Source: Minisyncoccota bacterium (GTDB taxonomy: Bacteria > Patescibacteriota > Minisyncoccia > UBA6257 > JAAZHW01). Taken from it: a DNA stretch of 64,000 bases. Shown here in pieces: positions 1-64,000 of the stretch (position 1 is its first letter; each line of letters starts with the position of its first letter). Location: positions 2,283 through 66,282 of the forward strand of contig DAOSMC010000001.1 in assembly GCA_035369485.1 (NCBI GenBank), written 5' to 3'. The notes beneath the pieces are model-generated. The model was given only the letters and a program-made list of their open reading frames with translations, had not been told where the DNA came from and made no database searches. Made by a program: the position numbers and the translations under genes.

Positions 1-67
1 ATAATTATAGAGCTTGCTATTTAGAGAGTTTGTGATTTGTAGAGATAATGATGGTAAAAAGAATTTT

Positions 68-101
68 ATGGGGCTGTTATGCTTTAGCATAACAGCCCCA
101 T
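68..101. repeat. Perfect hairpin H1 (15-bp stem) with conserved core TGTTATGCT-TTAG-AGCATAACA and outer arms GGGGC/GCCCC
   Basis: Left arm atggggctgttatgc at 68-82 pairs exactly with gcataacagccccat at 87-101. It shares its core with the hairpins at 208-235 and 357-411. Confidence 0.7.
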
Positions 102-207
102 CTCCAACTAAATTTGTTTGATTTATAATTTGCTATATTTGACTGTTAATTTGTAATTTGCTAATTAATACAGCACGGTAGTAAAACTAAGAACTAAATA
201 ATTTTAG

Positions 208-235
208 TTGGTGTTATGCTATAGCACAACACCAA
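208..235. repeat. Hairpin H2 with the same core (TGTTATGCTATAGCAcAACA), one mismatch, outer arms TTGG/CCAA
   Basis: ttggtgttatgct at 208-220 pairs with agcacaacaccaa at 223-235. It lies inside a larger 8-bp stem, 165-172 acggtagt pairing with 238-245 actaccgt, which also closes a second small hairpin aactaaa/tttagtt at 193-209. Confidence 0.65.
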
Positions 236-356
236 CCACTACCGTAATTTATCAAAAAACAGTAAAATTATTTAATTATTATTTGTTTATGCTTATTTGG
301 TAGGTTGTTTTGGGGTTGTTGGTCGCTTAGTCTGGCGGGAGAAGAACTATGTTGGT

Positions 357-411
357 TCTGCCGAGGCTCGCTGTTATGCTATAGCATAACAGCGAGCCTC
401 GGCCTCGGCAG
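357..411. repeat. Hairpin H3, a 20-bp perfect stem with the same core and outer arms GAGGCTCGC/GCGAGCCTC
   Basis: 360-379 is the exact reverse complement of 384-403. An additional ctgccgagg/cctcggcag pairing extends it to 357-411. Confidence 0.7.
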
Positions 412-675
412 AGAAAACAGAAGGAAGCGAGAGTAAACAACTCAACTTGAGTGACATCGGATTTACTATAAGGATTTAATTTGCTATTTGGGTAACAATG
501 AAAAAAGAAGAAAAGGGCTATGAACAAGATGAAAAAATGAGACAAAGATAAAAAGAGAAGAAAATAAATTATAGATAAGATATAAAAAAACAAAAAACGG
601 GAATCTAAGACAAAAAGCAACTTAATAAAAAACCATCTTGATTAAGCGACAGCTTTCAAATTTGGAAAATAACCT

Positions 676-704
676 CTATTAGATTTTCAACGAAAGAAGT
701 GCTA
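676..704 (+). promoter_or_regulatory. Candidate sigma70-like promoter, TTAGAT - 18 nt - TGcTATAAT, ending 10 nt before the ATG at 715
   Basis: Extended -10 tgctataat at 696-704 and ttagat at 676-681. The predicted transcription start is about 4 nt before the start codon. Confidence 0.35.
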
Positions 705-714
705 TAATTGGATT

Positions 715-2190
715 ATGCATAAAAATATTAGACGGCGAATTTTTATTTTGGCTAGTTGCATTTTTGTTTTGGCGGCTCTACTTTTAGTTCTTTATTCTTT
801 TGGTTATCGTTGGGACAAAGAAAAATTTCAGCCTGTTTTAACAGGAGGACTATATTTGAGGGTTAATACCGTTAAGCCACAAATTTATTTAGATGGGAAA
901 TTTCTTTCCAAAGCCACGCCGGGATTATTAAGCAGTGGCATTTTTTTGCCTAATTTATTGCCTGATACATATCAGCTAGAAATTAAAAAAGATAATTATT
1001 TTGAGTGGGAAAAGAAAGTGGATATCAAATCGCAGCAAGTAACGAGCTTTTCTTCCATTGTGCTTTTGCCTAAAACTCCACTGGTAACTGATATTTATAA
1101 AATAACCGTAGATAATGCCACTAATACCAAAACAAAATTTCAAGAGGAGATTATTGATTTTTTGCCTTTGGCCAATGGAAAAGAAATTATTATTCAAACA
1201 AAAGAAGTTAGCACAAGTACTAATGCTGTTTTAAAAATTTACAATTTTATTGATGGTTCCAGTGTGGAAATTTATAGACAGAAATTAGCAAAAAACGAAA
1301 CACTCAATTTAATTCCCCGTTTAAAAATCAACGACGATGAAGCTAATGAAGTGATTTTTGATCTAACCAAAAATAATATCCAAATCTTTTATTTATGGCA
1401 GAGGATTGAGCCAGAGAGAATCCAGAGTTTATCACAACAAATTACAACGACATTTAAACTGAAAAATCCGATTCAGAAAATTGAGTTCTATCCAAACATT
1501 GAGGGCAAATACATTGTTTTAAGCGGTAAGGATTTGATGGTTGTTGATTTTACCAAGAATGAAACAAAAAAAATTATTAGTGATATAGTTGATTTTCAAT
1601 CTAAAGACTATGTGCTTTTTTGGCTTGAGCAAAGCGGAGCAATATTTAGCTATAATTTGATTCTTGGCTTTTCTACTCCTTTGGGTATTATTGAATTACC
1701 GGATAAATTTAGCGTGACGAGAATGGAAATTGCGCCTAATAGTCAATGCTTTGCTCTTTTATTAGATAATAATGAGTGGTATTTTTTTAGAGCCGGCCAA
1801 TCAATGGAAAAAATAAATGATGTTGTAAAATTTGTTTTTGCACCTGATAGTAAAAAAGTTGTTTATTTAACCAAGACGGGAGATGTACGAATGAGATTTT
1901 TAAGCGATATTGCGGGCGATGTAATAAGAAAGAAGGGGGATGAAGTTTTGATTAGAGCTAATGTTTCTTCAAGCGCTGATTTGGAATGGTATGCCGATAG
2001 TCAGCATTTGATTGTAGCAGAGGGGAAAATAATTTATTTTTCCGAGATAGACGATCGAGATCAAATTAATACTTTTATTCAAGAGTTTGAGTTTGATCAT
2101 TATTTATTAACAAATAAGAAGAGCGGTACGGTGTGGGGTATGCGGCCGGATTTAATTCAGAAAATTGACTTAGTGTATCAAAAGGTTTAA
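715..2190 (+). CDS. Membrane-anchored protein with an N-terminal TM helix, a PEGA-like domain and a C-terminal beta-propeller-like region
   Basis: Hydrophobic N-terminus ILASCIFVLAALLLVLY. A PEGA-like motif (YLDGKFLSKATPGLL...GIFLPNLLPDTYQLEIKKDNYFEWEKKV). The C-terminal repeats resemble TolB/WD-like blades. Ends in TAA. Confidence 0.45.
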   Translation: MHKNIRRRIFILASCIFVLAALLLVLYSFGYRWDKEKFQPVLTGGLYLRVNTVKPQIYLDGKFLSKATPGLLSSGIFLPNLLPDTYQLEIKKDNYFEWEKKVDIKSQQVTSFSSIVLLPKTPLVTDIYKITVDNATNTKTKFQEEIIDFLPLANGKEIIIQTKEVSTSTNAVLKIYNFIDGSSVEIYRQKLAKNETLNLIPRLKINDDEANEVIFDLTKNNIQIFYLWQRIEPERIQSLSQQITTTFKLKNPIQKIEFYPNIEGKYIVLSGKDLMVVDFTKNETKKIISDIVDFQSKDYVLFWLEQSGAIFSYNLILGFSTPLGIIELPDKFSVTRMEIAPNSQCFALLLDNNEWYFFRAGQSMEKINDVVKFVFAPDSKKVVYLTKTGDVRMRFLSDIAGDVIRKKGDEVLIRANVSSSADLEWYADSQHLIVAEGKIIYFSEIDDRDQINTFIQEFEFDHYLLTNKKSGTVWGMRPDLIQKIDLVYQKV

Positions 2191-2239
2191 AGAATTGAGG
2201 AAGTTGTGAGGCAAGCGAGTAAACAAAATGATGGAAAGG

Positions 2240-2284
2240 AAAGTGGCGGCGGAAAATTTCTTTGAAATTTTCCGCCGCCACTTT
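2240..2284. repeat. GC-stem palindromic element, copy A: perfect 21-bp stem, loop TTT, A-tract/T-tract flanks; putative bidirectional terminator
   Basis: aaagtggcggcggaaaatttc-ttt-gaaattttccgccgccacttt. Family consensus GGCGGCGG-AAAATTTC-TTT-GAAATTTT-CCGCCGCC. Lies downstream of the 715-2190 CDS. Confidence 0.75.
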
Positions 2285-2475
2285 CATTGTTTAAAATACG
2301 GGTAAAAAATTATCTGAATGATTGACGCAGTTAGAAGAGATCTTTTCTGGCTATCTTTATGAGAACAACAAAAATGAAAAATTTAATGTATAAAACCTCG
2401 ATTTTTTTATTTGCTTTTTGGTAATTATTTTGATACATTAAAAGAGATAGTTTAAATAATAAAAATCCAACTAAA

Positions 2476-4155
2476 ATGGCGGATCAAGATGAAGCAAAAA
2501 AACTGAGCCATATATTAGAAGGGACGAGAGAAGCGGCCGAAGAGCGAGAAGCTGAAAGGTTGGCTAAAAGTCTTAAATTCCAATATGCCAATCTGACAAA
2601 ATTTGCTTCTCAGACTCAGGCCCTTCAGTTAATTAACGAGGAAGAGGCGCGAGCAGCTTTATGCGCGCCATTTAATGTTCAACAAAAAAAGGTATTTTTA
2701 GCGTGTAAGAATCCAGCGCTTGACGCAACAAAAAACGTGATTGATAGTTTAAAGCAACGAGGATATGAAGTGGAGATATTTGTGGTTTCTTCTAAATCGT
2801 TGGAGACTTTGTGGAAAGGATATAAGTTTATTACCGGTCGGAAAAAAGAAATTACCGGTGGTTTGGAAATTGATGCTAATCGATTGGCGGAACTATCGAG
2901 CGAGATAAAAAATATTGCCATTTTGAAAGAAAAAATTGATAAATTTGATAGTCCTTATATTTCTCAAATCTTTGAAATTATTATTGCAGGCGCTTTAACA
3001 ATGGATGCTTCTGATGTTCATATTGAGCCAGAAGAAAGCGGCGTGAGGTTAAGATATCGATTAGATGGCGTTTTGCAAGATATTGTTGATTTGAATGAAC
3101 ATTATTATCGCTCAATTTTATCAAGAATTAAATTGCTGGGTGGGATGAAGATTAATATTCATACCGCGCCTCAAGATGGACGTTTTACAATTAAAACAAA
3201 AGATTTAGAAATTGAAGTGCGTGTTTCAATTATTCCGAGTGCGTATGGTGAAACTGTGGTCATGCGCTTGCTTGATCCACGGAGAATCCAATTAGATTTA
3301 AAAGAATTAGGGTTTCGCGAAGACGACTTAGTTATTATTGAAGAGCAAGTTGCTCGGCCTAATGGGTTGATTTTGAACACTGGACCAACTGGTTCAGGTA
3401 AAACCACTACCTTATATGCATTTTTGAGACGCATTTATCAACCAGGCATTAAAATTATCACCATTGAAGATCCAATAGAATATCATTTAGAAGGAATTAC
3501 TCAAACACAAGTTAATCCCACGAGAGATTATACTTTTGCTAATGGTTTGCGTTCTATTCTGAGACAAGATCCGGATGTAATTTTGGTGGGAGAAATTCGT
3601 GATAATGAAACAGCGGAAATTGCAATGCATGCCGCATTAACAGGTCATCTTGTATTATCAACGCTTCATACAAATGATGCGTGCGGTACTATCCCGCGGC
3701 TTTTAGACATGAAGGTGCAGCCAGCGATTTTGGCGCCAGCTTTAAATTTAGCCATTGCTCAACGATTGGTGAGAAAACTTTGTGTTCATTGTCGGGAAAA
3801 GGTAGAGGCTACAGCAGAGCAAGCTGAAAAAATTCGTAAAGTAATAGAACGGCTTCCGGATCGAGTTAAGAAACCAACACTCGGCAAACAAATTACTTTT
3901 TACAAATCGAAAGGTTGCGAACTTTGTAATGGTACGGGCTATAAAGGACGAATAGCGATTGCGGAATTATTAGTGGTTGATAGAGAAATCCAGGATTTAA
4001 TTAATCAAGGCGATCGTATGCCGACGGCGAATGAAATTAAGGATTTGGCAATTAAAAAGGGGATGACTACGATGGAAGATGATGCTATTTTGAAGATTTT
4101 AGATGGAATTACCAGCTTATCTGAGGCAGAAAATGTGTTGGGAAAGTTGTTATAA
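2476..4155 (+). CDS. GspE/PilB-family secretion ATPase; second PilB paralog, distant from the pilus locus
   Basis: N-terminal GspE_N-like region, Walker A GPTGSGKTTT, Asp/His boxes and a C-terminal tetracysteine motif (CVHC...CELC). Confidence 0.75.
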   Translation: MADQDEAKKLSHILEGTREAAEEREAERLAKSLKFQYANLTKFASQTQALQLINEEEARAALCAPFNVQQKKVFLACKNPALDATKNVIDSLKQRGYEVEIFVVSSKSLETLWKGYKFITGRKKEITGGLEIDANRLAELSSEIKNIAILKEKIDKFDSPYISQIFEIIIAGALTMDASDVHIEPEESGVRLRYRLDGVLQDIVDLNEHYYRSILSRIKLLGGMKINIHTAPQDGRFTIKTKDLEIEVRVSIIPSAYGETVVMRLLDPRRIQLDLKELGFREDDLVIIEEQVARPNGLILNTGPTGSGKTTTLYAFLRRIYQPGIKIITIEDPIEYHLEGITQTQVNPTRDYTFANGLRSILRQDPDVILVGEIRDNETAEIAMHAALTGHLVLSTLHTNDACGTIPRLLDMKVQPAILAPALNLAIAQRLVRKLCVHCREKVEATAEQAEKIRKVIERLPDRVKKPTLGKQITFYKSKGCELCNGTGYKGRIAIAELLVVDREIQDLINQGDRMPTANEIKDLAIKKGMTTMEDDAILKILDGITSLSEAENVLGKLL

Positions 4156-4181
4156 AATTCAAATTGTGTAATGTATAATTG

Positions 4182-4226
4182 AAAAAGCGGCGGAAATTTT
4201 CTTTAAGAAAATTTCCGCCGCTTTTT
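4182..4226. repeat. GC-stem palindromic element, copy B: perfect 20-bp stem, A5/T5 flanks; putative terminator of the PilB-like gene
   Basis: aaaaagcggcggaaattttc-tttaa-gaaaatttccgccgcttttt. Confidence 0.75.
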
Positions 4227-4499
4227 CATCCGTCATCAAAATTATTTCATGAATTAATTCATGAAATAATAAACAATGAAAATGCTAATTTAGTATCAAT
4301 TCTTTTATTTTTTAAAAAAATTAAAATAGTGCATTGGTTTTGAAATTCAAGTTTTATTTTTGTCATTCGGAATGAAAGAAGTAGTTTTTAAAATTTGAAG
4401 TGATATAATATTTTTACTTGCGTTTAAAAAAAGCAGATTTATCTTGTTGTCAAAAAAATGAAGTTCAAATAATCGTGTCAGCTGTTTCTGTGTTTTTTA

Positions 4500-4745
4500 A
4501 GTTTTGTTTTAATAAAAAACAGCCCCTTCAACCCGGAGGCAATTTAATCTCGCAAAAAAGATGCGAGCTCAAGAATTTTTTAAGGCCTACCCGCTGACAG
4601 GCGAGTATGATAACCCAGTCGGAACCAGGTTACCCTTAAATAAATTCCCTATAGGCTTTAATTGGGTTGAAATAACGCCAATTGCCCCCAGGTTGAAAAG
4701 GCTGTTTCGGGTAACTATTTTTAAGAGAACAATAATCCTATAATG
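4500..4745. ncRNA. Candidate structured ncRNA of unknown class (GC-enriched island inside an 880-bp gene-free gap)
   Basis: GC content is clearly above the AT-rich surroundings. Local stems ctcgca/tgcgag at 4549-4567 and gctgttt/aaacagc at 4482-4517. No convincing ORF: the 60-aa track ORF at 4561-4743 is not protein-like. I could not recognise the family by eye. Confidence 0.25.
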
Positions 4746-4996
4746 ATATTATAGCACACCTAAAGATAAAAGTCAATAGTTTGACGGATATCGTAAAAAT
4801 GGTTAAATAACTAAAAATTAAAGAAGTAAAATGTATTATAGTGTTTAGTTATTTTAATGTCAAGAGGGGAGTTGGGGATAAGTTTAGCCCCCCAAAATTA
4901 TAAATTTTAGATTCTTCAATAAGGTAAATTACTGCTTTAATATTTTCCAAGCGTTATATTTATTATTAGAGTTGAAGATCAACTAATTTTTACACT

Positions 4997-5025
4997 TTGA
5001 CTTTTAAGATTTTGATTAATATAAT
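4997..5025 (+). promoter_or_regulatory. Near-consensus sigma70 promoter for ruvB: TTGACT - 17 nt - TATAAT, with the TSS about 6 nt before the ATG
   Basis: ttgact at 4997-5002, a 17-nt spacer, tataat at 5020-5025 and the start codon at 5038. Implies a leaderless or near-leaderless mRNA. Confidence 0.5.
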
Positions 5026-5037
5026 AAAAGTATTACC

Positions 5038-6051
5038 ATGTCTAAGAATATTTTCAAATCGGATCCACTACTTGATAATGCCCTGCGACCAAAACGATGG
5101 GAAGATTTTATCGGTCAAGAAAAAGTGAAAAAAAATTTAAGAATTATGTTGGGAGCGGCGCAAAAAAGAGAAGAGGTAGTAGACCACCTGCTTTTTTATG
5201 GCGGAGCAGGGTTGGGAAAAACAACACTAGCTTATTTAATTGCAGAAGAGATTCATGCCAATTTGAAAATTACATCTGGTCCAGCAATTGAAAAAGCAGC
5301 AGATCTAGCATCACTTCTCGCTAATTTAGAAGAAGGAGATATATTATTTATTGATGAAATCCATCGTTTAAATAAAATGATTGAAGAAATTTTATATTCT
5401 GCTATGGAATCGCGGGTTTTGAATTTAGTTTTAGGCAAACGTTCTTCTACTCGCGCTGTTCAATTAGATTTGCCGCCTTTTACTTTAATTGGTGCCACAA
5501 CAAGAATTGGCTTACTCTCCAGCCCCTTACGTTCTCGTTTTGGAGCTATTTTCAAATTGGATTTTTATGATTTAGAAGATATAAAAAAGATTTTGCAAAA
5601 CAATGCTAGGTTGCTGGGTGTTAATATTTCGGAAGAGGCAATGGAAATTTTAGCTCGAGCCAGTCGAGCCACTCCGCGAGTTGCCAATCGTTTGCTCAAA
5701 CGAAGTCGCGATTTGGCGACAATCGAAGGTAAGAGCGAGATTGATGCTGCAATTAGCCGCAAAATTTTAGAGTTATTTGATATTGATGAGTGGGGATTAG
5801 AAGCAACAGATCGAAAGATTTTAGAGGTAATTGTTGATCGATTTAATGGAGGGCCAGTGGGCATTAAAGCTTTAGCTGCCGCGACCAATGAAGAAGAAGA
5901 TACGATTGAAGAAATTTATGAACCATATTTAATGCGATTGGGTCTTTTAGAGCGTACAACACGTGGCCGAATGGTGAGCGATGCCGGATATAAACATTTA
6001 AATCTTTATCATTTAGCACAGAAAGGCGAACAAAAGAAATTGATAGATTGA
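5038..6051 (+). CDS. ruvB: Holliday junction branch-migration helicase RuvB
   Basis: AAA+ Walker A GGAGLGKTT, the conserved RuvB N-terminus (LRPKRWEDFIGQEKVKKNL) and a C-terminal winged helix. Ends in TGA. Confidence 0.9.
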   Translation: MSKNIFKSDPLLDNALRPKRWEDFIGQEKVKKNLRIMLGAAQKREEVVDHLLFYGGAGLGKTTLAYLIAEEIHANLKITSGPAIEKAADLASLLANLEEGDILFIDEIHRLNKMIEEILYSAMESRVLNLVLGKRSSTRAVQLDLPPFTLIGATTRIGLLSSPLRSRFGAIFKLDFYDLEDIKKILQNNARLLGVNISEEAMEILARASRATPRVANRLLKRSRDLATIEGKSEIDAAISRKILELFDIDEWGLEATDRKILEVIVDRFNGGPVGIKALAAATNEEEDTIEEIYEPYLMRLGLLERTTRGRMVSDAGYKHLNLYHLAQKGEQKKLID

Positions 6052-6106
6052 TTATAATAAAATTCAAAAGTCCGCCGGGGACGAGTAAATTCTTTTAATT
6101 AAAGAT

Positions 6107-6143
6107 GGCGGCGGAAAATTTTCGAAGAAAATTTTCCGCCGGC
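6107..6143. repeat. GC-stem palindromic element, copy C: 15-bp perfect stem plus an imperfect extension
   Basis: ggcggcggaaaattttc-gaa-gaaaattttccgccggc. Sits between ruvB and the LTD gene. The ORF-track start at 6105 reads through it. Confidence 0.7.
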
Positions 6144-6182
6144 CGCAAATTCATTTCTCAAAACAACCAATCAAAGTTTTAT

Positions 6183-7520
6183 ATGTTTAAACATTATTTT
6201 TCTTTTCTTATAGTTGCCTTGAGCGTCTTGTTGTTTTTTCCTTTGGTTCAAGCACTGGCTGTGGGGCCGGTGATTATTAATGAAATAATGTATGATTTAC
6301 AAGGAACAGACACAGATCATGAGTGGGTAGAAATTAAAAATATTTCAGATCAAGCAGTTGATTTGAAAGATTGGCGTTTTTATGACGGGAGCAATCATTT
6401 ATTAAATGAACCTCCTCAAAATGGCGGGCAGGGCAGTTTAATTATTGCGCCTGGTGGTTATGCTGTTTTAGCTGACAAAGCAGATGTTTTTTTAGCTGAT
6501 CATCCGGGTTTTGGTGGGATCGTGATTGATACGGTGATGAGTTTGAATAATACTGAGGAAACCGTGCAACTTATTGATCAAAGCGGCAATAGTATTGAAA
6601 AAATAAACTATCAGAAGGAAATGGGTGGCAACGGCAATGGTTATTCGTTGGAGCGTACGGGTGATTTTTCGATGCAATTTTGTGAATCTAATCAATTAGG
6701 AGGTTCGCCCGGCCAAGCTAATAATTTTGATTGCAATAAATCCTCTTTTATGCCGACTCCTTCGTTGACAGCGATGAATACGCCTACGCTAATGATGGCA
6801 ACTGTTTCTCCTAGCGCTTCCCCCGAAACGATTTTAGAAGATACGATTATTGAAAGTGAAGATAATTTGTTGCGAACGACGCCCATTGCTTCTTCGCCAG
6901 TGATAAAAGTAAGCATTATTATTAATGAATTTTTACCTAATCCAACCGGTTCTGATACAGACAATGAGTGGATTGAATTATATAATAACAGCGATGTTAA
7001 AGTAGCGCTTACAGATTGGTGGATTGAAGATGCGAGCGGGCAGAAATATACTTTTAAAGATGAAGAAATAATGAGTCAGGGTTATTTAACCCTTCCTTAT
7101 TCCAAAACGAAAATTACTTTAAATAACAATGGTGAAACTTTGAGTTTATATTCACCTCGAGGAGAATTAGCTTTTAAAATTTCTTATTCGGGCAAAGCCA
7201 ACGAGGGTATGTCTTTTGCGCGAGCCGGCCAAAATGACTGGCGATGGACTTCAATTCTTACTCCTAATAAGCAGAATCAATTTTCAAGCGAATCATCGCA
7301 AAATACGGAATTAGCAATTCAACAGATGGATGAATCGGATGTTGCTGAAAATAATGCGCCTTCAACTGTTGATGCCGACTCTTCTTTAAAGCAGCAGACA
7401 GTAACGAGTTCGATATCAAACGCGTCAGATAAGATAATTATTGTTGCTATTGGATTGGGTTTAATATTAAGTGTAGTAGCAGCAATTTTTATTAAAAAGA
7501 TTTTACCGCCAGTTCATTGA
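6183..7520 (+). CDS. Lamin-tail-domain (LTD) surface protein with a signal/TM N-terminus, two LTD repeats and a C-terminal TM anchor
   Basis: Two copies of the LTD signature (VIINEIMYD..GTDTDHEWVEIKN and IIINEFLPNPTGSDTDNEWIELYN) and a C-terminal hydrophobic IIIVAIGLGLILSVVAAIFI. The start was moved to the ATG at 6183 because 6105-6143 is the palindrome. Confidence 0.6.
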   Translation: MFKHYFSFLIVALSVLLFFPLVQALAVGPVIINEIMYDLQGTDTDHEWVEIKNISDQAVDLKDWRFYDGSNHLLNEPPQNGGQGSLIIAPGGYAVLADKADVFLADHPGFGGIVIDTVMSLNNTEETVQLIDQSGNSIEKINYQKEMGGNGNGYSLERTGDFSMQFCESNQLGGSPGQANNFDCNKSSFMPTPSLTAMNTPTLMMATVSPSASPETILEDTIIESEDNLLRTTPIASSPVIKVSIIINEFLPNPTGSDTDNEWIELYNNSDVKVALTDWWIEDASGQKYTFKDEEIMSQGYLTLPYSKTKITLNNNGETLSLYSPRGELAFKISYSGKANEGMSFARAGQNDWRWTSILTPNKQNQFSSESSQNTELAIQQMDESDVAENNAPSTVDADSSLKQQTVTSSISNASDKIIIVAIGLGLILSVVAAIFIKKILPPVH

Positions 7521-7527
7521 TGAAATT

Positions 7528-10080
7528 TTATTTTAAATCCGCTAGAGTTTCTCCTGTGTAATACTGAGCTTTTAACGGCACGGAAAGAAATTCATTTTGC
7601 TCCATTAAAGGAAGGAGATTGTTTATTGTCCATTCAACTTTGTTTTCTTTGACTTCAAAAATTAGCTCATCATGAATTTGCAAAATGAGACGGATATCGT
7701 CAATTGCATTTTCTTTTTGAAGAAAGTCATTAATTTTGATCATTGCTTTTTTAATGATGTCGGCGGCTAATCCTTGAATAGGGAAGTTGATAGCAGCGCG
7801 TTCGGCAAGGCTGCGGTATTTTTGATTGCCAGAGATCAAATCCCAAACCCAGCGAATGCGGCCGCTTAAAGTTTTAACGCAGCCAGTTTGTCGTGCTTCG
7901 GCCAAAGTTTTTTCTCTCCAGTCTTTAATATTGGCAAAATCATGATAATATTCTTCAATGAATTTTTTAGCTTGATCTTTTGGTATTTGAGCAGTTTCGC
8001 TAAATGCTTTAGCGCCCATCCCATAAAGAATGCCAAAATTTAATGTTTTGGCTTGGCGGCGCATTGCAGGCGTAACTTGATCAAGGGTGGTGTTATTTAT
8101 TTCTGCCGCTGTTAGAGCATGGATATCTTGGTCATTAAGAAAAGCCTCTTTCATTTTGGGATCATCGGCCAAAGAAGCTGCAATACGTAATTCAATTTGA
8201 GAATAGTCAAAACCAACAAATTGGTAGCCTTTTTCAGCAACGAAACCTTGTCTAATTTTTTTTGCCAATTCTCCTTCTATCGGAATATTTTGAAGATTGG
8301 GATTTTCTGAAGAGAGGCGACCAGTTGCTGTACCTGTTTGATTATAAGTGGTATGAATACGGCAATTTTCATCCATTAAAGATGGCAACGGTTCTAAATA
8401 AGTGCTTTTGAGTTTCATTAATTCGCGATATTGAAGAATTTTAGCGATAGCCGGATGGAGATCTTTAATTTTGATGAGTTCATTTTCACGAGTAGATAAA
8501 AGCCCAGTGGCAGTTTTAGAAAGATGTTTGTTGTTCAAATTAAGTTTTTGGAAAATTACTTGAGAAAGTTGTTTGGGGGAATTAATATTAAACTCCGAAT
8601 TCGTTAGCTCAAAAATCTCTTTTTCTAATTTTTGTAATTCGTGATTTAATTCATCGGTTAAGCGATAAAAATGATCCGGATTAATTTTAATGCCGAAATG
8701 CTCCATTTGCGCCAAAACATTAACGAGGGGCATTTCAATTTGTTGGAAGACATTTGTTAAAGCAAGCTCTTTGATTTTATTTACCTGCGCTGTTTTGATT
8801 TTTTTCAGGATTGTTAAAATATTATCGTTGGGAAGAGGGGTTTTGAAAATGATTTGCCAAATTCTTTGAAGGGAGTAATCTTTTAATTCAGAATTGATGA
8901 GCCATTGAGCAATTTTAATATCATGGTTTAAGTTGAGATTGTAATCATCAATTTGTTTTACAATATTTTTTAAATCATAACCCACGAGAGAAAATTGTTT
9001 AATTTTATTAAAGGAATTTTGATCTTTAGGTAAAGAAAAAAATTGATCGGCTACTAATAATTCTACATTCTTATTGAGATTAATAATGGCTTCGGCTTGA
9101 GTTGGCAGAGGATTTAATTTTTGTTCTGTTTGCCATTGAATAGAGGCTTGAGAGAAAGCGTTCTCTGGCGTATTGGTTTGGGACTCTTCGGGCATTAATT
9201 GATTTACAAGACTTTCAAATCGCCATTTTTTAAAAAGAGGAATGAGTGATTCTTTGTTAATGCCATTAAATTTTAAATCAGAAAGTTTTACTTCTAAAGG
9301 AGCATTGCAATTTAGAGTTGTTAAGTATTTACTAAAAAATGCTTGCTCTTTTTGATCTAAGAGCGCAGCTAAAGTTTTTGGTTTAATTAAGCGCGCTTCA
9401 GAAGTTTTCTGAAAATTTTCATTTTCAATTTTTTGGTAAAGGTTTTCTAAGGTTTCAAAATGTTTAATTAATTCAATAGCTGTTTTTTCTCCAATTCCTT
9501 TGACGCCCAAAATATTATCAGAAGGATCGCCTTTTAACGCCTTAAAATCAATTAACTGTTTAGGACTAAGGCCATAGCGTTCCTGTACTTCCTTTTCATT
9601 ATAAATAACGGTGTCTTGAATTCCTTTTTTCATTGTGTAAACCACTACTTTATCATCGTCTACTAATTGAAGAGTGTCCAGATCACCAGTGAGAATAATA
9701 ATTTTTAAATCTTTTTCGTTAGAGAATTTTTTGACAAGCGTGCCGATGAGATCATCGGCCTCATAACCGGGAATTTCGAAATATTTAATAGGAACGGCAC
9801 TAAAAAACTCTCTTACTTTATCAAACTGAGGAATAAGATTTTCATCAGTTTTTGGGCGAGTGGCTTTATATTCTTTATATTCTTTATGCCTAAAAGTAGG
9901 TTCGGCCAAATCGAAGCATGCCGCGAGATAATCAGGTTTAAATTCGCGGATAATTTTTAAAATAATGCGAATAGTGCCATACACTGCGCCAATAGGTTCA
10001 CCTTTAGGAGTGGTTAAATTTGGCAAAGCATGAAAGCAGCGATGGATTAACGCATGAGAATCAATAAGGATAAGAGTCAT
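7528..10080 (-). CDS. polA: DNA polymerase I
   Basis: N-terminal 5'-3' exonuclease (LILIDSHALIHRCFHA) and a C-terminal family A polymerase with motifs RRQAKTLNFGILYGMGA and LQIHDELIFE. The start was trimmed to the ATG at 10080 because the track start at 10098 is TTG. Confidence 0.85.
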   Translation of the reverse strand: MTLILIDSHALIHRCFHALPNLTTPKGEPIGAVYGTIRIILKIIREFKPDYLAACFDLAEPTFRHKEYKEYKATRPKTDENLIPQFDKVREFFSAVPIKYFEIPGYEADDLIGTLVKKFSNEKDLKIIILTGDLDTLQLVDDDKVVVYTMKKGIQDTVIYNEKEVQERYGLSPKQLIDFKALKGDPSDNILGVKGIGEKTAIELIKHFETLENLYQKIENENFQKTSEARLIKPKTLAALLDQKEQAFFSKYLTTLNCNAPLEVKLSDLKFNGINKESLIPLFKKWRFESLVNQLMPEESQTNTPENAFSQASIQWQTEQKLNPLPTQAEAIINLNKNVELLVADQFFSLPKDQNSFNKIKQFSLVGYDLKNIVKQIDDYNLNLNHDIKIAQWLINSELKDYSLQRIWQIIFKTPLPNDNILTILKKIKTAQVNKIKELALTNVFQQIEMPLVNVLAQMEHFGIKINPDHFYRLTDELNHELQKLEKEIFELTNSEFNINSPKQLSQVIFQKLNLNNKHLSKTATGLLSTRENELIKIKDLHPAIAKILQYRELMKLKSTYLEPLPSLMDENCRIHTTYNQTGTATGRLSSENPNLQNIPIEGELAKKIRQGFVAEKGYQFVGFDYSQIELRIAASLADDPKMKEAFLNDQDIHALTAAEINNTTLDQVTPAMRRQAKTLNFGILYGMGAKAFSETAQIPKDQAKKFIEEYYHDFANIKDWREKTLAEARQTGCVKTLSGRIRWVWDLISGNQKYRSLAERAAINFPIQGLAADIIKKAMIKINDFLQKENAIDDIRLILQIHDELIFEVKENKVEWTINNLLPLMEQNEFLSVPLKAQYYTGETLADLK

Positions 10081-10119
10081 AAGAAAATTAAAATTCAAAA
10101 GATGGAGTCAAAAATAAAA

Positions 10120-10626
10120 TTATTTAAGTTTTTTAGTTTTGGGTTGGGATTTTATTTTTGAATTTTCAACTTTTGAATTAATTGTTATTTCTCTCTTATT
10201 TTTATCAACGACTTTGAAATTGATCCACAGAGTATTTTTTGGAAGTAGCTTTTTAATACGTTCTGGCCACTCAATAAAAACGAGATTTTTTGGATCCTGA
10301 ATAATTTTTTTAAAATCAAGAGTAAGAATTTCCTCCGCTTTTTCCAGACGATAACAATCAATATGGTAAAAATTTTTAAAATGGGGATTTTTTCGTAATG
10401 AAAAAGATTTAATGATTAAAAATGTGGGGCTTAAAATTCTGCCTTTGATTTTTAGAGATTTGCCTACGCCTTGAATAAAGGTGGTTTTGCCAGCGCCCAA
10501 ATTACCCTGTAGAGCAAAAATATGAGGTGGTGAAGATTTTTGGTCCAGTAGTGTTTTTACAAGAATTTGAGCAATTTTTTGAGTTTGGACTGGTGAATGA
10601 GAAAGAATTTTTAGGGAAGATTGCAT
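10120..10626 (-). CDS. tsaE: tRNA t6A37 biosynthesis ATPase TsaE (YjeE family)
   Basis: P-loop GNLGAGKTTF within a protein of about 169 aa. The track N-terminus (10627-10731) translates the palindrome, so the start is placed at the ATG at 10626. Confidence 0.55.
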   Translation of the reverse strand: MQSSLKILSHSPVQTQKIAQILVKTLLDQKSSPPHIFALQGNLGAGKTTFIQGVGKSLKIKGRILSPTFLIIKSFSLRKNPHFKNFYHIDCYRLEKAEEILTLDFKKIIQDPKNLVFIEWPERIKKLLPKNTLWINFKVVDKNKREITINSKVENSKIKSQPKTKKLK

Positions 10627-10670
10627 TAAAGAAATTATACAATAAAAAGTTAAAAAACAAAATGACGAAA

Positions 10671-10723
10671 GGCGAAAGGGGCGGCGGAAAATTTCTTTGA
10701 AATTTTCCGCCGCCCCTTTCGCC
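10671..10723. repeat. GC-stem palindromic element, copy D: perfect 25-bp stem, located between the divergent starts of tsaE (-) and murA (+)
   Basis: ggcgaaaggggcggcggaaaatttc-ttt-gaaattttccgccgcccctttcgcc. Not in a terminator position. Confidence 0.75.
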
Positions 10724-10795
10724 TGTCGCAAATCGTTTTCAAATACCTATTTTTTTAATTTGCTTTTTTCTTTATTTTGTCTTAAATTAGAATTG

Positions 10796-12076
10796 ATGAG
10801 TCATTTTTTTGAAATTGAAGGAAGTAAAAAATTAAAAGGAGAAATTAAAGTATCAGGCACAAAAAATGGCGCACTGGCTATTTTACCAGCCTGTCTTTTA
10901 ACCGAGGAGCCTTGTGTGATTAAAAATATTCCGCTGCTTACTGACGTTTTAGTGATGGTTGATATTCTAAAGAATTTAGGGGCGGAAATAGAATGGTTAG
11001 ATGAAAGAACAATTCGTATTCAAGCAAAAAATGTTTTAAGTGATGCTGATACGAAATTAGTAAGAAAAATTAGAGCATCGTTTTTAGTGGCTGGTCCTAT
11101 TTTAGCGCGGATAGGCGAATTAAAAATTGCAAAACCCGGCGGTTGTCATATTGGCGCGCGCAGTTTAGATACGCATTTTGAGGGTTTTGCTGATTTGGGT
11201 GTTAAATCAGCTTTAGAAAGAGAAGAATCTGAAAAATATTATTTAAAAGCTCCAAAACAATTTAAACCAGCCATTGTTTCTTTAAATGAATTTAGCGTGA
11301 CAGCAACGGAAAATCTAATGATGTTAATGGCGAAGATTGAAGGAAAAAGCGAAATCCATTTAGCAGCTGCTGAACCGCATGTTCAAGAATTAGGCGAATT
11401 TTTAAAATCAATGGGCGCTGAGATTGAAGGATTGGGAACACATACCATTATTATTAAAGGCAAGCAAAAATTGAAAGGCGCAGAACATACCATTTGGCCT
11501 GATTATATTGAAGCGGGGACTTTTTTTAGTTTAGCTGCTACAACTAAAAGTAATCTTACTATTACCAATGTACCTGTTGCTTATTTAGAAATGGTCTTTC
11601 GTAAGTTGAAAAAAATGGGAGTTTCGTATAGAATAAAAGACAGCCAGGTTTTAATTGAGGGCAAAGATAGTTCTTTGAAAGCAGCCAAAATTCAAACATT
11701 ACCGTATCCAGGATTTCCAACTGATCTTCAAGCTCCTTTCGCGGTTTTAGCTACTCAAGCTAAAGGTGACAGTTTAATTTTTGATACATTATTTGAAGGC
11801 AGATTTAAATATGTTGATGAGTTAAATCAAATGGGAGCAAAAATTTTTCTTTGCGATCCGCACCGTATTCTTGTATCAGGTCCGACGCCGCTTTATGGAA
11901 CAAAAATCAAAAGTTTTGATTTACGTTCAGGAGCCACGCTGATTATTGCTGCCTTAGCGGCTCGGGGAAAAAGTCAGCTTCTAGGCATTGAAGAAGTAGA
12001 CCGCGGTTATGAAAAAATTGAAGAGCGGCTGCAAAAAATTGGTGCGAATATAAAACGAGTCGAGGCAGAATCATAA
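10796..12076 (+). CDS. murA: UDP-N-acetylglucosamine 1-carboxyvinyltransferase
   Basis: EPSP-synthase/MurA fold: KLKGEIKVSGTKNGALAILPACLL, a catalytic Cys loop region, and C-terminal LRSGATLIIAALAARG and VDRGYEKIEERL. The start was moved to the ATG at 10796, downstream of the palindrome. Confidence 0.8.
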   Translation: MSHFFEIEGSKKLKGEIKVSGTKNGALAILPACLLTEEPCVIKNIPLLTDVLVMVDILKNLGAEIEWLDERTIRIQAKNVLSDADTKLVRKIRASFLVAGPILARIGELKIAKPGGCHIGARSLDTHFEGFADLGVKSALEREESEKYYLKAPKQFKPAIVSLNEFSVTATENLMMLMAKIEGKSEIHLAAAEPHVQELGEFLKSMGAEIEGLGTHTIIIKGKQKLKGAEHTIWPDYIEAGTFFSLAATTKSNLTITNVPVAYLEMVFRKLKKMGVSYRIKDSQVLIEGKDSSLKAAKIQTLPYPGFPTDLQAPFAVLATQAKGDSLIFDTLFEGRFKYVDELNQMGAKIFLCDPHRILVSGPTPLYGTKIKSFDLRSGATLIIAALAARGKSQLLGIEEVDRGYEKIEERLQKIGANIKRVEAES

Positions 12077-12080
12077 TAAT

Positions 12081-13088
12081 ATGTTTATTAAAAAAATTGG
12101 AATTGATTTAGGGACTACAAATACATTGGTTTTTGTACCCAAAAAAGGCGTAATTATTTTTGAGCCAACTATTGTTGCTTATGATCTCAATGACAATAAG
12201 ATCTTAGCGGTGGGTAAGGAGGCAAAGGAAATGTTAGGACGTACGCCAGATGATATAGGAGCTTATCGGCCATTAAAAGACGGCGTGATTGCTGATTATA
12301 AAACGACCAAAATTATATTAAAGTATTTTATTTCTAAAGCCTTAGGTAGTTTTAATTTTTTTAAGCCCACTTTAATTATTTCTGGTCCAGCCGGTATTAC
12401 TTCTACAGAAAGGCGAGCGGTTATTAACGCAGCTTTGGAGGCGGGTGCGCGTGAAGTTTATCTTGTCCGCGAACCCATCTTGGCTGCTTTGGGGGCGGGA
12501 ATCCCCATTAATTCCGCTTCAGGTCATATGATTGTTAATATCGGAGGTGGCACTAGTGAAATTGCGGTGATTTCTTTGGGTGGCATTGTTTCGTGGGCCT
12601 CTTTAAGAATTGCAGGGAATAAATTTGATGAGGCGATAGTGAATTATATTCGAAAGAAATATAATTTAGCGATTGGCGATCAAACAGCAGAAAGAATTAA
12701 AATTGAAGCAGGCGCAGCTCTGCCTCAAAAAAACAAGATTGAAACCGAAGCAAAAGGACGTGATTTAACAACAGGGTTGCCACGTTCTGTGATCGTCAAT
12801 TCTAATGAAATTGCTGAAGCACTGGCTCCTCATTTGGAAGAAATTGCCGAAAGTATTCGTTCTGTATTTTTGAATACTCCACCAGAGTTAGCAGCGGATA
12901 TTATTGAAAAGGGAATTGTGATTGCTGGCGGCAGTTCATTGTTGCGAGATTTAGATTCATATATTTCGAAAGTTACGGGGGTGAATACTTTTCTAGCCGA
13001 AGATGCTTTGTATTGTGTAGCCAAAGGCACGGGCATTATTTTGGAACATTTGGATATTTACAAAAGAGCTCTAATGAGCAAGCGTTAA
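12081..13088 (+). CDS. mreB: Rod-shape actin homolog MreB, paralog 1
   Basis: IGIDLGTTNTLVF phosphate-1 motif and IVNIGGGTSEIAVISLGG. Confidence 0.85.
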   Translation: MFIKKIGIDLGTTNTLVFVPKKGVIIFEPTIVAYDLNDNKILAVGKEAKEMLGRTPDDIGAYRPLKDGVIADYKTTKIILKYFISKALGSFNFFKPTLIISGPAGITSTERRAVINAALEAGAREVYLVREPILAALGAGIPINSASGHMIVNIGGGTSEIAVISLGGIVSWASLRIAGNKFDEAIVNYIRKKYNLAIGDQTAERIKIEAGAALPQKNKIETEAKGRDLTTGLPRSVIVNSNEIAEALAPHLEEIAESIRSVFLNTPPELAADIIEKGIVIAGGSSLLRDLDSYISKVTGVNTFLAEDALYCVAKGTGIILEHLDIYKRALMSKR

Positions 13089-13089
13089 A

Positions 13090-13839
13090 ATGAAAATAGA
13101 TCAATATTTCAAAAAAATTATTGAGCAAGATATAATTGATGGCGCTTGGCTTTTTTTAAGCATGGATGAGGAGATGCTTTTTCAAAAAAGTTTAAGTTTA
13201 GCCAAACAAGTTACTTCAGCATCTTATATTTATATTGTTTCCGAGAGCGAGCAATTGGAAGATTTTATTAAAAATAGCCATCAGGTTTTTGATCCGGCAA
13301 TAAAAAGCATTTTTGAAATTCAAAGATTGCTTTTTTTATCTAGTGATGAAAAAAAAGTGGTAATAGTTAAAATGATGGAAGATCTTTCTGAAGAAGCGCA
13401 AAACTCTTTGCTTAAAATCACCGAGGAACCGCCAGTGAATACTGCCTTCTTTTTTCTCAGCAAAGACGAGAATAGAGTATTGCCGACATTGCGTTCGCGT
13501 TTTCGGATAATTAAATTTCCTGAAAAAAATTCCTTTTACCAAAAACGCATTTCTTCGGAAATGAGAACGTTTCTACATTCTTCTCAGCCGCTCAATGTTT
13601 ATTTAGAAAATTTTTTGGAAGAGGATCCGGTAATTTTTTTAGAAAACTTAGTCATTGTTATGAGGGATGGCCTCTTGAATTCCTTAAATCTTGAGGAGTT
13701 AAAAATTACAAATGGAGAGGGAGAGGCAAATGTAAAAGATTTAAAAAACGCCCTTTACGCCTTAGAAGGTATTAAATATCATAATTTAAATTCTCGCCTG
13801 CAAATCGAAGATTTATTATTAAATATTAATAAAAATTAA
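13090..13839 (+). CDS. holB: DNA polymerase III clamp-loader delta-prime subunit-like protein
   Basis: Sensor-2 like motif LPTLRSRFRIIKF and a size and context typical of holB. Walker A is degenerate, as expected for delta-prime. Confidence 0.5.
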   Translation: MKIDQYFKKIIEQDIIDGAWLFLSMDEEMLFQKSLSLAKQVTSASYIYIVSESEQLEDFIKNSHQVFDPAIKSIFEIQRLLFLSSDEKKVVIVKMMEDLSEEAQNSLLKITEEPPVNTAFFFLSKDENRVLPTLRSRFRIIKFPEKNSFYQKRISSEMRTFLHSSQPLNVYLENFLEEDPVIFLENLVIVMRDGLLNSLNLEELKITNGEGEANVKDLKNALYALEGIKYHNLNSRLQIEDLLLNINKN

Positions 13840-13864
13840 TTTTTTTATTTTTGTTGCTAAAAGC

Positions 13865-14030
13865 CATGGGATCCTTCGGGCGTTACCCTCAGGATGACGT
13901 AAGAAGCGAAAGCCGAAGGATCCTTCGGACTAAAACCCTCAGGATGACAATGTATTGGTTTGTCATTCTGAGTGAAACCTGCCTGCCGGTTAGGTAGGTG
14001 AAGAATCTCATACTCAGCAGTGATGGTTAA
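13865..14030. other. Structured repeat-rich intergenic element: two direct copies of GGATCCTTCGG...ACCCTCAGGATGAC, each with a nearby complement
   Basis: 13868-13878 ggatccttcgg pairs with 13912-13922 ccgaaggatcc. 13912-13927 is a perfect 16-nt palindrome. ctcaggatgac at 13939-13949 pairs with gtcattctgag at 13962-13972. GC is above background. Confidence 0.4.
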
Positions 14031-14035
14031 TAAGG

Positions 14036-14068
14036 CGGCGGCGAATTTCTTTTAGAAATTCGCCGCCG
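14036..14068. repeat. GC-stem palindromic element, copy E: 15-bp stem, loop TTT
   Basis: cggcggcgaatttct-ttt-agaaattcgccgccg, between holB and frr. Confidence 0.65.
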
Positions 14069-14186
14069 GTAAACCCTGTTTTATTTTTAAATTTTATGCC
14101 ACTGCTTTATTGCTAATTATAGAGTGAAAATTTGAGATTTACATTTTATTATATTATAATTATTATAGTCGTTAAAACATTTATTT

Positions 14187-14750
14187 ATGCCCATTAATCA
14201 ATTAATCGAAAAATTAAAAAAAGAAGGCGAATCTGTGATTGAAGGATTTCGGAACGAAATTTTAGGTGTTCGTTCTAATCGACCTCAGCCGGCTCTTATT
14301 GAAAATATTAAAGTAGAATGTCCTGTTTATGGTTCTATCCTGCCACTTAAACAATTGGCAACCATTCAAGTGAGTTTGCCCAATAGTTTAATTGTTCAAG
14401 TATGGGACAAAGTAAATGTTTCGGCTTGTGAGAAAGCTATTCAAGCATCTAATTTGGGGGTTTCTACAATAGTAGAAGGATCGCAAATTCGAGTTATTCT
14501 TCCGCCCTTATCTCAGGAAAGGCGAGATCAGATTTTCCAATTAATCAAGAAAAAATCAGAAGATACAAAAATTCGTTTACGTCTTTTAAGAGAAGATGTT
14601 TTGAAAGAAATAAAAGAGTTATTTGAACAAAAGAAAATTTCCGAAGATGATAAATATCGTAGCAAGGAGCAGATTGATAAATTAATGGATGATTTTAATC
14701 ATAAAATAGAGGAAATCGTTGAAGTCAAAAAAAAGGAGATTTACGAATAA
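14187..14750 (+). CDS. frr: Ribosome recycling factor
   Basis: Full-length RRF of 187 aa with VRSNRPQPALIENIKVE and a C-terminal helical KLMDDFNHKIEEI. Confidence 0.85.
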   Translation: MPINQLIEKLKKEGESVIEGFRNEILGVRSNRPQPALIENIKVECPVYGSILPLKQLATIQVSLPNSLIVQVWDKVNVSACEKAIQASNLGVSTIVEGSQIRVILPPLSQERRDQIFQLIKKKSEDTKIRLRLLREDVLKEIKELFEQKKISEDDKYRSKEQIDKLMDDFNHKIEEIVEVKKKEIYE

Positions 14751-14790
14751 AAGAAATTAATTTTTTCATAAAAAGAACCATTCTTTTTAT

Positions 14791-15867
14791 ATGAGTGCTA
14801 TTATTTTTATACTTTGTTTAGCTTTTTTAATTATTGTTCATGAATTTGGGCATTTTTTAGCAGCCAAAAAAAGTGGAATGAAAGTTGAAGAATTTGGAGT
14901 TGGATTGCCTCCTCGTATTTGGGGAACAAAAAAAGGGGAAACGATTTATTCGATTAATGCTTTGCCTTTTGGAGGCTTTGTAAAAATTTATGGAGAAGAT
15001 GGTTCTTATGAAAATGAAGAAAATAGTTTTTCAGCAAAAAAACCAGCTGTTCGATTAAAAGTTTTATTAGCAGGCATTGCAATGAATTTGATAGTTGGCA
15101 TTATTCTTTTGGGTGTTGGTTTTAATATTGGCATTCCTGCTCTTGCAACCGAAGATAATATGCCTTATTTACAAGATATCAAACTATCTATTTTAGAAGT
15201 TCAAAAAGATTCACCGGCAGCCATGGCTGGGCTCAAAACAGGCGATCGAATTTTAGAGGTGAGTCGCGGTGATGAAAAAATATCTTTGCCTACAGTTGAG
15301 GAATTGCAGTCGTTTACGAAAAAATGGGGCGGTGAAGAAATTAATTTAAAAGTTGAACGAGGGAAAGAATCTTTTGAAATTAAAGCAACGCCTCGTAAAA
15401 ACTTTGAAGAGAATCAAGGGGCTTTGGGTATTGCGATTGGCGAAACAGGAATACTTAAATACCCCTTTTTTCAAAGTATTTGGGAGGCCATCAAAGGAGG
15501 ATTTAGTATTTTTATTAATGTTTTTATAGGGCTTTTTCTTTTTTTGAAAAATTTAATTATTAATGGCCAAATGATGGGCGAAGTAGCTGGACCGGTTGGC
15601 ATAGTGGCTTTAGGGGGGCAGACGGTCAAAATGGGTATTGGATATTTGATTCAATTTTTAGCGACTTTGTCAATATATTTAGCCGCTTTTAATCTTATTC
15701 CTTTTCCGGCGCTTGATGGTAGCCGCGCGCTCTTTGTTTTAATTGAAAAAATTAGAGGGAAGGCTGTGCCCGCAAAAGTGGAAAATTTAATTCATTCTTT
15801 AGGTTTTGTTATTTTGATTGGTCTTGTTATTGTCGTTACTTTCCACGATATTTTAAACTTATTTTGA
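14791..15867 (+). CDS. rseP: Site-2 zinc metalloprotease RseP (M50 family) with a PDZ domain
   Basis: HEFGH zinc motif at the N-terminus, a central PDZ (GLKTGDRILEV) and the C-terminal LDGS motif (FNLIPFPALDGSRAL). Confidence 0.8.
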   Translation: MSAIIFILCLAFLIIVHEFGHFLAAKKSGMKVEEFGVGLPPRIWGTKKGETIYSINALPFGGFVKIYGEDGSYENEENSFSAKKPAVRLKVLLAGIAMNLIVGIILLGVGFNIGIPALATEDNMPYLQDIKLSILEVQKDSPAAMAGLKTGDRILEVSRGDEKISLPTVEELQSFTKKWGGEEINLKVERGKESFEIKATPRKNFEENQGALGIAIGETGILKYPFFQSIWEAIKGGFSIFINVFIGLFLFLKNLIINGQMMGEVAGPVGIVALGGQTVKMGIGYLIQFLATLSIYLAAFNLIPFPALDGSRALFVLIEKIRGKAVPAKVENLIHSLGFVILIGLVIVVTFHDILNLF

Positions 15868-15914
15868 GGTTAAAAATTGAAAAAAGAAAAAAAAGAATTA
15901 CAATATTAAGGACT

Positions 15915-17186
15915 ATGTTAGAATCAAAAGCATTTGTTTCAATTAATCGAGGAGCTGTTGAAGATGAAACAGCTTTGAATGCACAACTCCTGATAAGAGG
16001 AGGATTTGTTGAGAAGGTAATGCCGGGTATTTATGTTTATTTGCCTTTGGGCTGGCGGGTTTATAAAAAAATAGAAACAATAATTCGAACGGAAATGTTT
16101 AGAATAGGAAGTGAGGAAATTTTTCTTTCAGCGCTATTACCAAAAGAATTATGGATAAAGAGCGGACGATGGGAATCTTTTGGTGATATTCTGATGAAAG
16201 TCAATGATCGTGATGGCAGGGAATATGTTTTGGGCCCTACGCATGAAGAATTAATAGCAGAATTAGCTAAAAAATACATTTTGACATATAGAGATTTACC
16301 AAAAGCCATTTTTCAAATTCAAGAGAAATTTCGAGATGAACAAGAAGTACAATCAGGATTATTAAAAACTAAAGAATTTATAATGAAAGATTTGTATAGT
16401 TTTCATGCCACCCGACAAGACTTGGATTTTTTCTATGAGGAAATGAAAAAATCTTATATTAATATTTTTAATCAATGTGGTTTAAAATCTTATATTGTTG
16501 AAGCAGCCGGTGGTAATTTTACTGATGAGAATGTTCATGAATTTATGTTAAAAACAGAAGCAGGAGAAGAGACGACGGTTTTTTGTGAATTATGCGATTT
16601 TGCTCAGAACAAGCAATTGAAAGAAGCAGAAGGAAGAGATCAATGTCCTCGTTGTGGCGGTTTACTTAAAGAAGAAAAAACAGTGGAACTGGGAAATATT
16701 TTCAAACTTGGAACAAAATTTAGCGAAAACACAGGAGCGTATTTTGTTGATCGTGATGGCGAGAAAAAACCAATTTTAATGGGCTGCTATGGCATTGGCT
16801 TAAGCCGATTGATGGGAGTAATTGCTGAGGTTTATCATGATGAAAAGGGCTTGGTATGGCCTGTTTCCGTAGCTCCATGCCTCATTCATTTAATAAAAAT
16901 AAACGAGACGGATCCGAAAATTGATGCTAAGATAAAAAAGCAAGCAGATAAATTATATCAGCAATTGACTCGAAAGGGTTTCGAGGTTTTATATGATGAT
17001 CGAGTTGAGTTTACAAGCGGAGAGAAAATTGCGGAGGCTGACGCTATCGGAATTCCTTATCAAATAATAATAACTGCTAAAAACTTACAAAGGGAATTAG
17101 TAGAAATAAAAAGTCGAAATTCAGGGGAAAGCGAATTATTAAAAATATCGGCGGTCGGAAACTATTTTAAAAATATTAATCAATAA
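15915..17186 (+). CDS. proS: Prolyl-tRNA synthetase, short bacterial form without the editing insertion
   Basis: Class II motifs with ProRS-specific stretches (ELWIKSGRWESFG, YVLGPTHEE) and a class IIa anticodon-binding domain. The track start at 15864 is TTG, so the start was trimmed to the ATG at 15915. Confidence 0.75.
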   Translation: MLESKAFVSINRGAVEDETALNAQLLIRGGFVEKVMPGIYVYLPLGWRVYKKIETIIRTEMFRIGSEEIFLSALLPKELWIKSGRWESFGDILMKVNDRDGREYVLGPTHEELIAELAKKYILTYRDLPKAIFQIQEKFRDEQEVQSGLLKTKEFIMKDLYSFHATRQDLDFFYEEMKKSYINIFNQCGLKSYIVEAAGGNFTDENVHEFMLKTEAGEETTVFCELCDFAQNKQLKEAEGRDQCPRCGGLLKEEKTVELGNIFKLGTKFSENTGAYFVDRDGEKKPILMGCYGIGLSRLMGVIAEVYHDEKGLVWPVSVAPCLIHLIKINETDPKIDAKIKKQADKLYQQLTRKGFEVLYDDRVEFTSGEKIAEADAIGIPYQIIITAKNLQRELVEIKSRNSGESELLKISAVGNYFKNINQ

Positions 17187-17188
17187 TT

Positions 17189-18241
17189 ATGTTTAAAAAA
17201 TTATTAGCAAAAATGTCGCCGGGATTGGGAATTGATTTGGGTACAGCCAATTCCCTTGTTTATTTGGAGAAACAAGGGGTTGTTATTAATGAGCCGTCGG
17301 TAGTGGCTTACAATCAAAAAACGAATGAGATTTTAGCTATTGGACGTGAAGCGCAAGCGATGGTTGGACGTACGCCTCCTCATATTGTAGCAGTTCAGCC
17401 ATTGACCAATGGAGTAATTTCTGATTTTGAATTGTCGGAAGAAATGCTTCGTTATTTTTATCGTAAATTCCAAAAATCCAAATTAGGAATTTTGCCGTAT
17501 CGGCCGCGGGTGGTTATTGGTATTCCTTGTGGAATTACTGAAGTGGAAAAAAAGGCAGTAGAAGATGCAGCCTTAAATGCCGGAGCAGGCGAGGTTTATT
17601 TGGTAGAGCAAACTTTAGCAGCGGCGATCGGTAGTCATATTCCTATTTTTGAACCATCGGGCAATATTTTAGTTGATATTGGTGGAGGAACTACGGATAT
17701 CGTTGTTATTTCCCTTGGCGGTATTGTTCGTTATAAAAACTTAAAAATTGCTGGTCAAAAATTTAATGAAGACATTATAAGATATGTTAAGGACGAATAT
17801 CGTTTATTAATTGGAGAAGTGAGTGCAGAACGTGTAAAGTTGGAAATTGGATCAGCTAAAATTAATGGAATGGAAAAATTAGAAACAGTTGTCAGAGGAA
17901 GAGATTTAACCACTGGCTTACCGAAAGAAGTTACTCTAACAAGCGAAGAAGTTGCAAGGGCTTTGGATAAATCCCTGAAAGTTTTAGTGGAAGCGATTCG
18001 GTCTACCATTGAGGAAACACCACCGGAATTAGTGGCTGATATTTCTATAAAAAACATTTGGTTGTCGGGTGGAGGAAGTTTATTACACAATCTTGATCGT
18101 TTGATCGAAAATTATTGCATGATGCCGGTAAAAAGCGTTGATGATCCTTTAACGGCGACGGTGCGAGGATTGGGGATTATCGTGGAAAATTTAAAACAGT
18201 ATAAAAATATCCTTATTTATGAGCACAAAGAGAACGAATAA
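17189..18241 (+). CDS. mreB: Rod-shape actin homolog MreB, paralog 2
   Basis: GIDLGTANSLVY and ILVDIGGGTTDIVVISLGG. Immediately followed by mreC and mreD. Confidence 0.85.
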   Translation: MFKKLLAKMSPGLGIDLGTANSLVYLEKQGVVINEPSVVAYNQKTNEILAIGREAQAMVGRTPPHIVAVQPLTNGVISDFELSEEMLRYFYRKFQKSKLGILPYRPRVVIGIPCGITEVEKKAVEDAALNAGAGEVYLVEQTLAAAIGSHIPIFEPSGNILVDIGGGTTDIVVISLGGIVRYKNLKIAGQKFNEDIIRYVKDEYRLLIGEVSAERVKLEIGSAKINGMEKLETVVRGRDLTTGLPKEVTLTSEEVARALDKSLKVLVEAIRSTIEETPPELVADISIKNIWLSGGGSLLHNLDRLIENYCMMPVKSVDDPLTATVRGLGIIVENLKQYKNILIYEHKENE

Positions 18242-19028
18242 TCTTATTGTAATTTTGTTAATTATTGCCTTTCTGGGAAGTTTTATGAGGCCAGTATTGG
18301 CTTTAGCCACTAACGAAGAAGATAGTAATAACGGAGATAAAACTTTTACCGCAAGAGCTCGAACTATTCTTTTACGTGCTGTTCAGGATATTGATAATTG
18401 GGTTAGAGGTTTGATTTATTTTAAGGAAATTCAAGAGGAAAATAATGTTTTGGTTTTTCAAAACCGAGCTTTAAAGTCTTTGTTAATTGATTATCATAAT
18501 TTAAAGTCAGAAAATGAATTATTGCGAGAGGCATTAAAAATTCACCAATCGCAAGACATTAATTTTCTTTTAGCCAACGTTATTGGTCGATCGCCTTTGA
18601 ATTTCTCTCAGACTTTTGTGATTGATGTGGGAGAGGAAGATGGAATTAAGGTGGGACAGAGTGTTGTTTGGGGAGGAAAAACTTTAATAGGAGAAATTAT
18701 TGATGTGCGAAAAAATTCTAGCACAGTTCGAGCTATTACGGATAGTGAATTTAGAGCCGCGGTTTTTGTTGGTGAAGGCCGAACTGAAGCCCTTTTCACC
18801 GGTAATGGCTTTTTACCTCCTTTTTTAGATTTGGTACCGACGAAAGAAGAAATTGCTTTAAATGAACAGGTTTATACTTCAGGTTTGGATAATAAATTTA
18901 TTCGAGGTTTGTACGTTGGAGATGTAAGTGAAATTAATAAACCCGAAGGTAAAATTTTTCAGGAAATCAAAATTACCCCGGCTTTAGATTGGACGAGCAT
19001 TTATCAAGTCTTAGTTATCGTTCATTAA
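18219..19028 (+). CDS. mreC: Rod shape-determining protein MreC
   Basis: N-terminal TM, a coiled-coil segment and C-terminal beta domains. Sits between mreB and mreD, overlapping the mreB stop. Confidence 0.65.
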   Translation: MSTKRTNNLIVILLIIAFLGSFMRPVLALATNEEDSNNGDKTFTARARTILLRAVQDIDNWVRGLIYFKEIQEENNVLVFQNRALKSLLIDYHNLKSENELLREALKIHQSQDINFLLANVIGRSPLNFSQTFVIDVGEEDGIKVGQSVVWGGKTLIGEIIDVRKNSSTVRAITDSEFRAAVFVGEGRTEALFTGNGFLPPFLDLVPTKEEIALNEQVYTSGLDNKFIRGLYVGDVSEINKPEGKIFQEIKITPALDWTSIYQVLVIVH

Positions 19029-19030
19029 TA

Positions 19031-19546
19031 ATGAAAAAGATAAAACAAATTTTGCACGTTCTTACTTTTCTGTTATTTATAAGCCTTTTGGCCATTTTAC
19101 AAATAACGATTATTAATCAATATCCCATCGGAGGAGTAAAAGTAAATCTAGTTCTTATAGGATTGTTAGCTAATATTTTTAATCCTCGTTTTGGAAAGGT
19201 GGTTTTAGGTGCTGTTGTAGGAGGTCTGATTTATGATTTTGGCGGGATTTTTAATTTTATTTCTCTAATAAGTTTTTTGGTTACAATAGTAATTCTGCAT
19301 TTATGGAGTAAAAAATATTTGGTTAAAAAGAACATGTTGATGATTTTTTTCTTTGGCGCTATTGGAACAATATTTTTCAATTTTTTTTACGTGCTGTTGA
19401 GTTATTTTCTTTTTCATGCAAACTTTTTTTATTATTTTTTAAGTCTGAGACACGTTGTGGAAATATTACTTAATGGCGGAGGAGCTTTTATTTTTGCTTT
19501 AATTGGTGAGGGATTTACGCAAATAAGCCATTTATTTAAAAAATAA
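19031..19546 (+). CDS. mreD: Rod shape-determining protein MreD
   Basis: A polytopic membrane protein of about 170 aa directly after mreC. The track start is TTG, so the start was trimmed to the ATG at 19031. Confidence 0.5.
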   Translation: MKKIKQILHVLTFLLFISLLAILQITIINQYPIGGVKVNLVLIGLLANIFNPRFGKVVLGAVVGGLIYDFGGIFNFISLISFLVTIVILHLWSKKYLVKKNMLMIFFFGAIGTIFFNFFYVLLSYFLFHANFFYYFLSLRHVVEILLNGGGAFIFALIGEGFTQISHLFKK

Positions 19547-21471
19547 TGAAATTAAATTTTAAGAAGAATAAAAAAGTAAAAAGAGAAAGTGATTTTTTGG
19601 AAGTAGAAGAAATTTTATTTAATAAAGAAGCGGTTTCAAAATTAAAAGAAGAAGAACTTAGTCGTTTGGAGGTTTCTATTGGGAAATGGGGGTTAAATTC
19701 GATTTTTTTGTTTGGGATTTTTCTTTTAATTTTTGCGTTAGGCTTGGTTGGTTATTTAAATTTTGCGAAAGGCGATGAATATCAACAAATTGCCCAAAAA
19801 AATGCTTTAAAATCCATTCCTATTATTGCTGATCGAGGTTTGATTTTTGATAATCATAATAGGGTTTTGGTTTACAATCAAGAAGTATTTGATTTAGTGT
19901 TTTTCCCTGCGTATTTACCTGTTGATAAAATAGAAAGAGAAAAGATATTAAAAAAAATTGAAGAAAAACCAGAAATTGCAGCGGCTATTAATAAAGAAAA
20001 TTTAGAAGAAGATGACCCTTTAGAGAGTATTATTTTACAAAGCAATTTAAGTCGCGAAGAGGCTATTAGATGGGAAAGCTATTTTGCTGGTTATTCAGCA
20101 GTTCAAGTTATTAGGCAAAACTTACGCCAATATACTTCACCACTTGCTTTTAGTCATATTTTAGGTTATGTGGGTCGCGTATCGGCTGAAGATATTCAGA
20201 AAAATCCACTTTATAGTAATTTTGTGAAAATTGGCAAAGCTGGTCTCGAATCTTTTTATGAAGATAATTTACGCGGTCAAGACGGAGAAATTAAAGTACT
20301 AAGAAATGCTTATATGGAAATTTTAGGGCAGAGCGTCGTTAAAGAGCCGGTGGCGGGTAATAATCTTTATTTAACGATTGATGCCGATCTCCAAGAATAC
20401 AGCTATAAAACTCTTGCTCGACAGATTGATAATTTAGGGAAAGAAAGAGGCGGCGTAGTAATTGTTTCTGACCCGCAGAGTGGAGAAATCCTTTCATTAG
20501 TTAGCTACCCAGGTTATGATATCAATAGTTTGTCAAAGGGTATTACCCAGAAAGAATTTGAAACATTAATCAATTCAAAAGTTACTCCTCTTTTTAATCG
20601 AACGGTTTCTGGTCTTTATAATCCAGGTTCAACAATCAAACCAATCATCGCCATTGCTGCTTTAGAAGAAAACATCATCGATCCTTTTAAAAAAATAGAA
20701 ACGCACGGCTATATTACTATTCCTAATCCTTATTTTCCTGATCGGCCATCTATTTTTGTTGATTGGCGTAATAATGGTGTTGTAAACATGCAAGATGCAA
20801 TTGCTCGATCCAGCAACGTTTATTTTTATATTATTGGTGGTGGTTATGAAGATTTTGTTGGATTGGGCATTGAGCGAATTAGAAATTATTTAGAAAAATT
20901 TCAATTTAATCTAGTAACCGGTATTGATTTACCAGCAGAAAAAGTTAGCAATATTCCTGATGAAAAGAGTAAAAACCCCTGGCGTATAGGTGACACCTAC
21001 AATGTTTCTATTGGCCAGGGCGATTTATTAACAACACCGATAAGATTAATAACGAGTTTAAACGTTATGATTAACGGTGGAAAAATTTTGCGGCCGTATC
21101 TTTTAGATCACATTGCTGATAATAATCAGCGGACAATTTTTCAAAACGAAATACAAGTAGCAAAAGATAATTTTCTAAACTCCAAAAACATAGAGATTGT
21201 AAAAGAAGGAATGCGAAAAACGGTTACGAGTCCTTTAGGCACGGCGCATACTCTTATCGATTTACCATTTAGTGTTGGAGGAAAAAGCGGCAGCGCTCAA
21301 ACATCAGGTAATACAAAAACCAATGCCTTATTTTATGCTTTTGCTCCGTATGACGATCCACAGATTTCCGTTTTAATTTTAATTGAAGATGTACCGGAAG
21401 GTTCTTTAAATGCTATTCCAGTAGCAAAAGATATTTTAATGTGGTATTATAAAAATAGAGGTTTTAAATAA
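19546..21471 (+). CDS. mrdA: Penicillin-binding protein 2 (elongasome transpeptidase)
   Basis: N-terminal TM, then SxxK (GSTIKP), SxN (SSNVYF) and KSG motifs. Genomic context with mreBCD. Confidence 0.75.
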   Translation: MKLNFKKNKKVKRESDFLEVEEILFNKEAVSKLKEEELSRLEVSIGKWGLNSIFLFGIFLLIFALGLVGYLNFAKGDEYQQIAQKNALKSIPIIADRGLIFDNHNRVLVYNQEVFDLVFFPAYLPVDKIEREKILKKIEEKPEIAAAINKENLEEDDPLESIILQSNLSREEAIRWESYFAGYSAVQVIRQNLRQYTSPLAFSHILGYVGRVSAEDIQKNPLYSNFVKIGKAGLESFYEDNLRGQDGEIKVLRNAYMEILGQSVVKEPVAGNNLYLTIDADLQEYSYKTLARQIDNLGKERGGVVIVSDPQSGEILSLVSYPGYDINSLSKGITQKEFETLINSKVTPLFNRTVSGLYNPGSTIKPIIAIAALEENIIDPFKKIETHGYITIPNPYFPDRPSIFVDWRNNGVVNMQDAIARSSNVYFYIIGGGYEDFVGLGIERIRNYLEKFQFNLVTGIDLPAEKVSNIPDEKSKNPWRIGDTYNVSIGQGDLLTTPIRLITSLNVMINGGKILRPYLLDHIADNNQRTIFQNEIQVAKDNFLNSKNIEIVKEGMRKTVTSPLGTAHTLIDLPFSVGGKSGSAQTSGNTKTNALFYAFAPYDDPQISVLILIEDVPEGSLNAIPVAKDILMWYYKNRGFK

Positions 21472-21624
21472 TTAATGTCTTAATCGATATCTTAAATTTT
21501 AAAATCTAACCTCAAATAATTTTAAAGGCATTAAAAATTATAAAATTATTTCGGTGATGCTTTTAGAATAACAATTGGATTGAAAGCCGCGGGATTCATC
21601 TATTAGATTTTGTTTTTGGATGCT

Positions 21625-21662
21625 GCGCGGTGGCGATTTTCTTTAGAAAATCGCCACCGCGC
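21625..21662. repeat. GC-stem palindromic element, copy F: perfect 17-bp stem, loop TTTA (variant GCGCGGTGGCG)
   Basis: gcgcggtggcgattttc-ttta-gaaaatcgccaccgcgc, between mrdA and greA. Confidence 0.7.
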
Positions 21663-21705
21663 CGCTTCATCTCTAGTCGTTTATTACTTTTAGATTTAAT
21701 ATTTC

Positions 21706-22179
21706 ATGAATAATATGCCCCCAGTTTATTTAAGCAAAGAAAAATATGAAGAGTTATGTCGTGAACTTGAAGCACGGAAAACGACTATTCGGCAAAAAAT
21801 AGCCGCTGATTTAAAGCATGCTAAAGACCTAGGAGATTTATCCGAAAACGCCGCTTATACAGAAGCCAAAGATGCAAAAGAAAAAAACGATCGTCGAATT
21901 GATGAACTAGAAAATATTCTTGCTCATTGCGAAATTATTGAAAAATCACAAAAAAATGATAGAGTTTATATAGGAGCTAAAGTGAAAATTCAAGACGAAA
22001 AAGGAGAGATTTTCGAATATCAAATTGTTGGCCCAGAAGAAAGTGATCCATTTAAAAACCTGATTTCTTACAGATCGCCATTAGGAATGGAGTTGATGGA
22101 TAAAAAAGAAGGAGATTGGATTAAAATTCAAAGCCCCAATCAAACGATCAAAAAATATAAAATTATCTCTATTGATTAA
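21706..22179 (+). CDS. greA: Transcription elongation factor GreA
   Basis: 157 aa, with an N-terminal coiled-coil carrying the conserved acidic tip and a C-terminal FKBP-like domain. Confidence 0.8.
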   Translation: MNNMPPVYLSKEKYEELCRELEARKTTIRQKIAADLKHAKDLGDLSENAAYTEAKDAKEKNDRRIDELENILAHCEIIEKSQKNDRVYIGAKVKIQDEKGEIFEYQIVGPEESDPFKNLISYRSPLGMELMDKKEGDWIKIQSPNQTIKKYKIISID

Positions 22180-22183
22180 AATT

Positions 22184-23662
22184 ATGTCAACAGCTGATCA
22201 GGTTAAAAAAATAAGAATTGCAAAAATAAAAGAATTAAAAAAACAAGGCAAGGAAGTGTATCCCAGTCATTGTTTTCGTAACCAATCAATTAGTAATATT
22301 TTGAATAATTTTTATTCTTGGAGTATTGCAAAAAAGAAAATTTGGGTAGGAGGAAGAATAATGAGTATTCGTTTTCATGGCGGAATAGCATTTGCCGATT
22401 TGTGGGATGCCAGCGGGCATTTACAGATTGTTTTTAAAAAAGAGGAAACAAAAAATTTTGAACTTCTCAATCAATACTTGGATGTAAGCGATTTTATTGA
22501 AGTAAGAGGTTTTCCTTTCAAAACGGAAAGAGGGGAAAAAAGTTTATTAGTTCAAGAGTGGCGTATTTTAGCAAAAAGCTTAAAGCCCATTCCTTCAGAA
22601 TGGTATGGTTTAAAAGACACCGAAGAACGCTTTCGGCGTCGCTATCTTGATTTAATTTTAAACGAGGAAGTAAAAAAGCGCTTTGAAACTCGCTCGAGAA
22701 TTATTAAAGCAATGAGAGGCTTTTTTGATAAGGAAGGTTTTATGGAAGTGGAAACGCCTATTTTACAAACATTGGCCGGCGGAGCCGCTGCGTGTCCATT
22801 CAAAACAAAACTTAATATTTTGAATATGCCACTTTATCTTCGCATTGCACCAGAATTATATTTGAAACGATTAATTGTTGGTGGTTTTGAAAAGATTTTT
22901 GAAATTGGTAAGAATTTTCGCAACGAGGGTATTGATAAAACTCATAATCCAGAATTTACAATGATGGAGCTTTATTGGGCCTATGCTGATTATGAAGATA
23001 TGATGGATTTTATTGAACAGCTTTTTGTTTATATTCTCAAAAACGCCTTGCCTCAAACAAAAGACCCCATGCTCATTAATTTTAATGGTCAATTAATTAA
23101 TTTTACTCCACCATGGCCACGCAAAAAATTTTTAGATTTAATTGAAGAAGAAACAAGCCTAAAACCGTTAGCAACAAAGAGTCAAACATGGAGAGCGTTT
23201 CTTCAAACTCAAGGAGTAACAATAACAGAAGAAATAAAAAAGATGGATGAGTGGGGGTTGATGGATGAAGTTTATAAAAAAGTTTGTTTAGAAAAATTAA
23301 CTCAGCCCACTTTTGTTACCCATCATCCCATTGTTTTATCGCCATTAGCAAAATTGAGCAAAGACAATTTGAATGAAACAGAAAGATTTCAGTTGGTTGC
23401 TGGCGGAATCGAATTGGTTAATGGTTATTCAGAATTAAATGACCCCTTAGAGCAAGCGGAACGTTTTAAAAAACAAGAACAACGAAGAAAAGCGGGGAAT
23501 AAAGAAGCATCGCCCTATGATAAAGATTTTATAGAAGCATTGGAATATGGAATGCCACCCACAGCAGGCGTTGGTATTGGCATTGATCGATTGGTTATGC
23601 TTTTAACCAATGCACCATCTATCAAAGAGGTCATCTTTTTCCCTTTTATGAAAAATAAATAA
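22184..23662 (+). CDS. lysS: Lysyl-tRNA synthetase, class II
   Basis: An OB anticodon-binding N-domain and class II motifs 1-3 (FRNEG, GGIELVNGYSELNDP, GVGIGIDRLVMLL). The track start is TTG, so the start was trimmed to the ATG at 22184. Confidence 0.85.
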   Translation: MSTADQVKKIRIAKIKELKKQGKEVYPSHCFRNQSISNILNNFYSWSIAKKKIWVGGRIMSIRFHGGIAFADLWDASGHLQIVFKKEETKNFELLNQYLDVSDFIEVRGFPFKTERGEKSLLVQEWRILAKSLKPIPSEWYGLKDTEERFRRRYLDLILNEEVKKRFETRSRIIKAMRGFFDKEGFMEVETPILQTLAGGAAACPFKTKLNILNMPLYLRIAPELYLKRLIVGGFEKIFEIGKNFRNEGIDKTHNPEFTMMELYWAYADYEDMMDFIEQLFVYILKNALPQTKDPMLINFNGQLINFTPPWPRKKFLDLIEEETSLKPLATKSQTWRAFLQTQGVTITEEIKKMDEWGLMDEVYKKVCLEKLTQPTFVTHHPIVLSPLAKLSKDNLNETERFQLVAGGIELVNGYSELNDPLEQAERFKKQEQRRKAGNKEASPYDKDFIEALEYGMPPTAGVGIGIDRLVMLLTNAPSIKEVIFFPFMKNK

Positions 23663-23666
23663 AAAT

Positions 23667-24899
23667 ATGCTTACAGATTTATTAAAAAAAATTAGAGAAA
23701 ATCCTCAATTATATAAAGAAGGAATTGCAAAGAAAAATTGCAACGTCGAAATTATTGATAAAATTTTAGCAATTGACAAAGAATATCGTAGTAATTTAGC
23801 AGAAGTGGAATTTTTGAGAGCTCATTTAAATGAGTTGTCACAAAATGCTAAATTTAGCCAAGATCATTTAGAGCAAGCGCGAGCTACTAAACAGCGTATT
23901 AAAGATTTGGAAAGGGAATTAACACCAATAGAAAATGACTTAGATAAATTACTTTATCAGATTCCTAATTTACCGTTTGAGGATGTTCCATTAGGGAAAG
24001 ACGAGAGTGAAAATAAAGTATTACGAGAAGTGGGGAAAAGGCCAAAATTTAAATTTGAACCTCAAGATTATTTAACGCTAACAGAAGATAAGTGGATTGA
24101 TACTAAAAGAGCTGCTAAAGTAGCGGGAACGCGCTTCGGATATTTAAAAAATGAGGCAGTGCTTTTGGAATATGCGTTAGTAAGATGGGTAATGAATTCT
24201 CTTAAAGAAAAAGGATTTGTGCCAATAGTCCCGCCTGCTTTTATTTCTTCTAAGGCTATGAAGGGGATGGGTTATATTGATAATGAAAAAGATTTGGCGG
24301 AACGTTATTATTTTCCTCAAGATGATTTATTTTTGATTGGTACAGCCGAGCAAGCAGTTGGTCCGATGCATATGGACGAAGTTTTAGAAGAAAAAGAGTT
24401 GCCTTTGCGCTATATTGCTTTTTCGCCGTGCTTTAGAAGAGAAGCTGGTTCTTATGGAAAAGATACCAAAGGAATTTGGCGCGTACATTATTTTGAAAAA
24501 TTGGAAATGTTTATTTTTTGTAAACCAGAACAATCTGAAGAAGAGCATCAGCTTATTTTAGCTATTGAAGAGGAGTTGATGCAAAAATTGGGATTGCCTT
24601 ATCGTGTTATTCAATTGTGTACGGGCGATTTGTCAAATCCTTCGGCTAAATCTTTTGATATTGAAGCATGGTTGCCGAGTCAGAATCGATACGCCGAGAC
24701 TCATTCGTGCAGTAATTGCACAGACTTCCAATCTCGGCGATTAAATATTCGCTATCGATCCAAAGATGGTTTGCAATTCGTGCACACTCTTAATGGAACG
24801 GCGTTTGCTATTGGCAGAATCATCGTTGCAATTATAGAGAATTATCAACAAGCAGATGGTTCAATTAAGATTCCTGAGGTTTTAGAACAATATCTTTAA
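23667..24899 (+). CDS. serS: Seryl-tRNA synthetase
   Basis: An N-terminal coiled-coil arm and the class II core with TLNGTAFAIGRIIVAIIENYQ. Confidence 0.85.
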   Translation: MLTDLLKKIRENPQLYKEGIAKKNCNVEIIDKILAIDKEYRSNLAEVEFLRAHLNELSQNAKFSQDHLEQARATKQRIKDLERELTPIENDLDKLLYQIPNLPFEDVPLGKDESENKVLREVGKRPKFKFEPQDYLTLTEDKWIDTKRAAKVAGTRFGYLKNEAVLLEYALVRWVMNSLKEKGFVPIVPPAFISSKAMKGMGYIDNEKDLAERYYFPQDDLFLIGTAEQAVGPMHMDEVLEEKELPLRYIAFSPCFRREAGSYGKDTKGIWRVHYFEKLEMFIFCKPEQSEEEHQLILAIEEELMQKLGLPYRVIQLCTGDLSNPSAKSFDIEAWLPSQNRYAETHSCSNCTDFQSRRLNIRYRSKDGLQFVHTLNGTAFAIGRIIVAIIENYQQADGSIKIPEVLEQYL

Positions 24900-24914
24900 T
24901 ATCATATTTATGTT

Positions 24915-25718
24915 ATGCCTTATCGACTTACATCTTATAAATTAAGGCAGATTCAAAAGAAAAAACAAAGAAGGCGAACTATTTTTGTTATCATTATTAT
25001 TGTTCTCTTCATTTGTTGCCTCGGCGGGATATTATTTTTTTCACCTCTTTTTCAAATCAACAGCATAGCTATTAATTCTACTCATTTTGTTAAAATGAGC
25101 GATATTTTTCAGAAAGCAACCGAGCAGTTTAAGGATCAAAAACTGTTTAATTTAATAACCGTTCCGGCTAACCTCATTCTTTTTACTCAAGCTGATTGTA
25201 AGGCTATTGAAAAATATTTCGTGGCTTTGGATTCTGTTGACTGCCAAAAAATTTATATTGCTAAAATGCTTAAAATTGAAGCGCGAGAAAAACAACAAAT
25301 AGGAATCCTTTGTTCTGATTCGGTAATTAAAAACCATGGAAATTGTTTGTATTTTGATCAAAACGGTATCGTATTTGCTCTAGCCGAAGAAGACGATGAT
25401 TTTGATCATTCTCTTATTGCGATGCAAGATGTTACTAATCGCATTTATCAATTAGGTGATAAAATTATTTCCTATGATTTTTCGCCTGTGGTAAAAATAA
25501 AAGACATTTTGGCGAATCATCAATTAATATTGAATAAAATAGAAATTGATGATCATGATGTGGTTTATTTTTTTGAAAACGGATTTAAATTGTTAATTTC
25601 TCAAGAAAAATTAAAAGAGACAGCGAATATTTTACCTCGTTTATTAGAAATAGAATTCGATTTACAAAAATTAGAGTATTTAGATCTACGCTTTTTGCCA
25701 AAGATGTATTATAAGTAG
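24915..25718 (+). CDS. Single-pass membrane protein, possibly an FtsQ/DivIB-like (POTRA) cell-division protein
   Basis: A basic N-terminus, one TM helix, and a periplasmic domain of the size of FtsQ. The family assignment is from topology only. Confidence 0.3.
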   Translation: MPYRLTSYKLRQIQKKKQRRRTIFVIIIIVLFICCLGGILFFSPLFQINSIAINSTHFVKMSDIFQKATEQFKDQKLFNLITVPANLILFTQADCKAIEKYFVALDSVDCQKIYIAKMLKIEAREKQQIGILCSDSVIKNHGNCLYFDQNGIVFALAEEDDDFDHSLIAMQDVTNRIYQLGDKIISYDFSPVVKIKDILANHQLILNKIEIDDHDVVYFFENGFKLLISQEKLKETANILPRLLEIEFDLQKLEYLDLRFLPKMYYK

Positions 25719-25754
25719 ATTGAAAGATTAGAGTGATAAAGATAGGGTTTTTAA

Positions 25755-25793
25755 GGGGCGACGAAAATTTTCTTTGAAAATTTTCGTCGCCCC
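25755..25793. repeat. GC-stem palindromic element, copy G: perfect 18-bp stem, between convergent genes
   Basis: ggggcgacgaaaattttc-ttt-gaaaattttcgtcgcccc. Confidence 0.7.
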
Positions 25794-25804
25794 GTCCGTC
25801 GCAT

Positions 25805-26542
25805 TTATTTTCTTGATTTAGCCACTGTTAAGCCAATGATTTTTTTAGAGCCATTTTGTTTTAAAACTCGCGCAGCCTCTTGCATTGTAGCACCAGAAGT
25901 AAAGACGTCATCTATAAGAATGATATTCTTGTTTTTTAAGGAATTTTTATCCTTAACTTCAAAAGCATTTTTGAGATTTAAGTGGCGTTCCTCATAATTA
26001 TCAAGTTTTGCTTGAGGATGTGTATTTTTTTGGCGTATTAAAATTTCACTATTTATTTCTAATTGAAAATAGTTAGCAAAAATTTTAGCTATTTCTTCGC
26101 TTTGATTAAATCCGCGTTCTTTGAAGCGTTGACGCGAAAGAGGAATGGCGATGACGATTGCTCCAGAAAATTGTTTTTTAAGATCAGGCCATATTTTTTC
26201 CCAGTAGTTAATGACGATGTTGCCGAGTGTATGGCGAATGTCTTTAACAAACTGATATTTGTAAAGATGAATAAGTTTTTGGACGAGAGGATTTTCATAG
26301 TCAGTAGCCGAAGCAATAAAATCCAGAGGGGAATAATTATTGGAGTGGGAACATTTTTTGAATTGGCCAATTCTTTTGAGACAAATAGGGCAGAATAATG
26401 ATGAGTATAGAGGAATGGTTTTTAGGCAATTTTCACAAAGATAGAGACCGCTTTCGTTTTTAATAAAAGCGCCGCAATTTAAACAAAAAATTGGGAAAAG
26501 GCAATCATAGATTAAATTTTTTATTTTGATTATTTTATTCAT
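25805..26542 (-). CDS. comFC: ComF-family phosphoribosyltransferase (ComFC-like competence protein)
   Basis: An N-terminal double zinc-finger Cys cluster (CLNCGAF...CENCL...CPICLKRI) and a C-terminal PRTase motif IILIDDVFTSGATM. Confidence 0.65.
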   Translation of the reverse strand: MNKIIKIKNLIYDCLFPIFCLNCGAFIKNESGLYLCENCLKTIPLYSSLFCPICLKRIGQFKKCSHSNNYSPLDFIASATDYENPLVQKLIHLYKYQFVKDIRHTLGNIVINYWEKIWPDLKKQFSGAIVIAIPLSRQRFKERGFNQSEEIAKIFANYFQLEINSEILIRQKNTHPQAKLDNYEERHLNLKNAFEVKDKNSLKNKNIILIDDVFTSGATMQEAARVLKQNGSKKIIGLTVAKSRK

Positions 26543-26627
26543 TGTGGATAAGTATAACTTGTTGCTTCCAACTATCTTTTAAATTATAATATAATAAAAG
26601 AGAAAATTAATTCTAGAAATAAATTTT

Positions 26628-27668
26628 ATGCGCACTTTAGGAATTGATATTGGGACAACTAATATAAAAGCAGTGGAACTTTCTGGGACACTGAATAATA
26701 TAATTTTAGAGAATTATGGTATTTTAGAAACTTACGGTTATTTAGAGCGTAGCAATGCTGCTATTCAAACGAATTATTTTAAACTTGTTGAAGAAATAAC
26801 AACAGAATTATTAAGGCAATTATTTTCAGCGTTCAAACCTAAAACAAAAAGAGCATTTTTTTCATTGCCTGTGTTTTCTAGTTTTATTACGAATTTCGAT
26901 TTGCCATTTACTAATAATAAAGAAATTGTTCAAGCAGTTCCTTTTGAAGCTAAAAAATATATCCCATTACCGTTGGAGGAATTAGAAATTAATTGGATGG
27001 TGATAGCAAAAGCTGCAGATGGAAGAAAAGAAAAAAGCAGAATTGTTTTGGTGGCAACACCAAAGGAATTGATTCAAAAATATCAACACATTGCTCAAAC
27101 ACTCGGATTAAATCTGATGGGTTGGGAAATCGAAGGATTTTCTTTAGCCCGAACGCTTGTGGCAGATGATAAAACGCCAACATTAATAGTTGATATTGGC
27201 ACTCAGGTTACAAATCTTTTTGTAGTAGATAACACTTTTTTGGTTAATTTCGAAAGTTTAAATATTGGAGGTGCTGAAATCACTCATATTATTAGTCAAA
27301 GTTTAGGCGTTACTCAAGAACGAGCAGAAGAGTTTAAAAAAATTAAAGGATTCAAAGTTAATCCAGAAGAAATGGGTGTTGTTAATGTATTGATGCCAAT
27401 TGTGGATAATTTTGGGAATGAAATTTTAAGAATGATTGATATCTATCGCGAAAAAAATAATCGTCAAATAGAAAAAGTCATTCTTACAGGAGGAACGGCT
27501 AATATGCCAGGATTAACCGAGTATTTTACTGAATTTTTGAATTTGCCAGTAGAAAAAGCATGGCCATTTAAGCAGATAAAATACCAACAGTTTTTAGAGC
27601 CGCTTTTAAGGGATACAGCTCCATTTTTAAGCATAGCGACTGGTGTGGCAATGAAGGGCTTGGAATAG
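26628..27668 (+). CDS. pilM: Type IV pilus assembly ATPase-fold protein PilM
   Basis: Actin-like fold (LGIDIGTTNIKAVE), about 345 aa, first gene of the pilus operon. Confidence 0.6.
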   Translation: MRTLGIDIGTTNIKAVELSGTLNNIILENYGILETYGYLERSNAAIQTNYFKLVEEITTELLRQLFSAFKPKTKRAFFSLPVFSSFITNFDLPFTNNKEIVQAVPFEAKKYIPLPLEELEINWMVIAKAADGRKEKSRIVLVATPKELIQKYQHIAQTLGLNLMGWEIEGFSLARTLVADDKTPTLIVDIGTQVTNLFVVDNTFLVNFESLNIGGAEITHIISQSLGVTQERAEEFKKIKGFKVNPEEMGVVNVLMPIVDNFGNEILRMIDIYREKNNRQIEKVILTGGTANMPGLTEYFTEFLNLPVEKAWPFKQIKYQQFLEPLLRDTAPFLSIATGVAMKGLE

Positions 27669-27752
27669 TTGTGAAAAAGGATTATAATAAAAATTAGAGG
27701 GGGAGTTGCATTTGGAGATTTAAAATATAAAGGTTATAATAAAAGAAATAAT

Positions 27753-28286
27753 ATGGCAGATTTTCAAGCAATAGAACCATTAAATAAAAAAAAGACAACA
27801 GGATGGATGACTAATTTAATTACTGTTGCAGTAATTATTTTTGTTGTGGTTTTTGCTTTATATTTTGTAGGCGTGTTTTATGAGAATTATATAACAAAAA
27901 ACATATCCGATATTAATGATAAAATTAAGGATTTGGCGAAAGAAATACCGATTGAAGATCGAAATGAAGTATTGACCTTTTATTCCCAATTAATAAATCT
28001 TAGAGCTTTGTTAGCAAATCATTTGTATCCATCTAACATCTTTTCTCGTTTAGAGCTTATCACCCATCCTCAAGTAACTTTTACCACCTTTTCTTATGAA
28101 AATAAAACTTCAATAATTAAGTTAGAAGGATATGCGCGTGATTTAAATGTTCTAGCACAACAACTTTTAGCTTTGCAAAAAACAACAGATTTCGTCAAAA
28201 TTACAGTGAACGATATAAAAAACGCAGCAGACAAAGTGCAATTTGGAGTCGAAATTAATTTTAATCCAACTTTTATTCACAAATAA
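27753..28286 (+). CDS. PilN-like bitopic inner-membrane pilus assembly protein
   Basis: An N-terminal TM helix with a periplasmic coiled-coil domain. Position after pilM. Confidence 0.35.
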   Translation: MADFQAIEPLNKKKTTGWMTNLITVAVIIFVVVFALYFVGVFYENYITKNISDINDKIKDLAKEIPIEDRNEVLTFYSQLINLRALLANHLYPSNIFSRLELITHPQVTFTTFSYENKTSIIKLEGYARDLNVLAQQLLALQKTTDFVKITVNDIKNAADKVQFGVEINFNPTFIHK

Positions 28287-28289
28287 ATT

Positions 28290-28901
28290 ATGAAAGAATC
28301 GGAAAAAAGAACTATTAGTATTATTATTATTTTGGCTCTTTTTATTGGAGCGGCTATAGTATTTTTTACAATGACTTGGCCGATGTTCGATCAAGTTTTA
28401 AAAGATAATAGAAATCTTGCTTTGGCGAAAGCCGAATATCAAAGACAGGTAGAAGCAGTTCGATTAGCAAAAACCATCGTAGAACAGTATAAAAACCTAA
28501 CGGATGTTAATCAGATGATTTCATTAACCATGCCTCGAAGTGAAGAGTTGTATAATGCAATAGTTCAATTAAATAAAATTTCAGAAGATAGTGGGTTGAG
28601 CATTCAAAGTATTGCGTTGCAAAAAATTGCTAGCGCTACTACTGCACCTAGCAAGACGTTAAGTACATCTTCTCAAAGCTTGTTAAAATCACCACAGCAG
28701 TTGGCTCTGACACTATCTCTTAACGGAACATACGAATCATTTAAAACCTGGTTAGAAGCTGTTGAGACGAATATTCGTTTGATGGATATAACTAATATTT
28801 CTTTTTCCGGAGTTAAAGCTACACCAACAGAGAGAGGGGGTGATGCAGGTTTCAACTTTTTCAACTTTAGCGTTGCTTTAAATTTATATTATCAACCATA
28901 A
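28290..28901 (+). CDS. PilO-like bitopic pilus assembly protein
   Basis: N-terminal TM plus coiled-coil, operon position. Confidence 0.35.
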   Translation: MKESEKRTISIIIILALFIGAAIVFFTMTWPMFDQVLKDNRNLALAKAEYQRQVEAVRLAKTIVEQYKNLTDVNQMISLTMPRSEELYNAIVQLNKISEDSGLSIQSIALQKIASATTAPSKTLSTSSQSLLKSPQQLALTLSLNGTYESFKTWLEAVETNIRLMDITNISFSGVKATPTERGGDAGFNFFNFSVALNLYYQP

Positions 28902-28906
28902 TTAAT

Positions 28907-29278
28907 ATGGAAACTATAGAACAAAAATCAAAAACTAATATCTTTATTTATATTATCATTGCAATTTTAATTGTTGCTATTGTGGGAGTTTATTTTGTAT
29001 TTTTCGCTCCCGAAAAATTAGCAACTTCAGAAACACCCACTGCTATTCCTGTTACTAATACAACTGTTGAAGAGGTTGGTTCGTCTCCTGCGACAAAGAC
29101 TACATCAGCTCCTTTAGTAAGCCATTCCACCTCCACCGATATTACTGGAGGGTTAAGCTCTCTTAAATTAACGCCAGAAGATATTTTAAATAATCCCATC
29201 TTTCAATCATTACGTGCTTATGCTGAACCAGTTGAAGTGCCAACACTTGGTCGTCCGAACCCATTTATTCCTTATTAA
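28907..29278 (+). CDS. Small Thr/Ser-rich membrane-anchored protein of the pilus operon (PilP-like?)
   Basis: An N-terminal TM helix, a low-complexity T/S-rich linker and a short C-terminal domain. Confidence 0.25.
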   Translation: METIEQKSKTNIFIYIIIAILIVAIVGVYFVFFAPEKLATSETPTAIPVTNTTVEEVGSSPATKTTSAPLVSHSTSTDITGGLSSLKLTPEDILNNPIFQSLRAYAEPVEVPTLGRPNPFIPY

Positions 29279-29294
29279 AAATAATTAAAATAAA

Positions 29295-31055
29295 ATGATC
29301 CCAAACAAAATTTTATTAGAACTTTTAGTTAAAAATAATAAAATTGATCAGGCCACGGCCGACAAACTTCTCAAAGATAGCCAGACGCTTAATCAACCAG
29401 TAGAAGAAATTATTTACGAAAGAAATCTCGTTCCTCAAGATGAGGTAGCAAAAATTAAAAGCGAGTACTATAAAATTCCAACAAAACATTTCACCAAAGA
29501 GGATATTATTCCCAACGAAGTTTTGAATATTATCCCAGAAGAGGTAGCGCGCACACATCAAATAGTGGCTTTTAAAAAAGATGGAGATACTTTGCACGTT
29601 GGAATGCTTTCTCCTGATGATCAACAAGCTCAGGATATTTTGAAATTTATTGCCAAACAACGCAAACTCAACATTGCAATTTATCTAGTTACTAAATCAG
29701 ACTTGGAAAACATCTGGAAGAATTATCGATCATTTGCTACGCGCTTAAAAGAAATTCAAGACAGCGTAGATATTTTCAAAAGACAAAGCAAGCCATCTCA
29801 TCAACTCTATCAGCAGCGCGTGGTGCGGATTGATGAAGCAAGTGGTATCATTGCTGAAGAGGCGCCAATTATTACGATTGTTTCTACTGTATTAGAAGAA
29901 GCAGTTGAATCAAACGCTTCCGATATTCATATCGAGCCGATGAGAAATAAATTACGCATCCGTTTTCGATTAGACGGCGAGTTGAAAGAAGTACTTTCTC
30001 TTCCTTTGGAATTACAACCAGCGATTATTGCCCGTATTAAAATTCTTTCTGATTTAAAAATTGATGAAACTAGAATTCCTCAAGATGGACGTTTTAGAAC
30101 TATTTTGGATAATAAAGAAATTGATTTTCGTGTAGCGACGTTTCCGACGGCTTTGGGCGAAAAGGTAGCGGTACGTGTTCTTAATCCGTATGTCGGCTTA
30201 AAAACTATTGATGATTTGGGAGTGAGAGCATATCATAAAACTTTGATTGAAGAAGCTATTGCAAAACCATTTGGAATGATTTTAGCCACCGGTCCGACAG
30301 GGTCAGGAAAAACAACTACACTTTATGCTATTCTCCAAGGATTAAATAAAGAAGCGGTAAATATTGTAAGCCTTGAGGATCCGGTAGAGTATTTTATTGA
30401 AGGATTAAATCAATCTCAAGTTAAACCAGAAATTGGTTATGATTTTGCTTCTGGTTTAAGACAGATTGTTCGTCAAGACCCCGATATTATTATGGTAGGA
30501 GAAATTCGAGATAATGAAACTGCAGCTTTGGCAGTACACGCTGCTTTGACTGGTCATTTAGTGCTTTCAACTCTTCATACCAACAATGCAATAGGAGTAA
30601 TTCCGCGTTTAATTGATATGAAAATTGAGCCATATCTTTTACCAGCTTCTTTGATTTTAATGATGGCCCAACGTTTAGTAGGAAGACTTTGTGATCAGTG
30701 TAAACAAAAAGTAGAAGCAACTGGTAGCTTGAAAGAGGAAATAGAAAAATCCATAGCTGCGTTGCCAAAAGAATTGAGGGCAAAGTATCAAAAAGATAAA
30801 TATGAAATTTATTTACCTCAGGGTTGCAAGGAGTGTAATTATAAAGGGATAAAGGGAAGAATGCCTCTCTTTGAAGTTCTCAAAATGACACCATCACTTG
30901 AAGAGATTGTTTTAAAAGATCCATCGGCGGCTAATTTACAACAAGAAGCAGAAAAACAAGGAATGGTTACTCTACGTCAGGATGGCATTATTAAGGCGCT
31001 CGAAGGACTAATTTCCATTGAGGAAGTTCTAAAAGAAACAATGGAAAAAGATTAA
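29295..31055 (+). CDS. pilB: Type IV pilus extension ATPase PilB
   Basis: GspE_N domain, Walker A GPTGSGKTTT, a tetracysteine motif (CDQC...CKEC) and an Asp box. Confidence 0.8.
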   Translation: MIPNKILLELLVKNNKIDQATADKLLKDSQTLNQPVEEIIYERNLVPQDEVAKIKSEYYKIPTKHFTKEDIIPNEVLNIIPEEVARTHQIVAFKKDGDTLHVGMLSPDDQQAQDILKFIAKQRKLNIAIYLVTKSDLENIWKNYRSFATRLKEIQDSVDIFKRQSKPSHQLYQQRVVRIDEASGIIAEEAPIITIVSTVLEEAVESNASDIHIEPMRNKLRIRFRLDGELKEVLSLPLELQPAIIARIKILSDLKIDETRIPQDGRFRTILDNKEIDFRVATFPTALGEKVAVRVLNPYVGLKTIDDLGVRAYHKTLIEEAIAKPFGMILATGPTGSGKTTTLYAILQGLNKEAVNIVSLEDPVEYFIEGLNQSQVKPEIGYDFASGLRQIVRQDPDIIMVGEIRDNETAALAVHAALTGHLVLSTLHTNNAIGVIPRLIDMKIEPYLLPASLILMMAQRLVGRLCDQCKQKVEATGSLKEEIEKSIAALPKELRAKYQKDKYEIYLPQGCKECNYKGIKGRMPLFEVLKMTPSLEEIVLKDPSAANLQQEAEKQGMVTLRQDGIIKALEGLISIEEVLKETMEKD

Positions 31056-31082
31056 AGTTAAAGGCGTTTAATTTTAAATTTT

Positions 31083-32159
31083 ATGGCAGATGTTTTTTAT
31101 AAAGAAAAAATAGAAAATTTATTAACTTTAACAGCGCAACAAAATGCGTCTGATTTACATTTTTCAGTTGGTCGCAAACCAACGTTAAGAATTGATGGGC
31201 GTTTAGTTTCTATTGCCAAGGAAGAAGTTTTTACCAAAGAAGTGGTTGAAGGATTAATTGATGCTTTGGTGCCGTCTGGCCGAAAGGAAGAATTTTTGAA
31301 AAATCGAGAAATAGACTTTTCTTACACCTTATCAGATAAAGCTCGTTTTCGAGTAAATGTTTATTTTCAAAGGGGGAATATGGCAGCCGCGTTAAGATTT
31401 ATTCCTTATAAAATTAGAACAATTGAAGAATTGAATTTACCGCCTATTTTACACGATTTTGCAAAATACAGCCAAGGTTTTATTTTAGCAGTAGGACCAG
31501 CGGGTCATGGGAAATCAACAACGTTAGCGGCTATTATTGATGAAATTAATCACGAACGAACAGCCCACATTATTACTATTGAAGATCCTATTGAATACGT
31601 TTTTGTTCAAGATCGTTCGATTATTGATCAGAGAGAGGTTTTATCGGATACATTAAGTTTTCATCGTGGCTTGCGTTCTGTTTTAAGACAAGATCCAGAT
31701 GTTATTATGGTTGGAGAAATGCGAGATCCCGAAACGATTCAAACAGCGATAACCGCTGCTGAAACAGGGCATCTTGTTTTTTCTACTTTGCATACCAATT
31801 CTGCTTCACAAACGATTGATCGCATTATCGATAGTTTCCCTGCTTCCCAACAATCGCAGATTAGAACTCAATTAGCGGCAACACTAGTCGGAATTATTTC
31901 TCAACGTTTAGTACCGCGATTAAATGGTGGTAGAATTCCCGCCTGTGAAGTAATGCTTACCAACTCAGCTATTCGTAATTTAATTCGTGAAGATAAAATT
32001 TATCAAATTGATTTGGTTATTGAAACAAGCATTCAAGAACGTATGATTTCATTGAATCGTTCATTGGCTAACTTGGTTAAACAAAGCGAAATTTCTTTAG
32101 AAACTGCCGAATCGTATTCATTAAACCCGGCAGAATTAGCTAATCTTTTAGCTCGTTAA
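31083..32159 (+). CDS. pilT: Type IV pilus retraction ATPase PilT
   Basis: 358 aa, Walker A GPAGHGKST, and the PilT-specific AIRNLIRE motif. Confidence 0.8.
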   Translation: MADVFYKEKIENLLTLTAQQNASDLHFSVGRKPTLRIDGRLVSIAKEEVFTKEVVEGLIDALVPSGRKEEFLKNREIDFSYTLSDKARFRVNVYFQRGNMAAALRFIPYKIRTIEELNLPPILHDFAKYSQGFILAVGPAGHGKSTTLAAIIDEINHERTAHIITIEDPIEYVFVQDRSIIDQREVLSDTLSFHRGLRSVLRQDPDVIMVGEMRDPETIQTAITAAETGHLVFSTLHTNSASQTIDRIIDSFPASQQSQIRTQLAATLVGIISQRLVPRLNGGRIPACEVMLTNSAIRNLIREDKIYQIDLVIETSIQERMISLNRSLANLVKQSEISLETAESYSLNPAELANLLAR

Positions 32160-32168
32160 TTAAACTCT

Positions 32169-33380
32169 ATGGCAAAGTTTCGTTATACAGGCAGAAATGA
32201 TTTAGGAGAAATTCAAAGCGGCGTTGTTGAAGCAGGCAGTCGTGATTTGGCTATTAAAATTTTACAAGATAATAAAATATATGTTCTTTCTTTAGAGTCT
32301 TTAGAAAAGAAGGGATTTTTGGATAGGCTGCTTCAGTCATTTCAACGCGTCAAAACAAAAGACCTTATGATTTTTACTCGTCAGTTAAGTGTTTTACTTT
32401 CGGCAAAGGTTCAATTAGTTGATTCGTTGAAAGCTCTTTATAATCAAGTGACAGATCCCTTGTTGAAGGATGCTATTTTTGATGTTTTTACTGATGTGGA
32501 AGGAGGGATGTATTTTTCTCAAGCTTTAGCAAAGCACCCGAAGGTATTTTCTGATTTTTTTGTAAACATGGTTCGTTCTGCTGAATTATCCGGTCGTCTT
32601 GAAGAGACGTTGAATTACCTTGCGGATTACTTAGAAAAAGATAATAATTTAAAAACAAAATTAAGAAATGCCATGATCTATCCTGCATTTATCATTGTGG
32701 TGTTTTTGGCCGTAATGATATTGGTAGTCACTGTTGTTATTCCTCAATTAAAAGGAATTTTTACAGAATCTGGTAGTCAATTACCATTTATTACTAGAGT
32801 GCTGATGAGCGTTGGTGATTTTTTGCTCAATTGGGGCGTGGCGATTATTGTTTTTCTAGTTATTGCTATTTTTCTTTTCGTAAGATATATTAGAACACCG
32901 GAAGGAAAGGCTTTTTGGCAGCAACTTCTACTTTCGTTGCCGATTATTGGACCAATTCAAAAAAAGGTAGCTATTAGTCGCTTTGCTTCTTCCTGCAGCG
33001 CATTGCTGAAAGGTGGATTGCCGATAGCGAGCTCGTTGGAAATTTCCGGGAAAATTGTTAGCAATATCGTTTATGAAGAAATTCTTACCAAAACAGCTGA
33101 TGCTATTCGAAGTGGTGGTACTATTTCTAATTTTTTAGCTCAATACCCAGATTATTTTTCACCAATGGTTATCCAAATGATAGCGGTAGGGGAGGTTTCA
33201 GGTCAAGTTGATGAATTGATGCAGAAGGTAGCTGATTTTTACAGTAACGAGGTTGATCAGACAGCCGCGAACCTAGCAGAAATTATTCAGCCAGTTCTTA
33301 TCGTTATTCTTGGTGTTTTTATTGGTGTTTTTGTGGCAGCAGTGCTAATGCCAATTTATAACTTAGCTCAAGTATTTTAA
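32169..33380 (+). CDS. pilC: Type IV pilus platform protein PilC (GspF family)
   Basis: Two GspF repeats and three or more TM segments, about 400 aa. Confidence 0.8.
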   Translation: MAKFRYTGRNDLGEIQSGVVEAGSRDLAIKILQDNKIYVLSLESLEKKGFLDRLLQSFQRVKTKDLMIFTRQLSVLLSAKVQLVDSLKALYNQVTDPLLKDAIFDVFTDVEGGMYFSQALAKHPKVFSDFFVNMVRSAELSGRLEETLNYLADYLEKDNNLKTKLRNAMIYPAFIIVVFLAVMILVVTVVIPQLKGIFTESGSQLPFITRVLMSVGDFLLNWGVAIIVFLVIAIFLFVRYIRTPEGKAFWQQLLLSLPIIGPIQKKVAISRFASSCSALLKGGLPIASSLEISGKIVSNIVYEEILTKTADAIRSGGTISNFLAQYPDYFSPMVIQMIAVGEVSGQVDELMQKVADFYSNEVDQTAANLAEIIQPVLIVILGVFIGVFVAAVLMPIYNLAQVF

Positions 33381-33444
33381 ATTTTTATAGATATTCTTTA
33401 TAATAAAGGTCGAGATTAATTAAACTCAATTTTAAACTCAAAAC

Positions 33445-33903
33445 ATGAATAAAAAAGAAAAAGGTTTTACCTTAATTGAAATGTTGGTGGTAGTTGCGGT
33501 GATTGGGCTTTTAGCTTCATTGATTTTAGTAGGTTTGTCTAGTTTTAGAACCAGAGGTCGAGATACACGACGAGTGGCTGATACAAAAGAAATTCAGAAT
33601 GGATTGGAGTTGTATTACATGAAAAATGGCAGTTATCCAGTGCTGACGTCTGGTAATTGGGACGATTTAGAACAAGAATTAGTAAATGCTAACCTAGGGA
33701 TTACTAATTTACCTCAGGATCCAACGGCGCCTACCAGGTCTTATGACTATGGTTCGGATGGCCAACATTATGTGATCGCGGTAACGATTGAAGATCCAGA
33801 TGCTAATAAATCTCTTTTAGACAGCGATCTTGATGGTTCGCAATATGGTGGTGTTAATTGTGGTGATGCTTCAAATGATACAATTTATTGTATAGGAATG
33901 TAA
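33445..33903 (+). CDS. Type IV major pilin (prepilin with class III signal peptide)
   Basis: MNKKEKG|FTLIEMLVVVAVIGLLA: a canonical G-F-T-L-I-E prepilin cleavage/methylation motif with a hydrophobic alpha1 helix. Confidence 0.85.
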   Translation: MNKKEKGFTLIEMLVVVAVIGLLASLILVGLSSFRTRGRDTRRVADTKEIQNGLELYYMKNGSYPVLTSGNWDDLEQELVNANLGITNLPQDPTAPTRSYDYGSDGQHYVIAVTIEDPDANKSLLDSDLDGSQYGGVNCGDASNDTIYCIGM

Positions 33904-33914
33904 TTCGTATTTAT

Positions 33915-34835
33915 ATGCTACAGCCAGTTATTATTGCGATTGTTTTTTTACTCGGGTTGGGAGTAGGCAGTTTCATCAATGTAATTACCATTCGCTTCCA
34001 ACCCGATAAAAATATCCCTTTTATTAAATTGGTCAGCGGTCGATCACGCTGTAATTTTTGTAAACATCAACTCAAATGGTATGATCTTATACCAATTTTT
34101 AGTTTTATTTTTTTAAAAGGGAAATGTCGCTATTGTGGTAAAAAACTTTCTTGGCAATATCCTATTATTGAAATATTGACAGGCATAATTTTTGCCGGAG
34201 TAACCTACCGGCTTTTGCGACTTGATGTTATTCGTTTACTTCTAGCGTCGGGCACTATACCTTTTTGGATTTGGTTAGTTTTCCTTCTCTTTTTATTTTA
34301 CAGCGCTGTTTTGATTACTCTTTCTATAATTGATATCAAGCATTATCTTTTACCGGATAAATTAATTTATTCAGCAATAGGCGTTTCAGTAGTGGCAGAT
34401 TTACTTTTTTATGGATTGAGCAAAAGCAGTAAATTTAATTTCCCATCGTGCGGTTTGAATTTTTTAAGTAGTTACATGGATTATTTTAATTGCCAATTTA
34501 ATGTTTTAACCTCTTATTTATTTGGTGCATTGGCAGTAGGAGGGTTTTTGTTTTTAGTTTATCTTTTTACACGAGGAAAAGGAATGGGATTAGGAGATGT
34601 CAAATTAGGGATTTTAATAGGTTTAATGCTTGGGCTGACAAATGGTATTTTAGCTTTGGTAATGGCCTTTATTATTGGTTCTATTGTTGGTATAATATTA
34701 TTAGCCTCTAAAAAGAAGTCTCTTAAGGACTGGGTGCCATTTGGGCCATTTTTAGCATTAGGAGTGTTTATTGTTATTTTTTGGGGCTCATTCTTCGTCG
34801 AATCATATTTTTCAATATTTAACTATCTTATATGA
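33915..34835 (+). CDS. pilD: Prepilin peptidase / N-methyltransferase PilD (A24 family)
   Basis: An N-terminal Cys4 motif (CNFC...CRYC) and a polytopic membrane domain with the catalytic Asp region (GLGDVKLG). The track start at 33888 is TTG, so the start was trimmed to the ATG at 33915. Confidence 0.75.
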   Translation: MLQPVIIAIVFLLGLGVGSFINVITIRFQPDKNIPFIKLVSGRSRCNFCKHQLKWYDLIPIFSFIFLKGKCRYCGKKLSWQYPIIEILTGIIFAGVTYRLLRLDVIRLLLASGTIPFWIWLVFLLFLFYSAVLITLSIIDIKHYLLPDKLIYSAIGVSVVADLLFYGLSKSSKFNFPSCGLNFLSSYMDYFNCQFNVLTSYLFGALAVGGFLFLVYLFTRGKGMGLGDVKLGILIGLMLGLTNGILALVMAFIIGSIVGIILLASKKKSLKDWVPFGPFLALGVFIVIFWGSFFVESYFSIFNYLI

Positions 34836-35299
34836 AAGAAGTTCCTATCTCAAACACTCTATATTGGGCAGCCATTATTTTTATGGCAATAGTTTTCGTA
34901 GCGACAATTATTTTAAATAGCTACCTTTTTGTTTTGGATAATCAGTTAACTCAACAAATTTATTTATCTCGAGTTGCCTTACAAAAAGCCACTTTAATTA
35001 TTGATTACGGCAATGGTCAAAGAAAAATTTTTGAAGGAGATGTTCCTGCGGGCGGTCTTAGTTTATATGATGTTCTTTTGGCTTCGGCTCAAACTGGCAG
35101 TATTAGCGTTCAATTTAGCAAAACAGCCGATGGTCGTGTTTCTCTTGTTAAAATCGATCAGTACGTAAACAACATGGATCATTATTGGGAATTACAGATA
35201 CCAAAATTTAATTGGAAAAGAGCTTTGAATGATAGTACAATTGATTTAACGCAATTTTATCTTGTAGGCGGTAATACTGCTTATCTCGTATATAAATAA
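34832..35299 (+). CDS. Hypothetical membrane-anchored protein at the end of the pilus operon
   Basis: An N-terminal TM helix. Translationally coupled to pilD (4-nt overlap). Confidence 0.4.
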   Translation: MKEVPISNTLYWAAIIFMAIVFVATIILNSYLFVLDNQLTQQIYLSRVALQKATLIIDYGNGQRKIFEGDVPAGGLSLYDVLLASAQTGSISVQFSKTADGRVSLVKIDQYVNNMDHYWELQIPKFNWKRALNDSTIDLTQFYLVGGNTAYLVYK

Positions 35300-35312
35300 A
35301 AACTAAATTAAA

Positions 35313-36140
35313 ATGGAAATTATCAATGGGGAAAATATTTCTCAAGAAATTCTTGAGGATTTAAAGCCGTTTTTTCAAAAACACAAAGCAGCGTTAGCTG
35401 TTATTTCGATAGGCAATAATTTAGGGGGAGAAGTTTTTATTAAACAAAAAAAGAAAGTTGCAGATTATTTATCAATTGAATTTATTCATTTTCATTTTAA
35501 AGAAGACATTTCTAATAAATTATTAAGTAAGAAAATTAATCAAATTGTTAGACAAAATTTTATTAAAGGTGTTGTTTTGCAATTACCATTGCCCAAAAAA
35601 TTTAATACCTATGCTCTGGTAAATATTATTCCTTCTCAAAAAGACGTCGATGTCTTAAATAATGCCCACTTTGCTTCGTATTGTTTTCAACGTAGTTTAA
35701 TTTTACCACCGGCTGTTGAGACAATAAAAATAATTTTTGAAAAATATAATATTAACGTTCAAGAGAAAAATTGTGGGATTGTAGGAGTTGGACGATTAGT
35801 TGGTTTTCCCACTTTGATTTGGTTGTTACAACAGAAGGCTACAGTGTTTGCGGTGGATATTTCTACTAAACAGCCAGAAAAAATTTTGGCGCAATGTGAT
35901 ATAATAATTACAGGCACAGGTAGCCCTCATCTGATTAATAAAAAATTTGTTAAAAAAGGGGCTATTATTATTGATTTTGGGTTTTCTAAAGAAAATGGAA
36001 AAATCAAAGGTGATGTCAATATAGATTCAGTTAAAAAGAAGGCGCTATTAGTAACGCCAACGCCTGGTGGCACTGGTCCCATTCTTGTTGCGGCATTATA
36101 TAAGAATTTAAAAACATTACTACAAAGCAAACAAAAATAA
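35313..36140 (+). CDS. folD: Methylenetetrahydrofolate dehydrogenase / methenyl-THF cyclohydrolase
   Basis: LQLPLPK, a Rossmann motif GIVGVGRLVG, and C-terminal TPGGTGPILVAAL. Confidence 0.7.
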   Translation: MEIINGENISQEILEDLKPFFQKHKAALAVISIGNNLGGEVFIKQKKKVADYLSIEFIHFHFKEDISNKLLSKKINQIVRQNFIKGVVLQLPLPKKFNTYALVNIIPSQKDVDVLNNAHFASYCFQRSLILPPAVETIKIIFEKYNINVQEKNCGIVGVGRLVGFPTLIWLLQQKATVFAVDISTKQPEKILAQCDIIITGTGSPHLINKKFVKKGAIIIDFGFSKENGKIKGDVNIDSVKKKALLVTPTPGGTGPILVAALYKNLKTLLQSKQK

Positions 36141-36187
36141 GGCCGAATTTAACCTATAAGATTAAAAAATTGTTTATTTAACATATT

Positions 36188-36889
36188 ATGGAATTAGCAG
36201 CTAATCCTGGGAAAAAAATAATAATAGAAGTAGATGGAATAAAATGGGCTCGATATCCTATAAAAACCCATTTTATTACGGAAAAAGATAATTTAGATGA
36301 AATTATAAAAAAATACGTTTTGCCTAATGCTCAAAAAGGAGATATAATTTGCCTTGGTCAAAAAATTGTTTCTATTTTACAAGGTTTAATTATTTATAAA
36401 AAAGATTTAAAAGTTGGATGGTGGGCAAATTTTTTGTCAAAATTTGTTAAAAAGACGCCATATGGTTTTTCGGTCGGTAACCCGTTAAAAATGCAGATAG
36501 CTATTAATTTAGCTGGTCTTCCGCGGATTTTATTTGCTGCTGTTGTTGCTGGTATTTCTAAAATATTTGGTTTTTCGGGCGTTTTTTATCGATTAGCCGG
36601 ACACCAAATTTCGCAAATTGATGGTTTTTATGCCGAAGCCTTTCCTCAATATGGCGAAATGGGCATCTTAGGGCCAAAAAATTGTAATGAACTCTGCGAA
36701 AATTTACAGAAAAAATATGACCACTCCTTTTTGGTAATTGATATAAATGACTTGGGGGGTAATATCTTAGGCTGTAGCAAAGATTTAGCAGGAAAAGAGG
36801 GTCTAATTCTTAAAATTTTAAAAGATAATCCTGCTGGGCAGTCTAATCAACAAACACCTATAATAATTTTACGACAATTATGCAATTAA
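36188..36889 (+). CDS. Hypothetical protein (weak resemblance to the CofE / F420-ligase-like fold)
   Basis: No strong motifs. Only a loose similarity around GQKIVSILQG. The family is uncertain. Confidence 0.3.
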   Translation: MELAANPGKKIIIEVDGIKWARYPIKTHFITEKDNLDEIIKKYVLPNAQKGDIICLGQKIVSILQGLIIYKKDLKVGWWANFLSKFVKKTPYGFSVGNPLKMQIAINLAGLPRILFAAVVAGISKIFGFSGVFYRLAGHQISQIDGFYAEAFPQYGEMGILGPKNCNELCENLQKKYDHSFLVIDINDLGGNILGCSKDLAGKEGLILKILKDNPAGQSNQQTPIIILRQLCN

Positions 36890-38364
36890 AAAATATTATT
36901 AATCACGAAACAAAAAGTGTTAATTCCGCCGCTATTATTTTGGCAATAGCGTCTCTTGTTTCTGCTTTGCTGGGTCTGATTAGAGATCGTCTTTTAGCGG
37001 GAACTTTTGGCGCTGGAAGAGAATTAGATATTTACTACATTGCCTTTAAAATTCCGGATTTTATCAGCATAGTTTTAATAATTGGCGCAATTTCTGCGGC
37101 GATCACTCCTATTTTTAGTCATTATTTAGTTCGCTCCAAAAAAGAAGCGTTTGATTTTCTCTCAAATCTTATAAACGTGTTTTTATTATTTTTAATTATC
37201 CTTTCTTTAATTTTAATTATTTTTGTTCCTCAACTTCTTTATCTGATTGCGCCTGGATTTTCGGTTGAAGAAAGAGAAATGGCGGCTGTTTTAACTCGTA
37301 TTATGTTTTTAAGCCCGATATTGTTAGGAATAAGCAATATCATATCTTCTGTTTTAAGAGTTTTTCAAAGGTTTTTAGTTACTTCTATAGCACCTATTTT
37401 GTACAATGTCGGTATTATTATTGGTATTTTGTTTTTTGTACCTATAGCCGGATTAAAAGGTTTGGCTTGGGGCGTAGTGTTGGGAGCGTTTTTTCACCTT
37501 GTTTTTCAAATTCCAACCCTTATCCAATTAGGATTTAAATTTCAAAAAAAATTAAAACTAAGAGATCCAGGTGTAAAAAAAGCAATAGAGTTAACTATCC
37601 CTCGTTCTATTGGATTAGCCACAACCCAAATTAATTTAATTATTATTAGCGCTATTGCTTCTATTTTAAGTTCCGGCAGCATAGCGATTATGAATTTAGC
37701 AGATAATCTTAGTCGGCCTCTTTACACCTTCATCGCTGTTTCGTTAGCGACAGCTGCTTTTCCAGCATTAACCCTGGCTTTTTCTAAACAAGAAAAAAAT
37801 AAATTTCAAGATATTTTTTCAGCAACTTTTAAAAAAATTTTTTGGCTAACATTTTCATTAGGCATAATTCTATTCCTTTTTAGAGATTTAATTGTAAAAA
37901 TTATTCTTCACACAGGAAAATTCGCACTGACGGATGTTCGCTTAACCGCTATTTGTTTTGGAATCTTTGCTGTTGGTATATTTGCTCAAGGACTTGTATT
38001 ATTAATTGCTAAATCTTTTTACGCGCTCCACGACACTAAGACGCCAACCATTATTAGTATTTTAAGTGCAATTTTTAATATTGTTTTATGTTTCGGGTTT
38101 ATTAAATTACTTTCTTTCCCTAATGCCTTTAGTCAATTTTTTCTTAATTTATTAAATATTAATAGTCTTCAACTAACGTCAGTGGCAGCTCATCCATTCA
38201 TTGTTAAATTTTTAGGAATTTATAATTTAACCGGCATAGAAGTCATAGCTTTGCCTTTGGCTATTTCTGTTTCCGCGGTTTTTCAATTTATATTCCTTTA
38301 TATTCTTTTTTGTCGTAAAAAAGAGAAAGTATTTCAAGAACAATCACTTAGTGAAATAAATTAA
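36880..38364 (+). CDS. murJ: Lipid II flippase MurJ (MviN)
   Basis: 14-TM topology and N-terminal signature LGLIRDRLLAGTFGAGRELDIYYIAFKIPDF. Confidence 0.7.
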   Translation: MQLKNIINHETKSVNSAAIILAIASLVSALLGLIRDRLLAGTFGAGRELDIYYIAFKIPDFISIVLIIGAISAAITPIFSHYLVRSKKEAFDFLSNLINVFLLFLIILSLILIIFVPQLLYLIAPGFSVEEREMAAVLTRIMFLSPILLGISNIISSVLRVFQRFLVTSIAPILYNVGIIIGILFFVPIAGLKGLAWGVVLGAFFHLVFQIPTLIQLGFKFQKKLKLRDPGVKKAIELTIPRSIGLATTQINLIIISAIASILSSGSIAIMNLADNLSRPLYTFIAVSLATAAFPALTLAFSKQEKNKFQDIFSATFKKIFWLTFSLGIILFLFRDLIVKIILHTGKFALTDVRLTAICFGIFAVGIFAQGLVLLIAKSFYALHDTKTPTIISILSAIFNIVLCFGFIKLLSFPNAFSQFFLNLLNINSLQLTSVAAHPFIVKFLGIYNLTGIEVIALPLAISVSAVFQFIFLYILFCRKKEKVFQEQSLSEIN

Positions 38365-40238
38365 TGAAAAACATTCGTAATTTTGCCATCATTGCTCATA
38401 TTGATCATGGAAAGTCAACTTTGGCTGATCGTTTTTTGGAGTTAACCGGCGCAATTGATAAAAGAAAAATGAAAGATCAGTTTTTAGACCGTATGGATTT
38501 AGAAAGAGAACGAGGAATAACTATTAAAATGCAGCCAGTTCGGATGATTTATCGTTCTAGAACAAATTCCGAATATATTCTTAATTTAATTGATACCCCC
38601 GGTCATGTAGATTTTAGTTATGAGGTTTCTCGAAGTCTGGCGGCGGTGGAAGGAGCGATTCTTTTAGTTGATGCAACGCAGGGTATTCAAGCGCAAACAA
38701 TGGGCAATTATCAATTAGCTAAAAAACAAGAACTCACTATTATTCCAGTCATTAATAAGATAGATTTACCTAATGCCCAAATTGAAGAGGTAGAAAAACA
38801 AATTATGGATTTATGCGGTATTAGCCAAAAAGAAATTTATAAGGTATCAGCTAAAACAGGCGAAGGGGTTGAAGAATTGCTTCAGGCAGTTATTGAAAAA
38901 ATTCCTTCACCAACTGAATCTGACAAAAAGCCTTTACGAGCGCTTGTTTTCGATTCCATCTACGATAATCATAGAGGCGTTATTTCTTATGTACGTATTG
39001 TTGATGGAGAAGTTAGAGGCGGTGAGACGGGTTTTTTGATGGCTTCGGAAACTCTTTTTAAAGTTGCTGAGGTGGGAATTTTTAGGCCTTGGTTAGAGAA
39101 AACAGAAATTCTTTCGAGTGGGGAAATAGGATATATTGTGACAGGACTAAAAGAACCTGTGAAGGTGAGAGTAGGAGATACAATAACAAAATTTAAAAAA
39201 TCTTCTCCTAGTTATAGTAGTGCAAATTCGAAAAATAAAAATGATAAAATAATTAAAGAAACGGGAAAAAATAAGTACTTATCAATTGCCGGAGTAGAAA
39301 GATTGCCGGGGTATAAAGAGCCAGAACCAATGGTTTTTGCAAGCGTTTATCCAACATCAAATGAAAACATAACGACCCTCAAAAATGCTATTCAGAAATT
39401 AAAACTTAATGATCCTAGTTTGGTTTATAAAACAGAATTCTTTTCTGCTTTGGGTCAAGGATTTTGTTTGGGTTTTTTGGGATTGTTACATTTGGAAATT
39501 GTTAAAGAACGTTTGGAAAGAGAATATAAAGTAGATGTTATTTTTACTACACCCTCAGTCAATTATAAAGTAGTAATGAAAAATGGATTAGTTAAAGATG
39601 TTTTTCGGGCTTCGGATTTTCCAGTTCGCGATCAAATCGAAAAAATTTTAGAACCGTGGGTTCGCTTGGAAATTATTACGCCGTTGAATTTTGTTGGAGC
39701 CGTAATGCAATTGAAAGATCGGCACCGTTTAAATTATTTAACCACTCAATATTTAGGAACACTGATAATTTTAGTTTTCGAAGCCCCATTAAGCGAAATC
39801 ATTATTAATTTTTACGACAAATTAAAAAGCGCAACGGAAGGATATGCCTCAATGAGTTATGAATTTTTAGAATATCGCGAAGGAGATCTTGTTAAATTAG
39901 AGATTTTGTTAGCTGGCGATAAAGAAGAAAGTTTGGCAAAAATTGTTCACCGCCGTTTTTTAGAAGAAGAAGCGAGAAAAATGGTTGAAAAATTAAGAAG
40001 TGTTTTACCGCGCGAAAATTTTGCTGTTGCAATTCAGGCAGTAGCTGAAAATCGAATTATTGCTCGGGAGACTTTGCCTGCTTTAAAAAAAGATGTGACC
40101 GGTTATCTTTATGGAGGCGATCGCACTCGAAAAATGAAATTATGGAAAAAACAAAAAGAGGGAAAAAAGCGATTGAAGGAACGAGGAAAAATACGTCTTT
40201 CAACTAAAGCTTATTTGGATATTTTAAAAATGGAATAA
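38364..40238 (+). CDS. lepA: Elongation factor 4 (LepA), with a lineage-specific insertion of about 50 aa
   Basis: G1-G4 GTPase motifs (AHIDHGKST, DTPGH, NKID), the LepA-specific C-terminal domain, and an inserted K/S/N-rich segment near residues 272-325. Confidence 0.85.
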   Translation: MKNIRNFAIIAHIDHGKSTLADRFLELTGAIDKRKMKDQFLDRMDLERERGITIKMQPVRMIYRSRTNSEYILNLIDTPGHVDFSYEVSRSLAAVEGAILLVDATQGIQAQTMGNYQLAKKQELTIIPVINKIDLPNAQIEEVEKQIMDLCGISQKEIYKVSAKTGEGVEELLQAVIEKIPSPTESDKKPLRALVFDSIYDNHRGVISYVRIVDGEVRGGETGFLMASETLFKVAEVGIFRPWLEKTEILSSGEIGYIVTGLKEPVKVRVGDTITKFKKSSPSYSSANSKNKNDKIIKETGKNKYLSIAGVERLPGYKEPEPMVFASVYPTSNENITTLKNAIQKLKLNDPSLVYKTEFFSALGQGFCLGFLGLLHLEIVKERLEREYKVDVIFTTPSVNYKVVMKNGLVKDVFRASDFPVRDQIEKILEPWVRLEIITPLNFVGAVMQLKDRHRLNYLTTQYLGTLIILVFEAPLSEIIINFYDKLKSATEGYASMSYEFLEYREGDLVKLEILLAGDKEESLAKIVHRRFLEEEARKMVEKLRSVLPRENFAVAIQAVAENRIIARETLPALKKDVTGYLYGGDRTRKMKLWKKQKEGKKRLKERGKIRLSTKAYLDILKME

Positions 40239-40367
40239 TGTTCAAGATAAATTTTTTATTCAGCATTAATTAGAAAAGCAATTAATGAAAATTAAAGCGA
40301 CAAGTAAGATTGGTTCGGAATAATTTTTCTTGTTTTTTTATTAGAACTTATTAAAATATAATAGAAC

Positions 40368-40751
40368 ATGGCTTGGAGATCCAAAATCCTTTTGGTTGTT
40401 TTATTTATAGTGGCATCTTTTACACTAATTTATTTTTATCATCAATTAACACTTGAAAAAAAACTTCAAGCTGACTACGAAGCAATTGTTCAGCGCGTAA
40501 ATGAACTTCAAAAAGAAAATGCTTTATTAGAAGATGAATTGGCAAAAATGGAAAATGAGGAAGAGCTAGAACGATTGGCTCGCGAATTATATGCGTTAAA
40601 AAAACCCGGGGAAAAAGCGATGATTATTCCCCAAGAAGTGATGGAAAAATTAATTGAGGATGATGCGATTCAAAATGTTTCCCCGCAAGCACCTTCCAAA
40701 ATTTCTCAATGGTTTCAAGAAATAAAACATTTTTTCGGTAATTTATTCTAA
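40368..40751 (+). CDS. FtsB/DivIC-like septum formation initiator
   Basis: An N-terminal TM helix followed by a leucine-zipper-like coiled coil. 127 aa. Confidence 0.4.
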   Translation: MAWRSKILLVVLFIVASFTLIYFYHQLTLEKKLQADYEAIVQRVNELQKENALLEDELAKMENEEELERLARELYALKKPGEKAMIIPQEVMEKLIEDDAIQNVSPQAPSKISQWFQEIKHFFGNLF

Positions 40752-40781
40752 TTAATGATTAATAAATGTTGGCAGTGAAAT

Positions 40782-40854
40782 GCGAGAGTAGCACAGTGGC
40801 AGTGCGCTTGCTTCCCAAGCAAGATACGCGGGTTCGATTCCCGTCTCTCGCTCC
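40782..40854 (+). tRNA. tRNA-Gly (anticodon CCC)
   Basis: Cloverleaf: acceptor gcgagag/ctctcgc, D-stem gcac/gtgc, anticodon stem cttgc/gcaag with loop ttCCCaa, T-arm gcggg-ttcgatt-cccgt. Confidence 0.8.
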
Positions 40855-40887
40855 TCAGCTGAGAGAAATGTTCTGCTGAAATTCTTT

Positions 40888-40960
40888 GCCGATGTAGCTC
40901 AATTGGCAGAGCAGTCCCTTCGTAAGGGAAAGGTTGTCGGTTCGACTCCGACCATCGGCT
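40888..40960 (+). tRNA. tRNA-Thr (anticodon CGU)
   Basis: Acceptor gccgatg/catcggc, D-stem gctc/gagc, anticodon loop ttCGTaa, T-arm gtcgg-ttcgact-ccgac. Confidence 0.75.
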
Positions 40961-40991
40961 CTTTAAACAAATTCACTAAACTAAAAATTTT

Positions 40992-42128
40992 ATGAATGAT
41001 TTAAAATCGAAAATTCAAGAAATTCGCAATAATATTAAAAAATTGGAAAAAGAGATTGATTTAGAAAAAAAGAAATTAGAGCTGGAAGAATTGAATAAAA
41101 AAATGAGCCGGCCAGATTTTTGGAAAGTACCGGAAGAAACAGTTGATATTTTAAAGAGAGTCAAAGAATTAAAAGGTGAGATTAATTTTTGGATGGAACT
41201 AGAGAAAAAATTAGATGAAGTCGAAGATTTATCTGAATCAATTGATTCAGATAAATCTTCGGCCGACCTTGAAAATCAACTGATAAATTTAGAAAAGCAA
41301 ATTGAAGATAAAAAACTTGAAATTTTTCTTTCCGACCCTTATGACAAAAATGAGGCCATTATGATTTTAACAGCTGGCCAAGGCGGACGCGATGCGGAAG
41401 ATTTTTGTCGAATGCTTTTTAGGATGTATAGTAATTATTTTGCAAAGAAAAAATGGCCTTATCAAATATTATATCAGCATTTTTCAGAAGAGCCGGGTGG
41501 TTCTAAGGATGCGGGAGGAGAAATGGGTTTGAAGAATATTTCCTTAGAAATCAACACGCCTTATGCTTATGGTTTTTTGAAAAATGAGTCAGGCGTTCAT
41601 CGATTAGTTAGAATTTCTCCTTTTGATGCAAAAAAACAGCGTCACACTTCTTTTGTTTTAGTGGAAGTTTTGCCGCAAATAGAAGAAATTGATTTAAAAG
41701 ACATTGAATTAAGAGATGAAGATTTAAAAATAGAATTTATGCGTTCATCAGGTCCAGGTGGTCAGAATGTTAATAAAAGAGAAACGGCTGTGAGAATAGT
41801 GCATTTGCCTACAGGATTAATGGCCGTTTGTCAATCAGAGCGTTCACAGCAGCAAAATAGAGAAAAAGCGCTTCATCTTCTAAAATTGAAAATTTTTAAC
41901 GCTTTACAGCAACAAAAAGAAACAGAACGAAAGAATTTACGAAAACGCATAGAGCCATCCTGGGGAAATCAAATTCGCAATTATGTTTTGCAGCCTTATA
42001 AATTAGTGAAGGATTTACGAACTAATGTTGAAACTTCTAATATAGACGCTGTTCTTGATGGCGAAATAGATAATTTTATAAAAGCAGAAATGTTATTAAA
42101 TTTAAACCCTTCTTCTAAGAGAAAATAG
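40992..42128 (+). CDS. prfB: Peptide chain release factor 2 (uninterrupted, no programmed frameshift)
   Basis: The GGQ motif (SGPGGQNVNK) and the RF2-type SPF tripeptide. The N-terminus is contiguous in one frame. Confidence 0.8.
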   Translation: MNDLKSKIQEIRNNIKKLEKEIDLEKKKLELEELNKKMSRPDFWKVPEETVDILKRVKELKGEINFWMELEKKLDEVEDLSESIDSDKSSADLENQLINLEKQIEDKKLEIFLSDPYDKNEAIMILTAGQGGRDAEDFCRMLFRMYSNYFAKKKWPYQILYQHFSEEPGGSKDAGGEMGLKNISLEINTPYAYGFLKNESGVHRLVRISPFDAKKQRHTSFVLVEVLPQIEEIDLKDIELRDEDLKIEFMRSSGPGGQNVNKRETAVRIVHLPTGLMAVCQSERSQQQNREKALHLLKLKIFNALQQQKETERKNLRKRIEPSWGNQIRNYVLQPYKLVKDLRTNVETSNIDAVLDGEIDNFIKAEMLLNLNPSSKRK

Positions 42129-42259
42129 AAAATTTTAGATTTCTCTGTTTACGGATGGACGACTGAGTAAGCAAAGTTTAGATTTGCGCGTTTAATTTTA
42201 AATATTTATTGTTTTTTGATTTGCAAAAATATTCTTGAAGTGCTAAAATAAATATTAAT

Positions 42260-42952
42260 ATGAATGAAGAGTTGGTTTATTTTCAAAATGTGACAAAAGT
42301 GTATAATAGTCATACAGTAGCCCTTGATAATATCAATATCAAGATAATGCGAGAAGAGTTTGTGGCTATTGTGGGAAAATCGGGCGCTGGAAAATCGACG
42401 CTTCTCAAATTGTTAATTGGCGAAGAGAAGCCTACAAAAGGAAGAATATTTTTTGAAAAACAAGATGTTTCTCGTTTATCATATAAAGAATTACCTCAGT
42501 TGCGCAGGCAGATAGGTATGATTTTTCAGGACTTTAAGCTTTTACCAGATAAAACTGCTTTTGAAAATGTAGCTTTTGCGTTGGAAGTAGCTGGTTATCG
42601 TCCTAAAGAAATTAAAGAAACCGTTCCTCAGATGCTCGAACTCGTAGGATTAAAGAATAAAATTTTTAATTTTCCTCATGAATTATCGGGTGGAGAAAAA
42701 CAGCGAGTAGCTATTGCTCGTGCGCTTATCAACAAACCTGACCTTTTAATTGCCGACGAGCCAACAGGCAATTTAGATCCTATTAATACTGCCGAAATTA
42801 TTAAACTTTTACTTAAAATTAATGAATTAAAAACAACGGTTATTTTGGCAACGCATAATAAAAATGTAGTGGATATGCTGAATACGCGAGTGATTTCTTT
42901 AGATAATGGTCGAGTTATTCGTGATGAGGAAGAAGGTCAATTTATTATTTAA
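42260..42952 (+). CDS. ftsE: Cell-division ABC ATPase FtsE
   Basis: Walker A GKSGAGKST, ABC signature LSGGEKQR and Walker B LLIADEPT. Confidence 0.8.
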   Translation: MNEELVYFQNVTKVYNSHTVALDNINIKIMREEFVAIVGKSGAGKSTLLKLLIGEEKPTKGRIFFEKQDVSRLSYKELPQLRRQIGMIFQDFKLLPDKTAFENVAFALEVAGYRPKEIKETVPQMLELVGLKNKIFNFPHELSGGEKQRVAIARALINKPDLLIADEPTGNLDPINTAEIIKLLLKINELKTTVILATHNKNVVDMLNTRVISLDNGRVIRDEEEGQFII

Positions 42953-42958
42953 AGATCT

Positions 42959-43867
42959 ATGTTTGTATTTTTAGCGAGGATTATCAAGTATGGTTTTCAA
43001 AGTTTTTGGCGCAATGGTTTATTGTCTAGTGCGACAGTAGCCATTATGACCTTAACGCTTCTTTTGTGTTCTGGATTAATCATTTTTGGCAATGCCGGAA
43101 ATGTTGTTTTGCAAAGTCTAGAAAGTAAAATTGACGTTAGCGTTTATTTTAAAACTAATGTTGGTGAAAATCAGATTTTAGCCATTAAAAAAAATATTGA
43201 ACAATTAGATGAGGTGGCTAGTGTCGAATACATATCTCAAGAAGATGCTCTTGCGACTTTTAAAGAAAGACATAAAGACGATCCCGTTATCATTCAATCT
43301 TTAGAAGAGCTCGGTTATAATCCTTTATCTGCCTCTTTAAACATTAGAGCTAAAAATCCACGCAATTACGAGGGTATTGCAAATTACTTGGAAAAAGAAA
43401 TTCCTTCTGAATTTATTGATAAAATTAATTATAGTCAGAATCAGATTATTATTGATCGTTTAAACAAAATTATAAGCGCTTTTCAAACAGGTGGATTGAT
43501 TGCAGTTGGCGTTTTGGCTTTGGTTGCTTTTTTGATCACTTTTAATACAATTCGTTTGGCTATTTATTCTAACAGAGAATCCATAGGTATTATGCGATTA
43601 GTAGGTGCTTCGGGTTCGCTAATCCGAGGGCCTTATGTAGTAGAAGCTTTCATTATTGCGTTAGCTTCTACAATATTATCTTCGATTTTACTTATTCCTA
43701 TTTTGTATTCTATTGCGCCTTACTTTAATAATTTTATTCCTGAATTTAATATTATTGAATATTTCTGGAGTCATTTCTTTTATCTTTTTGGTATTCAATT
43801 TCTTGTTGGCTTGGCTTTGGCTATTCTTTCTAGTGTTATTGCTATTAGAAAATATCTGAAAGTATAG
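42959..43867 (+). CDS. ftsX: Cell-division permease-like protein FtsX
   Basis: Four TM segments with a periplasmic loop, directly downstream of ftsE. Confidence 0.75.
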   Translation: MFVFLARIIKYGFQSFWRNGLLSSATVAIMTLTLLLCSGLIIFGNAGNVVLQSLESKIDVSVYFKTNVGENQILAIKKNIEQLDEVASVEYISQEDALATFKERHKDDPVIIQSLEELGYNPLSASLNIRAKNPRNYEGIANYLEKEIPSEFIDKINYSQNQIIIDRLNKIISAFQTGGLIAVGVLALVAFLITFNTIRLAIYSNRESIGIMRLVGASGSLIRGPYVVEAFIIALASTILSSILLIPILYSIAPYFNNFIPEFNIIEYFWSHFFYLFGIQFLVGLALAILSSVIAIRKYLKV

Positions 43868-44024
43868 AGCAATATCAGAAGTTGAATATTTCTAATTGAG
43901 AGGATAAGAGATTAAAATAAAAATATAAAATATGCCATTGTTATTAGAAATAGTCTAATGGAAAACACAAGACTTTTTTAAATCTTGTCCGCTCTTTTAA
44001 ACTTCAACTTTAAATTTTGATTTT

Positions 44025-44095
44025 TGCGGGGTCGTCTAATGGTAGGACACGGCGCTCTGGACGCCGGTATCTTGGTTCGAATCCAAGCCCCGCAG
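44025..44095 (+). tRNA. tRNA-Gln (anticodon CUG), with a U1:A72 pair
   Basis: Acceptor tgcgggg/ccccgca, anticodon stem cggcg/cgccg with loop ctCTGga, T-arm cttgg-ttcgaat-ccaag. Confidence 0.75.
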
Positions 44096-44238
44096 CTTTG
44101 GAAAGAACGTGAAGAAAATCGGAGAATTACTTAGTTTGGCCGAAAAGAAAAAATTGATGTATATACTCAAAATTTTAGCGATAAAATCTTACACTTTTTG
44201 TTTGCGCTGAGGAATTTTATTTTTATAATAATATTTAG

Positions 44239-44820
44239 ATGAGTAAGACGGTTAAAATTTTAATTTTATCGGACTTTATTATTATTTCAGCCTTCGGTTT
44301 TTTAAATCCTATTTTTGCGCTTTTTCTTACTGATAAAATTGCTGGCGGAACAATTGAGACTGTTGGTTATGCAACAGCTTTTTATTGGGTAGCAGCTGTG
44401 CTGGTGCGTTTACCATTGGCTCGACGTGTAGATAGTACTAAATCCGAAAAGGACGATTTCTATTTTATGATTCTTGGTTCTATCCTAATTTCATTAGTTC
44501 CATTTTTGTATATATTTAGTACTCAAATCTGGCATATTTATCTTATTCAGGCTCTTTATGGATTAGGGTATTCTTTGCGATTACCCGGTTGGTATGCAAT
44601 GTTTAGTCGACATATGCGAAAAGGAAGAGAGGGATACGAATGGAGTGTTAATAGTATGGTAGCGGGACTGGGTTCAGCAATTACCGCAGCGCTGGGTGGT
44701 GTATTGGTGGGACGACTGGGATTTGATGTGCTTTTTCTTTTTATTGGACTGCTGAGCGTTTTTGGTTCTATTGTTTTGGTTTTTTTGTATTACATATTAG
44801 AGCCAAATCACCATGTTTAA
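44239..44820 (+). CDS. Six-TM protein resembling one half of an MFS transporter (half-size or truncated)
   Basis: Six predicted helices and an MFS-like loop between TM2 and TM3 (LARRVDSTKSE). Only 193 aa. Confidence 0.4.
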   Translation: MSKTVKILILSDFIIISAFGFLNPIFALFLTDKIAGGTIETVGYATAFYWVAAVLVRLPLARRVDSTKSEKDDFYFMILGSILISLVPFLYIFSTQIWHIYLIQALYGLGYSLRLPGWYAMFSRHMRKGREGYEWSVNSMVAGLGSAITAALGGVLVGRLGFDVLFLFIGLLSVFGSIVLVFLYYILEPNHHV

Positions 44821-45050
44821 TTTAAATTAAGGTTATCAATAGAAAATGCATGTTTAGATTGAGGCGAAAAGTAGTTGAATTTAAAACATATTCATTTTCA
44901 TTGTTTTTATTCTATTCGGAGAATTAAATTCGCGGACTTTAGAAGGAAATAGGGAATTAATAAAAAATTAGCCATTTTTTATTTGCTTTAGTTTTTGGAA
45001 TTACAGATTAATTATAGTATAATTTATTTAGTCGATAAAAAATATTGAGT

Positions 45051-45809
45051 ATGAAGGATTTTTTACAAAAAATTACTATAGATGGTAGGGCGATGTATTT
45101 GGCTTATGATCATGGTTTTGAGCATGGACCAATAGACCTTCCCAACCAATCAATAAACCCAGATTATATTTTAAATATTGCTGTTGAGGGTGGTTATAAT
45201 GCGATTATTCTTCAAAGGGGGTTAGCTGAAAAATATTATACCGGTACTAAATATCAAAAACAGATTCCTTTAATTTTAAAAATTAATGGGAAAGCTAATA
45301 TCTGGCAAGGCGGTGACGTTTATTCTTATCAAAATTGTTCTGTTAAATATGCAAAAACGTTAGGAGCGAGCGCAGTGGGTTATACTATTTATTTGGGTTC
45401 TGCTCACGATGGAAAAATGTTTTCTGATTTTGGAAAGATAGTTGAAGAGGCGCATCAACTAAACATGGCAGCAATTGCTTGGGTTTATCCTCGCGGCGAA
45501 TTTGTTAAAGATGAAGTTTCAAAAGAAATTACGGCTTATGCTGCCCGAATAGGTTTAGAGTTAGGAGCGGATATGGTGAAAATAAAATATTCTGGTTCCA
45601 AAGAAAATTTTGCATATGCAGTGAAGGCGGCTGGCAAAACAAAAGTAGTTTTATCTGGCGGTCCTAAAGTGAATGATGAGGAATTTTTACAAATAACAAA
45701 AGACGTGATGGCAGCAGGTGCTAGCGGTGTAGCGGTTGGAAGAAATGTGTGGCAGCATAGTGAACCTCTAAAAATAACGAAGAAAATAAAAGAGATAATT
45801 TTTAGTTAG
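45051..45809 (+). CDS. Class I (DhnA/archaeal-type) fructose-bisphosphate aldolase family protein
   Basis: TIM-barrel aldolase with the Schiff-base Lys region (DMVKIKYSG) and AYDHGFEHGP near the N-terminus. The track start at 45045 is TTG, so the start was trimmed to the ATG at 45051. Confidence 0.55.
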   Translation: MKDFLQKITIDGRAMYLAYDHGFEHGPIDLPNQSINPDYILNIAVEGGYNAIILQRGLAEKYYTGTKYQKQIPLILKINGKANIWQGGDVYSYQNCSVKYAKTLGASAVGYTIYLGSAHDGKMFSDFGKIVEEAHQLNMAAIAWVYPRGEFVKDEVSKEITAYAARIGLELGADMVKIKYSGSKENFAYAVKAAGKTKVVLSGGPKVNDEEFLQITKDVMAAGASGVAVGRNVWQHSEPLKITKKIKEIIFS

Positions 45810-45943
45810 TTAATCCACATTTTAAGTTAGCAAGACCACTTGACTTTATTTAAAATTGGAATAAAATTTCTATAAATTGAGAAATAAAAAGGCTTTGTCA
45901 TATTTTTATTACTCAATAGTCGATTAAAATAATTTTTAAAAAA

Positions 45944-47143
45944 ATGGCAGAAAAAAAGAAATTTGAACGAAAAAAGCCACACGTTAATGTAGGAACCATT
46001 GGTCATATTGACCATGGAAAAACCACTTTAACGGCGGCTATTTTACACGTTTTAAGTTTTAAGGGTTTGGTTGAAAAAGTCGAAGGCGTTGATCAGATTG
46101 ATAATGCTCCGGAAGAAAAAGCACGAGGCATTACAATTGCTTTGCATCACTCAGAATACGAGTCAGAAAAAAGACATTATGCACATATTGATGCGCCAGG
46201 GCATGCTGATTATATCAAAAACATGATTACAGGTGCAGCTCAGATGGATGGTGCAATTTTGGTGGTTTCAGCCGCTGATGGTCCAATGCCTCAAACGCGA
46301 GAGCATATTCTTTTAGCGCGACAAGTTGGCGTACCGGCTATTATAGTTTTTCTTAACAAGATTGATCAAGTAAGCGACCCGGAATTAATTGATTTGGTTG
46401 AAAACGAAGTTCGAGAACTTTTAACAAAATATCAATTTCCAGGTAATGAAGTTCCGGTTATTCGTGGATCAGCGTTGGCAGCACTTAATGCCAAATCATT
46501 GGATGATCCAGCCTGTAAGCCCATTTTAGATTTAATTGAGGCAATGGATAATTATATTCCACAACCAGTTCGAGAAATTGATAAACCATTCTTAATGCCT
46601 ATTGAGGATATATTTTCTATTGAGGGGCGTGGAACAGTTGTAACAGGAAGAGTTGAAAGAGGTATTTTGAAAACAAATGAAGAGGTTGAAGTGGTTGGTT
46701 TAAGGCCGACAATTAAAACGGTAGTTACCGGTATTGAAATGTTTAATAAAACATTAGACGAAGCTCAAGCGGGTGATAATGTAGGAATTTTATTGCGTGG
46801 TTTGAAAAAAGAAGATGTAGAAAGGGGACAAGTAATTGCTAAACCAGGAACAGTGACGCCGCATACAGAATTTGAAGCAGAAGCTTATATTCTCACCAAA
46901 GAAGAAGGAGGTCGGCATACCCCATTTTTTACCGGTTATAAACCTCAATTTTATATTCGGACTACTGATGTAACAGGCGAGGTTACTTTACCTCAAGGAA
47001 TTGAAATGGTAATGCCGGGCGATAATGCTCATTTGATTGTAAAATTAATTGCACCGGTGGCATTGGAAGAACAACAGCGTTTTGCTATTCGCGAGGGTGG
47101 CAGAACTGTAGGCGCGGGCGTTGTTTCAAAAATTATTAAATAA
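45944..47143 (+). CDS. tuf: Elongation factor Tu
   Basis: [22 protein letters not shown] and SAL motifs. 399 aa. Confidence 0.95.
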
Positions 47144-47163
47144 CTAGCTCTTTTGGAACTGCA

Positions 47164-47487
47164 ATGTCTAAATCAAATGAAAACCAACAGAAAATAAGAA
47201 TTAAGTTAAAAGCTTATGATCATAAGGTGCTAGATAATTCTTGTAAACAAATTTTTGAAACAGCTAATCGTTACGTGAAAGATATTATTGGGCCTATTCC
47301 CTTGCCGACAGAAATCAAACGCTATACTGTTAATCGTTCGACGTTCATTGATAAAAATTCTCGAGAGCAATTTGAAATTCGTATTCATAAAAGATTGATA
47401 GATATCCTCAACCCCAATCAGAAACTTATTGATGCCTTGATGAATCTTAATTTGCCGGCGGGGGTAGATATTGAAATTAAGATGTAG
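47164..47487 (+). CDS. rpsJ: 30S ribosomal protein S10
   Basis: 107 aa with conserved [14 protein letters not shown]. Confidence 0.9.
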
Positions 47488-47493
47488 GTTTTT

Positions 47494-47566
47494 GGAGGAA
47501 ACAAATAAATGCCGGGTATGCTCTTTAGAGCCAGCAATGATTCTAAAGAGTTCCTCCCCGGCATTT
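47494..47566 (+). promoter_or_regulatory. Nested hairpin between rpsJ and rplC that sequesters a GGAGG; candidate attenuator/terminator or r-protein autoregulatory site
   Basis: ggaggaa at 47494-47500 pairs with ttcctcc at 47551-47557. Outer stem aaatgccggg at 47507-16 pairs with cccggcattt at 47557-66. Inner stem ctctttaga/tctaaagag. Followed by a T-rich tract (tttattta). Confidence 0.4.
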
Positions 47567-47618
47567 ATTTATCTAAAATATTGATAAAAAATAATTTATT
47601 TTTAAAATATCAGACAAT

Positions 47619-48230
47619 ATGACTAAATTTATACTGGCTCAAAAAATAGGAATGACTCAAATTTATCAAGATGATAAAGCAATTCCCGTAACCGCACTGG
47701 AAGCCGGACCAGTTGTTGTTTCTCAAATTAAAAAGCAAGACAGAGATGGTTATTATGCTATTCAAGTAGGATTTGGAAAAAAAAGAAATCTATCAAAAGC
47801 AGTGAGAAATCATCTAAAAGGATTAGGAGATCTGCGCTGGTTGAAAGAATGTAAAATAACAAAAGAAGAGGCAGATGCTTTTAAACGAGGCGATAGAATC
47901 GATGTCTCTGTTTTTAAGGAAGGAGAAAAGGTGAAAATTATTGGCACGAGTAAAGCTAAGGGATTTCAGGGCGTTGTCAAAAGACACGGATTTCATGGTG
48001 GCCCCAAAAGTCATGGGCAAAAAGATCGTTTACGAGCGCCGGGATCCATTGGCGCAACTCACCCTCAACATGTATTAAAAGGGAAAAAAATGGCCGGTCG
48101 AATGGGTGGCAATCGGATAACTTTGAAAAATGTTAAGATTGTTAAAATTATACCGGAAAAAAATATTATTTGTGTAAAAGGAGCGATTCCTGGAAAAAGA
48201 GGCGAATTAGTCCAAATTTTATCAGAATAA
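47619..48230 (+). CDS. rplC: 50S ribosomal protein L3
   Basis: Conserved FKEGEKVKIIGTSKAKGFQGVVKRHGF. Confidence 0.9.
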   Translation: MTKFILAQKIGMTQIYQDDKAIPVTALEAGPVVVSQIKKQDRDGYYAIQVGFGKKRNLSKAVRNHLKGLGDLRWLKECKITKEEADAFKRGDRIDVSVFKEGEKVKIIGTSKAKGFQGVVKRHGFHGGPKSHGQKDRLRAPGSIGATHPQHVLKGKKMAGRMGGNRITLKNVKIVKIIPEKNIICVKGAIPGKRGELVQILSE

Positions 48231-48233
48231 AGT

Positions 48234-48866
48234 ATGAAGACTGATCTTTATAATCAAAAAGGAGAAGTGATAGGTCAGATTGCATTATCTGATAAAATTT
48301 TTGGAGCAAAATGGAATCCAGTTTTGGTGCATCAGGTTTTAGTTGCTATTAAAAGTAATCAGAGGAAACCCATAGCTCATGCTAAAGATCGAGGAGAGGT
48401 GAGTGGTGGCGGAAGAAAGCCTTGGCGACAAAAAGGAACAGGTCGGGCTCGTCACGGATCAATTCGCTCGCCATTATGGATTGGCGGAGGTGTTACCTTT
48501 GGGCCAACGAAAGAAAAGAATTATCAGAAAAAAATTAATAAAAAAGCCAAACAGCAAGCCTTTATTTCTGCACTGTCTAAAAAAATGACTGATGGAGAAA
48601 TAAAAGTGGTAGAAACGATTCACCTCGAACATTCCAAAACAAAAGAAATGGCAAAAATTTTATCTTCATTTTTAAATACTAAAAAAAGAAATCAGGGTCT
48701 TATTGTTTTACCGTCGAGTGACCCATCAATTATTCGAGCAACGCGTAATTTATCTTTTGCCGCTGCCACAATTGCTGATAACCTTAATTTGCCTGATATT
48801 CTTAAATATAAAAACATTATTTTTACCAAGGAAGCAATAGAAAAATTAAATGAAAAAATAAAATAA
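48234..48866 (+). CDS. rplD: 50S ribosomal protein L4
   Basis: Conserved GGGRKPWRQKGTGRAR. Confidence 0.9.
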   Translation: MKTDLYNQKGEVIGQIALSDKIFGAKWNPVLVHQVLVAIKSNQRKPIAHAKDRGEVSGGGRKPWRQKGTGRARHGSIRSPLWIGGGVTFGPTKEKNYQKKINKKAKQQAFISALSKKMTDGEIKVVETIHLEHSKTKEMAKILSSFLNTKKRNQGLIVLPSSDPSIIRATRNLSFAAATIADNLNLPDILKYKNIIFTKEAIEKLNEKIK

Positions 48867-48870
48867 ATTT

Positions 48871-49296
48871 ATGAGCATTTTTTCAAAAAAACAATCTAAA
48901 AAGGAAGAATCTGAAGATCAAGACACATTGAAGGAAGAAAAAAAATTGAAAGAAGAAAAAAAAGAGACAGAGAAGCCATCACTTAAAAAAGAAGGCAGAG
49001 GGGTTATATTTAATAAAAATATTTTATTAATAAAAGAGCCTAAAGTAACAGAAAAAAGCCAATCGATCCAAGCATATCGGCAGTATGTTTTTAATGTTGT
49101 AAGACAAGCAAATAAAAATGAAGTAAAAAAAGCGATTGAACGGATTTATAATGTTACTGTAAAAAAAGTGAGAATGATTAATATACCGGCCAAAAAAAGA
49201 AGGTCGGGTCGTTCTGTAGGTAAAAAATCAGGTTACAAAAAAGCGATTGTTACCCTCAAAGAAGGTCAGCAAATTGAGATTATGTCTCAGAAATAA
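48871..49296 (+). CDS. rplW: 50S ribosomal protein L23, with a K/E-rich N-terminal extension of about 45 aa
   Basis: An L23 core (EKSQSIQAYRQYVFNVVRQANKNEVKKAIERIYNVTV) preceded by a low-complexity KEE-rich segment. Confidence 0.8.
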   Translation: MSIFSKKQSKKEESEDQDTLKEEKKLKEEKKETEKPSLKKEGRGVIFNKNILLIKEPKVTEKSQSIQAYRQYVFNVVRQANKNEVKKAIERIYNVTVKKVRMINIPAKKRRSGRSVGKKSGYKKAIVTLKEGQQIEIMSQK

Positions 49297-49300
49297 TAAC

Positions 49301-50125
49301 ATGAAAAAGCATAAACCAACTACACCATCACGAAGACATATGACAGCTGTTGAATATAAAGAGATTGTGACGACAAGCGAGCCGTTAAAAAAATTGACGG
49401 CTCCTTTGAAACAGCAAGCTGGCCGTAATTCTTTTGGTCGAATTACAGTGAGACATAGAGGGGGAGGCAATAAACGATTGTATCGACTAGTTGATTTTAA
49501 ACAAGATAAGTTTAATATAAAAGGAACAATTAAAGAGATCGAATATGATCCTAATCGCAACACTTATATTGGTCGTGTAGCGTACGAAGATGGCGAATAT
49601 CGATATGTTCTTTTGCCTGAGGGTATGAAAACAGGAGATCAAATTATTACAACAGAATTAACATCTATTACTCCGGGTAATCGATTACCTTTAAAAAACA
49701 TTCCTGTTGGTACGAGAGTTTTTAACATTGAACTTTTGCCTAAATCTGGAGGTAAAATAGCTCGAAGCGCAGGCTCAGCGGCTGAAGTGATGGGGATAGA
49801 AGATAAATATTGCATTCTCAAAATGCCATCTGGTGAAATTAGAAGAGTACTAGCCAATTGTTATGCAACTATCGGTTTGCCGTCTAATTCAGAATATCGA
49901 ACTATTAACATTGGCAAGGCAGGAAGAACGCGGTGGTTGAGTGTACGTCCAACGGTTAGAGGAACAGCTATGAATCCTTGTGATCATCCTTATGGAGGAG
50001 GTGAGGGACGTCAACCACGTGGCACAAAAAGACCGAAGAGTGCTTGGGGTAAAGTAACCGGTGGTCATAAGACACGCAATAAAAAGAAATGGTCGAATAG
50101 TTTGATTATAAAACGAAGAAAATAA
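49301..50125 (+). CDS. rplB: 50S ribosomal protein L2
   Basis: Conserved [16 protein letters not shown] and the C-terminal [13 protein letters not shown]. The start was moved to the ATG at 49301 ([10 protein letters not shown]). Confidence 0.9.
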
Positions 50126-50126
50126 A

Positions 50127-50432
50127 ATGAGCAGAAGTCTTAAAAAAGGACCATTTATTAATCCAAAACTACTGAAAAAAATGGCAAAAATTAAGCCTGA
50201 TTCTGGTCAGGTTATTAAAACTTGGTCTCGATCTTCTACCATTTCTCCCGAGATGATTGGTTATACGTTTGCTGTTCATAATGGGAAAGATTTCATTGAA
50301 GTGAAAGTAACAGAAGAAATGGTGGGTCATCGATTAGGTGAATTTGCGCCAACGCGGAAATTTATTAAACATGGAGGAAAAATGCAGCGAGAATTAGAAA
50401 AGAAGGCGGTCGTTAATGAACCAGCAAAATAA
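50127..50432 (+). CDS. rpsS: 30S ribosomal protein S19
   Basis: Conserved [13 protein letters not shown]. Confidence 0.9.
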
Positions 50433-50441
50433 AATCTCCTT

Positions 50442-50972
50442 ATGGCTAAAGAAAACGTTGCAATTGCAAAATTGAAATATCTTCATATGGCACCAAGAAA
50501 AGTGCGCTTGGTAGCCAACAGCATTAAAGGCAAGCATGTTATAGAAGCTGAGGCTCAATTAGTATATGCTCCGCAACGAGCGGCAAAGCCCATGCTTAAA
50601 TTATTACGTTCAGCAGTGAATAATGCATCAAACAAGAAGTTAGACAAAAATAAGCTTTTTGTGGCATCGATTACAGTTGATGAAGGGCCAATGCTAAAAA
50701 GATGGTTGCCGCGGGCAATGGGAAGAGCTACGCCCATTCAGAAAAAAATGTCGCACATCACCCTTGTATTAGAAGAAAAAGGAGAATTCAATCGTTATAA
50801 AGTTCCTCAAGCAAAAATTACTAAATCAGAAAAAAAATTAACCGAAACCAAAGGAGGAGTAAAAGAAAAAGAGCACGAATTAAAGAAAAAATCTCCAACG
50901 GTCGAGGAGACAAAAAAGAAACCTCAAGAAGGATTTGCTCGCAAAATTTTTAGACGAAAAGAAATTGCTTAA
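50442..50972 (+). CDS. rplV: 50S ribosomal protein L22, with a C-terminal extension of about 60 aa
   Basis: An L22 core (about 115 aa) followed by a Lys/Glu-rich tail. Confidence 0.85.
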   Translation: MAKENVAIAKLKYLHMAPRKVRLVANSIKGKHVIEAEAQLVYAPQRAAKPMLKLLRSAVNNASNKKLDKNKLFVASITVDEGPMLKRWLPRAMGRATPIQKKMSHITLVLEEKGEFNRYKVPQAKITKSEKKLTETKGGVKEKEHELKKKSPTVEETKKKPQEGFARKIFRRKEIA

Positions 50973-50986
50973 AATAGACAAAAAAT

Positions 50987-51703
50987 ATGGGACAAAAAAT
51001 TCATCCAAAATCTTTTAGATTAGGAATTAATAAAAATTGGAGTGAACGATGGTTGGCTTCAAAGAAAACACGTCCGATTATTTTGGAAGAGGATGTTAAA
51101 ATTCGTAATTTTCTCAATAAGAAATTAAGGAATGCCTTGATTGCTGACGTTGAAATTGAACGATTAGAGAATAATATCAATCTTATTATTAAAACAGCCC
51201 GCCCTGGTGTTATTATTGGGAGAGGCGGTAAGGGAATTGAAGATTTAAAGAAGGAAGTTGAAAAAATTATTAGACGTCATCGCAAAGAAAGAAAATATCC
51301 TCTTAATTATGTTCTAAATATTTCAATTGAAGAAGTCAAAAATCCTACAGCTAACGCAGCAATTGTTGCTCAATCTATTGCTGCCTCAATTGAAAAGAGA
51401 ATGCCTTATCGACGATTAATGAAGAAAGCAATTGAAGATGCCAAGCAAAATAAAGAAGTAAAAGGAATTAAGATTAAATTAAGTGGACGTTTGAATGGTG
51501 TGGAAATTGCTCGCTCTGAGTGGTTGGATTGGGGAGCAATGCCTTTACAAACTATTCGAGCTGATATTGATTATAGTGAAGCTACTGCATTTTGTACTTA
51601 CGGCACTATTGGAATAAAGGTGTGGATTTATAAAGGAGAAATTTTTGATAAAAACAAAAACAAAGAGGGAATATCAGAAATGTCTAATAAACAAACAAAA
51701 TAA
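50987..51703 (+). CDS. rpsC: 30S ribosomal protein S3
   Basis: KH domain (GVIIGRGGKGIEDLKK) and a C-terminal domain. Confidence 0.9.
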   Translation: MGQKIHPKSFRLGINKNWSERWLASKKTRPIILEEDVKIRNFLNKKLRNALIADVEIERLENNINLIIKTARPGVIIGRGGKGIEDLKKEVEKIIRRHRKERKYPLNYVLNISIEEVKNPTANAAIVAQSIAASIEKRMPYRRLMKKAIEDAKQNKEVKGIKIKLSGRLNGVEIARSEWLDWGAMPLQTIRADIDYSEATAFCTYGTIGIKVWIYKGEIFDKNKNKEGISEMSNKQTK

Positions 51704-51705
51704 AT

Positions 51706-52119
51706 ATGTTGATGCCTAAAAAATTAAAACATCGAAAATATCAGAAAGGGCGATCTCGCAAAAGATCAATAGAAACTCGAGGAACATTTTTGACTTTTGG
51801 CTCATATGGATTGCAAGCGCTTGATAATATATGGTTAACAGCTCAACAAATTGAAGCAGGAAGAAAGGCAATTGTAGGTTATTTAAAAAAAGGAGGTAAA
51901 GTTTGGTTGCGTGTTTTTCCCGATAAGCCTATTACTAAAAAACCGCCGGAAGTAACAATGGGAGGTGGAAAGGGGGATTTGGATCATTTTGCATTTCCCG
52001 TTCGAAAAGGGCGAATTATTTATGAGATTGATGGTGTTAGTGAAGAAATTGCCACTGAAGCTTTAAGAAGGGCAGGAACTAAAATGCCCATTAAAACTAG
52101 AATCGTCAAAAAAGAATAG
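51706..52119 (+). CDS. rplP: 50S ribosomal protein L16
   Basis: Conserved [16 protein letters not shown]. Confidence 0.9.
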
Positions 52120-52131
52120 AAACACTTTGTT

Positions 52132-52341
52132 ATGGAATTCAAAGAATTAAAAAATTTACCTAAATCGGAATTAGAAAAATTATTAGCGCAAAACAGAGAT
52201 AAAATAAAAGAATTGCGTTTTAATTTAGCTTTTGGTAAAGTGAAAGATATTAGCGAAATTAAAAAGACAAAAAAGAGTATCGCTCAAATTTTAACATTAT
52301 TAAATAGTCAAAAAAATGAATCAAAAAAATCATCCAATTAA
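52132..52341 (+). CDS. rpmC: 50S ribosomal protein L29
   Basis: 69 aa, helical, with [10 protein letters not shown]. Confidence 0.8.
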
Positions 52342-52615
52342 AAAAAGATTAGAAGGAATAGTTATTTCGGACAAGATGGATAAAACCGTTGTGGTTAAGG
52401 TAGAACGTTTTAAAAAGCATCCCTTTTATCACAAAATTATGACGGTTTCAAAACATTTTAAGGCCCATAATGAAAATAACGAAGCAAAAGAAGGCGATTA
52501 TGTAATTATTGAGGAAACGCGGCCACTTTCCAGAGAAAAAAGATGGCGCGTAGTTCAGATTGTTAAAAAAGGAAACTCAAAAAATCTAGTCGGTAGTGAT
52601 AAAATTAATGAGTAG
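52316..52615 (+). CDS. rpsQ: 30S ribosomal protein S17 (overlaps the rpmC 3' end by 26 nt)
   Basis: Conserved [31 protein letters not shown]. Confidence 0.85.
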
Positions 52616-52624
52616 AAATAGAAT

Positions 52625-52993
52625 ATGATTCAACCGAGAACAATGCTAAAAGTAGCGGATAATAGTGGCGCTAAAATAGTGCAATGTTTTAAAGTTTTGG
52701 GAGGAACTCGTCGGCGCTATGCTCAGATTGGTGATATAATTATTGCATCCGTTAAAATGGCTCAACCAAGAAAGAGTGTTTCCAAAAAAGACATAGTTCG
52801 TTGTTTGGTTGTTAGACAGAAAAAACCCTATCGTCGTGAAGATGGCTCATATATTCGTTTTGATGACAATGCCGTAGTTTTAATTGATAATAAAAATCAG
52901 CCGCGGGGTACAAGAATTTTTGGCCCAATCCCGAGAGAAATAAAACAAAAGGGTTTCGAAGAGGTCGCTTCACTAGCAGTAGAGATTTTGTAA
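52625..52993 (+). CDS. rplN: 50S ribosomal protein L14
   Basis: MIQPRTMLKVADNSGAK. Confidence 0.9.
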   Translation: MIQPRTMLKVADNSGAKIVQCFKVLGGTRRRYAQIGDIIIASVKMAQPRKSVSKKDIVRCLVVRQKKPYRREDGSYIRFDDNAVVLIDNKNQPRGTRIFGPIPREIKQKGFEEVASLAVEIL

Positions 52994-52995
52994 TT

Positions 52996-53319
52996 ATGAA
53001 AAAGAATAATAAAATGAAAATTAAAAAGGGAGATGAAGTGGTTGTTTTAGTCGGGAAAGATAAGGGGAAAAGAGGTAAGGTCATCGTAGTTTTACCTAAA
53101 AATAATAAAGCAATAGTGGAAGGCTTGAATTTAGTCAAAAAACACCGTCGACCAAAGCGCCAAGGCGAAAAAGGAGAGATTATTTCATTACCCCGGCCAA
53201 TAGATGTTTCTAAGTTAGCGTTATGGTGTTCTCGATGCAATCGTCAAACAAGAGTCGGTTATCGTTTTGAAGACGATAAAAAATTAAGAATTTGTAAAAG
53301 ATGTCAGCAATTGATCTAA
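52996..53319 (+). CDS. rplX: 50S ribosomal protein L24, with a C-terminal Cys4 (CxxC...CxxC) extension
   Basis: KOW motif (KIKKGDEVVVLVGKDKGKRGKV) plus CSRC...CKRC at the C-terminus. Confidence 0.85.
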   Translation: MKKNNKMKIKKGDEVVVLVGKDKGKRGKVIVVLPKNNKAIVEGLNLVKKHRRPKRQGEKGEIISLPRPIDVSKLALWCSRCNRQTRVGYRFEDDKKLRICKRCQQLI

Positions 53320-53864
53320 AAACTAAATATCAGAAAGAAGTGAGGCCAAAGTTACAGAAAGAATTTAGGTTAAAAAATGTGTATGCTGTGCCCTCTATAA
53401 AAAAGGTGGTAATTAATGTAGGAATAGGTAAAATGTTAAGTACAGCTGCTCAATCAAAAAACATCGATGATTTTCTTAAACAAATCAAACAAGATGTAAG
53501 TTTAATTGCTGGTCAATGGCCAAAAGAATCAAGGGCAAAAAAATCGGTCTCATCTTTTAAAATTAGAAAAGGAGATGTGGTGGGATTGACTGTTACTTTG
53601 CGGGGTCAGAGGATGTATGATTTTTTAGCACGATTAGTAAATATTGCGTTACCACGCACTAGAGATTTTCGGGGAATTTCTATTAAAAATTTGGACGAGC
53701 ATGGTAATTTAAATATCGGCATTGCAGAAGCTTCAATTTTTCCAGAAGTTACCAATAATGTTTTGAAACATCCTTTTGGTTTAGAGGTAACTATAGTAGT
53801 AAACGATAAAAACAAAGAAAGAGTCGTAAACATGTTAAAATCGTTAGGTTTTCCTATTAAATAA
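53301..53864 (+). CDS. rplE: 50S ribosomal protein L5
   Basis: Conserved region including [15 protein letters not shown]. Confidence 0.9.
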
Positions 53865-53865
53865 T

Positions 53866-54051
53866 ATGGCCAAAAAATCAGTTGTTGCTAGAGCAAAAAA
53901 ACCACCAAAATATTCAACTCGGATAGTGAGGCGTTGTTTTCGTTGTGGTCGAAAAAGAGGATATCTCAGAGATTTTGGGTTATGTCGTATTTGCGTGCGT
54001 GAATTATCACGGAAAGGTGAAATTCCGGGAATGAAAAAAGCGTCTTGGTAA
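53866..54051 (+). CDS. rpsN: 30S ribosomal protein S14, type Z (zinc-binding, 61 aa)
   Basis: CFRCGR...CRIC zinc ribbon. Confidence 0.85.
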
Positions 54052-54067
54052 ATAAAATAAGAATATT

Positions 54068-54457
54068 ATGGATACTATCTCAGATTTTCTTAATCAAATA
54101 AAAAATGCTTTAGCGGCTAAGAAACCGTTTCTTTTAACACCCCATTCTAAAATGAAAGAAGAGATTGCAAAAATTTTATTAGAAGAACAATATATTAGCA
54201 ATTACAAGGTTAGTGGCAAGGCGCCGAAGAAAATTTTAAGAATAGACCTCAAATATAATGAAGACGGAACACCGGCCATTCGAGAAATAAAACGTATTAG
54301 CAAACCAGGTTGTCGTCGCTTTATAAAAACAAAAAATATTAAAAGAGTAAAGTCTGGCTATGGTCGTTACATTATTTCCACTCCTAATGGGTTAATGACA
54401 AATATTGAAGCTCAAAAACATCATTTGGGAGGAGAAATAATTTGTGAAATATTTTAA
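54068..54457 (+). CDS. rpsH: 30S ribosomal protein S8
   Basis: MDTISDFLNQIKNA. Confidence 0.9.
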   Translation: MDTISDFLNQIKNALAAKKPFLLTPHSKMKEEIAKILLEEQYISNYKVSGKAPKKILRIDLKYNEDGTPAIREIKRISKPGCRRFIKTKNIKRVKSGYGRYIISTPNGLMTNIEAQKHHLGGEIICEIF

Positions 54458-54461
54458 TATT

Positions 54462-55004
54462 ATGTCTAAAATAGGAAAGAAACTTATTGTAATACCAGAC
54501 AATGTAAAAATAGAAGTTTTAGAAAATGAAGTGATGATTAAAGGCCCGAAGGGAGAATTAAAAGTTCCTTTATTCCCTGATTTTAATGTAGAACTTGAAG
54601 GAAATTATTTAAAAATTATTCCTACGCGTGAGAAGAAATTTACTTCTGCATTTTGGGGAACGCTTCGATCTTTAATCGCCAATGCAGTAAAAGGTGTAAG
54701 TGAAGGGTTCGAAAAAAAATTAGAAATTGAAGGCGTTGGCTATCGAGCTAACGTTGAGGGGAATATTCTTGTTTTAAATTTGGGATTTTCTCATCCGATT
54801 CGTTTCGAAATCCCCAAGGGCATAGATATTGTGGTAGCAAAAAATTTAATTACTATTTCTGGAGCAGACAAACAATTAGTAGGTCAAACAGCTGCTAAAA
54901 TACGATCTTTTCGAAAACCCGAACCATATAAAGGCAAAGGAATTCATTATGTCGGTGAACACATTAGACGTAAAGCTGGTAAAAAAGCAACGGCTACGGC
55001 TTAA
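54462..55004 (+). CDS. rplF: 50S ribosomal protein L6
   Basis: MSKIGKKLIVIPDNVKIE. The track start is GTG, so the start was trimmed to the ATG at 54462. Confidence 0.85.
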   Translation: MSKIGKKLIVIPDNVKIEVLENEVMIKGPKGELKVPLFPDFNVELEGNYLKIIPTREKKFTSAFWGTLRSLIANAVKGVSEGFEKKLEIEGVGYRANVEGNILVLNLGFSHPIRFEIPKGIDIVVAKNLITISGADKQLVGQTAAKIRSFRKPEPYKGKGIHYVGEHIRRKAGKKATATA

Positions 55005-55025
55005 ATTTAAAATAATTCAAAAATT

Positions 55026-55379
55026 ATGAAGCAGAAAAGAACAAAAAAAGAAAAACGAATAAGACGACACAAAAAAATTCGAGCCAATATATCAGGGACA
55101 AAAACAAAACCTCGAATTAGCGTTTTTATTTCCAATAAACATATTTATGTTCAGGCGATTGATGATGAAAAAGGCGTAACTTTAACAAGCGTTTCGGATC
55201 AAGATTTAAAAAAGAAAAGCAAAAAATTAGAATTAAGCAAAGAAGTTGGATTGACATTGGCAGAAAAGTTAAAGAAATTAAATATTAAAAGTGCTGTTTT
55301 TGACCGAGGTGGTTTTCAGTTTCACGGTCGAGTTAAAAATATAGCCGATGGCTTAAAAGAAAGGGGAATTAAATGTTAA
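55026..55379 (+). CDS. rplR: 50S ribosomal protein L18
   Basis: PRISVFISNKHIYVQAIDD and FDRGGFQFHGRVKNIADGLKE. Confidence 0.9.
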   Translation: MKQKRTKKEKRIRRHKKIRANISGTKTKPRISVFISNKHIYVQAIDDEKGVTLTSVSDQDLKKKSKKLELSKEVGLTLAEKLKKLNIKSAVFDRGGFQFHGRVKNIADGLKERGIKC

Positions 55380-55383
55380 ATGT

Positions 55384-55965
55384 ATGATTAAAAATAACTC
55401 TACTATTAATAAAAAGAAAGAGAGTGTCGTAGAATTAAAAAATCAAGGTTACGAAGATAAATTACTTGATTTGCGTCGGGTAACGCGCGTTGTGGCGGGA
55501 GGGAAACGATTTAGTTTTCGAGCAACAGTGGTTGTTGGTGATCGTGCAGGAAAGGTAGGCGTTGGTGTGGCCAAAGGAAAAGATGTTAGTGAGGCACTCG
55601 CTAAAGCAAAAACCAAAGCTCAAAAAAGAATGGTTCAAGTTACCATTGTTAACGATACAATTCCGCACGAAGTAAAAGCGAAATATTGTGCAGCAGAAGT
55701 GGTTTTAAAACCTGCTCGGAAAGGTCATGGAATTGTGGCGGGTGGGGCAGTTCGGGCTGTATGCGAATTAGCAGGCATCAAAGATTTAAGTGCGAAAATA
55801 TTAAGTCGTACCCCGAATAAATTAAGTAATGCTAGGGCTACCATTAATGCTTTACAAAAAATTAAACCCAAAAGAGTTAATCAAAGTGATACATCAAAAT
55901 CACAGAATCAACAGCTGGCAAAGTCAGAAGATCAAGCGTCGGAAGTTTTAAAAACCGAAAATTAA
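55384..55965 (+). CDS. rpsE: 30S ribosomal protein S5, with a C-terminal extension of about 30 aa
   Basis: dsRBD-like and S5 C-domain (VVGDRAGKVGVGVAKGKDV). Followed directly by rplO, with no rpmD in between. Confidence 0.9.
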   Translation: MIKNNSTINKKKESVVELKNQGYEDKLLDLRRVTRVVAGGKRFSFRATVVVGDRAGKVGVGVAKGKDVSEALAKAKTKAQKRMVQVTIVNDTIPHEVKAKYCAAEVVLKPARKGHGIVAGGAVRAVCELAGIKDLSAKILSRTPNKLSNARATINALQKIKPKRVNQSDTSKSQNQQLAKSEDQASEVLKTEN

Positions 55966-55967
55966 TT

Positions 55968-56381
55968 ATGCAATTACACGAATTAAAAAAAGAATATAAA
56001 ACTAAAAAAGCAAAAAGAGTGGGACGCGGAGGTAAACGCGGAACTTATTCTGGCAGGGGTTCCAAAGGGCAAAAAGCAAGGGCAGGTGCTAAAATTAGAC
56101 CAGCAGTTTATGATCTTATTATTAAAATTCCTAAAAAGCGAGGGGTTAAACATAAATCAATAACAGAAAAACCAGTTCTGATTAATTTCGATATTCTTGA
56201 AAAACATTATCAAGAAGGAGACATAATTTCTCCTCAAACGTTATTTGAAAAGGGTTTGATTAAGAAAAGAGGAGGAGTATTGCCAAAGGTTAAAATTTTA
56301 GGCCGAGGTAATTTAACAAAAAAGTTGATTTTTAAAAAATGCCAATTTTCTCAGCAAGCGTTGGCCAAAATTAAAAAATAA
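55968..56381 (+). CDS. rplO: 50S ribosomal protein L15
   Basis: KRVGRGGKRGTYSGRGSKGQKAR. Confidence 0.9.
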   Translation: MQLHELKKEYKTKKAKRVGRGGKRGTYSGRGSKGQKARAGAKIRPAVYDLIIKIPKKRGVKHKSITEKPVLINFDILEKHYQEGDIISPQTLFEKGLIKKRGGVLPKVKILGRGNLTKKLIFKKCQFSQQALAKIKK

Positions 56382-56386
56382 TCATT

Positions 56387-57664
56387 ATGTCTATTTTGTC
56401 TAAGGTTGCACTGTTATTTAAAATTAAAGATCTCAGAAAAAAAATTTTGACCGTGATTTTTATCTTGGTGATTTTTCGATTATTTGCAACATTGCCCATT
56501 CCAGATATTGATACTGCTCGATTAAACGCCATTTTTGCTTCTAATCAACTTTTGGGTATTTTAAATATTTTTTCAGGAGGAACACTTCAGCAACTTTCTA
56601 TTATGATGTTGGGCGTTGGTCCTTATATTACTGCGACGATTATTATGCAGCTTTTGACGATGGTGATACCGCGATTAAAAGAAATTTATTATGAAGAAGG
56701 AGAAAAGGGAAGGATGAAATTTAATCAGTGGTCTCGTTATATAACAGTACCGCTTTGTATGCTTCAGGCGTATGCTTTTTTGAATTTATTAATTTCTCAA
56801 GATGTCCTTCCTCATTTATCCACCCTGAGCCTTATCAGAAACGTTTTAGTGGTTACGGCCGGCTCAATGCTTTTAATGTGGTTAGGTGAATTAATTAGCG
56901 AATACAAAGTAGGTAATGGCATCTCTTTAATTATTTTTGCTGGTATTGTTAGTGGATGGCCGGCAAGTTTGCGTTCGGCTATTTTATCTTATACTCCTTC
57001 AATGCTGCCTACCTATTTAATGTTTCTCGTTGTAGCCATCATTGTTATTTTAGGAGTTGTTTATATTAATGAAGCAGAAAGGAAAATTCCGATTGCTTAT
57101 GCCAAAAGAGTAAGGGGTAATAAAATGTATGGTGGCGTTTCTAGTTATTTGCCGTTAAAAGTTAACCAAGCCGGTGTCATTCCTATTATTTTCGCTATTT
57201 CTATTTTGCTTTTTCCTCAATTTATTGGACAAATTCTTGTTGCTATTAAAACTTCTTGGGCGGCAAGTGCAGGAAATTTTTTAATGAATATGCTTAATAA
57301 CCAGTTGGTATATTCTATTTTATATTTTTTATTAGTAGTAGTGTTTACTTATTTTTATACGATGGTAACGTTTGATCCAAAAGAAATTTCTACAAACTTA
57401 CAAAGAAATGGTGGATTTATTCCGGGTATTAGGCCGGGGCAGACTACAGCTGATTATATTAGTTTTGTTTTGCATAGAATTACTTTTGTGGGTGCGCTAT
57501 TTTTAGGCGTTATAGCTATTTTACCTAATATTTTGCAGGGAGTCACAGGGACACAATTTTTAACTATCGGCGGTACTTCAATTTTAATTGTAGTTTCGGT
57601 AGCTATCGAAACCATTAAACAGGTAGAATCTCAATTAGTGATGCGTGAATATGAAGGGTTTTAA
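56387..57664 (+). CDS. secY: Preprotein translocase subunit SecY
   Basis: 10-TM architecture with the conserved GISLIIFAGIV and ESQLVMREYEGF C-terminus. Confidence 0.9.
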   Translation: MSILSKVALLFKIKDLRKKILTVIFILVIFRLFATLPIPDIDTARLNAIFASNQLLGILNIFSGGTLQQLSIMMLGVGPYITATIIMQLLTMVIPRLKEIYYEEGEKGRMKFNQWSRYITVPLCMLQAYAFLNLLISQDVLPHLSTLSLIRNVLVVTAGSMLLMWLGELISEYKVGNGISLIIFAGIVSGWPASLRSAILSYTPSMLPTYLMFLVVAIIVILGVVYINEAERKIPIAYAKRVRGNKMYGGVSSYLPLKVNQAGVIPIIFAISILLFPQFIGQILVAIKTSWAASAGNFLMNMLNNQLVYSILYFLLVVVFTYFYTMVTFDPKEISTNLQRNGGFIPGIRPGQTTADYISFVLHRITFVGALFLGVIAILPNILQGVTGTQFLTIGGTSILIVVSVAIETIKQVESQLVMREYEGF

Positions 57665-57682
57665 TTTATATTTTTTATAAAT

Positions 57683-58375
57683 ATGAAGAAAGCCAAAATC
57701 CTTATTTTTTATGGCCCTCCAGGCGCCGGAAAAGACACGCAAGCTCGACGTATTGCGTTTAAATCAGGAGCTGTTATTGTTAGCTCATCAAAATTAATTG
57801 AAGAGAGAATTTTTGATCCTCAACTACAAAACGATCCAATTATTCAAAGAGAACGAAAAAATTATGAATCAGGCGCTTTATGCACGCCCGAATGGGTGAC
57901 CCAAATTATTAATGATAAAGTTAAAGAATTAGCAGCGCAAAAACAGGATCTTATTTTTACTGGTTCGCCACGTACAATTTATGAAGCAGAAAATGAAATT
58001 CCTTATTGGGAAACATTTTATGGCCAAGAAAATATTCATCCTATTTTAATTAATTTAAAACCAGAAACTTCAGTTTTTCGTAATACGCATCGCCGAGTTT
58101 GTGAAAAATGCGGATACCCTGTTATTTATTCGTGGGAGACTGAAATGTGGAAATTCTGTCCATTATGCGGAGGGAAAATCATTGATCGAGGTGTTCTTGA
58201 TGATGAGGCAACAATCAAGGTGCGCTTAGAAGAATATGAAAATCGTACCAAGCCCATTTTGGCTTATTTTCAAAAAAGAGGTTATCAAGTTATTGAAGTT
58301 GATGGCGAGCCGTTGCCAGATATTGTTACCCAAAACCTTATTGAAGCTTTGGCCAAAATTAACTTTTTTGATTAA
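57683..58375 (+). CDS. adk: Adenylate kinase with a zinc-binding LID (CxxC...CxxC)
   Basis: P-loop GPPGAGKDT and LID Cys4 (CEKCGY...CPLCGG). Confidence 0.8.
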   Translation: MKKAKILIFYGPPGAGKDTQARRIAFKSGAVIVSSSKLIEERIFDPQLQNDPIIQRERKNYESGALCTPEWVTQIINDKVKELAAQKQDLIFTGSPRTIYEAENEIPYWETFYGQENIHPILINLKPETSVFRNTHRRVCEKCGYPVIYSWETEMWKFCPLCGGKIIDRGVLDDEATIKVRLEEYENRTKPILAYFQKRGYQVIEVDGEPLPDIVTQNLIEALAKINFFD

Positions 58376-58376
58376 A

Positions 58377-59135
58377 ATGATTAAATTAAAAAGCGACGAA
58401 GAAATTCAGAAATTAAAAGAAGGAGGGCGTCTGCTTTCAAAAATTATTTATGAAGTAGCGGCAAAAGCAAAGGCGGGTATTTCAACTAGAGAACTGGATT
58501 GGTTAGCCGAAAATTCTATTTTAAAATGTGGCGGTGAGCCAGCTTTTAAAAACTATCAACCAGATTTTAGCTTAAAGCCTTTTCCTGCTACTCTTTGTGT
58601 ATCAGTTAATAATGTAATAGTTCACGGCATTCCTGGCAATTATTTGTTGCGTAATGGTGATTTGGTAAAGCTTGATCTAGGAATGAAATATAAAGGTTTT
58701 TTTACAGATATGGCCATTACAGTGGGAGTAGGAAAGATTTCGTCTTTGGCTCAAAAATTAATCCGCGTGACTAGAAAGGCTTTAGATTTGGCCATTCAAG
58801 CTGCTCAAGTCGGAGCAACCTTGGGGGATATTGGTTATGCAATTGAACAATATGTTCGCTCCGAAGGATTTTATGAAATTCGGGTGTTGTCTGGTCATGG
58901 GGTGGGTTATGCTCCGCATGAGGATCCTGATATTTTGAATTTTGGTGTTCCTCATAAGGGTATTAAATTAAAGGAGGGTATGGTTATTGCAATTGAACCG
59001 ATGGTAGCAGTTGATTCTTCGGATGTTATTGAATTAGCTGATGGTAGTTTTGTGACTAAAACCGGTTGTTTGGCCGCTCACTTTGAACATACCATTGCGA
59101 TTACTAGTCGAGGACCCATTATTTTAACCAAATAA
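58377..59135 (+). CDS. map: Methionine aminopeptidase type I
   Basis: Pita-bread fold with metal ligands (D...D...H...E...E: VHGIPG, DLGMKYKGFFTDMA, LSGHGVG, IAIEPMV, AHFEHT). The start was moved to the ATG at 58377. Confidence 0.8.
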   Translation: MIKLKSDEEIQKLKEGGRLLSKIIYEVAAKAKAGISTRELDWLAENSILKCGGEPAFKNYQPDFSLKPFPATLCVSVNNVIVHGIPGNYLLRNGDLVKLDLGMKYKGFFTDMAITVGVGKISSLAQKLIRVTRKALDLAIQAAQVGATLGDIGYAIEQYVRSEGFYEIRVLSGHGVGYAPHEDPDILNFGVPHKGIKLKEGMVIAIEPMVAVDSSDVIELADGSFVTKTGCLAAHFEHTIAITSRGPIILTK

Positions 59136-59136
59136 A

Positions 59137-59562
59137 ATGGCGAATGTTTTAGCTATTGATTATGGAACAAAAAGGATTGGATTGGCAATTGCAGATGAAA
59201 AATTGAAAATTCCTTTACCGCTTAAACCTATTATAGAAAAAAACCAGCAGCAGGTTTTGGAAAAAATAGCAAATCTTTGTAAAGAAAAGAATGTTGATCA
59301 AATTGTTATTGGACTGCCACTTTCTTTTGAATTTGAAGAAACATCCATGTGTCAAGAAATTAAAGCGTTTGGGGAGAATCTAAAACAAATTACTGGAATA
59401 AAAATTATCTATGAGAACGAGGTCTTAACAACTGAAGCGGCAAAAAAAATGAGGCAAACTACTTCGCAGTTAAAATCGCGAAAAGACAAATCAAAAAACC
59501 ATTTTGATAGTCAAGCAGCGAGTTTAATTTTGGAAAGTTATTTGAGAAAGGTTAAGTCTTGA
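59137..59562 (+). CDS. ruvX: YqgF/RuvX-family putative pre-16S rRNA nuclease / Holliday junction resolvase-like protein
   Basis: The N-terminal catalytic motif VLAIDYGTKRIGLAIAD and the size (141 aa). Confidence 0.6.
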   Translation: MANVLAIDYGTKRIGLAIADEKLKIPLPLKPIIEKNQQQVLEKIANLCKEKNVDQIVIGLPLSFEFEETSMCQEIKAFGENLKQITGIKIIYENEVLTTEAAKKMRQTTSQLKSRKDKSKNHFDSQAASLILESYLRKVKS

Positions 59563-59594
59563 TTTTATATTTATAATATGGTATAATAAAATAT

Positions 59595-60044
59595 ATGAAA
59601 CGAAATTCATTTTACATCATAGTCATCATTATTCTTGTCATCTTATTGGCATTTGTCATTTATGCCTACCTTTCTGATTATCAGAAGGCGAAAGAAAATT
59701 TAGCAGATCGAATAATTTCTGCTCATTTAGAAGGTTTCCCCGCGGGGACGTCGGTGAAAGAAGGAATGCAGGGAGAAGAAAAGACTGTTTTTCGAAAAGG
59801 GGAATGGATGGGTGTCTCGGGAAAAATTAAAACTAATGAAGGAGGAGATTTGTTTTTAAAAATCTATGATTTAGCTGGTAATTTGATTCAGGAAAATGAA
59901 AAGTGGCATAAATCTCTTCAGGCTGGCCAGGGCGATTTTGGAATGTGCTGCATTGTGGTTCCCAATGAAGTCGGTCAATATGAAGCGCGCTTGATTTTAA
60001 ACGAAGAAGTCCTTTACTCTTTAAATTTTTCTGTAACGGAGTAA
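59595..60044 (+). CDS. Hypothetical membrane-anchored or secreted protein
   Basis: N-terminal TM helix, 149 aa, no recognisable motifs. Confidence 0.35.
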   Translation: MKRNSFYIIVIIILVILLAFVIYAYLSDYQKAKENLADRIISAHLEGFPAGTSVKEGMQGEEKTVFRKGEWMGVSGKIKTNEGGDLFLKIYDLAGNLIQENEKWHKSLQAGQGDFGMCCIVVPNEVGQYEARLILNEEVLYSLNFSVTE

Positions 60045-60085
60045 AATATAGTTAGAGGTTTAAAAATTTTTAAAAGGAGAATGAA

Positions 60086-60337
60086 ATGAAAAAATATTTC
60101 ATTTCTTTTGTGGAAGAATTCATTTTTAATCCAAAGTATCAAGATCATATAGCCGGACGAGTAGAAATATATTTGAGAAAAAGTCAGTATGATATCGATG
60201 AGTTGAGATTCTTTACTAAAAAGATTAAGAAATTTAATCGTTTTCGTAACAAATGGGACTTGGAAGAAGTTTCGGAATCTCAATTAGAAAAAATTAGAAA
60301 AATTATTGCAAAAGAATTTAATGAAATTGAAGAGTAA
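60086..60337 (+). CDS. Small hypothetical protein (83 aa) with a rare Shine-Dalgarno-like AAGGAGA upstream and its own terminator
   Basis: aaaggaga lies 6-8 nt before the ATG. A hairpin plus T-run terminator follows at 60344-60373. Confidence 0.35.
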   Translation: MKKYFISFVEEFIFNPKYQDHIAGRVEIYLRKSQYDIDELRFFTKKIKKFNRFRNKWDLEEVSESQLEKIRKIIAKEFNEIEE

Positions 60338-60343
60338 AAATAT

Positions 60344-60373
60344 CAACCGCTTCGGAATGGGGCGGTTTTTTTA
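60344..60373 (+). terminator. Rho-independent terminator (GC stem accgc...gcggt followed by T8)
   Basis: aaccgcttcggaatggggcggttttttt. Confidence 0.5.
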
Positions 60374-60496
60374 TAATATTAAGAATAAATCGAATAAAAA
60401 ACCAAAGAAGCATTTTTAGGAAGCTCTATTTTTTATTGCCGTTTTTAGTCAGCGTTGACTTTTGTGTTTTTAATTTTAAGTTTATAATATATTCAT

Positions 60497-61228
60497 ATGG
60501 CTAAGCCATTTCTTTCTGTTATTATTCCTGCTTACAACGAAGCCAAGCGTTTACCCAAAACGCTTTTAGATATGGATAAATATTTAACTCAGGCAGGTTT
60601 TTCATATGAAATCATTGTAGTTAATGATGGTTCAAAGGATCATACGGCAGAAATTGTTACCAAAATGCGGGAATTTATTAAAAACCTCTATTTGATTGAT
60701 AACAAAGATAATCAAGGAAAAGGAGGGGTGGTTGCTCAAGGAATGTTGGCAGCGAAAGGAACATTACGATTATTTTCTGATGCTGATAATTCCACATCCC
60801 TTGATCAGGTGGAAAAGTTCTTTCCTTATTTTAAACAAGGATATGACGTAGTTATTGGCTCTCGTTATGTTAAGGATTCAGAATTACCGGTAAAACAACC
60901 TTTTTTTCGGCAGTTGCCCGGTAGAATAGGAAATTTTCTCATTCGTCTTTTAGCTGTGCCGGGCATTAAAGATACTCAATGCGGTTTTAAAGCTTTTACT
61001 GAAGAAGCAGCGTCAAAAATTTTCCCTCAATTAACAATAAAACGATGGGGTTTTGATATTGAAATTTTAGTTTTAGCACGACTAATGGGTTTTCGTATTA
61101 AAGAAGTTGGAGTGCGCTGGATTAACGATCCTGATTCTAAAGTAAAAGCGTCGGCCTATATTGAAGTTTTAACAGAATTAATAAAAATTCGACTTAATAT
61201 TTGGCGGAAAAAATATAAAATAAATTAA
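60497..61228 (+). CDS. GT2-family glycosyltransferase (dolichyl/polyprenyl-phosphate hexosyltransferase-like)
   Basis: LSVIIPAYNEAKRL, DxD (DAD) and a GT-A fold. 243 aa. Confidence 0.65.
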   Translation: MAKPFLSVIIPAYNEAKRLPKTLLDMDKYLTQAGFSYEIIVVNDGSKDHTAEIVTKMREFIKNLYLIDNKDNQGKGGVVAQGMLAAKGTLRLFSDADNSTSLDQVEKFFPYFKQGYDVVIGSRYVKDSELPVKQPFFRQLPGRIGNFLIRLLAVPGIKDTQCGFKAFTEEAASKIFPQLTIKRWGFDIEILVLARLMGFRIKEVGVRWINDPDSKVKASAYIEVLTELIKIRLNIWRKKYKIN

Positions 61229-62278
61229 ATGAAAAATTTGCGGAAGAATTCAAAAAAGAGAAAATTAAATAATCATCTCGTGTATATTTCTGAACTGAGA
61301 CGCGATCCAGTTTCGAATGATTGGGTTACAATTGCTTCGGTTCGCGCCAAACGGCCAGAGCAACTAATTATTAAAAAGCCGCAAAGAATTGTTACGCCTA
61401 AAAGCCAATGCCCTTTTGAAAATCCAGCGGTGAGCGGGCACAAACCGCCAGAATTAATAAAATCTCTTCCTCATAAAAAGGATTGGTTTTTGCAGATTTT
61501 TGAAAATAAATATCCAGCTTTTCAACCTAAAAATATTTCTATTAGCGAAAGAAAATACGGTCCTTATACCATTATCAATGGTTATGGTTATCACGAGCTT
61601 TTGGTTTTAAGAGATCATTTTAAGCCAATAGCCGATTATTCAACATCGGAATTAGCCTTTATTCTTCAAGCTCTTCAAGAACGTTATCGACAAATTGCCC
61701 AAGACAAAAAAATTAAATATATTTCTATTTTTCACAATTGGGGGTCTTCGGCTGGCGCTTCAATTTATCATCCTCATTTTCAAATTATCGCTATTCCTGT
61801 TATACCACCGCGCATTAATCATTCACTAATAGACAGTAAGCATTTTTGGAAAAAACATCGCCAATGCGTTTATTGTTCAATGAACAAATTTGAAATTGCT
61901 CAACAAAAGCGCATTCTTTTTCAAAATAAAAAAGCAATGGCTTTAAGTCCTTTTGTCTCGGTTGAGCCATTTGCTTTACGAATCATTCCTCTTAATCACA
62001 TTCCTTATTTTGAGGATACCCCTTCTTCGGCGCTTAATGAAGTGGCGGAAGTTTTGAGAAAGAGTCTCCAAGTTTTAAAGAAAAAATTAGATGATCCCGA
62101 TTACAATTTTTTTATTCATACCGCACCGACTTTCAAAAAGAATTCTTATCAATACTATCATTGGCACATTGAAATTGTTCCAAAAATTTCTATTTCTGCC
62201 GGTTTTGAATTATCAACTGGTATTGAAATTACAGCTATTGATCCTGACGAAGGCATTAGATATCTAAAAAGTAAATAA
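61229..62278 (+). CDS. galT: Galactose-1-phosphate uridylyltransferase-like protein (HIT superfamily, GalT type)
   Basis: The HPHFQ active-site motif (His-Pro-His-x-Gln) and an N-terminal Cys/His zinc site. Confidence 0.6.
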   Translation: MKNLRKNSKKRKLNNHLVYISELRRDPVSNDWVTIASVRAKRPEQLIIKKPQRIVTPKSQCPFENPAVSGHKPPELIKSLPHKKDWFLQIFENKYPAFQPKNISISERKYGPYTIINGYGYHELLVLRDHFKPIADYSTSELAFILQALQERYRQIAQDKKIKYISIFHNWGSSAGASIYHPHFQIIAIPVIPPRINHSLIDSKHFWKKHRQCVYCSMNKFEIAQQKRILFQNKKAMALSPFVSVEPFALRIIPLNHIPYFEDTPSSALNEVAEVLRKSLQVLKKKLDDPDYNFFIHTAPTFKKNSYQYYHWHIEIVPKISISAGFELSTGIEITAIDPDEGIRYLKSK

Positions 62279-62280
62279 TT

Positions 62281-62925
62281 ATGATTGAGGTCATATTTTC
62301 AGCAATTGCCAACTTTATTTTAAATTTAATATCTCAAATGGGTTATGCGGGCGTTTTTATTTTGATGGCACTCGAAAGTTGTAATATTCCTATTCCTTCT
62401 GAAATTATAATGCCATTTTCGGGGTTTTTGGTTTCTCAAGGTCGATTTAATCTTTATTGGTTGGCATTAATAGGGAGTTTGGGTAACCTGATAGGCTCGT
62501 TGGTTTCTTACGGGATTGCCTTTAAATTAGGTAATAAAGTCAAAGAATTCTTTTTAAAATCGAAATTTTTCGCTACCGATTATTTAAAAGCCGAAAATTT
62601 TTTTAAAAAATATGGCGTTAGATCTGCGTTGATTGCACGTGTTTTGCCAGTTATTCGAACCTTCATTTCATTTCCGGCTGGCATTTTTAAAGTTTCATTG
62701 GGCAAATTTTCCGTTTATACTTTTTTCGGCTCTTTAATTTGGTCTTATGTGTTGGCTTATATTGGATTGTATTTTGGTGAACAGTGGCAAATTATCGAAA
62801 ATTATTTTCACCGATTTGATTACATAATTTTAATTGTAATTGTTGGGTTTGTATGCTATTATATTTATAGAAAGGTAAAACAAATAAACAGTCGTAATAG
62901 CCATAATAATTCAATTGAAAATTGA
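62281..62925 (+). CDS. DedA/SNARE-associated family membrane protein
   Basis: 214 aa, multi-TM, with the DedA-like motif region (GYAGVFILMALESCNIPIPSE). Confidence 0.6.
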   Translation: MIEVIFSAIANFILNLISQMGYAGVFILMALESCNIPIPSEIIMPFSGFLVSQGRFNLYWLALIGSLGNLIGSLVSYGIAFKLGNKVKEFFLKSKFFATDYLKAENFFKKYGVRSALIARVLPVIRTFISFPAGIFKVSLGKFSVYTFFGSLIWSYVLAYIGLYFGEQWQIIENYFHRFDYIILIVIVGFVCYYIYRKVKQINSRNSHNNSIEN

Positions 62926-62926
62926 T

Positions 62927-63898
62927 ATGACTAAAAAATACAAAGTAGTAGTTACTCGTCGAATTCCCGAAGCAGGTCTTCGGTTGTTAAAAAAGGCTGG
63001 TTTTGAAGTAAAAGTGAGTCCCTATGATAGAATTTTAACTCGTCAGGAGTTGAAAAAATTTGTTAGGGGAGCTGATGCGATTCTTTCCCTTTTAACTGAT
63101 AAGATTGACGGCGAAATATTAGATGCTGCTGGTTCCCAATTAAAGATAGTGGCTAATTATGCCGTTGGTTACGATAATTTTAATATTGATGATTTTAAAG
63201 CAAGAAAAGTTTATGCTACTAATACTCCGGGTGTTTTAACTGAAACAGTAGCAGAACATACCATCGGATTGCTTTTTGCAATTGCTCAAAGAATCGTTGA
63301 AGCTGATGAATTTGTTCGTCAAAATAAATTTAGAGGGTGGGAACCAATGCTTTTTTTAGGAACAGACATAAGAAATAAAACTTTAGGGATTGTTGGTTTA
63401 GGAAGGATTGGAGGAGAGGTGGCCAAAAGAATGCGCGATGGCTTCGGATTAAAAATTATTTATTTTGATGCGATGCGAAATAAAAGTTTAGAAAAACAGT
63501 TGGGCATTCAATACACCCCATTCAAGTCATTATTAAAACAATCCGATTTTATTAGCATTCATGTGCCATTGACGCTAAAAACAAAACACATGTTTACTTT
63601 AAAAGAATTTAGAATGATGAAACCAACCGCTTATATAATTAATACATCTCGAGGAGCAGTTATTAAAGAGGAAGATTTGGCAAAAGCTTTGAAGGCAAAA
63701 ATAATTGCTGGAGCAGCATTAGATGTTTATGAATTTGAACCAAAAATTACGCCGGATTTACTAAAACTACCTAATACTGTTCTTTTACCGCATATTGCTT
63801 CGGCAAGTATTGAGACGCGTTCAAAAATGGCAGAAATGGCAGCTAAAAACATCATTTCTGTTTTAAGAGGGAAAAAACCTATTAACCCCATTTTTTAA
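62927..63898 (+). CDS. D-isomer-specific 2-hydroxyacid dehydrogenase (glyoxylate/hydroxypyruvate reductase or PGDH family)
   Basis: NAD-binding GLGRIGGEVAKR, a catalytic Arg/Glu/His region (NTSRG...HIA). The track start is TTG, so the start was trimmed to the ATG at 62927. Confidence 0.7.
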   Translation: MTKKYKVVVTRRIPEAGLRLLKKAGFEVKVSPYDRILTRQELKKFVRGADAILSLLTDKIDGEILDAAGSQLKIVANYAVGYDNFNIDDFKARKVYATNTPGVLTETVAEHTIGLLFAIAQRIVEADEFVRQNKFRGWEPMLFLGTDIRNKTLGIVGLGRIGGEVAKRMRDGFGLKIIYFDAMRNKSLEKQLGIQYTPFKSLLKQSDFISIHVPLTLKTKHMFTLKEFRMMKPTAYIINTSRGAVIKEEDLAKALKAKIIAGAALDVYEFEPKITPDLLKLPNTVLLPHIASASIETRSKMAEMAAKNIISVLRGKKPINPIF

Positions 63899-64000
63899 GT
63901 TATCCACAAAAGCTTATAATTTAAAGATTTTTTGGTTATAATATAAATAAGAAGATTTTTTAAAGGTCGATTAATTAATATCTAATTCAAATATGGTCGT

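What the first reader, a model, noticed from the sequence alone, without database searches (positions are those of the whole stretch)
10671..10723. 25-bp perfect palindrome in the divergent tsaE/murA promoter region
This is the longest copy of the palindrome family. It lies between two gene starts that face away from each other: the tsaE ATG at 10626 on the minus strand and the murA ATG at 10796 on the plus strand. A hairpin or cruciform here could act as a shared operator, a transcriptional insulator against read-in, or simply an inserted mobile palindrome. It is the clearest evidence that the family is not purely terminator-driven.
Basis: partly seen in the sequence, partly recalled or inferred. 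Interest (0 to 1): 0.5.

Follow-up and report, generated by a model that had tools for sequence, protein, structure and literature searches.

The report
Inserted hairpin repeat between tsaE and murA
A long, perfectly symmetrical DNA hairpin sits between two outward-facing genes of an uncultured Patescibacteria genome; it is one copy of a lineage-specific family of intergenic hairpin repeats, was inserted between two intact promoters, and most likely marks a boundary between transcription units rather than acting as a gene-specific switch.

Summary
The palindrome is real and slightly longer than reported. Its perfect arms are 26 bp (10670-10695 / 10699-10724) around a TTT loop, and 29 of 30 positions pair over 10666-10728. 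No shuffle gave an arm above 13 bp. It lies between the tsaE ATG (10626, minus) and the murA ATG (10796, plus) and is the longest of seven family copies, all in the first 26 kb.

The family shares a GC clamp, an A/T centre and a 3-nt loop. It recurs in 65 metagenome contigs. Relatives with 78-84% MurA identity have a compact 68-73 bp tsaE|murA gap with the same promoter modules and no hairpin. The element is therefore a derived foldback insertion of about 95 bp, upstream of both compact leaderless-type promoters.

A 99.5%-identical strain carries a compensatory G:C to A:T change in this copy. Loop flips (TTT to AAA) are common in the family. Stems are 99.4% Watson-Crick with almost no G·T. Hairpin cores diverge about three times more slowly than coding sequence.

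Family members occur in divergent, convergent and tandem gaps at similar rates and have no directional T tract. A canonical terminator and a shared operator are both poorly supported. The best reading is a strand-symmetric hairpin boundary element kept symmetrical by template switching. The main rival is a neutral REP/MITE-like repeat. Interest is modest.

The parts
10670..10695 (.). Left arm of the perfect 26-bp palindrome (AGGCGAAAGGGGCGGCGGAAAATTTC)
10696..10698 (.). 3-nt central spacer or loop, TTT
   Evidence: TTT and AAA are the commonest family loops.
10699..10724 (.). Right arm of the perfect palindrome
10666..10728 (.). Extended hairpin with 29 of 30 positions paired. The one mismatch is 10669/10725.
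10651..10744 (.). Approximate full quasi-palindromic foldback. It matches the roughly 95-100 bp that is extra relative to the compact gap of relatives. The boundaries are approximate.
10683..10683 (.). Position changed G to A in the 99.5%-identical strain L128. It pairs with 10711, which changed C to T, so the change is compensatory.
10634..10639 (-). Inferred tsaE -10 box, TATAAT, 7 nt before the ATG (leaderless-type). A -10 box 9-10 nt before the ATG is also present in L092, L165 and L159.
   Evidence: Sequence and comparison. This is an inference, not mapped.
10760..10788 (+). Inferred murA promoter, TTGCTT-17-TAAATT, 7 nt before the ATG. The same architecture in L092 is TTGTAT-17-TTAAAT-7-ATG.
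   Evidence: This is an inference.
10120..10626 (-). tsaE coding sequence
10796..12076 (+). murA coding sequence
2236..2288 (.). Family copy and closest paralog. It also shares the left flank AACAAAATGAYG.
4180..4228 (.). Family copy with 24-bp perfect arms and A5/T5 flanks
6107..6143 (.). Family copy between ruvB and the LTD-domain gene
14036..14068 (.). Family copy in the holB-frr gap
21622..21665 (.). Family-like copy in the PBP2-greA gap
25753..25795 (.). Family copy in a convergent gap

Best explanation
The element is one copy, the longest, of a lineage-specific family of strand-symmetric hairpin repeats in a Patescibacteria (Paceibacteria-type) genome. The family design is a GC clamp (GGCGGCGG), an A/T-rich centre (AAAATTTC), a 3-nt loop and perfect Watson-Crick arms. 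At this locus it is a derived foldback insertion of about 95 bp. It landed in an ancestrally compact, back-to-back promoter region, upstream of both short leaderless-type promoters, and belongs to neither. I infer that it works as a boundary element between transcription units. Because it folds equally on either strand, it would stop or process transcripts that read in from either side. One candidate is the plus-strand ruvB/LTD transcript, which meets polA head-on across a 7-bp gap with no hairpin and would otherwise run antisense through polA-tsaE into murA. Another is antisense RNA from murA heading into tsaE, the side that carries a T-rich tail. Its perfect symmetry is maintained by arm-to-arm copying (replication template switching) together with selection for the hairpin. 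Shown: the element's existence, its family membership, its derived state, hairpin-preserving evolution and slow core divergence. Inferred: the promoters, the barrier function and the mechanism of symmetry maintenance.
For: Family and design: seven copies in the window, 65 metagenome loci and 45 distinct hairpins with 819 of 824 Watson-Crick pairs and only 2 G·T.

Derived insertion: the tsaE|murA gap is 68-73 bp with no hairpin in L092, L165 and L159, yet the flanking promoter modules align with the window.

Hairpin-preserving evolution: between 99.5%-identical strains, only 3 non-coding differences fall outside one hypervariable gap. Two of them are the paired positions 10683 and 10711. The chance expectation for that is of order 1e-4, by my estimate from the rates. 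Loop flips and multi-pair compensatory changes occur between orthologous copies. These are the signatures described for template switching in PMC8794818.

Constraint: against the 91%-identical L101, hairpin cores show 5 of 146 differences, three of which are one loop flip. Coding and other intergenic DNA both show 9.5%.

Boundary logic: in the first 26 kb every operon-sized block is delimited by one copy, 40-190 nt upstream of the next plus-strand start in most cases. The LTD/polA convergent junction has no hairpin. In tandem gaps, copies sit nearer the upstream stop (median 65 nt) than the next start (145 nt). Strict Watson-Crick symmetry fits a need to fold on both strands.
Against: There are no transcript data. 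The family has no directional T tract after the stem (3.8 against 4.1 T per 10 nt, background about 3.2). The terminator scan flags only the 2239-2285 copy. Termination would therefore have to be non-canonical, or the role could be RNA processing or stabilisation instead. Relatives manage without any hairpin at this site. There are no copies in the remaining 38 kb of the window, although operon boundaries exist there. Slow core divergence and paired changes could also come from copy-to-copy or arm-to-arm conversion without selection. The context statistics rest on crude ORF calls and on loci chosen for containing the motif.
Confidence: 0.45

Rival explanations
1. The element is a selfish or neutral foldback repeat. 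It could be a REP/MITE-like element, or a palindrome created and perfected by replication template switching. It landed in a permissive spot between two compact promoters and has no function there.
For: Presence or absence differs across relatives at this and other orthologous gaps. The tsaE|murA gap is an insertion hotspot. It holds nothing, this palindrome, other repeats plus a different palindrome, a 384-aa gene, or two small ORFs, depending on the lineage. Copies 2236 and 10666 share sequence beyond the palindrome. Occupancy is independent of gene orientation. Loop flips and one-step compensatory changes are DNA-level events.
Against: No transposase was found in the window (Pfam lists). 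No target-site duplication or GTAG motif is evident. Outer arms differ between copies, unlike a recent burst of one element. Cores diverge about three times more slowly than coding sequence. Copies are positioned close to stop codons in tandem gaps.
Confidence: 0.3
2. The element is a leftover or dedicated terminator. It would be the 3' hairpin of a small gene, ncRNA or cassette that once lay, or still lies unannotated, between tsaE and murA.
For: In L006 two small plus-strand ORFs between tsaE and murA end in a canonical terminator just upstream of murA. In L164/L088 an inserted 384-aa gene ends in a GC-rich palindrome about 25 nt after its stop and about 95 nt before murA. The minus-strand side of this copy has a T-rich tail, TCATTTTGTTTTTT.
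Against: Only 39 nt and 67 nt flank the hairpin, which leaves no room for a gene. The extra DNA relative to the empty site is essentially the quasi-palindrome itself. The mini-ORF reading into the hairpin is not frame-conserved in the paralog. There is no Rfam family above threshold. The palindromes in L006 and L164 are not homologous in sequence to this one.
Confidence: 0.12
3. The element is a shared operator or cruciform regulator of the divergent tsaE and murA promoters. It would act through protein binding or by absorbing transcription-driven negative supercoils.
For: It sits centrally between divergent promoters. The AT-rich centre, GC-rich arms and 3-nt loop are favourable for cruciform extrusion (general knowledge). 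The core is conserved in the 91% relative.
Against: It lies upstream of both inferred promoters without overlapping them. It is absent in relatives that keep the same promoters. The same core occurs at many unrelated loci. At 63 bp it is far longer than a typical operator.
Confidence: 0.08
4. The palindrome is an assembly artefact.
For: Contigs of other assemblies often break at these palindromes (L002, L004, L086, L110).
Against: The same palindrome was recovered in at least five independent assemblies and samples, with evolutionary variants.
Confidence: 0.01

Closest known systems
REP/BIME elements (repetitive extragenic palindromes, RAYT-associated) of Proteobacteria
   Same: Both are multi-copy, GC-rich, hairpin-forming, strictly extragenic and lineage-specific. 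Both are often near gene 3' ends and turn over rapidly between relatives.
   Different: This family has no GTAG/CTAC tetranucleotide. Its arms are perfect rather than imperfect. Outer arms vary between copies. No RAYT gene is seen in the 64 kb available. It is frequent in divergent promoter gaps, where, by my recollection, E. coli BIMEs are not found.
Bidirectional intrinsic (Rho-independent) terminators
   Same: Both have a strong GC-based hairpin in intergenic DNA that is symmetric for both strands. Some copies (4180-4228) have A5/T5 flanks exactly like a bidirectional terminator.
   Different: Most copies, including this one on the plus strand, lack a U tract adjacent to the stem. The stems, at 15-30 bp, are much longer than usual. 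This copy follows no gene.
Chloroplast 3' inverted-repeat stem-loops
   Same: Both are hairpins without efficient termination signals that act as RNA 3'-end processing or stability elements. Minute inversions of the loop are a well-known feature of plastid hairpins (general knowledge).
   Different: The plastid elements are transcribed 3' UTR elements of specific genes, not a shared-sequence repeat family. No transcription data are available here.
Template-switch-generated and maintained hairpins (Mönttinen and Löytynoja 2022, PMC8794818)
   Same: One-step compensatory changes, loop inversions and perfect stems are all observed here between orthologous copies.
   Different: That work concerns rRNA and miRNA stems. 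Here the signature is in intergenic DNA hairpins of a bacterial repeat family.
MITE or foldback elements (for example Correia elements and RPEs)
   Same: The size is similar at about 95 bp, the structure is foldback, and presence or absence differs at orthologous sites.
   Different: No target-site duplication is detectable, no conserved terminal repeats are distinct from the stem, and no partner transposase is known.

Membership tests
Intrinsic (Rho-independent) terminator | Stable GC-rich stem-loop | tested here: met
   29 of 30 positions paired, -69.6 kcal/mol as RNA.
Intrinsic (Rho-independent) terminator | U/T tract immediately 3' of the stem | tested here: inconclusive
   On the plus strand there are 4 T in 10 nt. 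On the minus strand there are 7 T in 10 nt after the 30-bp stem. The consensus scan does not list this copy. Family-wide there is no directional enrichment (3.8 against 4.1).
Intrinsic (Rho-independent) terminator | Lies downstream of a transcription unit in sense orientation | tested here: not met
   It lies between two start codons, 39 nt and 67 nt away.
Intrinsic (Rho-independent) terminator | RNA 3' ends form at the site | not testable with these tools
   No transcript data are available.
REP/BIME | Multi-copy extragenic palindrome specific to a lineage | tested here: met
   the half-site GGCGGAAA occurs 8 times out of 10 inside the palindromes.
REP/BIME | Conserved GTAG/CTAC tetranucleotide at the hairpin foot | tested here: not met
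   Copies and flanks listed show no such motif.
REP/BIME | Cognate RAYT (Y1 transposase) gene in the genome | tested here: inconclusive
   None appears among the Pfam-annotated genes covering most of the window. The rest of the genome was not available.
MITE / foldback transposon | Filled and empty orthologous sites | tested here: met
   The gap is 169 bp here and 68-73 bp in L092, L165 and L159. These relatives are distant (78-84% MurA identity).
MITE / foldback transposon | Target-site duplication flanking the insertion | tested here: inconclusive
   None is evident. The empty-site relatives are too diverged to define the junctions.
Operator shared by divergent promoters | Overlaps or abuts core promoter elements and co-occurs with them in relatives | tested here: not met
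   It lies upstream of both inferred promoters. The promoters are conserved without it in L092, L165 and L159.
DNA uptake sequence pairs (DUS/USS-type terminators) | Half-site strongly over-represented as single copies, including in genes | tested here: not met
   half-sites are almost confined to the palindromes.
Template-switch-maintained hairpin | Simultaneous paired substitutions and loop inversions between close relatives | tested here: met
   The concept comes from PMC8794818.

The most novel reading that the evidence does not exclude
These GC-clamped, AT-centred, strictly Watson-Crick palindromes could be a previously undescribed DNA-level boundary element of Patescibacteria. They would act as cruciform or hairpin structures that insulate adjacent promoters or supercoiling domains independently of U tracts. 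Alternatively, they could be the substrate of an unrecognised hairpin-targeting mobility system. In either case they would propagate and stay perfect through arm-to-arm template switching.
Probability: 0.15. Interest if true: 0.6.

Novelty: new member of a known kind. Interest (0 to 1): 0.33.

Why it matters
Transcription-unit boundaries in Patescibacteria (CPR) are essentially unstudied. My two literature searches found nothing on terminators or palindromic repeats in this group. If these hairpins are the lineage's boundary elements, they give a sequence handle for predicting operons in very gene-dense, almost unidirectional genomes. They would also be a clean natural example of hairpins kept perfect by template switching. 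Practically, they break metagenome assemblies and generate spurious small ORFs. If they are merely neutral repeats, the finding is ordinary.

Tried and rejected
1. Mini-ORF or leader peptide reading into the hairpin (ATG at 10662, 12 codons). A similar ATG precedes copy 2236, but a 1-nt indel puts it in a different frame, so this is not coding.

2. Recent inversion of the polA-tsaE block that would have made the hairpin polA's terminator. The divergent tsaE|murA arrangement is conserved in relatives at 68-90% MurA identity (L006, L092, L159, L161, L165). GC skew also stays positive across the block.

3. DNA uptake sequence pairs. Half-sites are not found as singletons.

4. Known RNA families. 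Only sub-threshold miRNA-hairpin look-alikes were found.

5. tRNA or tmRNA in the gap. None was found.

6. Orthologous conservation among 80 GTDB representative genomes. The closest has 68% MurA identity and none carries the motif. Closer relatives had to be fetched through protein look-ups instead.

7. Covariation count on paralogs: 15 of 17 pairs change on both sides and none on one side only. The sequences were selected as palindromes, so this is descriptive and not independent evidence.

8. TIGR arrays as an explanation for the other hairpins in the window. The architecture in PMC12045711 does not match.

9. The L002 variant, with three single-arm changes. It lies at a low-quality contig end and was not used.

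Full report
**Observation**

The arms 10666-10695 and 10699-10728 are 30 nt long and 97% complementary around a TTT spacer. The uninterrupted perfect arm is 26 bp (10670-10695 / 10699-10724), and the only mismatch is 10669/10725. Thirty dinucleotide-preserving shuffles of the window never gave a perfect arm above 13 bp. The 169-nt gap folds far better than shuffles, with DNA z = -9.9 and RNA z = -10.2.

The flanking genes are tsaE (10120-10626, minus) and murA (10796-12076, plus). Beyond them lie polA on one side and mreB-holB on the other. The window comes from contig DAOLNW010000001.1 of MAG GCA_035416805.1. Its nearest named relatives are Patescibacteria of the Paceibacteria/Minisyncoccia type. 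The palindrome is present in several independent assemblies, so it is not an artefact.

**The family**

The window holds seven related palindromes: 2236, 4180, 6107, 10666, 14036, 21622 and 25753. All are intergenic and all lie in the first 26 kb. They share one design: a GC clamp (GGCGGCGG), an A/T run ending in C (AAAATTTC), a 3-nt loop, and the mirror image.

A pattern scan of metagenome contigs found 65 loci, mostly low-GC contigs from digester and sludge samples. Across 45 distinct hairpin sequences, 819 of 824 stem pairs are Watson-Crick and only 2 are G·T. Stems are mostly 15-20 bp, and loops are mostly TTT or AAA. This copy and its ortholog are the longest, at 30 pairs.

The half-site hardly ever occurs outside palindromes. 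A subgroup with GAT/ATC loops lies inside a conserved coding region in higher-GC contigs. I treated it as unrelated.

**Comparative evidence at this locus**

- A 99.5%-identical strain (L128) and a 91%-identical relative (L101) both carry the element at the same place.
- Relatives with 78%, 79% and 84% MurA identity (L092, L165, L159) keep the divergent tsaE|murA arrangement. Their gap is only 68-73 bp and has no hairpin.
- Their tsaE-proximal and murA-proximal sequences align with the window's flanks.
- From these alignments I infer compact promoters. For murA the pattern is TTGCTT-17-TAAATT-7-ATG, against TTGTAT-17-TTAAAT-7-ATG in L092. For tsaE a TATAAT box lies 7-10 nt before the ATG in the window and in L092, L165 and L159. 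Both genes are probably leaderless, and the hairpin lies upstream of both promoters.
- The extra 95-100 bp in the window is essentially one quasi-palindrome.
- Other lineages fill the same gap differently. The 90% group has 662 bp of GTCATCCTGAG-type repeats plus a different GC-clamped palindrome, or in addition a 384-aa gene followed by yet another palindrome. L006 has two small ORFs and a canonical terminator.

The gap is therefore an insertion-tolerant hotspot, and this element is a derived insertion. The other family copies in the window are likewise missing from the orthologous gaps of the 78-90% relatives.

**How the hairpin evolves**

Between the window and L128, coding divergence is 0.26%. 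Outside one hypervariable gap there are only three non-coding differences. Two of them are the paired positions 10683 (G to A) and 10711 (C to T) of this palindrome. By chance this is expected at roughly 1e-4.

Between other orthologous pairs I found repeated inversions of the loop: TTT/AAA, TGAAA/TTTCA and GAA/TTC. This includes copy 2236 against L101. I also found multi-pair compensatory changes and few single-arm changes. These are the signatures attributed to replication template switching (PMC8794818).

Against L101, the four hairpin cores differ at 5 of 146 positions, three of which are a single loop flip. Coding and other intergenic DNA both differ at 9.5%. In L101 the outer arms of this copy have decayed, while the 39-nt core differs at one position.

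The cores are therefore constrained or homogenised. The near absence of G·T pairs suggests that both strands, or the DNA itself, must fold.

**Tests of function**

Canonical terminator. The family shows no directional T tract: 3.8 T per 10 nt on the sense side and 4.1 on the antisense side, against a background of about 3.2. The consensus scan flags only copy 2239-2285. This copy follows no gene. Still, in tandem gaps the copies lie closer to the upstream stop (median 65 nt) than to the next start (145 nt; 19 of 29 cases). This copy also has a T-rich tail on the tsaE side.

Orientation. With crude ORF calls, family members occupy 9 of 41 divergent gaps, 6 of 24 convergent gaps and 41 of 232 tandem gaps. 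After removing duplicates there are six divergent cases, at least two of them clean (L097/L131, L125). The family is therefore not excluded from promoter-only gaps.

Operator. The element does not overlap the promoters, is absent where the promoters are conserved, and recurs behind unrelated genes.

Mobile element. There is no transposase among the Pfam-annotated genes across the window, no GTAG motif and no discernible target duplication. However, copies 2236 and 10666 share flank sequence.

**Interpretation**

The descriptive conclusion is secure: this is a derived, family-type, hairpin-preserving insertion between two intact promoters. For function I favour a strand-symmetric boundary element, at about 0.45.

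In the first 26 kb, each operon-sized block is separated from the next by one copy. The LTD gene and polA converge across 7 bp with no hairpin. The first strong plus-strand barrier after ruvB/LTD is therefore this palindrome, 67 nt before murA.

This is inference. The main rival, at about 0.3, is a neutral REP/MITE-like or template-switch-generated repeat sitting in a permissive site. A leftover terminator of a lost cassette (about 0.12) and a cruciform or operator role (about 0.08) remain possible.

**Novelty and interest**

Intergenic hairpin repeat families and terminator-like palindromes are commonplace in bacteria. This one is a new family in a poorly studied phylum, with tidy evidence for template-switch-type maintenance. 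It is not a new kind of system on present evidence. Interest is about 0.33.

Noticed in passing
window 68-101, 207-236, 360-403: There is a second hairpin family with a conserved apical core, GTTATGCT-WW-AGCATAAC, and variable but complementary outer stems. It recurs in many metagenome loci, including three copies at 73-bp spacing in L151 6157-6328. It has no convincing Rfam match and does not fit the TIGR array architecture.
   Followed up: partly
window 4241-4270: The AT-rich palindrome ATTATTTCATGAATTAATTCATGAAATAAT lies 13 nt after family copy 4180-4228. The same TCATGAATTAATTCATGA core sits next to GC-clamped palindromes in more than 15 metagenome loci, sometimes as 12-bp tandem units. 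It looks like a protein-binding site.
   Followed up: no
window 4290-5037: This is an 880-bp gene-free gap with two near-consensus minus-strand promoters (4863-4835 and 4776-4748) and a GC-richer stretch at about 4510-4745. It holds 27 of the 30 non-coding differences between 99.5%-identical strains. It has no Rfam hit. It may be an unannotated ncRNA or a fast-evolving element.
   Followed up: partly
window 13880-13975; L161 5400-5800: GTCATCCTGAG / CTCAGGATGAC repeats lie in the holB-frr gap. The same repeat type fills the tsaE-murA gap of the 90%-MurA relatives and appears beside family palindromes in several metagenome loci. This is another dispersed repeat family.
   Followed up: no
window 7520-7528: The LTD-domain gene (plus) and polA (minus) converge across a 7-bp gap with no hairpin. 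This implies overlapping antisense read-through unless a factor terminates it.
   Followed up: no
window 26000-64000: There are no family palindromes in the last 38 kb, although intergenic gaps exist there. Two different, canonical-looking terminators occur at about 47503-47572 and 60345-60375.
   Followed up: no
L164 3618-3658; L163 4816-4856: In the 90%-MurA relatives, a 20-bp perfect palindrome, GAAGCTGAGGAAAATTTTC..GAAAATTTTCCTCAGCTTC, sits at the tsaE-polA junction. The window has none there. Hairpins turn over at every junction in this clade.
   Followed up: no
L094, L108, L114, L136, L141, L143, L148, L155: A near-identical palindrome with a GAT/ATC centre (GGCGGAAAATTTTATCAAAATTTTCCGCC) lies inside a long ORF in higher-GC contigs and is conserved at 72-80% locus identity. 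It is probably a coding-sequence coincidence. The gene was not identified.
   Followed up: no
L002, L004, L086, L110, L135: Contigs from other assemblies start or end at these palindromes. The repeats appear to fragment short-read assemblies.
   Followed up: no

What the first reader, a model, noticed from the sequence alone, without database searches (positions are those of the whole stretch)
25805..35299. Complete type IV pilus / DNA-uptake locus with adjacent ComFC in a reduced genome
The locus runs pilM-pilN-like-pilO-like-small T/S-rich protein-pilB-pilT-pilC-pilin-pilD-hypothetical, with comFC divergently upstream. The gene set of extension ATPase, retraction ATPase, platform protein, a prepilin with the canonical G|FTLIE site, a prepilin peptidase and the ComF phosphoribosyltransferase is what natural-competence machines in monoderm-like bacteria use. 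In a streamlined, probably auxotrophic organism that depends on other cells, DNA uptake and/or host attachment via this pilus is a plausible core lifestyle trait. No secretin (PilQ) is encoded in the locus, consistent with a cell envelope lacking an outer membrane. The small proteins at 28907-29278 and 34832-35299 have no family assignment and may be lineage-specific pilus components.
Basis: partly seen in the sequence, partly recalled or inferred. Interest (0 to 1): 0.5.

Follow-up and report, generated by a model that had tools for sequence, protein, structure and literature searches.

The report
Type IV pilus–ComF operon, Paceibacteria
This is a real, intact gene cluster for a retractable type IV pilus with a competence gene (comF) beside it, in an ultra-small Paceibacteria (CPR) bacterium; the layout is already documented for this group, so it is a sound annotation rather than a discovery, apart from one small unnamed protein that turns out to be a constant part of the cluster.

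Summary
Profile HMMs confirm comF(-) | pilM-pilN-pilO-small protein-pilB-pilT-pilC-prepilin-pilD-small protein at 25805-35299. The organism is a Paceibacteria/Parcubacteria (CPR) bacterium. The same block recurs in 80 species-level genomes. ComF lies divergently next to PilM in 55 of 63 testable loci, while the genes beyond ComF vary. So ComF belongs to the module, which supports a link to DNA uptake, but that link is inferred from context only.

"Complete" is too strong. The window has one prepilin and no minor pilins, whereas 49 of 57 relatives carry 1-4 downstream of pilD. It also has no ComEC, ComEA or DprA. No secretin is present, as published for CPR.

The 123-aa protein is not lineage-specific. 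A homologue or look-alike (TM helix, variable linker, C-terminal GRxNPF peptide) sits between PilO and PilB in all 79 loci examined. It has no Pfam or PDB relative. I propose, untested, that it is a minimal PilP-like connector.

The 155-aa protein occurs only in the closest relatives. It is a TM helix plus a transcobalamin-beta/DUF4430-like beta-grasp domain, not a pilin or PilP fold.

Type IV pili, ComFC and the missing PilQ in CPR are published, so this is a new member of a known kind. Interest is low to moderate.

The parts
25805..26542 (-). comF (ComFC/GntX-type): N-terminal Cys-rich zinc ribbon plus PRPP-binding phosphoribosyltransferase domain, divergent from pilM
   Evidence: Pfam Pribosyltran E 4.8e-8 and DZR_2; NCBIfam TIGR00201 E 9e-31 and NF008616 GntX E 1.1e-30, both below the curated cut-offs. 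Three CxxC and IILIDDVFTSGAT. Divergently adjacent to PilM in 55 of 63 related loci.
26543..26627 (.). 85-nt AT-rich divergent intergenic region between comF and pilM (presumed shared promoter region)
   Evidence: Sequence. The promoter scan found no more sites than in shuffles, so no site is claimed. In L086 the comF-pilMNO block is inverted as one unit, which keeps this junction.
26628..27668 (+). pilM (actin-like cytoplasmic alignment protein)
   Evidence: TIGR01175, 152.5 bits, above the cut-off of 133; PF11104 E 3.8e-41.
27753..28286 (+). pilN (bitopic alignment protein)
   Evidence: PF05137, 24.8 bits against a gathering score of 22.8. Conserved position in all related loci. The N-terminal PilM-binding INLLP motif is degenerate here (MADFQAIEPL).
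28290..28901 (+). pilO (bitopic alignment protein)
   Evidence: PF04350, 23.5 bits against a gathering score of 22; conserved position.
28907..29278 (+). p123: small bitopic protein. Conserved N-terminal tail, TM helix 12-33, T/S-rich disordered linker, conserved C-terminal peptide ending GRPNPFIPY. Constant member of the locus; proposed PilP-like connector.
   Evidence: No Pfam, NCBIfam or PDB relative. A profile hit or a same-architecture ORF lies between PilO and PilB in 79 of 79 loci. 133 cluster representatives at E<=1e-3 among 1.84 billion, mostly 95-100 aa. G115 and F120 invariant, R116, N118 and P119 nearly so. AF2: TM helix, disordered linker, confident but fold-less C-terminus.
29295..31055 (+). 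pilB (extension ATPase) with N-terminal MshEN domain and tetracysteine motif
   Evidence: T2SSE E 4.6e-126 and MshEN E 9e-12; best NCBIfam hit TIGR02538 PilB, 551 bits, below the cut-off of 675. CDQC/CKEC and GPTGSGKT.
31083..32159 (+). pilT (retraction ATPase)
   Evidence: TIGR01420, 445 bits, above the cut-off of 319. AIRNLIRE motif at residue 296 and no CxxC.
32169..33380 (+). pilC (polytopic platform protein)
   Evidence: Two T2SSF domains, E 2.8e-61; GspF and PilC NCBIfam models E 1e-107 to 1e-88, all below their cut-offs.
33445..33903 (+). Major prepilin. 7-residue leader MNKKEKG|FTLIE, 145-aa mature protein, acidic (pI 4.2), two C-terminal Cys.
   Evidence: N_methyl E 3.2e-9 and TIGR02532. 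It is the only class-III signal in the 64-kb window. pI and Cys count.
33915..34835 (+). pilD (prepilin peptidase / N-methyltransferase). The ORF listing starts at TTG 33888; ATG 33915 is preferred.
   Evidence: A24_N_bact E 3.5e-30 and Peptidase_A24 E 2.9e-11. CNFC/CRYC and GLGD. Called as a 306-aa gene.
34832..35299 (+). p155: TM helix plus transcobalamin-beta/DUF4430-like beta-grasp domain. It overlaps the pilD stop by 4 nt and occurs only in the closest relatives, at the position where other Paceibacteria encode minor pilins. Its membership of the pilus system is unproven.

Best explanation
The locus encodes the full membrane machinery of a retractile type IVa-like pilus, adapted to a cell without an outer membrane, in a Paceibacteria (CPR) bacterium.

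How it works, by homology with characterised systems. PilD cleaves and methylates the prepilin at G|F. PilC forms the platform. PilM, PilN and PilO form the alignment complex. PilB powers extension and PilT powers retraction. No secretin is needed.

The small bitopic protein p123 is a constant extra subunit. I infer that it acts as a PilP-like connector. Its conserved C-terminal GRxNPF peptide would dock onto the extracytoplasmic PilN/PilO domains, and a PilQ-binding domain is not needed.

ComF is a zinc-finger plus PRPP-binding protein. In model bacteria it hands incoming single-stranded DNA from ComEC to DprA/RecA. Here it is inherited together with the pilus block and shares a divergent promoter region with pilM. 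The pilus is therefore very probably co-expressed with, and used for, DNA capture and uptake, as well as for the attachment and twitching functions shown for CPR pili.

Shown here: gene identities, motifs, conserved synteny, the folds of the two small proteins. Inferred: the pilus function, the ComF coupling, the role of p123. The minor pilins, ComEC and DprA needed for a working uptake route must be encoded outside the window.
For: HMM assignments for all nine core genes and catalytic or signature motifs. Tight same-strand spacing.

The order ComF(-)|PilM-N-O-p123-PilB-T-C-pilin-PilD recurs in 80 species-level Paceibacteria genomes with PilB identity of 49-89%. ComF is divergently adjacent to PilM in 55 of 63 loci. 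The three genes beyond ComF are not conserved (111 different Pfam families in 120 ORFs). In L086 comF-pilMNO is inverted as one block.

A p123-type ORF is present in 79 of 79 loci, with an invariant G...F and a nearly invariant R, N and P.

No secretin is present in the window.

Literature. PilB/T/C/M/N/O/D and pilins co-localise in CPR genomes, PilQ is absent, and ComEC, DprA and ComFC are widespread (PMC6744442). Saccharibacteria are naturally competent through comEC and their type IV pili are essential (PMC10633639). ComFC is a zinc finger plus a PRT domain, associates with the membrane and binds ssDNA (PMC9005727).
Against: No ComEC, ComEA or DprA lies in the 64 kb, and there are no minor pilins.

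The major pilin is strongly acidic (pI 4.2), so it is not itself a likely DNA binder.

The ComF score is below NCBIfam's curated cut-offs and there is no detectable sequence match to any solved ComFC.

In Saccharibacteria the essential role of type IV pili is independent of comEC, and T4P-2 does not contribute to competence (PMC12206443).

p123 shows no detectable homology to PilP.

Genes are packed tightly along this whole strand, with folD 13 nt after p155, so adjacency alone is weak evidence in this genome.
Confidence: 0.8

Rival explanations
1. The pilus serves only host attachment and twitching motility (the episymbiotic lifestyle). ComF lies next to it for historical or regulatory reasons and has no mechanistic link to the pilus.
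For: In Saccharibacteria, type IV pili are essential even though comEC is dispensable, and they drive twitching and host binding (PMC10633639; PMC12206443). The major pilin here is acidic. There is no ComEC, ComEA or DprA in the window. The pilin allele differs sharply between otherwise identical strains (66% identity against 100% for flanking genes), as expected for a surface-interaction or phage-exposed structure.
Against: ComF stays with PilM in 55 of 63 loci while all further flanking genes change, and the pair inverts as a unit in L086. That is hard to explain without functional or regulatory coupling. The two roles are also not exclusive.
Confidence: 0.3
2. The block is a type II secretion-like pseudopilus system that exports proteins, rather than a surface pilus.
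For: The best NCBIfam hit of PilC is GspF (358.6 bits). The pilin has a sub-threshold GspG match (E 6.7e-13). PilB scores nearly as well against GspE as against PilB.
Against: All those GspF, GspG and GspE scores are below their cut-offs. A bona fide PilT is present (445 bits, above its cut-off, with AIRNLIRE), and PilM, PilN and PilO are present. There is no GspC, GspD, GspL or GspM and no secretin. Cells without an outer membrane do not need a T2SS (PMC6744442).
Confidence: 0.05
3. The locus is a decaying remnant in this clade. Having lost the minor-pilin cassette, it no longer assembles pili.
For: This clade has no prepilin-like ORFs downstream of pilD, whereas 49 of 57 relatives have 1-4. 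Only one prepilin lies in the 64 kb.
Against: All ten genes are intact and have their catalytic motifs. Within the clade the proteins remain conserved: PilT 87-94% and PilB 81-89% identical across L007-L009, while the neighbouring FtsQ-like protein falls to 33-61%. The exact p155 sequence is listed in 114 blocks of the assembly collection. The apparent PilM and PilT fragments in two MAGs are runs of N, not mutations. Minor pilins can be encoded elsewhere, as in TM7x loci 3 and 4.
Confidence: 0.07

Closest known systems
Type IV pilus gene clusters of CPR/Patescibacteria (Meheust et al. 2019, PMC6744442) and the Saccharibacteria T4P-1 locus (PMC12206443; PMC10633639)
   Same: The components PilB, PilT, PilC, PilM, PilN, PilO, PilD and a pilin are co-localised. 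There is no PilQ. ComFC, ComEC and DprA are widespread in the same genomes. The host organism is small, reduced and lacks an outer membrane.
   Different: TM7x locus 1 carries five pilins, while this window carries one. In the four papers I read I found no mention of the fixed divergent ComF-PilM pairing, of the small GRxNPF protein between PilO and PilB, or of p155. That is absence in four papers, not a literature survey.
Type IVa pili of monoderm Firmicutes such as Clostridium (from my own knowledge; Melville and Craig 2013 is cited in PMC6744442)
   Same: PilB, PilT, PilC, PilD and PilM/N/O without a secretin or PilP. Short-leader G|F...E5 pilins.
   Different: Those loci are not known to include comF or a GRxNPF bitopic protein. 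I did not test this here.
Haemophilus influenzae comABCDEF competence operon (from my own knowledge, not tested here)
   Same: PilM/N/O(P/Q) homologues (ComA-E) are encoded together with the ComFC homologue ComF. This is a precedent for genetic linkage of the alignment complex and ComF in a DNA-uptake machine.
   Different: There comF is co-directional and lies downstream of a secretin gene in a diderm. Here it is divergent, upstream of pilM, and no secretin exists.
PilP (inner-membrane lipoprotein of diderm T4aP), as a functional analogue of p123
   Same: It is encoded directly after pilO. It is membrane-anchored. A disordered segment carries a short R-x-PF-type peptide that binds PilN/PilO (the PilP motif is from my own knowledge).
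   Different: p123 has a TM helix instead of a lipobox and no C-terminal beta-sandwich (HR) domain. It has no PF04351 hit at E<=0.1, and no PilP family appears among the Pfam matches of 57 family members scanned at E<=0.01. It resembles PilP in position and architecture but is not a member of the family.
Transcobalamin beta-domain / DUF4430-like beta-grasp proteins (PDB 5no0, 2bb6, 3u7z), for p155
   Different: No sequence-level Pfam match even at E<=10. p155 has an N-terminal TM helix. Its ligand is unknown. There is no evidence that it binds cobalamin or takes part in piliation.

Membership tests
Type IVa pilus machinery | Extension ATPase PilB (T2SSE fold, Walker A, tetracysteine zinc motif) | tested here: met
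   PF00437 E 4.6e-126. The best NCBIfam model is PilB TIGR02538 at 551 bits, below the equivalog cut-off of 675. GPTGSGKT and CDQC/CKEC.
Type IVa pilus machinery | Retraction ATPase PilT with the AIRNLIRE motif | tested here: met
   TIGR01420, 445 bits, above the cut-off of 319. AIRNLIRE at residue 296.
Type IVa pilus machinery | Platform protein PilC with two T2SSF domains | tested here: met
   PF00482, two stretches, E 2.8e-61.
Type IVa pilus machinery | Alignment subcomplex PilM, PilN and PilO | tested here: met
   PilM above the NCBIfam cut-off. PilN and PilO just above the Pfam gathering scores (24.8 against 22.8; 23.5 against 22). The canonical INLLP PilM-binding motif of PilN is degenerate, so that sub-feature is inconclusive.
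Type IVa pilus machinery | Prepilin with a short class-III signal (G at -1, F at +1, E at +5) and a prepilin peptidase | tested here: met
   MNKKEKG|FTLIE; N_methyl E 3.2e-9. PilD has A24_N_bact plus Peptidase_A24 and GLGD.
Type IVa pilus machinery | A set of minor pilins that primes assembly | tested here: not met
   No second class-III signal in the 64-kb window. 49 of 57 related loci have 1-4 downstream of pilD, and this clade has none. They may lie elsewhere in the genome, which these tools cannot check.
Type IVa pilus machinery (diderm form) | Secretin PilQ and lipoprotein PilP | tested here: not met
   No Secretin or PilP hit among the 54 ORFs scanned with Pfam. The 12 unscanned ORFs of at least 110 aa are two tRNA synthetases and ten 117-210 aa ORFs in the ribosomal-protein operon. 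This is as expected for CPR (PMC6744442). The locus is therefore filed as the monoderm-type variant.
ComF / ComFC family | N-terminal 4-Cys zinc finger | tested here: met
   CLNC, CENC and CPIC at residues 20-54. DZR_2 E 3.4e-5, below the gathering score. The feature is defined in PMC9005727.
ComF / ComFC family | C-terminal type-I PRT domain with a PRPP loop | tested here: met
   PF00156, 32.9 bits against a gathering score of 26.3. IILIDDVFTSGAT.
ComF / ComFC family | Scores above the curated family threshold | tested here: not met
   TIGR00201 107 bits against 233.55. NF008616 107 bits against 304. These are the best hits by about 23 orders of magnitude over other PRTases, so it is a divergent member.
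ComF / ComFC family | Required for DNA import; binds ssDNA; ComEC-dependent membrane association | not testable with these tools
   Experimental properties (PMC9005727).
PilP (PF04351), considered for p123 | Sequence match to PilP, a lipobox, and a C-terminal beta-sandwich domain | tested here: not met
   No PF04351 hit at E<=0.1, and none among 57 family members scanned at E<=0.01. The AF2 model has a TM helix plus a disordered linker and no beta domain. Profile hits are mostly 95-100 aa.
Type IV (minor) pilin, considered for p155 and p123 | Class-III signal peptide (G at -1 and E at +5) and a pilin alpha-beta fold | tested here: not met
   Neither protein has the motif. The globular domain of p155 is a transcobalamin-like beta-grasp. 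p123 has no globular domain. p155 does have a long N-terminal helix (residues 8-50) and an invariant S7-N8..L10-Y11-W12, so a very atypical pilin-like anchor is not fully excluded.
DUF4430 / transcobalamin beta-domain, considered for p155 | Sequence match to the Pfam model; fold match | tested here: inconclusive

The most novel reading that the evidence does not exclude
In Paceibacteria the type IV pilus block is a fixed ten-gene module that includes two unrecognised functional parts.

(i) A universal mini-subunit of about 100-125 aa. It has a conserved N-terminal tail, a TM helix and a C-terminal GRxNPF docking peptide. It would replace PilP in a secretin-less machine.

(ii) ComF as a co-regulated member. 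This would couple pilus retraction physically or transcriptionally to ssDNA import.

In the window's clade, the locus-encoded minor-pilin cassette has in addition been replaced by a membrane-anchored beta-grasp ligand-binding protein (p155). This protein could act as a surface receptor. ComEA is reported missing from most CPR genomes.
Probability: 0.15. Interest if true: 0.5.

Novelty: new member of a known kind. Interest (0 to 1): 0.22.

Why it matters
Type IV pili and the Com proteins are thought to be central to how CPR bacteria attach to hosts and scavenge DNA or nucleotides. This locus is a clean, intact example from Paceibacteria, a class that has no genetic system yet.

The useful additions are comparative. 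First, ComF travels with the pilus block across about 80 species. This is the best genomic-context argument available that these pili and DNA import are linked in this class. Second, a small unannotated GRxNPF protein is a constant subunit, and should be added to models and annotation rules for monoderm/CPR pili. Third, the minor-pilin cassette is dispensable at this position in one clade.

None of this overturns current views.

Tried and rejected
1. Promoter and terminator scans of 25600-35500 found no more sites than in shuffled sequence. No regulatory site is claimed.

2. Homology of p123 to PilP or any solved structure. Pfam gave nothing at E<=0.1. The PDB profile search gave only spurious TM-helix matches with E>0.06. 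A full HMMER profile scan of 1.84 billion representatives gave only short proteins of the same kind. So PilP membership is rejected and only a functional analogy remains.

3. p155 as a minor pilin or a PilP fold: rejected on structure. The DUF4430 assignment could not be confirmed at the sequence level.

4. Apparent pseudogenisation of pilM and pilT in two NCBI MAGs (L003, L004). These are 100-N runs, not mutations.

5. PilN INLLP motif: degenerate in this lineage and clearer in distant loci (M[VI]E[IL]IPK). Inconclusive.

6. Enrichment of other competence genes in the flank beyond ComF. None was enriched: RecG appears in 7 loci and DprA in at least one, L010.

7. The AFDB fold library was unavailable.

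8. The 880-nt ORF-poor gap at 4156-5037 gave only sub-threshold hairpin-type Rfam matches.

9. I did not use the third large protein search. No remaining question would have changed the verdict.

Full report
**1. The observation**

There is a 245-aa ORF on the minus strand at 25805-26542. On the plus strand there are ORFs of 346, 177, 203, 123, 586, 358, 403, 152, 315 and 155 aa. They are separated by -4 to 85 nt.

Pfam and NCBIfam confirm every family call:
- ComF-like: double zinc ribbon plus PRTase; TIGR00201 E 9e-31; GntX E 1e-30.
- PilM: TIGR01175 above its cut-off.
- PilN and PilO: just above their Pfam gathering scores.
- PilB: T2SSE plus MshEN.
- PilT: TIGR01420, 445 bits, above the cut-off of 319.
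- PilC: two T2SSF domains.
- A prepilin with N_methyl.
- PilD: A24_N_bact plus Peptidase_A24.

Signature motifs are present. These are Walker A and a CxxC...CxxC motif in PilB, AIRNLIRE in PilT, three CxxC and the PRPP loop IILIDDVFTSGAT in ComF, and CxxC twice plus GLGD in PilD. The leader MNKKEKG|FTLIE is in the pilin. The only coordinate correction is that pilD probably starts at ATG 33915 (306 aa, as in the gene calls).

**2. Organism and context**

The window is about 34% GC with a strong coding-strand bias. It carries housekeeping genes: RuvB, PolA, MurA, two MreB, MreC, PBP2, GreA, FolD, MurJ, LepA, FtsE/X, EF-Tu and the ribosomal-protein operon.

Homologues of the small proteins and of PilB come from "Candidatus Paceibacterota", "Parcubacteria group", "Minisyncoccia" and the Wolfe-, Jorgensen-, Harrison-, Lipton- and Colwellbacteria. 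So this is a Paceibacteria (CPR) bacterium.

Over the part compared (window 24901-36200) the sequence is 100% identical to locus L001, an ENA metagenome contig of 68 kb. The exact 155-aa protein is listed in 114 blocks of the assembly collection.

No secretin is encoded in the 64 kb. Fifty-four of the 66 non-nested ORFs of at least 110 aa were scanned with Pfam and none hit a secretin family. The twelve not scanned are the lysyl- and seryl-tRNA synthetases and ten ORFs of 117-210 aa in the ribosomal-protein operon.

**3. Comparative anatomy**

A scan of one genome per species with PilB returned 80 loci with PilB identity of 49-89%. I searched their six-frame ORFs with the window proteins and with profiles of the two small-protein families. 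The order ComF(-)|PilM-PilN-PilO-p123-PilB-PilT-PilC-pilin-PilD is almost invariant.

ComF is divergently adjacent to PilM in 55 of the 63 loci that have at least 900 nt upstream of pilM. The three genes beyond ComF are not conserved. The 120 ORFs there hit 111 different Pfam families. RecG occurs in 7 loci and DprA in at least one, L010. In L086 the comF-pilMNO block is inverted as a single unit.

ComF is therefore part of the conserved module and not a chance neighbour. This is the strongest evidence here for a link between this pilus and DNA import. It is still context evidence only.

**4. The 123-aa protein**

The profile of this family hit an ORF between PilO and PilB in 68 of 79 loci. 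In the other 11, an ORF of the same architecture is visible by eye. It has an MAI(I/V)xEE.K tail, one TM helix, a linker and a C-terminal G(R/K)xNPF.

A full HMMER profile search of 1.84 billion representative proteins gave 133 hits at E<=1e-3, mostly of 95-100 aa. G115 and F120 are invariant. R116, N118, P119, Y29, F32 and L102 are nearly so. The T/S-rich linker of the window protein is a lineage-specific expansion.

The family has no Pfam, NCBIfam or PDB relative. AlphaFold gives three parts:
- a confident TM helix at residues 12-33;
- a disordered linker, with pLDDT about 55-60;
- a confident C-terminal 40 residues (pLDDT 85-94) with no globular fold, which is the behaviour of a docking peptide.

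It is neither a pilin nor a PilP fold. Its position after pilO and its anchor-linker-peptide architecture match what would remain of PilP if the secretin-binding domain were removed. I therefore propose a PilP-like connector role. This is an inference. Membership of the PilP family was tested and not met.

**5. The 155-aa protein**

It has only 10 detectable homologues of 154-156 aa, with 42 invariant columns. It occurs only in the closest relatives, L001-L009.

There is no sequence-level Pfam match. The ectodomain is near neutral (pI 6.8).

In most other Paceibacteria the position after pilD is occupied by prepilin-like genes. Of the 57 loci with enough sequence there, 49 have 1-4 such genes, and 33 have three. 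The window's clade has none.

So p155 sits where minor pilins normally are, but it is not a pilin by signal peptide or fold. Its involvement in piliation is unproven. The 4-nt overlap with pilD means little in a genome where folD follows 13 nt later.

**6. Completeness**

Only one class-III signal peptide exists in the 64 kb, under both a strict and a relaxed motif. ComEC, ComEA and DprA are not in the window. "Complete type IV pilus / DNA-uptake locus" is therefore overstated.

The membrane machinery is complete. The minor pilins and the DNA channel must be encoded elsewhere, or be absent.

The major pilin is acidic (pI 4.2) and has two C-terminal cysteines. It is not an obvious DNA binder.

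**7. Mechanism and rivals**

The best-supported reading is a retractile, secretin-less type IVa-like pilus with ComF as a co-inherited partner, serving DNA capture as well as attachment and motility.

The main rival is that the pilus serves attachment and motility only. It rests on Saccharibacteria genetics. There, type IV pili are essential although comEC is dispensable, and T4P-2 contributes to host binding but not to competence. The two roles are compatible.

A T2SS-like reading is unlikely, because PilT and PilMNO are present and the Gsp-specific parts are absent.

A decaying-remnant reading is unlikely. All genes are intact. They are conserved across the clade. The apparent fragmentation in two MAGs is caused by runs of N.

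**8. Comparison with what is known**

Meheust et al. 2019 already report that PilB/T/C/M/N/O/D and pilins co-localise in many CPR genomes. They also report that PilQ is absent, that ComEC, DprA and ComFC are widespread, and that ComEA is often missing. Wang et al. 2023 showed natural competence through comEC in Saccharibacteria. Grossman et al. 2025 dissected two Saccharibacteria pili. ComFC's zinc finger plus PRT architecture and its role in ssDNA handling are established.

The finding is thus a new member of a known kind. Three things are not mentioned in the four papers I read. These are the quantified ComF-PilM linkage in Paceibacteria, the universal GRxNPF mini-protein, and the clade-specific replacement of the minor-pilin cassette by a beta-grasp protein. 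This is absence in four papers, not a literature survey.

**9. Verdict**

- Observation: confirmed.
- Interpretation: partly supported. The gene calls and the envelope inference are right. "Complete" and the DNA-uptake role are not demonstrated.
- Novelty: new member of a known kind.
- Interest: about 0.2.

Noticed in passing
window 715-4155: A second PilB/GspE-type ATPase (2476-4155, 559 aa). It is 40% identical to the locus PilB and has Walker A and CxxC...CxxC. It lies 22 kb upstream, next to a 491-aa TM protein with no family (715-2190). No second PilC is in the window. Some relatives have an extra PilB (L012) or PilB+PilC (L038, L067) just upstream of comF. It may belong to a second pilus or secretion system.
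   Followed up: partly
window 6105-7520: A 471-aa protein with two lamin-tail domains (PF00932, E 5e-35) and a C-terminal TM anchor; it is acidic. From my own knowledge, LTDs are often attached to extracellular nucleases and to some ComEC proteins, so it is a candidate surface DNA-handling protein. Untested.
   Followed up: no
window 4156-5037: An 880-nt stretch with no ORF over 60 aa, unusual in this densely packed window. Rfam gives only sub-threshold hairpin-type matches, on both strands, around 4177-4231. This is probably a terminator hairpin, and the rest is unexplained.
   Followed up: partly
L003, L004, L006 compared with window 26603-36200: Mosaic identity between strains. In two NCBI MAGs the comF-pilB half is about 78% identical to the window and the pilT-to-MurJ half is 99.7% identical, with the switch at a 100-N gap inside pilT. 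In L006 the pilin is only 66% identical (PilC 89%, PilD 84%), while p155 and FolD are 100% identical. Either the scaffolds are chimeric, or there is real recombination and pilin-allele replacement within the locus.
   Followed up: partly
L086 (JBBTXG010000008.1): The comF-pilM-pilN-pilO block is inverted as one unit relative to p123-pilB-pilT-pilC-pilin-pilD. The divergent comF/pilM junction is preserved.
   Followed up: no
L010-L084, 0-3 kb downstream of pilD: Most Paceibacteria loci carry a conserved cassette of about three prepilin-like genes after pilD. The first has GFT(L/I)(I/V)E and a ...CGYGVHF...IFIPPDP motif. The second has G(Y/Q)LLIE... These are probably the minor-pilin priming set, which the window's clade lacks at this site.
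   Followed up: partly
window 12081-13088, 17189-21471: Two MreB paralogues plus MreC, a no-family ORF in the MreD position (18989-19546) and a PBP2-type transpeptidase. This is a full rod-shape system in an ultra-small bacterium.
   Followed up: no
window 24915-25718: A 267-aa TM protein between SerRS and comF, with only a weak FtsQ match at its N-terminus (NF004039, E 8e-5). It diverges fast between relatives (33-61% identity where PilT is 87-94%).
   Followed up: no
L010 1959-2858 (-); seven other loci: A DprA gene (PF02481, E 4e-77) lies three genes beyond comF in a Wolfebacteria genome. RecG lies in the same flank in 7 loci. This is an occasional, not conserved, clustering of recombination genes near the pilus-comF block.
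   Followed up: no
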